Position numbers and translations under genes: made by a program. Source: a virus. Taken from it: a stretch of DNA of 23,479 nucleotides. Location: positions 1 to 23,479 of IMG/VR virus record IMGVR_UViG_3300002038_000006; one strand, 5' to 3'. The notes beneath the pieces are model-generated. The model was not told where the DNA came from, did not search any database, and saw only the letters and a program-made list of their open reading frames with translations. Every line of letters begins with the position of its first letter. Positions within the stretch are counted from its first letter, which is position 1. Positions 1 to 23,479 of this stretch are shown here, piece after piece.

Positions 1-1020
1 AAATCAACTACTACTACCTATGGCACTAGTAGAACTACTAGTAAGAGCACGAGTACGGGCTGGACTACTAGCTATAATACTTCATTTAATACTAGTAAGA
101 CTACTACTACTACTTACGGTACTAGTAGAGTTACCGGCTTCAACACTAGTAAAACAACTACAACCGGCTACGTGACTAACTATGGTACTTCATTTAATAC
201 TAGCAAGTCTACGACTACTACATTTAGTACTAGTAGAAGTACTAGCTTTAGTACTTATAAGTCAACTACTACTAGCTACACTACTAGTTATACCACATCA
301 CGCGGTACTAGTAGGTCTACTACAACTACGTGGAATACCAGTAGAGGTACTGCATGGAATACAAATAGGGGCACCACCACTACCTACGGTACAAGTTGGA
401 CCACTGGTCATTCGACTAGTAAGTCTACTACAACTACGTGGAATACCAGTGGAAGTACTACATGGAACACTAGTAAAAGTACAACTACTAGCTACACTAC
501 TAGTTATACTACTAATCGTACTACTAGTAAGTCCACAAATACTTCATGGTTAACGGTACATGTAACCATTGCCTCTACTAGTAAATCAACTACTACTACC
601 TATGGCACTAGTAGAGGCACTAGTAGAGGCACTACAACTAACTGGACTACTCAAAGGGCTACGTCCTTTAATACGGTAGCGACTGTATTGACCGAGTATA
701 ACACATCTAGAAATACTAGTAAGTCTACGACTACTAGCTATAATACTAGTAGAAGTACTACCTATGGCACTAGCAAGTCCACGACTACTACTTACAGTAC
801 CGGTTGGAATACTAATAAGTCTACTACGACAACTTGGGGCACTGATATAACAACCTCATTTAATACTAGTAAAACCACTACTACTGTATTTAATACTAAC
901 GTATCAACTAGTAAATCAACGACTACTTCATGGACTACTAGTTATTTAACTGACACAGTTACTAGTAAAACCACTACTACTGTATTTAATACTAGTAGAA
1001 CTACTAGTAAGAGCACAGTG
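1..1020 (+). repeat. DNA-level imperfect repeats within fibre 1 (ACTAGT-rich)
   Basis: Exact duplications: 33 bp at 1-33 and 583-615; 28 bp at 315-342 and 423-450; 34 bp at 865-898 and 961-994. Confidence 0.85.
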
Positions 1021-2010
1021 ACTGAATGGTTATCTGGTAGAACCACTAATTATAATACCACCTTCGGTACATTAACTAGTTATACTACGTCCAGAACTAC
1101 CAGTACTGCGTTTGTTACTATACGTGAAACTGACCGCACTACCAGCCAGTCTACTACGACTAACTGGACTGTGTCTTCTACTACTAGTGTAGCGATGACT
1201 ACTCAGACTAACACAGTTTGGGGAACTCAACGTTCTACTGATGAAGGCCGAAGTGCAACGACCACCACTGCTTGGACTACGTCTTACAGCACAGATGTAC
1301 AAACAACTGCTTCTACAACTACAAACTGGATGACAGACTTCCAGCGTGTTACTGATGTTGATGCAGGTAAGACTACAACTACACATTGGTCTACGTCGAA
1401 AGCTACGCAAACTGATTTTGCAACTGCATACTCGACTAACGTCAATACTGTAAGGTTCACTCAGTCTAACTGGACTACTTTTACGAATACAATCAAAGAA
1501 GTTGGTGAGTTGGTTACGTCTAAGAGTACCGTTTGGGATACAACCCGTGAGACGAATAGTTCATTCACTACTTCAGGTGGACAAGCTGTTCTAACCGATA
1601 CTAGCTGGCAGACTGCTAAGTCTACGTTGACTGTATGGTCAACAAGTACAGTTGGTTCAGGTGGCACAACGTTGAATACTGATACGTTACGTAGCACTAC
1701 AACATCTTGGTCTACAACTGTTCAGACAACTACTACTGTTGCTGGCGACCGTCAGACTACGACTGCGTGGACTACAACGTTCTCTACTACAGCGGACATT
1801 ACGTACACTACCAATGCGGAATACATTACTCAGTGGAGTACTGCAAGACAGACAGATGTGTTGAACGCAACATCAATCTTGACGTCTACTTCTTGGAACA
1901 CAACTGATTACTACGGTGCAGAACGTACTACAAGTCAAGTGGATACAACCGCTTGGATTACTGGTACTGAACATCAAACTCAGTGGGTTACAAGTCGTAC
2001 TACTTCTTAA
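1..2010 (+). CDS. Thr/Ser-rich repetitive fibre-like protein 1 (5'-partial)
   Basis: The frame is open from base 1 (KSTTTTYGTSRTTSKSTSTGWTT...) to TAA at 2008-2010, so the GTG at 172 is not the true start. Repeats are T-S-[KR]-S-T-T-T-x-[WYF]-x-T, the same architecture as the anchored fibre at 3873. Confidence 0.8.
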   Translation, partial: KSTTTTYGTSRTTSKSTSTGWTTSYNTSFNTSKTTTTTYGTSRVTGFNTSKTTTTGYVTNYGTSFNTSKSTTTTFSTSRSTSFSTYKSTTTSYTTSYTTSRGTSRSTTTTWNTSRGTAWNTNRGTTTTYGTSWTTGHSTSKSTTTTWNTSGSTTWNTSKSTTTSYTTSYTTNRTTSKSTNTSWLTVHVTIASTSKSTTTTYGTSRGTSRGTTTNWTTQRATSFNTVATVLTEYNTSRNTSKSTTTSYNTSRSTTYGTSKSTTTTYSTGWNTNKSTTTTWGTDITTSFNTSKTTTTVFNTNVSTSKSTTTSWTTSYLTDTVTSKTTTTVFNTSRTTSKSTVTEWLSGRTTNYNTTFGTLTSYTTSRTTSTAFVTIRETDRTTSQSTTTNWTVSSTTSVAMTTQTNTVWGTQRSTDEGRSATTTTAWTTSYSTDVQTTASTTTNWMTDFQRVTDVDAGKTTTTHWSTSKATQTDFATAYSTNVNTVRFTQSNWTTFTNTIKEVGELVTSKSTVWDTTRETNSSFTTSGGQAVLTDTSWQTAKSTLTVWSTSTVGSGGTTLNTDTLRSTTTSWSTTVQTTTTVAGDRQTTTAWTTTFSTTADITYTTNAEYITQWSTARQTDVLNATSILTSTSWNTTDYYGAERTTSQVDTTAWITGTEHQTQWVTSRTTS

Positions 2011-2019
2011 TCTAAATAA

Positions 2020-2041
2020 GGGACTGGGGAAACTCAGTCCC
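2020..2041 (+). terminator. GAAA-loop hairpin with weak U-tail (attenuator or stabiliser)
   Basis: GGGACTGGG-GAAA-CTCAGTCCC just after the fibre 1 stop, followed only by ATGTT on the + strand. Confidence 0.55.
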
Positions 2042-2060
2042 ATGTTAAAGGATAGTTAAA

Positions 2061-2828
2061 TTGAATACTACAACAAGTAACCGTTACAATACCTTTGCTG
2101 CCATATGTGATGAGAGAAACGTTGAACTCATCGCTGACCATAAAAGCAATACTGGTATTAGTCGTAAAAGTAACGCGTTAATAATCGGGGAACTATTGGG
2201 GGGTATTATATTACTTCCTCAGTTATTAGGACTTCGACTGAAGAACTTGAATGCTGCACTTAACGATAATAGCCATGGCAATTCTATTGGCGAGTTAATA
2301 CCTGAAGCAGACCTTCCGGATAATGGAATGAAGTTGATGGTTATGCCTGAACTACTTGTCTTGGAGATTACACCTAAGTGTTGTAATCAAATCGTTGATT
2401 GGGCTGATGGTGAACCTTGTTTAGTTATACCCAAGGATGATACTCCACCAGAGTTGATTCAGGCGTTACACGCCACTGGGGACAACTTCACTATCCTACC
2501 AGTTGATTCTGATAAATCGGATTTACTACGTAGGTCCAAAGAAGTATTGTGCAGTACAGTCGATGGGTTAGCCATAGAAGCCATATGGTACAACAAACCT
2601 CTCTCCTTTATGATAGAAGGCAGGTCCCACGACGTAGGCCCGTTTAGACTGCTAAACATTCTCTTGTCCAATGATTGCGAGAATCGACATAAGCGTCTTA
2701 ACAATTTTCTGAACTCAGAGTTTGGTGGCTTCTTCTTACCCGGTAAGCAAGGACTTACTGAACTCCGAACATTCCTAGCGAAACACGAGGATAATCATGA
2801 AAGATTTACCAACCCACATCGCTCTTAA
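2061..2828 (+). CDS. Hypothetical protein, degenerate GT-B / KpsS-KpsC-like (capsule synthesis-like) domain
   Basis: AAGGA RBS and TTG start. DLLRRSKEVLCSTVDGLAIEAIWYNKPL resembles the GT-B C-terminal motif (LL..sd.v.t..S...iEA...gKPv). The usual upstream HP motif is not present. Overlaps the rSAM start by 32 nt. Confidence 0.5.
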   Translation: MNTTTSNRYNTFAAICDERNVELIADHKSNTGISRKSNALIIGELLGGIILLPQLLGLRLKNLNAALNDNSHGNSIGELIPEADLPDNGMKLMVMPELLVLEITPKCCNQIVDWADGEPCLVIPKDDTPPELIQALHATGDNFTILPVDSDKSDLLRRSKEVLCSTVDGLAIEAIWYNKPLSFMIEGRSHDVGPFRLLNILLSNDCENRHKRLNNFLNSEFGGFFLPGKQGLTELRTFLAKHEDNHERFTNPHRS

Positions 2829-3759
2829 CATGACCAGTGCCTGTAACATGGATTGCTCATATTGCTACATGGATAAATTAAATTCCGGTAAGCGTATGTC
2901 AAACCAAGTTCTTGACGGCGTCATTGAGATGATTAACAAAACCGATGACGGCCAACGATTCCAAGTTAGCTTCTTCGGCGGTGAACCTACTCTTGCTAGT
3001 CGTAGCATTGGGTACTTTATCGATAACGCAAACCTTGACAAAATCGAAGGTTTCTCATTAACTACTAACGGCACAAACATTGATGTTGTAAACCATGTTG
3101 CAAGACGTGGCTTTGAAATGACCAATGGTCGTATTATGACTAGGGTACTTGTATCTAACAAAGATGTACGTGCCCCTGCTGAAGAGCTTGACCTTGAAGT
3201 AGTTGCAAACTCTTACCGTTACATCGTTGGTGTCGATACCATTGATGAAGTTGACGAAGCATTAGTTACCGAACTTCTTGAAAGTGAATTCATTCAAGTT
3301 GACTTCCGTTTTGACTACTACGCCAACTGGGAAGAAGTTGACCAGACTAAGGTGAACCGTGTTATTGAAATGTTACGTACATTCCAGAATACAACCAACC
3401 GCCTTAAGTTCCAACCACCTAAGATACTTGAAGCTATGGTGCAGAAGAAATGTCCTGCTCCACACATGAGCATCGACACTGACGGCGGTATCATGCCTTG
3501 TCACCGTATGTTCAACAGTACTCGTGGTATCGGTATGTCTGTAGGTAATATCCTAGAAGATATGGATAGTGCGGTTGCTCAGTTAGCGAAGTTCCATTCC
3601 GAAGTTCACTTCAGTACTGGCTGTGTAGGCTTCACTGAAAACTTTGGTCAGGACAGCGACATTCACGTTCTTAACCTTGGTACTCTGAACTATGAAGACA
3701 AGAGTAGTAAGATGACAGAAGGCGTGCTACAAGCCGCTGGTGAAATGAGTTGTCGTTAA
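2797..3759 (+). CDS. Radical SAM protein with C-terminal twitch/SPASM-like region (anSME/peptide maturase-like)
   Basis: CNMDCSYC (CxxxCxxC), FFGGEP, TTNG, and C-terminal KCPAPHMSIDTDGGIMPCH (C...DG.i.PC). GAGGA RBS. Confidence 0.92.
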   Translation: MKDLPTHIALNMTSACNMDCSYCYMDKLNSGKRMSNQVLDGVIEMINKTDDGQRFQVSFFGGEPTLASRSIGYFIDNANLDKIEGFSLTTNGTNIDVVNHVARRGFEMTNGRIMTRVLVSNKDVRAPAEELDLEVVANSYRYIVGVDTIDEVDEALVTELLESEFIQVDFRFDYYANWEEVDQTKVNRVIEMLRTFQNTTNRLKFQPPKILEAMVQKKCPAPHMSIDTDGGIMPCHRMFNSTRGIGMSVGNILEDMDSAVAQLAKFHSEVHFSTGCVGFTENFGQDSDIHVLNLGTLNYEDKSSKMTEGVLQAAGEMSCR

Positions 3760-3790
3760 TTAGGTAATTCAAAAAATTACATTTATAGGA

Positions 3791-3814
3791 GGAGGGCGAG
3801 AGCTCTCCCCTTTT
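3791..3814 (+). terminator. Intrinsic terminator
   Basis: GGAGGGC-GAGA-GCTCTCC stem-loop followed by CCTTTT, downstream of the rSAM gene. Confidence 0.75.
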
Positions 3815-3872
3815 ATATGACCGGACGCGGTTAAATAGAAGATTCTAGAATGTTTTATAAGGATTAATCCCT

Positions 3873-6800
3873 ATGTCAATCGAACCTATTATTAAATATC
3901 CGTTCGATAGTACAGCTGAGTCACCGACGAATTATTTCCAAAATGAGAGTCACGTGATTGAGCCGGATGGGCAAAAGACAATAGTGGTAAGGGCAGGTCC
4001 CTTCTACAGCGATAAGCTTATTGTTCACACCCCATCGTCTATCGAACCTCTTGTACGTGGTGATGATTACCATGTAAAGTATCTTTTCGAAGATGCGACA
4101 TTGAAGACAGGTAAAGAAGTTCACATAGCCATTTCAATGGTTGACCCTAACTGGCACGGAGAGTTATTAATCTCTGGTCAAGTTGTGGGTGGTGACTACT
4201 CTCACCTGTATCCGACGGTTGTAGATATAGTAAATGAGATTCGCAAGAATTACGAAACAGTAAGTTATCATGACCTTGAAGACTTACCTACCGCTTTCCC
4301 ACCTGTAAGCCATCCACATGACGTCAATGACTTGACTAACATGGATGAATTGATTGCTGCTATTAAAGAGAACAGTCAAAGCTTAGCTGGTACGTTGTTG
4401 TTTAACCAACGACCTTTGGAACGCATCGTAGCCCAAGCAGTTTCACGTACTGACCGTTTACAACGTCAGCCATTTGAAGGTTCTACCTACGTTGGCAGAC
4501 ACACTGGTCCCCTGACATTTATAATGCCGGGTACGCAAACTCACAATTCTAACTTTGTTGCTCGCATCCAAGTTCAGAACCATGAAAGCTTTGAAGTCTT
4601 AACTGTCTCTGGTCAAGAGAACATCGAGTTAATCGAAAAGGTTAAGGTACATGGCGATTCGGATTACGATGTAGATATATATCGCGATAAGAACATGCGT
4701 ATCTGTGTCTCGATGGGTGACGACGCTACCGAGTGGATAGATGCTACTGTTGCAATCGACAGTATTATGTGGAGTGTAGATGACCCCGTATATCGTGAAG
4801 TTCCTTTACGTTGGTCACATCTATCGATAGACACGTTGAAAACACGTGAACCTACCCACATGGAAAAAATTCTTGTTGTTGGTGCACAGACCAAGAATAA
4901 GATGTATGGATATAGTGATGGTATTTTACCTAACTTCCCAGTAGTAGCGCAAGTTATGTCTCTTGATGAGCCTACTGAAGAAGAAACTCGTCTAAGAGAA
5001 ATCGAAGCGGGACTAAGCTTACTTGAACCAGCATCTTTTGGTACACTAACAAGACCTGAAATTGAAGGTGCAGCAATCCGTCAATGGGTTAGCTTAACTG
5101 ACGATAGCGGTACTAATACGATACTTCGTGTTGCGACTATTCCTGAGGGGATGATTGATGACATGGATAACTCAATGCGTTGGGTACTTCGTGTTAATGA
5201 CCTAGACGGTTATGTCTACAGTGAGCCGGGTACTATTTTATCCGATGGTTCTGTAGCATGGCGTTTTGCAGGTTCTGAATTAGCTGATTGGCATTACTGG
5301 GAATTCGGTAGAGCGATACAAGAACGTCTTGAGTTGGCTAAAGTTCCAATGCACGCACTTGACAGTATCACTAAACCTGAAGAGCTTGACCCGTACATTC
5401 ACAATGTTGTTCCTACGTGGGGCACTATTTGGGATACGGACTACGGTACTACTTACTCTACCACTGAGTACGAGAAAGAGAATACTGCATGGCTTACACA
5501 CTCAGGTCCTGAAGCTACAACTCAGCGCAGCACTAATTGGTCTACTAGTTTACTTACGAGTAAAACTACTACCATTGCGGGTGATGGAGATTACCAGACT
5601 CTGTGGACAACCACTAAGTCAACCTCTACTACCTACAACACTGGTTACAATACCAACACTTCTCGTAGTACTTCTAAGTCTACGTCAACTACTTGGTCTA
5701 CCGGTACTGGTAAAACAACCAATCGTAATACGTCGAAGTCAACGACTACGGCATGGACAACCTCTTACTCGACTACCAAGTCGCGTAATACAAATGCTGG
5801 AACACAAACCAATTGGACCACTTCTAAGTCTACCACTAAGTCGCATACCACAACGGTTAGCACAGGTGGAACTAAGACAACTAGTAAGAGTACAACGACT
5901 AGTTACGGAACCAACTATGGTACTAACTTCAATACGAGTTACAGTACCAGTAAGTCAACGACAACTGTCTTCGGAACAAGTAAGTCTACAACCACTACCT
6001 ACAATACTGGTTATGGTTCAAACTACACTACTAGTTACAATACAAGTCGTTCGACAAGCACAGGTTGGACAACGTCGCACGCGACTACCAAGTCAACTAC
6101 GACAAGCTATCAAGCATCTCGTAATACTACGTACAGTAAGTCAACCACTAAAGTTGCGTCTCGTAGTACCAGTACCAGTTACAACACTAGCTGGAGTACT
6201 TCTCATAGTACATCTATTGGTACATCTAAGACGACTACAACCACATGGTCTACTTCGCATTCTAAGTCTACTACTAAGTCAACTACGAAACCTCGCAGTA
6301 CTTCAGTTAATACGACTAAGTCTACAAGTAAGACAACCAGTTGGACAACCAGTTATTTAACTGTAATTGGTAGTGCTTTCGTACCACTACCCGTTCTACT
6401 AGTGGTACAACTACTTGGAACTACACTGGTTCTACTAACCGTAATACCTCTTACTCTGCGAACACCACCTATAATACTTCTTGGAATGCAAATACCAATA
6501 GAAGTACAACTACGGGATGGACAAGTAATTACAACACGAGTTACAACACTAGTAAGGCCACTTCTAGGTCTACCACTACATCGTGGAATTACAGTGCAAC
6601 TACTTCTTGGGATGTCAGTACTAGTTACGCGGCTTCTAAGAATACGACAACGGGTTATAACACTAGTTATGACACAGCACGTTCAACTACTACTAGCTGG
6701 ACAACCAACCACACAACTAGTGGTGGTGTTACCAAGTCTACGTCGCATAGTACAAACACTGGGTGGAATACTAGTAAAGCTACAAGTACTGTTTGGAACA

Positions 6801-7169
6801 CGTCACGCACAACCAGTAAAGCTACATCGCACACTACAAGTAAATCTACAACTACTAGTTTCAATACTGGCATTACAGGTAATACTTCTTGGACGACTAG
6901 CTACAGTGCTAACACAAGTTACACAACTGGCAAATCAACCACGACAACATGGGCGACTAACTACTCAGGTTCTACGTCACGAGGCACGAACAAGTCTACT
7001 AATACTGCATGGTCAACTAGTTACCAAACTGGTATTACCAAGAATACTAGTAGAAATACAACTACAACGTATACAACTACGTTTAGTACTGTTACTGCTG
7101 TGGCAACTAGTAAGAACACAAACACTGCTTACCAAACATCTCGTACGACAACAGGCTTCAGTAATGTAA
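3873..7169 (+). CDS. Virion fibre protein 2, N-terminal part: phiKZ gp131-family-like anchor domain, middle domain, then Thr/Ser repeats (authentic frame ends ~6379)
   Basis: N-terminal motifs YPFD.T...N....E.H, GPFY, L.RG.DY, GK.V, VGGDY and P..FPP..HPH are typical of phiKZ-like tail/fibre proteins. T/S repeats begin at ~5410. After 6380 this frame becomes an out-of-frame Leu/Val-rich read-through. Confidence 0.8.
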   Translation: MSIEPIIKYPFDSTAESPTNYFQNESHVIEPDGQKTIVVRAGPFYSDKLIVHTPSSIEPLVRGDDYHVKYLFEDATLKTGKEVHIAISMVDPNWHGELLISGQVVGGDYSHLYPTVVDIVNEIRKNYETVSYHDLEDLPTAFPPVSHPHDVNDLTNMDELIAAIKENSQSLAGTLLFNQRPLERIVAQAVSRTDRLQRQPFEGSTYVGRHTGPLTFIMPGTQTHNSNFVARIQVQNHESFEVLTVSGQENIELIEKVKVHGDSDYDVDIYRDKNMRICVSMGDDATEWIDATVAIDSIMWSVDDPVYREVPLRWSHLSIDTLKTREPTHMEKILVVGAQTKNKMYGYSDGILPNFPVVAQVMSLDEPTEEETRLREIEAGLSLLEPASFGTLTRPEIEGAAIRQWVSLTDDSGTNTILRVATIPEGMIDDMDNSMRWVLRVNDLDGYVYSEPGTILSDGSVAWRFAGSELADWHYWEFGRAIQERLELAKVPMHALDSITKPEELDPYIHNVVPTWGTIWDTDYGTTYSTTEYEKENTAWLTHSGPEATTQRSTNWSTSLLTSKTTTIAGDGDYQTLWTTTKSTSTTYNTGYNTNTSRSTSKSTSTTWSTGTGKTTNRNTSKSTTTAWTTSYSTTKSRNTNAGTQTNWTTSKSTTKSHTTTVSTGGTKTTSKSTTTSYGTNYGTNFNTSYSTSKSTTTVFGTSKSTTTTYNTGYGSNYTTSYNTSRSTSTGWTTSHATTKSTTTSYQASRNTTYSKSTTKVASRSTSTSYNTSWSTSHSTSIGTSKTTTTTWSTSHSKSTTKSTTKPRSTSVNTTKSTSKTTSWTTSYLTVIGSAFVPLPVLLVVQLLGTTLVLLTVIPLTLRTPPIILLGMQIPIEVQLRDGQVITTRVTTLVRPLLGLPLHRGITVQLLLGMSVLVTRLLRIRQRVITLVMTQHVQLLLAGQPTTQLVVVLPSLRRIVQTLGGILVKLQVLFGTRHAQPVKLHRTLQVNLQLLVSILALQVILLGRLATVLTQVTQLANQPRQHGRLTTQVLRHEARTSLLILHGQLVTKLVLPRILVEIQLQRIQLRLVLLLLWQLVRTQTLLTKHLVRQQASVM

Positions 7170-8368
7170 GCGTCGACAGATTGACGGAACAAGTAACGTC
7201 TGTGGCTACTACTGGTGAGAAATTGACTACATGGTCAACGACTCGTAGTACAAGCGGTGAAAGAGTTGCACAAACTACTACAAGCTGGTCTACGGACTAT
7301 GTGGATGGTACGTCTTGGACAACATCTCGCATTACTAATGTTGGGACAAGTAGAACAACTAACACAACTGTTGACACTTCAGCAACTACCACACTTACTA
7401 CCGATAGTACTTTCGAGACTTCTTGGGAAACAAATGTGGATACAAGTATTTCAACATCAGCTACTACGACAACCTCGTGGAACACTGTACGTGAAACATC
7501 TTGGTTAACTGCTAAGACTACAGTGACTGTATTCTCTACAGTGGTTGAAGGTGTAACTAGAGAGACCATAACTTCTTGGACTTCTGACTTCACTACTTCA
7601 CACAGCACAAGTATTAATACAAGTGCTACAACCACAACAACTTGGACTACTAATGGCGGTGCTACTCGTACGACAACGGCGGATACAACAACAAGTGGTT
7701 CAGTAACAACGACAACGACATGGGCAACTAACGTGTCTACACAGACTCAATGGTCTACTGCGGCGAATACTAGCTGGACAACCGGCATGAATACAACGCA
7801 TACTAAGACTACCTCTGGGTCTACAGCTACTAGCTGGACAAGTTCGCATGTTACTAGTTTCAATACAAGTGTACTTACTGACATTCAATGGCAGACTAAC
7901 AAACATACTCGTTGGAACACTTCAATTACTACTACAGTACAAACAGGTGCTACTATTACTACTAAGTGGGAAACTCAGGCTTCTACAGCTGGACAAACAC
8001 TTATGGCATTACGTAACACTACTACGGCAAATGTTACTAACGTATCTACGTCTTGGACTACCCAAGCTACTACGTCACATAACACTTCTCGTGGTACAAC
8101 AGTAAGTTGGCAAACAGCTGACGCTAATGACCCTACCGCTACGGTAACGACAAGCGCAGATGTGAGCACTTCTTGGTCTGAAGAGTCCGAGGTTTCTGTT
8201 ACTACAAGTAGTTCGTACATGACGGCTGTTGAGCAAGAGTTCTTAACGGAGCACACGCAAGACACCGATTGGTACACCAACATTAATACTGATGTTCTTA
8301 CTACTAAGACATCGTCTGTATTGACAGCGGTTACTACATCTCGTGATACGAGTTGGCAAGGCACTTAA
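6374..8368 (+). CDS. Virion fibre protein 2, C-terminal Thr/Ser-rich part (-1 frame continuation; joined product ~1498 aa)
   Basis: The frame of ORF 7100..8368 is stop-free back to TAG at 6371-6373 and reads RTTTRSTSGTTTWNYTGSTNRNTSY..., continuing the repeats seamlessly. Confidence 0.8.
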   Translation, partial: CFRTTTRSTSGTTTWNYTGSTNRNTSYSANTTYNTSWNANTNRSTTTGWTSNYNTSYNTSKATSRSTTTSWNYSATTSWDVSTSYAASKNTTTGYNTSYDTARSTTTSWTTNHTTSGGVTKSTSHSTNTGWNTSKATSTVWNTSRTTSKATSHTTSKSTTTSFNTGITGNTSWTTSYSANTSYTTGKSTTTTWATNYSGSTSRGTNKSTNTAWSTSYQTGITKNTSRNTTTTYTTTFSTVTAVATSKNTNTAYQTSRTTTGFSNVSVDRLTEQVTSVATTGEKLTTWSTTRSTSGERVAQTTTSWSTDYVDGTSWTTSRITNVGTSRTTNTTVDTSATTTLTTDSTFETSWETNVDTSISTSATTTTSWNTVRETSWLTAKTTVTVFSTVVEGVTRETITSWTSDFTTSHSTSINTSATTTTTWTTNGGATRTTTADTTTSGSVTTTTTWATNVSTQTQWSTAANTSWTTGMNTTHTKTTSGSTATSWTSSHVTSFNTSVLTDIQWQTNKHTRWNTSITTTVQTGATITTKWETQASTAGQTLMALRNTTTANVTNVSTSWTTQATTSHNTSRGTTVSWQTADANDPTATVTTSADVSTSWSEESEVSVTTSSSYMTAVEQEFLTEHTQDTDWYTNINTDVLTTKTSSVLTAVTTSRDTSWQGT

Positions 8369-8386
8369 TTGTTAACGGCATAATCT

Positions 8387-8417
8387 AGGGGGGGCTTCGG
8401 CTCTCCCTTTATTTTTT
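8387..8417 (+). terminator. Intrinsic terminator
   Basis: AGGGGGGGC-TTCG-GCTCTCCCT followed by TTATTTTTT. Confidence 0.9.
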
Positions 8418-8448
8418 CTTTAGGTATGATAACTAAGAGGAAGATACA

Positions 8449-9036
8449 ATGAAAACTAGAAATCAAATCATTGAAGACACTGTCCGTCTGAAAGAGAAAG
8501 GCTATGCTAATCTCAAGAACGATAGTGGGGGTGAAACAATGTGGGGTATCACTACTGGTATTGCTGAGAAGTATAAGAACCTATGGGATAAATATGGGTT
8601 CACTGGCGATATGAAATCTATGCCTCTAGCTTTGGCGTATGAGATATATGCAATTGCTTATTGGGATGAGATGTATCTTGATGAGATATTGAAGATATCA
8701 CCTATGTTAGCTGAAGAGATATTCGACACTGGAGTTAACTGTGGACCTAAGAACCCACAGGAGTGGCTACAACGCTGTCTGAACGTCTTAAATAAACAGG
8801 GGTCTCATTATTCGGATATTGTAGTTGATGGCGACACAGGGCCTGCTACGGTCTCTGCGCTGCAAGGACTGTACAACAAACGCGGTACTGAGGGAATGAT
8901 GGTATTATTTTCAATGCTTAACGGTTTCCAAAGCGTATACTACGTTGAAATAGCTGAAAATAAAGAGACCTTGGAAGATTTCGAGTACGGCTGGCAAAGA
9001 AGTAGGGTGTTCCAGAACTTAGCTGGTAATTTATAA
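8449..9036 (+). CDS. Endolysin, glycoside hydrolase family 108 with C-terminal peptidoglycan-binding domain
   Basis: EKGY...ND.GGET.WGIT catalytic motif, FDTGVNCG, and LQRCLN...VDG.TGP.T. GAGGA RBS. Confidence 0.92.
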   Translation: MKTRNQIIEDTVRLKEKGYANLKNDSGGETMWGITTGIAEKYKNLWDKYGFTGDMKSMPLALAYEIYAIAYWDEMYLDEILKISPMLAEEIFDTGVNCGPKNPQEWLQRCLNVLNKQGSHYSDIVVDGDTGPATVSALQGLYNKRGTEGMMVLFSMLNGFQSVYYVEIAENKETLEDFEYGWQRSRVFQNLAGNL

Positions 9037-9040
9037 AGAC

Positions 9041-9075
9041 AAAAAAATAAAGGAGGGCACTAAGCCCTCCGTTAT
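9041..9075. terminator. Bidirectional terminator between convergent genes
   Basis: GGAGGGC-ACTAA-GCCCTCC with an A-tract on the left (U-tail for the - strand). Confidence 0.85.
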
Positions 9076-9081
9076 GTCCGC

Positions 9082-9696
9082 CTACTGTTCTGCGTAACCT
9101 TTAGCCCTACCGTTTTCAATGATGTACAATTCCTTCATTACTAGGATGTACACATATCTACTAAGGACAAGACATGCAGTTGTTAAGGCTACCCCGATTA
9201 TGGTAGGTACACTATAGAGAACCATTAATCCACCGATACCACCTAAGGTTACAGCACTTAAAGCATTTATCCTACCCCGCAGTAAAGAGAACTCACCACA
9301 GGATTTAATGACCTGAGAGTTGTTCTTATCACGCAAAGGTGTAATAACTGATTTAGTTGCCATCATTAACCCAAGGCTAGCCAATAATATCGTATCAGGA
9401 TAGATGTCCCATTCGGTTAACCAGAAACCTAGGATACACAATATCTCTATTGCTACAATCCAAGTATAGGAACGAACGGGATTCTTAATCACGTATCTAC
9501 TTAACCCCGGTAACAGAACAGCTAACCCCAATACAGGAGTCATCCAATCTTTTATCGCCAGTCCTTTCTCCCCAAAGGTAGAGGAGAGAAGACCAACGGT
9601 TATTGAGATTAAGAATACGTAAGTAGACTTCGATAGAAATTCGTAAGTAAGGTAATACTTCCTTAACTTACTTAGCTGTCGCAAGCTCGTTATCAT
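9082..9696 (-). CDS. Multi-pass membrane protein, unknown function
   Basis: 204 aa with about 5-6 hydrophobic segments. GAGG RBS. Confidence 0.8.
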   Translation of the reverse strand: MITSLRQLSKLRKYYLTYEFLSKSTYVFLISITVGLLSSTFGEKGLAIKDWMTPVLGLAVLLPGLSRYVIKNPVRSYTWIVAIEILCILGFWLTEWDIYPDTILLASLGLMMATKSVITPLRDKNNSQVIKSCGEFSLLRGRINALSAVTLGGIGGLMVLYSVPTIIGVALTTACLVLSRYVYILVMKELYIIENGRAKGYAEQ

Positions 9697-10080
9697 CGGT
9701 TACCTCTTTCTTTTCTGACTCTAACTCTATCAGAAAATAATGGTAAACCCAACGCGACAAACTCATGAAACCAATAGCTAGAACTGTATTGACCATAATG
9801 TCTACTTTATAGACAGTCATCGCAACACCAACCGAAGTGACTATTACCAGTACGATGGAAGAGAATCTCTCAGCAAGTACTGACTAATCTTGGGTATGAA
9901 CAATAACAAACCAAAGATAGGAGTTGAATAGTCACGAATGATTATACCTAGACCATCGAAGTACTTAACGATGAGTATTACAGTAACGGCAACTAAGAAG
10001 ATGTTACAGGCATTCACTAGGAGTACGTATAACAGATGTAGTTTCCTTAACTTACTAAGGTTCTGTATTTGGTTCAACAT
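9668..10080 (-). pseudogene. Internally deleted, frameshifted paralog of the 9082-9696 membrane protein
   Basis: The N-part (LSKLRKLHLLY...IRDYSTPIFGL) aligns to the paralog N-terminus. A second frame (SVLAERFSSIVLVIVTSVGVAMTVY...LSRWVYHYFLIEL, TAA at 9668-9670) aligns to its C-terminus. About 60-70 middle residues are missing. Confidence 0.75.
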
Positions 10081-10717
10081 CTTCCACAGGCTCCTTTACT
10101 TCTTCTACCGGGGCAGGTGGAACTTCACGGCCGTACATAGCCAATACTTCTTTTAAATCATTAATGGTATCTTCACCACCATGTTTAAAGATGTGATGAA
10201 TTTGGGCATCACTGAACTGTAGAGCATACGCTTCAGTTTCCCAAGGTAAGTCACGCCATTGGTAAGGCATGCGTTCTGGGGTAGTAGTTTGGTCAATCAA
10301 TGATTGTGGGTACAAAGTACCTTTCCAAACCGTACCACCATCAACGAAGCGTAGGTCACCACGTTCGAATTGACCTAAGTGGATAGCTTCGTGAGTTAGT
10401 GTCACTTCAAGTAGATTCACATCTGTGTTGATTAGAATCCAAGGTTCACCACCAATGGTAGTGAAGAATGTAGATACATCAATGTCTACAACTGGACGTA
10501 GTTCACGACCAACGATTGCTTGATGATGGCGAGAAGACATGGCGCAAATCTTCACGTTACCCAAACGAAGCTTAGTAGCTTTCGATATGGCATGTTTCAT
10601 TTGACGTACGTAAGTCTGGTCATTACAGGCTTTAGCCATTTCACGACGTTGTTGCTTATTGTACATACTTAATGCTTCGCGGTTTTTCTTATCTTCGAAG
10701 AAGTTTTGAAAGTTCAT
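10055..10717 (-). CDS. Putative zinc metallopeptidase-like protein (HExxH)
   Basis: LTHEAIHLGQ...GDL plus downstream PWETEAY. Confidence 0.7.
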   Translation of the reverse strand: MNFQNFFEDKKNREALSMYNKQQRREMAKACNDQTYVRQMKHAISKATKLRLGNVKICAMSSRHHQAIVGRELRPVVDIDVSTFFTTIGGEPWILINTDVNLLEVTLTHEAIHLGQFERGDLRFVDGGTVWKGTLYPQSLIDQTTTPERMPYQWRDLPWETEAYALQFSDAQIHHIFKHGGEDTINDLKEVLAMYGREVPPAPVEEVKEPVEDVEPNTEP

Positions 10718-10725
10718 ACTGGGTC

Positions 10726-11025
10726 CTAGTTATAGTTATTTACTACGGTTGAATTGTTTGGGATGGTAACACCGTTCAATGCTGGGTAAGGACTCTCCAC
10801 TATAAGAGTACAGCTATCTGGGTATTTCCAATCGAGACTGGCGAAAGAGTTAATAACTCCATTCACTACCTGCTCTGGTAAATCATTTATGGTTACAGTA
10901 AATAAGTCAAAGTTATCTACCGATTGGTTTTTCTTAACGAACTTAATACCGTATTTAGTATTAATGTTAAGGACAGGCATTGCGTCACCTAACTTACAGG
11001 TTATGCCTAAATGGGTTGTACTCAT
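10726..11025 (-). CDS. Hypothetical protein
   Basis: 99 aa ORF with AGGGAAGAG RBS, tightly packed with its downstream neighbour. Confidence 0.75.
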   Translation of the reverse strand: MSTTHLGITCKLGDAMPVLNINTKYGIKFVKKNQSVDNFDLFTVTINDLPEQVVNGVINSFASLDWKYPDSCTLIVESPYPALNGVTIPNNSTVVNNYN

Positions 11026-11092
11026 GCTCTTCCCTTGGATTCGGCGGTCGCAATCAATTCAGAAAACAACACTGGTTTTAAATCCCAGTGGT

Positions 11093-11428
11093 CTATCGCT
11101 TTTTAGCATTAGTGATATATTTCCTTAAATCCCTAACGCCCTTAGCATGTAGTTTACTACACCTTTTGGGACTTAAGCCATAGTTATTTATGGCAGCGGA
11201 TAATCTAATCCAGTTATTTCCATCTAGGATATATTTAACCCTACCGCCTTCGACCCGCTCTCTGTCATAAGGGATTACTTCACAGTAGTGTTCAACTAAG
11301 TGATGCATCTTTATTTTCTTCTCACAACAGTGGTTACCGGGTATGTTAGTAATCTTAGCAACGTGATGGTTATCCACCAGTTCTTTCATTCTACCTAACC
11401 AGTAAGAGGTCATCGTCTCTTTATTCAA
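11093..11428 (-). CDS. Hypothetical protein (possibly the 3' part of a decayed gene starting at 11553)
   Basis: 111 aa ORF with a weak start. The frame continues upstream through a single TAG at 11483-11485. Confidence 0.55.
   Translation of the reverse strand: MNKETMTSYWLGRMKELVDNHHVAKITNIPGNHCCEKKIKMHHLVEHYCEVIPYDRERVEGGRVKYILDGNNWIRLSAAINNYGLSPKRCSKLHAKGVRDLRKYITNAKKR
11111..11122 (-). promoter_or_regulatory. Possible phiKZ-type early promoter (TATATCAC)
   Basis: AAATATATCACT on the - strand ~85 nt upstream of the 11025 gene. It resembles the phiKZ early consensus TATATTAC; a similar ATATATCATC lies at 21391-21400. Confidence 0.3.
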
Positions 11429-11616
11429 TAGTGCATGGTGATAAGCAACTAGTCCACCGCAGTATCTTCCACCGTTGATAAACTATCGAACATACCCTGC
11501 TAAATCATCATCTGGGCTACCAAATGTAAAGGCTCGTTCTTAACTATAATCATTTCGTAAATTCCTGCAACAGGTTCTATATTAAAAACGTCCTGTGTAA
11601 AAATAGTATAGACGGC

Positions 11617-11646
11617 AAAAAGAACTACTCCCACAAGGAGAGTAGT
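11617..11646 (-). terminator. Intrinsic terminator
   Basis: On the - strand ACTACTCTCC-TTGT-GGGAGTAGT followed by TCTTTTTGCCG. Confidence 0.75.
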
Positions 11647-11791
11647 CTAAAGGGGAATATACAATGAAACCTAATAAAAGGAAGTCAGCATCAAACACAT
11701 CACAAGTGAAGCTCGCCTTCTAACCAAAGTCTGGACCCGACTCCGTCTAATGGTTATAGTTCGAGAAAGTTATCTACTAACATATAATAGG

Positions 11792-12418
11792 TTATGGTTG
11801 ACTATTAAAACATAGCTCTTCTTGTTGACGAATAGATTCTACCATGTAGGTATCACCATCCCCTACCAACAACCTATTTCTCTCTTGTACCTCTTTAATT
11901 CTTTTTGCGCACCCATAATACTTAACAATTACTTGCTGAAGTTTATTTCCGTCCACATCGTCAAAGTAGGTAACTCCTTCTACCGTATCATCTTCAAAAA
12001 CTCCCTTTGAATGAAATTGCAGAGTCTGAAACTCTGTACTAAAATATACCGAGCCTAAAAATCGAGCAGGTATAGTTAACAAGGCTATTCGGAAACAACT
12101 TTCCAAAGAGGCAATCATTTTGTAAATATTATCGGGCCTTACGTTAGCTCTTGCCAGAACTGTCTGTAATCGTCTCACAATCCTATCAGGAACTAGTTCG
12201 TCATCTAACAGGGGAGTAAGTCGGGCAATCACATACTTGCAGAGAATGCGCATTAAGACAACGTTAACCTTCTCGTCATCGTAACACAAGCGTCCACGTA
12301 CATTGAATATAACCGTCTGACCTCGGTCGAACATTAGTTCCGATAATGGATTGTCTTCGCAATTTGCCCATTCATCTTCGAGAGGGTTAATCCCTCTTCG
12401 CTTACCGGGTACAATCAT
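11792..12418 (-). CDS. Hypothetical protein
   Basis: 208 aa ORF with GAGG RBS and no recognisable motif. Confidence 0.8.
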   Translation of the reverse strand: MIVPGKRRGINPLEDEWANCEDNPLSELMFDRGQTVIFNVRGRLCYDDEKVNVVLMRILCKYVIARLTPLLDDELVPDRIVRRLQTVLARANVRPDNIYKMIASLESCFRIALLTIPARFLGSVYFSTEFQTLQFHSKGVFEDDTVEGVTYFDDVDGNKLQQVIVKYYGCAKRIKEVQERNRLLVGDGDTYMVESIRQQEELCFNSQP

Positions 12419-12516
12419 TCAGTTACCTCTGCTGGTTCTAGAAAAACACACTTACACAAACTTACAACTTAATAGTTCTATATCAAGACGTTGGTGTGTA
12501 ATTTTTATTCAGCGGC

Positions 12517-12540
12517 ATAAAAGGACTCTTACGAGTCCTT
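12517..12540 (-). terminator. Intrinsic terminator
   Basis: AAGGACTC-GTAA-GAGTCCTT then TTATGCCG on the - strand, right after the holin stop. Confidence 0.8.
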
Positions 12541-12557
12541 GTAGTATATGCTTAAGA

Positions 12558-13217
12558 TTACATTCTAAGTATTTTCTTGGTAATGACACTACCGATAGAA
12601 CCACCTAGAGTACTCTTGGGTTCTGTAGGAGCACCTACCTGAGCATTAGCCCTTGCACGCTTATCTTCACTTCTGTCGAAGAAGTAAGACCTGATGACCC
12701 AAATAGGGAAACCTAGTATTACACTCCACGAAGTATAGTCAGGTAACAAAGTTCTCAATGCTGTTAATTCTGCTGCTGTACCAACACCCATGCTGTCAGA
12801 CTTAAAAGCTTCCATCACAGACTTGGCTATAAACCAATTAGAGTAGATAGCTGCACCCAAACCAACAACAACCAACAATGCCATTAGGATAACTACCACT
12901 GGTCTTACCCAACCATAGCCTTTATCTGCCTGCATCATTGCTAAGCGTAACTTAACAGTGTTGTCATCAATGTGTGCTTCATGCTTAAGCTTCTCTATCT
13001 CCTTCGCGACTTCACTTTGAATAATGATAGCCTTCGTTTCTGGCGGGAGACCTTTGACTGCCTTAGCAACTTCTTCGCCCGTTGCCTTTTTCGGGTCGAG
13101 TCGTTTATCTGGTTCGACGAATTCATTTACCTTCTCAATTAATTTATCACCAAGTGACGGTATGACCGCACCTAGTACTGCTTTACCTACTGTTCCTAGT
13201 ATCGTTAGGAGGCCCAT
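12558..13217 (-). CDS. Putative holin (GTA 3TM holin-like family)
   Basis: Amphipathic N-terminus, coiled region, W-V-R-P before a TM helix, and C-terminal YFF.RS.DK, matching the WRP...YFG.RS.EK pattern. The ATG at 13217 has a GAGGG RBS (the track starts at 13241). Confidence 0.65.
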   Translation of the reverse strand: MGLLTILGTVGKAVLGAVIPSLGDKLIEKVNEFVEPDKRLDPKKATGEEVAKAVKGLPPETKAIIIQSEVAKEIEKLKHEAHIDDNTVKLRLAMMQADKGYGWVRPVVVILMALLVVVGLGAAIYSNWFIAKSVMEAFKSDSMGVGTAAELTALRTLLPDYTSWSVILGFPIWVIRSYFFDRSEDKRARANAQVGAPTEPKSTLGGSIGSVITKKILRM

Positions 13218-14058
13218 TCCAGTACCCTCTTCGTATTGCATCAGATAGTGCTAACTTAATAGCCTGATGTTCGTTTAAAAGTTCAGAGCCAATTGAAGTG
13301 TATCCCAACTTAGCCCCCCATAACTTACCGTCACCACCACTAAAGGTGTATCCGTACTCGATAAGTTTATCATACACGGTGTCTAAGTGAACGGTGGTGT
13401 AGCCGTGAGAACCGTAATACGTTACCAACTCATTCACTATAACAATAGCGAGAGGAGAAGCTTTGATAGTAGCCTCTGTAAGCATCTGTATGACCTCGTC
13501 GTAGACTTCTTTCTCAGATGCTTCCGATGATACCACAATTGTAAAAGGATTGTTCTCCGCGCACTCTAGGAAGCGTTCACGCACTTCTTGTTGATACGTT
13601 TTACCTTTTAGTTCAATATTGTCACGTTCACGGTCACCAATACGTTCATCGGCTATATCCACATCAACATCTACAAGTATAATGATGTCAGGAGTAACTA
13701 TGTCTACGTGCAACTGGTTAAATAACTGACGCTGCTGTTGACCATCCACCTGATATGCTTCACTACACATCAAACATCTATCCGACACTACATGCTTATC
13801 GGCAAGTAGTGCTGGTTTAATTAATTCGTTCTGCATAGAGTCTCTAGCAGTATAGATTAATAATAGTTGTTGTTTGAGGGTTAGGTTGGCATCTTTATTT
13901 TCAAGAATGAGTTCACGAATAGCATCCGCTGTGGGAGTTCCCGAGTATTCATGTACTTCAACTATTTCTTTTGGTTGATTTTGTTCCAACCACGATTTTA
14001 CGGCACGAGAGGCTGTGGTCTTGCCACAGCCATCTATGCCACTTAAGGCTATGTACAT
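13183..14058 (-). CDS. tmk: Thymidylate kinase with ~95 aa C-terminal extension
   Basis: P-loop GIDGCGKTT, LL..ARD, VVSDR...SEAYQ, PDIIILVDVD, and RD.IE lid. Confidence 0.92.
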   Translation of the reverse strand: MYIALSGIDGCGKTTASRAVKSWLEQNQPKEIVEVHEYSGTPTADAIRELILENKDANLTLKQQLLLIYTARDSMQNELIKPALLADKHVVSDRCLMCSEAYQVDGQQQRQLFNQLHVDIVTPDIIILVDVDVDIADERIGDRERDNIELKGKTYQQEVRERFLECAENNPFTIVVSSEASEKEVYDEVIQMLTEATIKASPLAIVIVNELVTYYGSHGYTTVHLDTVYDKLIEYGYTFSGGDGKLWGAKLGYTSIGSELLNEHQAIKLALSDAIRRGYWNGPPNDTRNSR

Positions 14059-14072
14059 TTTACTTTCCCTTG

Positions 14073-14438
14073 TTAGACAGAGTGATGATTAGACAACAAA
14101 TGAGGGTGTCCAGTAAATATTTCCCCATCGCTATCTTTAATCCATTCCCAGCCTGTTGGAGTTACTACAATGTATCCACAATGACGCATTGAGTATAACC
14201 CACGTATACAGTGTGTGCCGAAAGGAAGAGACCGGTCGTGAAAGTGTTCTTTGTAACCATGTGCTTTATAGAAAGCAAATACGTCACCAACACTATTCTC
14301 GTTGAGCTCTAACCACTTGTCAGGGTTTATGTGAAACACTGCTACATCATCGTGCTCAGGATGACGTCGTGGCTCTTCCTTACCCGCTAAAGGTAATCCA
14401 GTTAATATATTTGCGTGTGCTAAATGAATTTTACTCAT
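14073..14438 (-). CDS. Hypothetical protein
   Basis: ORF between ruvC and tmk. The ATG at 14438 avoids overlap (the track starts at TTG 14501). Confidence 0.7.
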   Translation of the reverse strand: MSKIHLAHANILTGLPLAGKEEPRRHPEHDDVAVFHINPDKWLELNENSVGDVFAFYKAHGYKEHFHDRSLPFGTHCIRGLYSMRHCGYIVVTPTGWEWIKDSDGEIFTGHPHLLSNHHSV

Positions 14439-14457
14439 ACCTACAAACTGCTCTTTA

Positions 14458-15027
14458 TTATAAGTTTTTATTAAAGAGTCTATCGATTTTCCAATATCCA
14501 ACGGCTACGGCATCTGCCGCATGTTCAGACAGATAATCGAGAAGTGTAACCGTGTCGGCATCGTAGACCACGTTCGGCAACCTTTTAATAGCCGCCATTA
14601 CTTCTTCTTTATCTTTGGACTTACCACTTACCCCTACTGCCTTTTTAGCACTGGGTGGGTCAACATGGTCAAAGTCGACCAGTATGTTGTACTTGATAGC
14701 TGCTTTACGAATTCCACTAACAGCTTCAACTAGAGCTGCATAACTGTTAGGGAACCTACCTAAGAAAGGAGCCTCATGTACAATCGAATGAGGTCCCCAT
14801 CGATTGAAGAATTCCAACAAGTATTCTTCATGGTAACAAAGCTTGGCTGTTCGTAGTCCAAAGTGAGAGATAACTTCCGGAAACTTATTAGAGCCAGCTA
14901 CTGCATCAATTGTTTCAGCGTAACGAATGTGGATACGGCCAGTAGATAGACATACGTCCAATACTGCTATACCCAACTTATCTAACGCGGGGTCAATTGA
15001 GACCACTCTATAGAAGTTATCTTCCAT
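14458..15027 (-). CDS. ruvC: RuvC-like Holliday junction resolvase
   Basis: SIDP...LG, HE.PF, P..AKKAV.......K..V, and H.ADAVAVG catalytic motifs. Confidence 0.9.
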   Translation of the reverse strand: MEDNFYRVVSIDPALDKLGIAVLDVCLSTGRIHIRYAETIDAVAGSNKFPEVISHFGLRTAKLCYHEEYLLEFFNRWGPHSIVHEAPFLGRFPNSYAALVEAVSGIRKAAIKYNILVDFDHVDPPSAKKAVGVSGKSKDKEEVMAAIKRLPNVVYDADTVTLLDYLSEHAADAVAVGYWKIDRLFNKNL

Positions 15028-15040
15028 TTTATTTACCTTA

Positions 15041-15904
15041 TTAAACTACTGGAGTACCACTAGAGTTAGTATCAACAGCTAACGGTTCAGATGCACCCAA
15101 GTCAATCTTCAGATTGAAACCATTGTTAGCAAATGCCATAGGGTACATACAAGCAACGAATACAGCTACTTGAACACCACGAGCTTCTAACATCGAGTAA
15201 GGGTTACCTGATACAGGCTGAACGTTAATGTTCGTGTCCTGACCACTACAGATACCAATTTCGGATACTACAGCGTAAGCTTCGTCATTATGACGGATAC
15301 GACAAACTTGTTTAAGGTTTTCTGCATCTGTAGCATTGAAGTCGATTTCAAATGTAGTGCTAACTGAAAGAGTTTCACCAGTACCTTCCGTAACACCTTC
15401 TGCTGCTATTTCAACAGGAGTAGGGTTTAGGTCAGACTGAGTAGGTTGGAAGTTGATTGTGTCAGTTCCATTTTCAGTAACTACTGTGTGTTCGTAAACA
15501 ATCGGTTGTTGTCCACTACCTACACGCTTCATGTAGTAACAGTAGTAGTCTACACCATTGAATGGCTCAACTGTACGTAAAGCATACTTAGTACGTTCGT
15601 TATCGTCTAAGTCATTGTCCAACTCACGCATTACAAATGGTAAGTGTTTGAACAAGGCTGCGTCACGCGCACGGTGAGGACGAGATTGAACTAATGCTTG
15701 ACCATCGGCACCAGAATAGTTCTTGTGTCCACCACGACCGATTACATAGTAACCTAGCGTAGGGTTCTCATCAGGGTTCTCAGTAGCAAGTACGTTGAAC
15801 TTCTCGTTGAGGGTTGTATGTTGCTGTATAACGTGCTCACCGTTATTAAACATAGCTGTTTGTAAACCATTGCCATAAATGGTACGTTTAGTTGAAAGAG
15901 ACAT
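15041..15904 (-). CDS. Virion structural protein (phiKZ gp127-like)
   Basis: 287 aa with TTLNEKF, IG.GGH, H...DAALF.HLPFV.R...DL and SEIG.CSG, recognised from phiKZ-like structural proteins. TAATG coupling with the upstream gene. Confidence 0.7.
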   Translation of the reverse strand: MSLSTKRTIYGNGLQTAMFNNGEHVIQQHTTLNEKFNVLATENPDENPTLGYYVIGRGGHKNYSGADGQALVQSRPHRARDAALFKHLPFVMRELDNDLDDNERTKYALRTVEPFNGVDYYCYYMKRVGSGQQPIVYEHTVVTENGTDTINFQPTQSDLNPTPVEIAAEGVTEGTGETLSVSTTFEIDFNATDAENLKQVCRIRHNDEAYAVVSEIGICSGQDTNINVQPVSGNPYSMLEARGVQVAVFVACMYPMAFANNGFNLKIDLGASEPLAVDTNSSGTPVV

Positions 15905-17976
15905 TATAGTTCCTCAATATTTGAAATACGAACTGGTGCACTACTACCAGACGTTAATTGATTGCTTTGTTCTACGACCTTAAAGTCTAGACCAATAGAA
16001 AGACTGTGGTGATTCTTTATGGTATCGTCGTAAGCGTATTGCATCATGGTCAAAGGGTCATCTGAATTCAGGTGATGACGTATCTTACTAACCGGTGCTA
16101 CCCTATTAAGAGTAGTCTCCTGCGTAATTTTTGAATAGTGCTTTGTCCGCATATCGCTACTTCTAACAGTAGGCCAGTCGGTACGCTTTAACTCTACCTC
16201 ATTCGTTGTTTGAATGAATTGTAAATCGTAACTACATAAACGTTTCATTGCTGAAAGCATTGCAGTCTGTAACTCTTTAAGAGATTGTCCAGCATTGGCA
16301 TCAGTACCAGTAGCGGCAGCTAATATCTCATTAGCCATAATCTCAGAGTCGGCAGCAGATAGAGTATCTAACGATAAACCATTTTCAATCATCCAGTCAC
16401 GGAAGTCGGTAACCTCGAAGACGGCACGATAATCACGGAAGCAATAATCGATAGTCTTTGCGTACTCACCATGACTACGGAAGTCTTCAACAGCCCCAAG
16501 GAAATTACGGTGCTTTATAATAGCTTCCATAATTTCTTCACATGACGCATAGAAATCTTCAGTGTTGGTGTAGAGTTCTAGACTTGGAACAGCTGCAATT
16601 AAATCTCTAACTGTAGCTTCTTCAACGTAATTAGCATCTAGGTACTTCATTACGTCTGTCCAAACGAAATACTCAGTTCTTACTGTACGGTCACAGAACA
16701 CATCGGGCATAGTTGTTAAAGTAACGCCATGTGCTTTGTTATAACAATAAAAATACGCAATAACCGCATCCTTTGAACTTAACCTCATGGTATTATTGGT
16801 GTACGGGTTAGACACGCTTATATAAGCATTGTATCTTCCTGTAGCTGCCCAATCTATCCAGTGGTTAAATAGAATGTCACCTATCGTGATTGGTAAAGAA
16901 CCAGAAACATCAACTGCTTCAGATTCCAATACTTTAGTTGGTAACGAGTCACTTGCAGAATCAACGATACGTTGAGTAATATCAGCTTCGTCTCTAACCT
17001 GATGGTCTATGTTCCACAGACCTAGTTCTTCTTCAAGTCTCAGTACCTGTCCGATAGTACGTTCTACTTCCTCAGCATAGTGATTGTTTAGAGGAGTTCT
17101 ACGAATACGAGGCTTAGGTTTATTATCGCCCTCAAGTATTTCATCCACGGTATGTTCTATACGGTGACCATAAATACTTAATCCACGTTCAGTAAGGAAG
17201 TTATGAATTAACTCTTCAAATATTTCCTGCTTACCAACGTTGGCTTCTAAGAACCTAATGTTACGGTACAGCCAATGGGCTTGTCTGAAAGTAAAATACT
17301 CTCTAAAGTCGTCCATAGCCGAGTGACTAGCAAGGTAACTCCAAATATGATACGTATGTACCATTTCACTATGACAGTTAGCTAGTCTTATGTTCAATAC
17401 CCTAAGGGGCATATTTAGATAAAGTATGCCTAACAGGCTAGGTGTAAACAGTTCGTCGGTGATGGAGTAACCATCTACGTCGTAACGAAATGCAAAACCA
17501 TTTATCCAATTCTGGAGTTCAGGAATAACATTAGTTTCCTGTGCTTCCAATAAGCTACTATCCCAATTAAGAATAGTGAAGTCGTCCGCCGCAACCGCAG
17601 TGTCAATATCAACTGGGTTTATAATGCCGCGAATCAATTCTTCCTGTTCAGGATAGTTAAGAACCAATTGTTCGTAGTAGTCACTTTGTAGAGTGTACTC
17701 CTTACGAGTAGTTTTATGTAACTCAAGATTGGCCTTGGTAAATTCGATTGTTTCTAAAGTATCAAGAGATGTCACAGTCATTACCGTATCGGTAGCGTGA
17801 TATTCTCCACCTAAGTTAAGAAAGTACTTCCATTTATGAGTCTCCGTCTCTGGTTGATAACCAATTTCGGTAAGATAAACATTAATGGCCTCTGCGGTTT
17901 TCTGTGATTTAATAACCATAGATTTGCAGAGTTTGATAGTATCGTTCTTAAATAATAAGAAATAGTTATTACTCAC
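15904..17976 (-). CDS. Virion structural protein (phiKZ gp128-like, putative baseplate)
   Basis: 690 aa with WKYFLNL.GEYH..D..M.V.SLDT.E.I.F, IRLANC....VH.YHIW.YL.SH and LPTKVLES. Divergent from the portal, as recalled for phiKZ-like synteny. Confidence 0.7.
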   Translation of the reverse strand: MSNNYFLLFKNDTIKLCKSMVIKSQKTAEAINVYLTEIGYQPETETHKWKYFLNLGGEYHATDTVMTVTSLDTLETIEFTKANLELHKTTRKEYTLQSDYYEQLVLNYPEQEELIRGIINPVDIDTAVAADDFTILNWDSSLLEAQETNVIPELQNWINGFAFRYDVDGYSITDELFTPSLLGILYLNMPLRVLNIRLANCHSEMVHTYHIWSYLASHSAMDDFREYFTFRQAHWLYRNIRFLEANVGKQEIFEELIHNFLTERGLSIYGHRIEHTVDEILEGDNKPKPRIRRTPLNNHYAEEVERTIGQVLRLEEELGLWNIDHQVRDEADITQRIVDSASDSLPTKVLESEAVDVSGSLPITIGDILFNHWIDWAATGRYNAYISVSNPYTNNTMRLSSKDAVIAYFYCYNKAHGVTLTTMPDVFCDRTVRTEYFVWTDVMKYLDANYVEEATVRDLIAAVPSLELYTNTEDFYASCEEIMEAIIKHRNFLGAVEDFRSHGEYAKTIDYCFRDYRAVFEVTDFRDWMIENGLSLDTLSAADSEIMANEILAAATGTDANAGQSLKELQTAMLSAMKRLCSYDLQFIQTTNEVELKRTDWPTVRSSDMRTKHYSKITQETTLNRVAPVSKIRHHLNSDDPLTMMQYAYDDTIKNHHSLSIGLDFKVVEQSNQLTSGSSAPVRISNIEEL

Positions 17977-18009
17977 AGGTCCTCCGTTTCAATTAGAAGG
18001 AGTATTAGG

Positions 18010-20646
18010 ATGTCCAAAGAAAATAAGGACGCCGTTCTCAAAAGATATGACCCCAAAGCAAAGCGTTTCGATGCTTCTACACTTCGTAGAAAATTGGTAG
18101 GTCAATCTGGTAACGTCGAAGGGCGCAGAGTCGGTAGTCCCCAGTATGATGTAGACAAGTCGTCTACTCGCAGAGTGGTAGATTCTACTGCTGAACATAT
18201 CACTGATGTCAAGTCGGTGTTTGAAATATTACCAGATACCAAACTGGCTATGGATATCTTAGTATCTTGTATCATGTCACCAAACGATATGATTTCAAAT
18301 GAACTGTTATTCCGTGTTAAAGAAAGCACAGTAGATGATGACATAGCTCCAATACTATTAGGGGTTATAGAGAAGTACTTTACTGATGACGTTAACCTAG
18401 CTAAGATGTGTGTTCCTGCATTGGAAGACATGTTATTCAAAACTGGTAGTTATCCTGTCATAGCGGTTCCTCGTTCAAGCATTGACGGTATCATTAACGG
18501 TCAGTCTGTTTCATTAGAAAGTCTACAAGAAGATTTCGATGAAGAGTTCAACGTTAAGAACTTAGGTTTCCTATCACATGCCAAACCGGATGATGATAAG
18601 GCCAAGGTATCATTAGAGAACATGGCAGCAGCGGCTAGTCGTAACTCCGGCCAGATAGCAGTAAACACGTACCTTACTTTAGTGGATAACCCCACTGTAC
18701 TTAAGAAACCATTGTTATCTGAACGTATCCGCGAAGAACGTAGTCGTGACCTACTTGGTCTGATGAATTATCACGGAACTAAGTCTGTGGTATCTGTTGA
18801 GTCTACCGAAGACTCCAGCGTGATGATAGATAAAGATGTAGTTCTTTACAACAAACGTAAGTTTAAGAAATCACCTTTCATGGAGTTGATGGACTGTAAA
18901 GAAATAGATGATGAAGAACCTATCTTCTTCCATCCGCCGTCTGAATCAATCATTCCAATTAACGTACCGGGTGATGTTACTCGTAAAGTTGGTTACTTTG
19001 TAGTACTTGACGATGCTGGTAATCCAGTAAGTGTTGCTTCTAGCCGTAAGCATTGGGACCGTTTAAAGACCCAAGCTGAAAGTAATAAAGACTCTACTGA
19101 GATAACTCGTATACGTGAACAGTTGTTTGGTCAAACTGAACACAAAGACATTAAGACAGTGAATGAACTCCACAAAGCTTATGTCACCCATCTAGAGCGT
19201 CGTTTACATACGGCTCTTAAAGAAGGTGTACATGGCGATGATGTAGAAGTAGAAATCTCTGGCGATGCAGAAATGTTAATGATGACACGTGCCCTAGGTC
19301 GAATGAAAACACAGCTTCTTTATATTCCTAAAGAGTTGATGGTTTACATGGCGTTCGATTATAATGAACTAGGTGTTGGTAAATCATTGTTAGAGACAAC
19401 TAAGATTATCTCTTCAATGCGTGCTATGCTTTTACTTGCTAATACACAAGCTAGTATGCGTAACTCAACTCCGGGTACATTGTTAGACATTGAACTAGAC
19501 CCACTTGACAAAGACCCTGATGCGACTATTGAAAAAATCCTTACTCTTCGTGAACAAGCAGCCTTAGGCTCTTATCCGATTGGTAACTTGGACTTAACCA
19601 ATATTGCTAACTCACTAAACCGCTCTAATGTTCAGGTATCTGTATCTAACCACCCTGCTTACCCGCAGACTAAGATTAAGAGTGAAGATGTATCTCGCTC
19701 AGTCGCTACGGTTGATACTGATATAGAAGACCGTCTACGTGATAGACATCATCAAGGTTGGGGTGTTACCCCAGAAATGATTGATGCTACCAAAGACACG
19801 GACTTCGCTGCTAACATTGTCATGGGTAATAAACTCATGGTTAAGCGTGTATCAGTTTATCAAGGTATATTCACTCCGTTCCTTACGGAAATCGTTGAAT
19901 TGTTCGCAAGACTATCTCCTAAGATTCAACAGGAGTTAGTTGATAAGCTAAACGAATCTGAAGTTAAGTTACCTAAAGACACGACTATCGAAGAAGTTAT
20001 TACTAATTTCTTAGAGAACGTTGAAGTAACTCTACCGTCACCTGATTCGTCTAAAGTAGTAACACAGTTAGAAGAGTTAAGCTCTTACATTGAAATACTG
20101 GATACTGCGTTAGAAGCTTACTTCTCTGAAGATATCATGGATGGCGTTGTAGACACAGAACTAGAAGATAGTATTGTATCTACCCAAGCAGCTATTCGTG
20201 CATTCTTTATTCGTAACTGGATTCGTAATAACAACGTACTTCCAGAAATCGAAGCAATGTTTGTTGTGGATAGTGGAGAAGCCATTCTTGAACAACATAC
20301 TGAGTTCGTGCAGGACATTTTGAAAATAATGTCTGAGAAAATGCTTAAGACTACTAAGGTAGGTCGTAAACATGAACAAGATGCTGAGAAGGCCATTGAA
20401 AAGGAAGAAGAGGAAGCTGAACGAAAAGCTCAGGAAGAAGAGGACGCACTTGATGCTACACAAGCAGAACAGGACAACCAGAGTGACGATGACTTAGCTG
20501 ACACCGATAACCTTGACGATGCCGATAACCAAGATGATGAATTAGCTGAAGGTGATGATGCTGTACCAGATGCTGGTGCGGAACCAACTCCAGATGAAGG
20601 CGCAGATGGCGACGTATCGGAACAAGACATCGTTCCTGACGCATAG
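18010..20646 (+). CDS. Probable portal protein (phiKZ gp129-like)
   Basis: 878 aa with LPD..LA..ILVS.I.SPNDM, LF..GSYP, P.ES.IP..VPG....VGYFV.LD..GNP and an acidic disordered C-tail. AGGAG RBS; synteny supports the call. Confidence 0.7.
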   Translation: MSKENKDAVLKRYDPKAKRFDASTLRRKLVGQSGNVEGRRVGSPQYDVDKSSTRRVVDSTAEHITDVKSVFEILPDTKLAMDILVSCIMSPNDMISNELLFRVKESTVDDDIAPILLGVIEKYFTDDVNLAKMCVPALEDMLFKTGSYPVIAVPRSSIDGIINGQSVSLESLQEDFDEEFNVKNLGFLSHAKPDDDKAKVSLENMAAAASRNSGQIAVNTYLTLVDNPTVLKKPLLSERIREERSRDLLGLMNYHGTKSVVSVESTEDSSVMIDKDVVLYNKRKFKKSPFMELMDCKEIDDEEPIFFHPPSESIIPINVPGDVTRKVGYFVVLDDAGNPVSVASSRKHWDRLKTQAESNKDSTEITRIREQLFGQTEHKDIKTVNELHKAYVTHLERRLHTALKEGVHGDDVEVEISGDAEMLMMTRALGRMKTQLLYIPKELMVYMAFDYNELGVGKSLLETTKIISSMRAMLLLANTQASMRNSTPGTLLDIELDPLDKDPDATIEKILTLREQAALGSYPIGNLDLTNIANSLNRSNVQVSVSNHPAYPQTKIKSEDVSRSVATVDTDIEDRLRDRHHQGWGVTPEMIDATKDTDFAANIVMGNKLMVKRVSVYQGIFTPFLTEIVELFARLSPKIQQELVDKLNESEVKLPKDTTIEEVITNFLENVEVTLPSPDSSKVVTQLEELSSYIEILDTALEAYFSEDIMDGVVDTELEDSIVSTQAAIRAFFIRNWIRNNNVLPEIEAMFVVDSGEAILEQHTEFVQDILKIMSEKMLKTTKVGRKHEQDAEKAIEKEEEEAERKAQEEEDALDATQAEQDNQSDDDLADTDNLDDADNQDDELAEGDDAVPDAGAEPTPDEGADGDVSEQDIVPDA

Positions 20647-20648
20647 TC

Positions 20649-20700
20649 AAAAAAAAAAATAAAGGGCATAAAGTAGGGAGGCTAGCGCCTCCCCGCTTAT
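20649..20700. terminator. Bidirectional terminator between convergent genes
   Basis: GGGAGGC-TAGC-GCCTCCC at 20676-20693 with a flanking A-tract and GGCATAAA. Confidence 0.8.
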
Positions 20701-20741
20701 GACGTAATGACTGAAATTACCACACCCTGCATAAAGCAAGA

Positions 20742-21044
20742 CTAGTAAACCATGATTACACCTTTGTCGGTGCGTACACGGCCAGCTACAACGTTAGGCT
20801 TGTTAGCGCGATGCATTGCAAACGCGTGGAAACCTTGAGCTTTAAGTGCTTTAACGTTGTCGACGTTACGTTTACCATCTTCGCCTAACATAAAGTTAGT
20901 GATACCGGCAATCAAGCCCGGCCAGCGTTGGTCTACGTAGGCTACATCAACTTCGCCTTCGCTTTTCATTGGTAGATTAGTATCGGCATTTACTTCGCCT
21001 AACTTAGCTACTATTTCCTCTATCAACATAGTGGGAATCTCCAT
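20742..21044 (-). CDS. Hypothetical protein
   Basis: 100 aa ORF. An alternative ATG at 21029 has a GGAG RBS. Confidence 0.75.
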   Translation of the reverse strand: MEIPTMLIEEIVAKLGEVNADTNLPMKSEGEVDVAYVDQRWPGLIAGITNFMLGEDGKRNVDNVKALKAQGFHAFAMHRANKPNVVAGRVRTDKGVIMVY

Positions 21045-21143
21045 AATGCATTGGAATTAGGTTGTACAAAAAAGACATGATGCAGAGCTCACGACCTTAG
21101 CGTTCAGGACTAGCATAGTATAGGTTAAAAAAAGAATGGTTTA

Positions 21144-21359
21144 TTACAAACCATTCAGTAACTCCCTACCCACATCATTGTAGGGGAGGAGTATATATCC
21201 ACGATGTGGTTTAGTATCTAGAGCTTTAACACGGTTCTGTACTGTACCAAGTCCAAGATGTAGGACTAAGGCTTCATGTTTCCGATTATAACATCTTTGC
21301 TTCATTGAGTTCCAACTGCTGTAGCCGGGAGTCCCTCTTCTAGTTTTATATTCTTCCAC
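21144..21359 (-). pseudogene. HNH homing endonuclease remnant (internal deletion)
   Basis: TPGYSSWNSMKQRCYN.K is the N-terminal motif of the phage HNH family normally followed by YGGRGI...DR...NC.W, which is absent here. The RBS (GAGG) is intact. Confidence 0.65.
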
Positions 21360-21431
21360 TTATAGTACCTCTAAATACTTAATACACCTAGATGATATAT
21401 GTCTAAGATTTAGTATAGGTTAAATTAGAAC

Positions 21432-21456
21432 AAAAAAAATAAAGGGCGTAAGCCCT
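21432..21456 (-). terminator. Intrinsic terminator
   Basis: AGGGC-TTAC-GCCCT followed by TTATTTTTTTT on the - strand. Confidence 0.8.
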
Positions 21457-21480
21457 CTATTTAATTTGCGTCACTACAAC

Positions 21481-23479
21481 TTAAGACACTTTAGAGAAAG
21501 CGTAAGTTTTAGCAACAGCACCAAGTTTACAGATTTGGTAAGTAACACCATCAGCAAGACGTAAACTGAAGTCACTGATTTCTGTCTTAGTAAGACGAGA
21601 GAATACAGTTTGAACAGCTTCGTGTAAACCACTATGTGAAGAATCACGTACGTAGAATAACTCATCGCTTTCAGCTGAGATATTTAACTCAGATAACGTG
21701 TATGGTAATGCTAGAATGTAACGTGAACGCTCTAACAATAATAAGTTATCAGTAGTCTTAGGAATTGAATCACCTAAAGACGCGATAGCTTCATCACGCA
21801 TTGCATCCGGAACAGTGCGAATGTTGTTACGCATAATGCGAGACAATTCTTCAGCAAACTGGTCAGCCATTTTACCTGAACGATTTTCACGAATGTAATC
21901 TTCTACATCTACGATATCGTCAAAGTCAGTGATGTTTAACTCTGCATCCAATTGAACTTCCAATAGGTAACAAACATCTTTAAGGATGTGACCAGATACC
22001 CATAACTGCATTGTGCGAGGTAACGTACCTAACGTTTCAACGTATGTGTCAAAACGCTCAGATGTGATACTACCCATACCAGTTACAACTGATAGTTCAA
22101 AACCTTCAGGCATTACAAACGGCGTAACTAACTTGTCGTATGTTTCAATAGACTTGTCAACGCTGTCTTGTGTCTGTACCTTAATAGATGCAGCAGTAAA
22201 TTCTGAAGTTTCACCTGAAGTATAAGTACCACGACTTTCATCAATGGTCTTACCACGATGCTTAGACACCATACCTTCGTCACCAACTTTATCGGCTAGT
22301 GTAGTCATTGCAGCTGGCTTAACCACATGTTTAGGATGTACGGCCGCTACTGGCCCGCTTAATGTGTGACTTACATAATCCATTTCCGTGTCCCCTTTAT
22401 TTACCGGAATAGTTTTAGATACGATTAACTGTTTCTCGTAATCCGCCCAGATATAGTCTAGTAGGATTGTATCAGCATCGTACGCTAGTTTAGTATCGAA
22501 CGCATCATCTGTCTTAACAACTTCGATGTCGGTTTGTCCGTATGGCAATACCAATACGTTATCCGCATCATTCTTACCAGTGATGATTGCAACCTTAGGT
22601 AAGAACTCACCAAATACTGCTTTAGCAACTGGGCTAAGTACAGGACATTTGATGTCAGTAACAGGACGACCATCTGAAGTTGATTGCAATGGTGTATTAA
22701 CATTTACTTCGTGCGGCATGTCGTTGCTTCCTGTGTTGTTATCGATAAAGGTTGAAGTAGGTTCTTCTTTAACTGTCCACTCAGTAGTTTCTACACCCTG
22801 AGGTAACATTTCATCAAGTGGATTTACCTGAGGCTTATTCAAGTTCTCGGCTGCTTGCTGTTGGGTAGATTTAGTTCCCCAACCGCTTGAAGTTGGACCC
22901 GGTCCTTTACTTGCCACAGAGCGAGGTTGCCATTTAGAGTCAACTGGCTGCTGCTTTGCGGCAGGTGCACTATGTTGTTCGTAGGCAGATGTAGTGGTAC
23001 GAATACCTGCTGCATTACGAGACGACACTGGTTGTTGAGCATTATCGTTAAAGAAACCAGAACGATTAGTACCGCTAACTTGTTGGCTGTTTCCCCAAGA
23101 CTTAGCAGGTTGCGAGTTATTAGCAAACATACTTCCGCCTTGTTGTTGATTAAAACCACCTTGCTGGACAAAGCCGCCTTGTTGCTGTTGGAAACCACCA
23201 TTTTGTTGGAAACCCGTTCGATTTGTTTGACCCATTAGCTGGTCAGCTCTTCCTTTCCATTCCAATGCGCGAGATTGGTATTGTTGAGGGAGAACCTGTT
23301 GAGCTACTGTAGGGTTATCACACCAGCGTATACCTGCATCCATTTCTAGAATAGGTAACACTACATCGTTTTGGAAGTTATTACTATTACGACTTTCCGC
23401 AACAGTACACATACGAGCTACGCATTTAGCGAAGTCTTGATTTTCAAAGTTGTTGACACTAAGAATGTTCCAAGATGGA
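21481..23479 (-). CDS. Large hypothetical protein with Gln/Gly/Phe low-complexity region (5'-partial)
   Basis: The frame stays open upstream of ATG 23412 to the window edge (PSWNILSVNNFENQDFAKCVARM...). GGFxQQ repeats and a long disordered linker precede a folded C-terminal region. Confidence 0.8.
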   Translation of the reverse strand, partial: PSWNILSVNNFENQDFAKCVARMCTVAESRNSNNFQNDVVLPILEMDAGIRWCDNPTVAQQVLPQQYQSRALEWKGRADQLMGQTNRTGFQQNGGFQQQQGGFVQQGGFNQQQGGSMFANNSQPAKSWGNSQQVSGTNRSGFFNDNAQQPVSSRNAAGIRTTTSAYEQHSAPAAKQQPVDSKWQPRSVASKGPGPTSSGWGTKSTQQQAAENLNKPQVNPLDEMLPQGVETTEWTVKEEPTSTFIDNNTGSNDMPHEVNVNTPLQSTSDGRPVTDIKCPVLSPVAKAVFGEFLPKVAIITGKNDADNVLVLPYGQTDIEVVKTDDAFDTKLAYDADTILLDYIWADYEKQLIVSKTIPVNKGDTEMDYVSHTLSGPVAAVHPKHVVKPAAMTTLADKVGDEGMVSKHRGKTIDESRGTYTSGETSEFTAASIKVQTQDSVDKSIETYDKLVTPFVMPEGFELSVVTGMGSITSERFDTYVETLGTLPRTMQLWVSGHILKDVCYLLEVQLDAELNITDFDDIVDVEDYIRENRSGKMADQFAEELSRIMRNNIRTVPDAMRDEAIASLGDSIPKTTDNLLLLERSRYILALPYTLSELNISAESDELFYVRDSSHSGLHEAVQTVFSRLTKTEISDFSLRLADGVTYQICKLGAVAKTYAFSKVS

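Follow-up and report, generated by a model that had tools for sequence, protein, structure and literature searches.

A candidate tail-fibre maturation cassette with a transferase-like protein and a radical SAM enzyme in marine jumbo phages

We describe a putative tail-fibre maturation cassette in the 218 kb genome of a marine phiKZ-like giant (jumbo) phage. The window, the whole stretch of 23,479 nucleotides that was analysed (IMG/VR record IMGVR_UViG_3300002038_000006), carries, in this order, a Thr/Ser-rich fibre gene (fibre 1), a hairpin, the gene of a transferase-like protein (P0002), an overlapping radical SAM (rSAM) gene, a terminator and a gp131-anchored Thr/Ser-rich fibre gene (fibre 2; Table 1). 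We propose that P0002 serves in recognition of the fibre and that the rSAM enzyme modifies the fibre or its glycan, and we give this proposal as a whole a probability of roughly 55%.

Layout and conservation of the cassette

The first-pass annotation had claimed that two Thr/Ser-rich genes bracket two overlapping, co-oriented enzyme-like genes, with a hairpin lacking a U-tail joining fibre 1 to the enzyme genes and a terminator at ~3810 closing the unit. All of these elements are present. The layout is common to about 10 related marine jumbo-phage contigs, and the block is unbroken in every one of these rSAM-bearing contigs, down to 62% rSAM and 45% P0002 identity and with the gene overlap constant at 32 nt; as synteny inside one clade, this reflects shared ancestry and is not independent evidence. 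Both hairpins, 2020-2041 and 3791-3808 (the latter followed by CCTTTTATAT), are preserved through compensatory changes in 7 relatives. The first, placed between fibre 1 and the enzyme genes, may act as an attenuator or affect RNA stability.

Apart from fibre 1 and fibre 2, the 218 kb genome has no Thr/Ser-rich gene. Within the cassette no small precursor ORF was found, including any small Cys-rich ORF. Megablast of the window against cultured phages gave no match, as did tblastn with P0002 and with the fibre 1 tail, and a metagenome scan returned duplicates only. The earlier statement that no described system has such a layout holds within the literature searched, where we found none.

The outgroup L016 has Thr-rich fibres without the P0002/rSAM pair, and shares the second small hairpin (3819-3832) and the leader (3843-3872) ahead of fibre 2. 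Comparison with this phage places the pair as an insertion behind the stop of fibre 1 and ahead of its terminator. At this site it would be expressed with fibre 1, and co-transcription of both enzyme genes with fibre 1 is thereby supported. The absence of the pair from the syntenic site in L016, together with the hairpins on both flanks, would also fit an accessory (moron-like) cassette whose target lies elsewhere (host envelope, metabolite or another phage protein) and whose position beside fibre genes is incidental; both enzyme families are orphans with zero characterised members, which fits as well. However, the pair has no upstream terminator of its own and lies inside the fibre 1 transcription unit, in a second lineage of phages P0002 homologues are linked to Thr/Ser-rich fibres, and in a third the rSAM subfamily is again found inside a tail module. 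We consider the accessory-cassette reading distinctly unlikely.

Table 1. Coordinates of features at the start of the window
Feature	Position	Strand	Remarks
Fibre 1, C-terminal 669 codons	1..2010	+	Thr/Ser-rich open frame, 18/36-residue repeats
Hairpin without U-tail (no T-tail on + strand)	2020..2041	+	3' of fibre 1 stop, before enzyme genes
P0002, 255 aa, TTG start	2061..2828	+	degenerate GT-B-like, paralogue of HP-motif family
Radical SAM enzyme, 320 aa	2797..3759	+	32-nt overlap with P0002
Terminator-like hairpin and T-run	3791..3818	+	closes fibre 1/P0002/radical SAM unit
Second small hairpin (3819-3832) and conserved leader (3843-3872)	3819..3872	+	ahead of fibre 2
gp131-like N-terminal baseplate-anchor domain, fibre 2	3873..4370	+	phrog_2163, phiKZ gp131/gp133; PMC13250141
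Middle region, fibre 2 (residues ~167-560)	4371..5552	+	conserved, non-repetitive
Thr/Ser-rich region of fibre 2, part one	5553..6385	+	frame 0
Frame switch, frame 0 to frame 2 (-1)	6374..6385	+	private to this record
Thr/Ser-rich region of fibre 2, part two	6374..8368	+	frame 2, 664 codons
Strong intrinsic terminator	8387..8408	+	3' of fibre 2

The Thr/Ser-rich fibres and their repeat

The frame at 1-2010 contains 38% Thr and 15.5% Ser, no Cys and no Pro, and its repeats of 18/36 residues are built of T-x-(aromatic or basic)-x quartets. Since the window starts at contig base 1 and a 39-bp 'terminal repeat' falls within the fibre 1 repeats, the gene appears to continue from 216435-218099; its start lies near 216.5 kb of this record, and it crosses the contig ends.

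Fibre 2 had been said to begin with a phiKZ-type virion anchor, and homology bears this out: its first ~165 residues match phrog_2163 (3e-43) and, by BLASTP, the N-termini of phiKZ gp131 (2e-15) and gp133 (2e-10). With a portal homologue nearby, the anchor also agrees with the assignment of the locus to a virion tail-fibre module. The middle region (4371-5552) matched no family. In this record fibre 2 is split, frame 0 running from 3873 to about 6385, beyond which it continues as an out-of-frame Leu/Val/Gln-rich tail to 7169, and frame 2 from 6374 to 8368; in all relatives it is a single intact ORF of 1391-1687 aa. The switch sits within the hypervariable centre of the gene (5996-6733). We rejected a programmed -1 frameshift at GCT-TTC-G (6374-6385) as the default reading, since the ORF is unbroken in the 85% and 92% relatives and the repeat DNA of this region resists alignment. 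The split more likely stems from an assembly error or from a mutation confined to this record.

For the distal 600-900 residues of both baseplate fibres we propose a Thr/Ser-rich beta-type repeat (T-x-aromatic/basic-x). A mucin-like, disordered structure was judged unlikely in view of the low Pro content (0-0.4% in the two fibres here, no more than 1.1% in the fibres of close relatives), 9-10% aromatic residues and a strict two-residue alternation. By their occurrence among phage contigs, fibres with the T-x-aromatic-x pattern are a widespread phage fibre type.

In the fibres x-Thr comes after 69-88% of the aromatic residues, formally an omega1-X2-X3 pattern (PMC11499958), and the rSAM enzyme might on this ground be thought to link the aromatic ring to the Thr beta-carbon in each unit along the fibre, as in triceptides. 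Basic residues keep the same x-Thr rule (85-94%), so that the pattern is a general T-x-Z-x repeat, and the register is equally strict (0.72-0.96) in about 28 phage contigs without a nearby rSAM gene. The rSAM protein, moreover, scores 30-43 bits against models of the triceptide synthases (3-CyFE: XyeB, YhhB, GrrM/OscB, AmcB) with cut-offs of 310-445, and the two-cluster SPASM motif is missing. Triceptide-like stapling is the least probable of the readings considered here. The register is, judged by its distribution, a feature of the fibre and no signature of a radical SAM substrate, and the RiPP-like cross-linking suggested in the first-pass annotation consequently draws no evidence from it.

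The transferase-like protein and the radical SAM enzyme

The GT-B fold pairs two Rossmann-like domains, of which the C-terminal one holds the nucleotide-sugar site. Residues 78-194 of the P0002 model match GT-B C-domains (Z 7-10.3). In the Atlas, a structure search returned GT-B families at a TM of about 0.5, and a search with language-model features returned EarP at 0.91. The fold and feature matches back the earlier GT-B-like call for 2061-2828, an assignment based on roughly 115 residues (Z 7-10) together with the language-model features. The AlphaFold models of P0002 (pLDDT 50) and of the rSAM enzyme (pLDDT 48, below 50 in the C-terminal third) are poor because their alignments held only 7 and 10 sequences. 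Against Pfam, PHROG, NCBIfam and PDB profiles P0002 had no significant match; the best sub-significant values were E 0.075 (NCBIfam), at least 0.083 (PDB) and 0.02 (one Pfam member).

By profile comparison, P0002 is a divergent paralogue of a family of ~300-aa GT-B-like proteins with an HP motif (hhalign 98%, E 1.7e-13, 242 columns; 94% against P0129, the HP-type copy encoded elsewhere in this genome), a relationship that is new here. The family corresponds to phrog_26179, annotated 'unknown function'. In 20 stretches from 19 unrelated small-phage contigs its gene lies directly 3' of a Thr/Ser-rich aromatic-x-Thr ORF, against 3 testable negatives, and 1.15 Mb of control phage loci gave 0 matches. 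Its neighbours in the small phages include KdsA-like, GT4 and GT25 genes, and the genome of the present phage encodes KdsD-like, KdsB-like and GT8 proteins elsewhere. Look-alikes of P0129 include viral Capsule_synth clusters; EarP and Capsule_synth HMMs found no match across the genome, nor did a PDB profile search with the HP-type alignment.

With homologues of P0002 behind the same fibre type in 19 unrelated contigs, beside glycan genes, glycosylation of the fibres is a well-founded inference. This genomic context suggests that fibres of the Thr/Ser-rich type are normally sugar-coated, and to this extent it favours the modification that had been postulated.

P0002 itself has probably left this role. 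The HP histidine and a conserved Glu, both invariant in 12 HP-type homologues, are missing; the position of the histidine holds K, M, R or T, compared with KPHP in P0129 and all 11 fibre-adjacent homologues, and four invariant cysteines (C16, C107, C108 and C120) have been gained. Given these losses, the fibre-adjacent P0002 is probably not the glycosylating enzyme. A rival reading keeps P0002 as an active transferase, with an altered donor or mechanism, that O-glycosylates the fibres, while the rSAM enzyme tailors the sugar or its nucleotide-sugar donor by oxidation, dehydration, epimerisation or methylation. Twitch-type enzymes, BtrN among them, act on carbohydrate-like substrates, and the GT-B-like core, the constant position of P0002 homologues behind such fibres, the Cys set for just one auxiliary cluster in the rSAM enzyme and the CMP-Kdo-pathway enzymes encoded in the genome would all agree with this. 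We regard it as unlikely, given the missing His and Glu and the best family matches of the rSAM enzyme, which are peptide and protein maturases and not sugar modifiers.

The rSAM protein belongs to PF04055 (41.1 bits, cut-off 29.5) and has the CxxxCxxC motif (C16/C20/C23) and GGEP (G61-G62-E63-P64), both invariant in 10 homologues. SPASM is a motif of seven to eight cysteines that binds two auxiliary 4Fe-4S clusters, and the twitch domain is a truncated SPASM with a single auxiliary cluster. No match to SPASM (PF13186 / TIGR04085) was found in the rSAM protein and the two-cluster motif is absent; its further invariant cysteines C219, C235, C276 and C319 (C219-x10-G-x4-C235) fit one auxiliary cluster, twitch-like. 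The nearest named families are peptide or protein modifiers (PapB, QhpD, CteB and anSME). These nearest families make Cys thioethers, yet the fibres contain 0 Cys, an observation that counts against our proposal.

P0002, by comparison, alone among the conserved proteins of the block contains Cys. Its four cysteines arose beside invariant Asp/Glu residues (CC..D, C..D) as transferase residues were lost, and its gene is translationally coupled to that of the rSAM enzyme. Precedents for Cys-to-Asp/Glu thioethers are QhpD acting on QhpC and PapB on PapA. The rSAM enzyme might thus, as its nearest families would, staple P0002 in this manner to give a stapled fibre-associated protein or chaperone. 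However, P0002 is a folded alpha/beta protein of 255 aa, unlike known substrates, its Cys motif is not repeated and the four cysteines might just as well hold a metal or an Fe-S cluster. We think stapling of P0002 very unlikely.

Outside this clade the rSAM subfamily occurred in Fusobacterium phages only, 9 nt after the gene of a giant tail protein that is not Thr/Ser-rich, and there has no P0002-like partner. In phiKSUM, a 224-aa protein 3' of the rSAM gene was considered as a counterpart of P0002 and proved unrelated. In the 19 small-phage contigs an rSAM gene never lies beside the HP-motif family. The expected co-occurrence with aromatic-x-Thr fibres was thus seen in unrelated phages for the P0002 family; the rSAM subfamily can also stand beside another kind of tail protein and is missing from a related phage with such fibres. 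Since L016 and all small phages with such fibres lack the rSAM gene, the radical step is not needed to build the fibre. On these comparisons, the rSAM enzyme and its pseudo-transferase partner are a clade-specific add-on to the putative fibre glycosylation.

Our preferred reading, the maturation cassette, combines these observations as follows. As the constant genomic partner of the Thr/Ser-rich fibres is an HP-motif GT-B-like transferase, often with Kdo-pathway and other GT genes, the fibres would most likely be O-glycosylated, here by the HP-type P0129 and a GT8, supplied by the KdsD and KdsB that the phage itself encodes. P0002 would be a second transferase-like copy that kept the canonical place right behind fibre 1, lost the HP His and the conserved Glu, gained its four cysteines and became translationally coupled to a short, single-auxiliary-cluster rSAM enzyme. 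It may now act as a fibre-binding (acceptor-recognition) subunit, with the rSAM enzyme performing a hydrogen-abstraction-initiated modification of the fibre or its glycan. The glycosylation, the complex of P0002 with the rSAM enzyme and the fibre as substrate are elements that we infer from the genes.

A more far-reaching version is that a GT without catalytic residues was recruited as the substrate-recognition subunit of an rSAM enzyme, and that the pair puts a covalent radical modification on glycosylated fibres of >1000 residues. This would be RiPP-type chemistry, with a new recognition element, on a virion structural protein; we offer this version tentatively, as a possibility well short of even odds.

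Comparison with known systems

If the proposal is correct, a common unannotated fibre type and its constant partner phrog_26179 form a fibre-glycosylation module that may use Kdo. This would matter for how hosts are recognised, for protection of the fibre against proteases or receptors and for the annotation of many marine phages. Radical SAM chemistry on a structural protein of a phage would add a form of virion maturation absent from the literature searched, and a pseudo-GT serving as the targeting subunit of an rSAM enzyme would represent a way of recognising substrates that is new and differs from RRE domains.

In mycobacteriophages, virion glycosylation by ordinary GTs has been shown experimentally at the C-termini of capsid and tail-tube proteins (Freeman et al. 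2023, as cited in PMC12801897). In that citing account, too, phage-encoded GTs are believed to modify structural proteins of the phage itself, at stretches rich in Ser and Thr. In contrast, the putative targets here are fibres of >1000 aa, the transferase family (phrog_26179) is an unannotated HP-motif family, a Kdo pathway is implied, and the system is known from genes alone.

In retaining beta-Kdo GTs the HP-motif His donates a proton to the departing CMP and an invariant QXXXD carries the Asp nucleophile (PMC10148158). KpsC/KpsS (GT107), WbbB (GT99) and KrkA are also atypical GT-B-like enzymes with an HP motif, and use CMP-Kdo; structural matches of the P0002 model include KrkA, KpsC and WbbB (Z 7.4-8.5), and Kdo-pathway genes share genomes with the HP-type phage family, which likens that family to the beta-Kdo GTs. 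The phage proteins differ in having no sequence-level match to these enzymes and QXXXD in 0 members, the segment reading PGSNK (HP-type), PGTNL (P0129) or PEL (P0002) with KpsC aligned by eye only; P0002 in addition lacks the HP His of GT107/GT99 and the Glu (PMC10148158).

Nearest to the rSAM enzyme by sequence are the thioether maturases of the PapB/PapA, QhpD/QhpC and CteB/SCIFF systems and the anaerobic sulfatase maturase anSME. QhpD and anSME act on whole proteins, and PapB-type enzymes likewise have no N-terminal RRE. In contrast, our enzyme scores 88 bits against the 340 cut-off of the PapB family of ranthipeptide maturases (NF047865), whose substrates contain Cys in CxxxD/E-type motifs, it has four auxiliary cysteines instead of the SPASM set, and the fibres are Cys-free. 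Triceptide (3-residue cyclophane) RiPPs resemble the cassette in a radical SAM maturase and an aromatic-x-X3 motif present many times in the putative substrate, but here the motif persists without an rSAM gene, score and Cys motif exclude the enzyme from that class, and a giant structural protein would have to serve as substrate.

The homologous N-terminal domain of phiKZ gp131, gp133, gp134 and gp135 docks fibres at the baseplate periphery (PMC13250141), and in phiKZ, too, the fibre genes lie in the same neighbourhood as portal and endolysin. Whereas the distal part of the phiKZ proteins is a beta-propeller or another globular domain, the fibres described here carry a 900-aa Thr/Ser-rich repeat, with enzyme genes between the fibre genes.

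Layout of the fibre block

Every element listed by the first-pass annotation was present in the window (see table): two Thr/Ser-rich fibre genes bracket the gene of P0002, a degenerate GT-B-like protein, and that of a radical SAM enzyme. Both intergenic hairpins are kept in seven relatives, with differing stem sequences and maintained pairing. A change of reading frame in fibre 2 and the truncation of fibre 1 at the contig start had been overlooked.

Features of the fibre block, its surroundings and related modules (window positions unless stated)
Feature	Position	Remark
Fibre 1, Thr/Ser-rich open frame	1-2010	
22-nt hairpin	2020-2041	no T-run downstream
P0002 gene	2061-2828	
Radical SAM gene	2797-3759	32-nt overlap with P0002
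Terminator-like hairpin	3791-3808	
30-nt leader	3843-3872	precedes fibre 2
Fibre 2	from 3873	
Strong terminator after fibre 2	8387-8408	
GH108 endolysin	8449-9036	
Thymidylate kinase-like gene	13183-14058	phrog_761
RuvC-like resolvase	14458-15027	phrog_159
Conserved phiKZ-type protein	15904-17976	phrog_3222
Portal homologue of phiKZ gp129	18010-20646	
P0129 + GT8	genome 107601-109430 (L013)	
KdsD-like + KdsB-like pair	genome 121789-123640 (L013)	SIS+CBS; CTP_transf_3
Small-phage module, examples	L112:2279-8344; L109:6-7295; L127:4732-9579	

The phiKZ-type markers are clear in these first 23.5 kb of the 218,099-bp IMG/VR virus record. The portal homologue shares 29% identity (E 1e-96) with gp129, the portal of phiKZ (PMC13250141), and phrog_3222 and phrog_3004 were matched at E values of about 1e-180 to 1e-190. 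Close relatives come from marine metagenomes, one being a Tara Oceans contig. The 39-bp 'direct terminal repeat' (window 1-39, genome 218061-218099), the basis for classing the record as complete or circular, sits within the fibre 1 repeats; this gene therefore runs across the contig ends, and joining these leaves its frame open for 1211 codons. The terminal repeat is possibly an artefact of assembly, and the length of fibre 1 may have been mis-estimated. Several related contigs likewise terminate within fibre genes.

The frame of fibre 2 changes near 6374-6385, in a central stretch (5996-6733) that is unalignable with the closest relatives. In every relative, including those with 92% and 85% identical radical SAM enzymes, fibre 2 is encoded by one uninterrupted ORF (1391-1687 aa), and we take the switch for an error of assembly or a mutation private to this record. 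Both fibres of one relative (L002; 6138-9215 and 11075-15469) hold a nearly identical segment of ~45 residues around ...WTFWGEDWDGAGG... in mid-repeat, a sign that the fibre genes may have recombined with each other; the frameshift of the window occupies the corresponding place. In the outgroup L016, the last ~117 codons of fibre 2 (11782-12135) lie in a different frame after a stop, and this fibre gene also looks interrupted. The leader before fibre 2 (TTCTAGAAT...TATAAGGA...) is kept even in this distant outgroup (L016:7965-7994) and in these phages is likely to act as a late promoter or a translation leader.

The two fibres are the sole Thr/Ser-rich genes in the genome. Their repeat regions contain 33-38% T, 14-22% S and 9-10% W+Y+F, no Cys, and 0-0.4% Pro (at most 1.1% in relatives). 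Thr lies at -2 and at +2 of 69-92% of aromatic residues and at +2 of 85-94% of Lys/Arg/His, which defines a unit T-x-Z-x (Z, aromatic or basic) with superperiods of 14, 18, 32 and 36 residues. Tandem Repeats Finder reported 54- and 108-nt periods in 66-533 only (62-77% match): as DNA, the repeats are old. Over its first ~165 residues, fibre 2 shows homology to the N-terminal regions of phiKZ gp131 and gp133, domains that attach fibres to the baseplate periphery (PMC13250141). No N-terminal domain of this type was found in fibre 1; a 119-153-aa protein and a 362-aa protein, with Mtd_N-like motifs, are encoded upstream of it.

A transferase-like partner of Thr/Ser-rich fibres

P0002 matched no sequence family, and only three representative clusters were found among 1.84 billion proteins. 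Its AlphaFold model is poor overall, with a core (residues 88-180, pLDDT 70-83) resembling the nucleotide-sugar domain found at the C-terminus of GT-B enzymes. This core was matched best by UDP-GlcNAc 2-epimerase (Z 10.3), with further matches to polysialyltransferase, PseG, the Kdo transferases KrkA, KpsC and WbbB, and POFUT1/2. In the ESM Atlas, the feature search led to EarP-type protein glycosyltransferases (0.91) and the structure search to GT-B families only.

P0002 is a distant paralogue (hhalign 94%, E 1.2e-7) of P0129, a 282-aa protein with a KPHP motif that adjoins a GT8 in the same genome and whose Atlas look-alikes are large viral clusters (nearest named: Capsule_synth, 0.91). In P0002 the HP-motif His is replaced by K/M/R/T and the conserved Glu by G/A/K/S, and four new invariant Cys are present. 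QXXXD, the nucleophile motif of retaining Kdo transferases (PMC10148158), was not visible in any phage member of P0002, P0129 and the HP-type proteins, and we therefore do not assign them to GT107. Two further genes of this genome code for a KdsD-like protein (SIS+CBS) and a KdsB-like cytidylyltransferase; with P0129 and the GT8 they form a partial phage-encoded set for CMP-Kdo supply and transfer.

We scanned IMG/VR for the peptide K-[ST]-TTTTWNT and obtained 34 stretches from about 28 mostly small contigs. Nearly all motif-bearing ORFs were several hundred to about 1900 aa long (a few are cut by the stretch end), often two in tandem. All but one of 33 had 40-49% T, 8-12% aromatics and an aromatic-x-Thr fraction of 0.72-0.96; the outlier was a 282-aa ORF in L118 (T 28%, fraction 0.21). 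The co-occurrence of enzyme homologues and such fibres, proposed earlier as a check, was borne out for the P0002/P0129 family: a ~300-aa homologue lay directly downstream of the fibre ORF in 20 stretches (19 contigs), mostly at -3 to 108 nt and in three cases at 1020 nt. Of the stretches with sufficient DNA downstream, only three had no homologue, and for two of these the contig has one after another fibre gene. Control phage loci totalling 1.15 Mb gave no match with the P0002/P0129-type HMM. Like P0129, the fibre-adjacent homologues all bear YFKPHPITTH and HISESA. Their family is phrog_26179, annotated 'unknown function', and profile-profile comparison aligned it with the P0002 family over 242 columns (98% probability, E 1.7e-13). 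Neighbouring genes include a KdsA-like gene (DAHP_synth_1, 1e-63), GT4 and GT25.

The transferase-like family is thus the constant companion of such fibres, in no fewer than two lineages of phages and in company with glycan genes, and this makes glycosylation of such fibres a well-founded, unproven inference. In small phages, the fibre and phrog_26179 genes probably constitute an unannotated fibre-glycosylation module.

Among small, non-jumbo contigs (L102-L135), one or two giant Thr/Ser-rich aromatic-x-Thr proteins immediately followed by an HP-motif protein of ~300 aa are widespread, often with KdsA-like, GT4, GT25 or methyltransferase genes.

The radical SAM enzyme as a clade-specific addition

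None of the 34 motif-bearing stretches carries a radical SAM gene. Since the aromatic-x-Thr register exists without any such enzyme, it is a property of the fibre fold and not a triceptide-type substrate signature.

The enzyme scored above the Pfam threshold for Radical_SAM and has seven invariant Cys (C16/C20/C23, C219-x10-G-x4-C235, C276 and the penultimate C319). A SPASM HMM search gave no match, for which reason a single auxiliary cluster is likely. The best named family was PapB (88 bits vs a cut-off of 340), the best solved relatives were CteB and anSME, and the nearest long-coverage proteins outside the clade were PapB-like (22-26% identity). A search of 5.8 billion proteins yielded just 10 close homologues, all at least 62% identical.

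A further branch of the subfamily is represented in phiKSUM, a Fusobacterium phage, and in two contigs of IMG/VR. It aligns over its full length at 27-29% identity, has the C-terminal Cys in common and scored 89-93 bits with the clade HMM, compared with at most 58 bits for 78 other phage radical SAM loci. Its gene lies 9 nt after that of a 1340-2030-aa tail protein, which is not Thr/Ser-rich, and this may be another instance in which an enzyme of this kind matures a tail protein. The subfamily is hence found twice in tail modules, adjoining giant tail proteins. These 269-aa enzymes (phiKSUM OR492276, L021, 26677-33587; L022; L023) belong to rumen and oral Fusobacterium phages.

In L016, whose fibre 2 N-domain shares 45% identity with the window's, fibre 1 has only 330 aa, and the fibres have fewer Thr, are poorer in Trp and are less regular than those of the clade. 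After fibre 1 come the same intergenic region, with its terminator and leader, and then fibre 2, with nothing between, and the P0002 and radical SAM genes were found neither at this site nor elsewhere in the 148-kb fragment. Compared with L016, the clade thus carries the hairpin and the P0002 and radical SAM genes as an insertion ahead of the terminator of fibre 1, and its fibre 1 is much expanded.

Proposed maturation step and precedent

In the clade, the radical SAM enzyme is predicted to be translationally coupled to a transferase-like P0002 bereft of conserved catalytic-type residues. The model that needs the fewest assumptions is an additional maturation step specific to the clade: P0002 would provide fibre recognition and the radical SAM enzyme the chemistry. 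Acceptor specificity of KpsC resides in its N-terminal domain (PMC10148158), and the N-terminal region of P0002 is still alignable with its homologues in profile-profile comparison. Thioether formation on the fibres is excluded because these have no Cys; candidates are oxidation, an ether or C-C bond formed by Thr, Ser or aromatic residues, and glycan modification.

Literature searches on radical SAM enzymes and jumbo-phage tail fibres, on threonine-rich fibres and glycosyltransferases, and on phage Kdo pathways did not turn up the module. The nearest experimental precedent is the glycosylation of mycobacteriophage virions, as cited in PMC12801897.

What the first reader, a model, noticed from the sequence alone, without database searches (positions are those of the whole stretch)
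1..2010. Near-invariant aromatic-x-Thr register resembling triceptide (cyclophane) substrate motifs
Seen: almost every W/Y/F (and several H) is followed by Thr two residues later (YGT, FNT, WNT, WTT, YST, WLT, WGT, WST, WQT, WDT, WIT, WVT). K/R occupy the same register in TS[KR]ST, often 6 residues before an aromatic. Fibre 2 largely follows the same pattern. Known: three-residue cyclophane-forming rSAM/SPASM enzymes link an aromatic residue to the C-beta of residue i+2. Inference: these are dozens of possible crosslink sites for the adjacent rSAM. Alternatives are a purely structural cation-pi ladder in a beta-ribbon, or a flat TxT ice/carbohydrate-binding face.
Basis: partly seen in the sequence, partly recalled or inferred. 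Interest (0 to 1): 0.75.

Follow-up and report, generated by a model that had tools for sequence, protein, structure and literature searches.

The report
Thr-rich fold-back phage fibre ladder
The aromatic-x-threonine pattern is real, but it comes from a very long phage tail fibre that folds back on itself so that aromatic residues face lysine or arginine; dozens of phages with no radical SAM enzyme have the same pattern, so it is not good evidence for enzyme-made crosslinks.

Summary
In detail: 61 of 69 W/Y/F in window 1-2010 have Thr at +2, against 26 ± 4 after shuffling. The pattern is not specific to aromatics. K/R show it too (48/50), Thr sits equally often at -2, and relabelling the bulky residues gives the same count.

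The real unit is a tetrad [aromatic or K/R]-x-T-x, interrupted by KSTTTT hexads. It keeps one period-2 register for about 1000 residues.

The window ORF is the returning arm of a fold-back hairpin. In one gap-free antiparallel register, aromatics face K/R 67 times (9 expected; unit-shuffled maximum 32) and Thr faces Thr. Orthologues, fibre 2 and unrelated phage fibres show the same.

Seventy-nine such fibres from other phages keep the register (85%) with no radical SAM gene within 8 kb. Two CheckV-complete genomes have no radical SAM gene at all. Their constant neighbour is a KpsC/WbbB-like Kdo transferase. P0002 in the window is a degenerate paralogue of that transferase without the HP motif, and the phage encodes KpsF and KpsU.

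The 320-aa rSAM has one auxiliary cluster and fits no cyclophane synthase family. The cyclophane reading is therefore unsupported but not excluded.

This scan already reached the same reading on another genome (e1-5378797).

The parts
1..1617 (+). Returning (C-terminal) arm of the fibre 1 hairpin. Repeats are [Ar/KR]-x-T-S tetrads plus KSTTTT hexads, with an 18-aa (54-nt) super-repeat. The partner arm lies at the other contig end (genome 216,462-218,060).
1..39 (+). 39 nt identical to the last 39 nt of the contig (KSTTTTYGTSRTT). It lies on the apparent hairpin tip, so it is probably a repeat-induced false terminal repeat, and the distal part of fibre 1 is probably unassembled.
1618..2010 (+). 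C-terminal tail of fibre 1 (129 aa plus stop) beyond the paired region. It is less regular and shows one parity shift.
2061..2828 (+). P0002, 255 aa. A degenerate paralogue of the phage's KpsC/WbbB-like transferase (P0023 family), with IPkDDTP where that family has KPHPIT. It overlaps the rSAM start by 32 nt.
2797..3759 (+). Radical SAM enzyme, 320 aa. It has CX3CX2C (C16, C20, C23) plus four conserved Cys (C219, C235, C276, C319), consistent with one auxiliary cluster (twitch-like). It has no N-terminal recognition domain.
3873..6380 (+). Fibre 2, first part. It has a phiKZ-type N-terminal virion/tail-fibre anchor domain (about 520 aa) followed by the outgoing hairpin arm.
6378..6382 (+). Frame change (0 to -1) at the hairpin tip of fibre 2. 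The window is 22 nt shorter here than L002 and L003, whose fibre 2 is one ORF.
6380..8368 (+). Fibre 2, second part. It holds the returning arm (about 260 aa, mirror-complementary to the first arm) and a 400-aa irregular Thr-rich tail.
8449..9036 (+). Endolysin (GH108 plus a peptidoglycan-binding domain). It marks the end of the fibre module.

Best explanation
The aromatic-x-Thr register is one strand's view of a structural checkerboard in a fold-back tail fibre.

- **Anatomy (shown).** Fibres 1 and 2 of this marine phiKZ-like jumbo phage are built of tetrads [W/Y/F/H or K/R]-x-T-x and hexads K-S-T-T-T-T. Every second residue is either bulky or Thr.
- **Fold (inferred from sequence).** The chain runs out to a tip and returns antiparallel. 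Each aromatic then faces a K/R of the other arm, and each Thr faces a Thr. This gives a beta-ribbon several hundred residues long, with cation-pi rungs alternating with Thr-Thr rungs on one face and Ser/Thr/Asn/Gly on the other.
- **Family (shown).** This fibre type is widespread in phages. Its conserved partner is a KpsC/WbbB-like (beta-Kdo transferase-like) enzyme, not a radical SAM enzyme.
- **Function (inferred).** The hydroxyl-rich fibres are probably O-glycosylated with Kdo made by the phage's own KpsF and KpsU.
- **The P0002/rSAM pair (inferred, chemistry unknown).** In this clade the transferase-like gene directly behind fibre 1 has lost its catalytic HP motif (P0002) and is translationally coupled to a small one-auxiliary-cluster rSAM. 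This pair is a lineage-specific addition that probably acts on the fibres or their glycan.
For: - **Period-2 register.** Bulky residues keep one parity from residue 20 to about 1018 of fibre 1. Spacings are nearly all even: 4 (113 times) and 6 (54 times). The DNA period is 54 nt.
- **Mirror complementarity in fibre 1.** In register i+j=1072, aromatics face K/R 67 times against 9.1 expected. The next best register gives 41. Five hundred unit-order shuffles give maxima averaging 23.8 and never above 32. Thr faces Thr 153 times, with no gaps over about 350 pairs.
- **Same result elsewhere.** Contiguous orthologues give 40 (L002; shuffle maximum 26) and 34 (L003; shuffle maximum 22). Fibre 2 of the window gives 42 against 23 for the next register, with the tip at the junction. 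The rSAM-less fibres L056 (64 against 23), L079 and L131 behave the same, and L056 and L079 have globular Cys-containing inserts at the symmetry centre.
- **Not aromatic-specific.** The relabelling control shows no excess for aromatics.
- **Register without rSAM.** Seventy-nine fibres have 5181/6080 aromatics followed by x-T and no A1-type rSAM within 8 kb. Two CheckV-100% genomes have no PF04055 hit.
- **Transferase link.** hhalign of the P0002 family against the P0023 family gives probability 97%, E 1.2e-10 over 228 columns. The AF2 model of P0023 (pLDDT 80.8) has WbbB, KpsC and KrkA as its top PDB hits.
- **Kdo supply.** KpsF-like (SIS+CBS) and KpsU-like (CTP_transf_3) genes are in the genome.
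- **Conserved neighbour.** The transferase-like gene lies directly downstream of Thr-rich fibres in about 70 of 77 loci outside this clade.
Against: - There is no structural model of the fibre. The ESM Atlas model has pLDDT 0.39, and both of my AF2 jobs went to other proteins.
- Mirror complementarity would also fit an antiparallel dimer of two chains.
- Glycosylation is inferred only from gene neighbourhood and fold. The P0023 family shows the HP motif but no obvious QXXXD nucleophile motif.
- Fibre 1 of the window was joined across contig ends and is probably incomplete.
- The rSAM's conserved place between the two fibres remains unexplained by a purely structural reading.
Confidence: 0.75

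Rival explanations
1. One reading: the adjacent rSAM links each aromatic ring to C-beta of the Thr two residues later, giving triceptide-type three-residue cyclophanes at dozens to hundreds of sites along the fibres.
For: - There are over 100 Ω1-X2-X3-like motifs, matching the triceptide definition in PMC11499958.
- An rSAM of the SPASM/twitch lineage lies between the two fibre genes, and this position is conserved in L002 and L003.
- The rSAM family profile hits the triceptide synthase ChlB (9gm3) at 50.6 bits, close to its best hit anSME at 56 bits.
- i to i+2 aromatic-to-C-beta links are compatible with a beta-strand. Darobactin has such links (abstract of PMC9055067) and mimics a beta-strand (title of Kaur et al. 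2021, seen in the reference list of PMC10476194).
Against: - The register is equally strong for K/R and for Thr at -2.
- It is as strong or stronger in 79 fibres without any nearby rSAM, and in two complete rSAM-free genomes.
- Scores against the cyclophane synthase models AmcB, YhhB and GrrM/OscB are 30-43 bits against cut-offs of 310-445, and only the N-terminal core aligns.
- Only four Cys follow the core and there is no CX2CX5CX3C.
- The best NCBIfam hit is PapB, a thioether former, yet fibre 1 has no Cys.
Confidence: 0.05
2. The rSAM, docked by the pseudo-transferase P0002, modifies the fibres or their glycan by some other chemistry. Candidates are cross-strand aromatic-Lys/Arg C-C staples, oxidation of Thr/Ser hydroxyls (anSME- or BtrN-like), epimerisation, or tailoring of an attached Kdo. 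This reading is compatible with the best explanation.
For: - P0002 and the rSAM overlap by 32 nt and have the same narrow distribution: 7 and 10 protein clusters, all from contigs of about 200-220 kb where contig length is known.
- The rSAM has no recognition domain of its own: CX3CX2C starts at residue 16.
- Distant phrog_1802-type rSAMs also follow tail or tail-fibre genes in unrelated phages: L005, L022 and Fusobacterium phage phiKSUM.
- The cross-strand pairs (Trp/Tyr/Phe with Lys/Arg) are the residue pairs joined by known rSAM crosslinkers such as WprB and darobactin synthase (abstracts).
Against: - Synteny within one narrow clade is weak evidence.
- Known rSAM crosslinks join residues 2-4 positions apart in short peptides, not residues hundreds of positions apart.
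- The ladder exists without the enzyme.
- Nothing in the sequence points to a particular chemistry.
Confidence: 0.35
3. The flat Thr arrays (T-x-T rows and Thr-Thr rungs) form an ice-binding or carbohydrate-binding face, and the aromatic and basic residues serve ligand binding, not fibre stability.
For: - Regular Thr-Thr rungs sit on a probably flat beta-ribbon.
- The phage is marine according to an earlier scan note.
Against: - The aromatic-K/R complementarity between arms is explained by intramolecular pairing and needs no ligand.
- The conserved partner gene is a sugar transferase-like enzyme, which points to modification and not to ligand binding.
Confidence: 0.07
4. The repeats are a disordered mucin-like glycosylation stalk. 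The periodicity would then reflect only a transferase sequon such as aromatic-N-T-S, with no defined fold.
For: - Thr and Ser together are about 54% of the residues and Pro is absent.
- Asn follows the aromatic in 55% of motifs in rSAM-less fibres, giving N-x-S/T.
- ESMFold confidence is low.
Against: A sequon does not predict gap-free mirror complementarity of aromatic against K/R between two halves of the chain, nor tip inserts at the symmetry centre.
Confidence: 0.07

Closest known systems
Needle domain of the T4 long tail fibre tip, gp37 (seven iron atoms bound by His along the needle, PMC6957217; the fold-back of each chain is from my own knowledge of Bartual et al. 2010 and was not re-read here)
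   Same: It is a phage receptor-binding fibre. Its chain runs to a tip and returns, so outgoing and returning strands pair, and a period-2 motif (HxH there, bulky-x-T here) lines one face.
   Different: This fibre has no HxH or iron sites. The arms are several hundred residues long, against tens in gp37. Rungs are aromatic-cation and Thr-Thr pairs. Thr is 35-50% of the residues. The fibre is coupled to a Kdo-transferase-like gene. Its oligomeric state is unknown.
Triceptides and their three-residue cyclophane-forming rSAM/SPASM enzymes (XncB, OscB, YhhB, HaaB, HtkB, ChlB; PMC11499958)
   Same: The substrate motif has the same form: an aromatic residue, any residue, then a residue with a C-beta hydrogen. 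An rSAM of the same broad lineage is encoded nearby.
   Different: Known substrates are short leader-bearing peptides. The enzyme here fails every cyclophane synthase model and has a single auxiliary cluster. The motif occurs just as often in phages without any rSAM.
Retaining beta-Kdo glycosyltransferases WbbB (GT99), KpsC (GT107) and KrkA (PMC10148158, PMC9587256)
   Same: The P0023 family model has these enzymes as its top PDB fold matches and carries a K-P-H-P motif. The genome encodes KpsF- and KpsU-like genes, the enzymes I take to supply CMP-Kdo. P0002 is homologous to P0023.
   Different: Known enzymes act on glycolipid or O-antigen acceptors, whereas the presumed acceptor here is a protein. 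P0002 lacks the HP histidine. A QXXXD nucleophile motif is not evident. TM-scores are only 0.36-0.44.
Mycobacteriophage virion O-glycosylation (Freeman et al. 2023; known to me only through earlier scan notes that cite it via PMC12801897, paper not read here)
   Same: Phage-encoded transferases are thought to decorate Ser/Thr-rich parts of virion proteins.
   Different: The transferase family, the sugar (probably Kdo) and the acceptor architecture (an ordered hairpin ladder) all differ.

Membership tests
Triceptide (three-residue cyclophane) system | Ω1-X2-X3 motifs in the substrate (aromatic, any residue, crosslinked residue) | tested here: met
   61/69 aromatics in the window ORF and 103/121 in joined fibre 1 are followed by x-T. 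The match is formal only: K/R-x-T is just as frequent.
Triceptide (three-residue cyclophane) system | The maturase belongs to a cyclophane-forming rSAM/SPASM family | tested here: not met
   NCBIfam scores are AmcB 42.6 bits (cut-off 425), YhhB 32.2 (445) and GrrM/OscB 30 (310). Only residues 5-100 align. The ChlB structure is hit at 50.6 bits, but anSME scores 56 and CteB 46 over the same core.
Triceptide (three-residue cyclophane) system | Full SPASM domain with two auxiliary clusters (seven-Cys motif including CX2CX5CX3C) | tested here: not met
   Only C219, C235, C276 and C319 are conserved after the core, and there is no CX2CX5CX3C. The motif definition is from my own knowledge (Grell et al. 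2015).
Triceptide (three-residue cyclophane) system | The motif-bearing substrate co-occurs with the enzyme across genomes | tested here: not met
   Seventy-nine fibres with the register (85%) lack an rSAM within 8 kb. Two complete genomes have no PF04055 hit.
Triceptide (three-residue cyclophane) system | Loss of 2 Da per modified motif | not testable with these tools
   This needs mass spectrometry after anaerobic co-expression.
Twitch-type radical SAM enzymes | CX3CX2C cluster plus a shortened C-terminal domain binding one auxiliary cluster | tested here: met
   C16, C20 and C23 plus four invariant or near-invariant Cys in 10 homologues, including C-x15-C with G-x4-C. This rests on sequence only; no cluster was observed.
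Retaining beta-Kdo glycosyltransferases (GT99/GT107), tested for P0002 | Modified GT-B-like fold shared with WbbB and KpsC | tested here: inconclusive
   P0002's own model is poor (pLDDT 47). Its homologue family P0023 (hhalign 97%) gives a pLDDT 80.8 model whose top 15 PDB hits are all WbbB, KpsC or KrkA, with E 8e-5 to 1e-3 and TM 0.36-0.44.
Retaining beta-Kdo glycosyltransferases (GT99/GT107), tested for P0002 | HP motif histidine that protonates the CMP leaving group (PMC10148158) | tested here: not met
   The P0002 family has v-I-P-k-e-D-T-P where the P0023 family and distant relatives have K-[PL]-H-P-[IL]-T.
Retaining beta-Kdo glycosyltransferases (GT99/GT107), tested for P0002 | Asp nucleophile in an invariant QXXXD motif (PMC10148158) | tested here: inconclusive
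   By eye the corresponding stretch is PG[TS]N in the P0023 family and LPE in P0002. Only one distant relative (P0045) reads QNMFD. No residue-level structural alignment was available.
Fold-back (hairpin) phage fibre, T4 gp37 needle type | Outgoing and returning halves of one chain pair antiparallel about a tip | tested here: met
   A unique mirror register shows aromatic-K/R complementarity far above unit-shuffled controls in fibre 1, fibre 2, orthologues and unrelated fibres. This is sequence inference, not a structure.
Fold-back (hairpin) phage fibre, T4 gp37 needle type | HxH iron-binding sites; trimer | tested here: not met
   His is 1.2% of residues and does not occur as HxH repeats. Oligomeric state cannot be tested here.

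The most novel reading that the evidence does not exclude
A catalytically dead Kdo-transferase-like adaptor (P0002) holds the hairpin fibre, or its glycan, for a minimal one-auxiliary-cluster radical SAM enzyme. That enzyme installs covalent changes along a virion fibre more than 1000 residues long. Candidates are aromatic-to-C-beta(Thr) cyclophanes, cross-strand aromatic-Lys/Arg staples, Thr oxidation, and epimerisation. As far as my literature searches show, this would be the first RiPP-type radical maturation of a phage structural protein.
Probability: 0.2. Interest if true: 0.85.

Novelty: new variant of a known kind. Interest (0 to 1): 0.55.

Why it matters
- The analysis replaces a chemically attractive reading (hundreds of cyclophane staples) with a testable structural one. 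A phage fibre family built as a register-perfect fold-back ribbon with aromatic-cation and Thr-Thr rungs is widespread in uncultured phages and tied to a Kdo-transferase-like enzyme.
- My literature searches found no description of such fibres, of their probable glycosylation, or of an rSAM in a tail-fibre module.
- The repeat grammar could guide fibre design and host-range studies in laboratory phages.
- The rSAM/pseudo-transferase pair remains a defined, small and expressible candidate for new protein or glycan chemistry.
- The result also warns that contigs can break, or close falsely, inside such repeats.

Tried and rejected
- **No close cultured relative.** Megablast of window 2000-12000 against cultured phages found nothing.
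- **Uninformative family scans.** Pfam, PHROGs and NCBIfam gave nothing useful for the fibres or P0002.
- **Structure prediction.** AF2 of P0002 failed (pLDDT 47). The ESM Atlas model of the window ORF is unusable (pLDDT 0.39).
- **No sequence-level link to known transferases.** PF05159 (Capsule_synth) is not found in the genome. PDB sequence searches with the P0002 and P0023 profiles gave nothing significant.
- **False Thr-rich ORFs.** The Thr-rich ORFs near distant rSAMs in L004, L006, L007 and L032 look like wrong-frame artefacts.
- **Uninformative fragment.** The related record G006 lacks the rSAM and P0002 but is only 54% complete.
- **No pairing between tails.** The unpaired C-terminal tails of fibres 1 and 2 show no mutual complementarity.
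- **rSAM classification.** The NCBIfam and PDB matches rest mainly on the shared N-terminal core and cannot place the enzyme among SPASM/twitch families, so I attempted no tree.
Full report
**Context**

The window is the first 23.5 kb of a 218,099-bp IMG/VR virus record. The N-terminal domain of fibre 2 matches virion and tail-fibre proteins of phiKZ-like jumbo phages. Earlier scan notes call the genome a marine nucleus-forming jumbo phage.

The region of the finding belongs to a same-strand module:
- fibre 1 (window 1-2010, 5'-open);
- P0002 (2061-2828);
- a radical SAM enzyme (2797-3759);
- fibre 2 (3873-8368, with one frame change);
- an endolysin (8449-9036).

The same order is kept in two related records of about 206-208 kb, L002 and L003.

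**The observation**

It holds. In the 669-codon ORF, 61 of 69 W/Y/F have Thr at +2, against 26.1 ± 3.8 (maximum 40) in composition shuffles. K/R do the same in 48 of 50 cases. The excess survives a stricter null that shuffles residues within the two parity classes (28.8 ± 3.8).

Two controls change its meaning:
- Thr is as frequent at -2 (62/69).
- Permuting the labels W/Y/F/H/K/R among the bulky positions gives 62.8 ± 1.6, against 61 observed.

Aromatics are therefore not special. The rule is a tetrad, bulky-x-T-x.

**Repeat grammar**

Joined through the contig ends, fibre 1 has 1202 residues. Cutting it before each bulky-x-T gives units of almost only even length: 4 residues 113 times and 6 residues 54 times. 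Bulky residues keep one parity from residue 20 to about 1018, with six isolated exceptions.

One face is Thr/R/W/K/Y/F. The other is Thr/Ser/Asn/Gly. Tandem Repeats Finder gives periods of 54 and 108 nt, which is an 18-residue super-repeat of three tetrads plus KSTTTT. Fibre 1 has no Cys and no Pro.

**The fold-back test**

An earlier scan note on another genome (e1-5378797) described such fibres as folding back on themselves, so I tested for mirror symmetry.

- **Fibre 1.** For every antiparallel register i+j=c, I counted aromatics facing K/R. One register, c=1072, gives 67 such pairs against 9.1 expected, and the next best gives 41. Laid out, the two halves match without a gap for about 350 pairs. 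Almost every bulky position is an aromatic facing K/R, or His facing an aromatic, and 153 positions are Thr facing Thr.
- **Control.** Shuffling the order of the repeat units 500 times gives maxima averaging 23.8 and never above 32.
- **Orthologues.** The contiguous fibres give 40 (L002; shuffle maximum 26) and 34 (L003; shuffle maximum 22).
- **Fibre 2 of the window.** Read with X at the frame change, it gives 42 against 23 for the next register, and the symmetry centre falls on the junction.
- **Fibres without rSAM.** L056 gives 64 (shuffle maximum 23), and L079 and L131 also show a single best register. In L056 and L079 the symmetry centre is occupied by an insert of about 60 residues with four Cys, as expected of a tip domain.

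I conclude that these proteins are fold-back antiparallel ribbons with alternating cation-pi and Thr-Thr rungs. This is inferred from sequence. An antiparallel two-chain arrangement would fit the numbers equally, but the tip inserts favour a hairpin.

**What travels with this fibre type**

The P0002 family is tiny. It has 7 clusters in one database and 3 close clusters among 1.84 billion representatives.

Its profile weakly hit another ORF of the genome, P0023 (genome 107,601-108,449). Profile-profile comparison confirmed homology over 228 columns: probability 97%, E 1.2e-10.

P0023 relatives carry an invariant K-P-H-P. Their AF2 model (pLDDT 80.8) finds the retaining beta-Kdo transferases WbbB, KpsC and KrkA as its top PDB matches, with E 8e-5 to 1e-3 and TM 0.36-0.44. 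KpsF-like and KpsU-like genes lie in the same fetched stretch, about 13-15 kb from P0023, and a GT8 gene follows it directly. P0002 has I-P-k-D-D-T-P where the HP motif should be. According to PMC10148158, that histidine protonates the CMP leaving group.

A scan of IMG/VR with the P0023 family found 254 relatives, and 80 loci were fetched. In about 70 of the 77 loci outside this clade, the transferase-like gene lies directly downstream of one or two ORFs with 35-51% Thr and the same KSTTTT[FWY]NTS style.

**The decisive comparison**

- None of these loci has a relative of the window's rSAM within 8 kb. One (L068) has an unrelated B12-binding rSAM.
- Across 79 non-redundant fibres from these loci, aromatic-x-T holds for 5181 of 6080 aromatics (85%) and K/R-x-T for 89%. 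In the rSAM clade the figures are 79% and 87%.
- Two records that CheckV rates 100% complete (70,850 and 68,415 bp) carry such fibres (71/79 and 60/64) and have no Radical_SAM domain anywhere.

The register therefore does not depend on, or co-vary with, a phage rSAM.

**The rSAM itself**

- It has 320 residues. CX3CX2C is at residues 16-23, so there is no N-terminal recognition domain. Four further conserved Cys (C219, C235, C276, C319) include C-x15-C with G-x4-C, and there is no CX2CX5CX3C. This fits one auxiliary cluster, twitch-like.
- Its best NCBIfam hit is the thioether former PapB, at 88 bits against a cut-off of 340. The cyclophane synthase models score 30-43 bits against cut-offs of 310-445.
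- Its profile hits anSME (56 bits), the triceptide synthase ChlB (50.6) and CteB (46) over the shared core only. It cannot be assigned to a chemistry.
- It is restricted to about ten proteins; the contigs of known length that carry them are about 200-220 kb, and its start overlaps the end of P0002 by 32 nt.
- Distant rSAMs of the same PHROG also follow tail or tail-fibre genes in unrelated phages: L005 (with three in tandem), L022 and Fusobacterium phage phiKSUM. This suggests, but does not show, a recurrent link with tail proteins.

**Verdict on the reading**

The triceptide definition is an aromatic-to-C-beta link on Ω1-X2-X3 (PMC11499958). It is met only formally by the substrate. The enzyme family, the SPASM domain and the co-occurrence criteria are not met.

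Crosslinking is not physically excluded, because the analogous i to i+2 links of darobactin accompany a beta-strand shape. I give it about 5%. The broader idea that P0002 and the rSAM modify the fibres or their glycan in some way gets about 35%.

**Assembly caveats**

- The 39-nt "terminal repeat" encodes KSTTTTYGTSRTT and falls on the apparent tip of fibre 1.
- Orthologues have a distinct tip (NYWTFWGEDWDGAGGSS in L002), which the window's fibre 1 lacks.
- A self-complementary 39-mer present in both arms would make an assembler join them symmetrically. The distal part of fibre 1 is therefore probably missing, and the terminal repeat is probably false.
- Fibre 2 changes frame at its tip and is 22 nt shorter there than L002 and L003. 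Whether this is an error, a recent deletion or recoding is open.

**Limits**

- There is no structural model of the fibre.
- Glycosylation rests on neighbourhood and fold similarity only.

Noticed in passing
window 6378-6382 (context 6310-6440): Fibre 2 shifts from frame 0 to frame -1 at its hairpin tip (GCT TTC | CGT). The window lacks 22 nt that L002 and L003 have here. The downstream arm is still intact and mirror-complementary, and the new frame has no start codon before 7100. This could be an assembly error, a recent deletion or -1 recoding on U UUC.
   Followed up: partly
window 1-39 and genome 218,061-218,099: The 39-nt terminal repeat lies inside the fibre repeat, on the apparent hairpin tip of fibre 1. 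The first 30 nt also recur at window 583. The contig probably ends in both arms of fibre 1, and the tip region is missing.
   Followed up: partly
L010:1460-3667 and L010:3989-5386: A 43-kb phage contig encodes a 735-aa protein with a long (G-C-T-x)n tetrad repeat. About 300 nt downstream lies an rSAM (PF04055 plus Fer4_12). This is another large tetrad-repeat phage protein beside an rSAM, here Cys-based.
   Followed up: partly
L005:6024-11143; L022:74-11128; L050 (Fusobacterium phage phiKSUM) 1-9641: phrog_1802-type rSAMs sit directly after tail-fibre or tail genes in unrelated phages. L005 has three rSAM genes in tandem behind a tail-fibre gene. phiKSUM has one between a protein of about 2030 aa and a long tail fibre gene.
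   Followed up: partly
L068:5465-6922: A B12-binding radical SAM enzyme lies 2.9 kb downstream of the Kdo-transferase-like gene. It is the only rSAM of any class found near the 77 fibre-plus-transferase loci outside this clade.
   Followed up: partly
L052-L131 fibres, e.g. L086:5659-7905 and L069:3675-7901: In rSAM-less fibres the residue after the aromatic is Asn in 55% of motifs (F/Y/W-N-T-S, an N-x-S/T sequon), against 20% in the rSAM clade. The rSAM clade instead has more Gly, Thr and Trp.
   Followed up: no
L056:5318-7903 (residues about 400-465) and L079:2799-7910 (residues about 830-900): Inserts of about 60 residues with four Cys and several Pro sit at the symmetry centre of otherwise Cys-free fibres. 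They are probably the receptor-binding tip domains.
   Followed up: no
genome 107,601-108,449 (L051:1102-1950) and relatives: The P0023 transferase-like family keeps K-P-H-P but shows PG[TS]N where KpsC has its QXXXD nucleophile motif. Only one distant relative (P0045) reads QNMFD. The catalytic mechanism may therefore differ from that of WbbB and KpsC.
   Followed up: no
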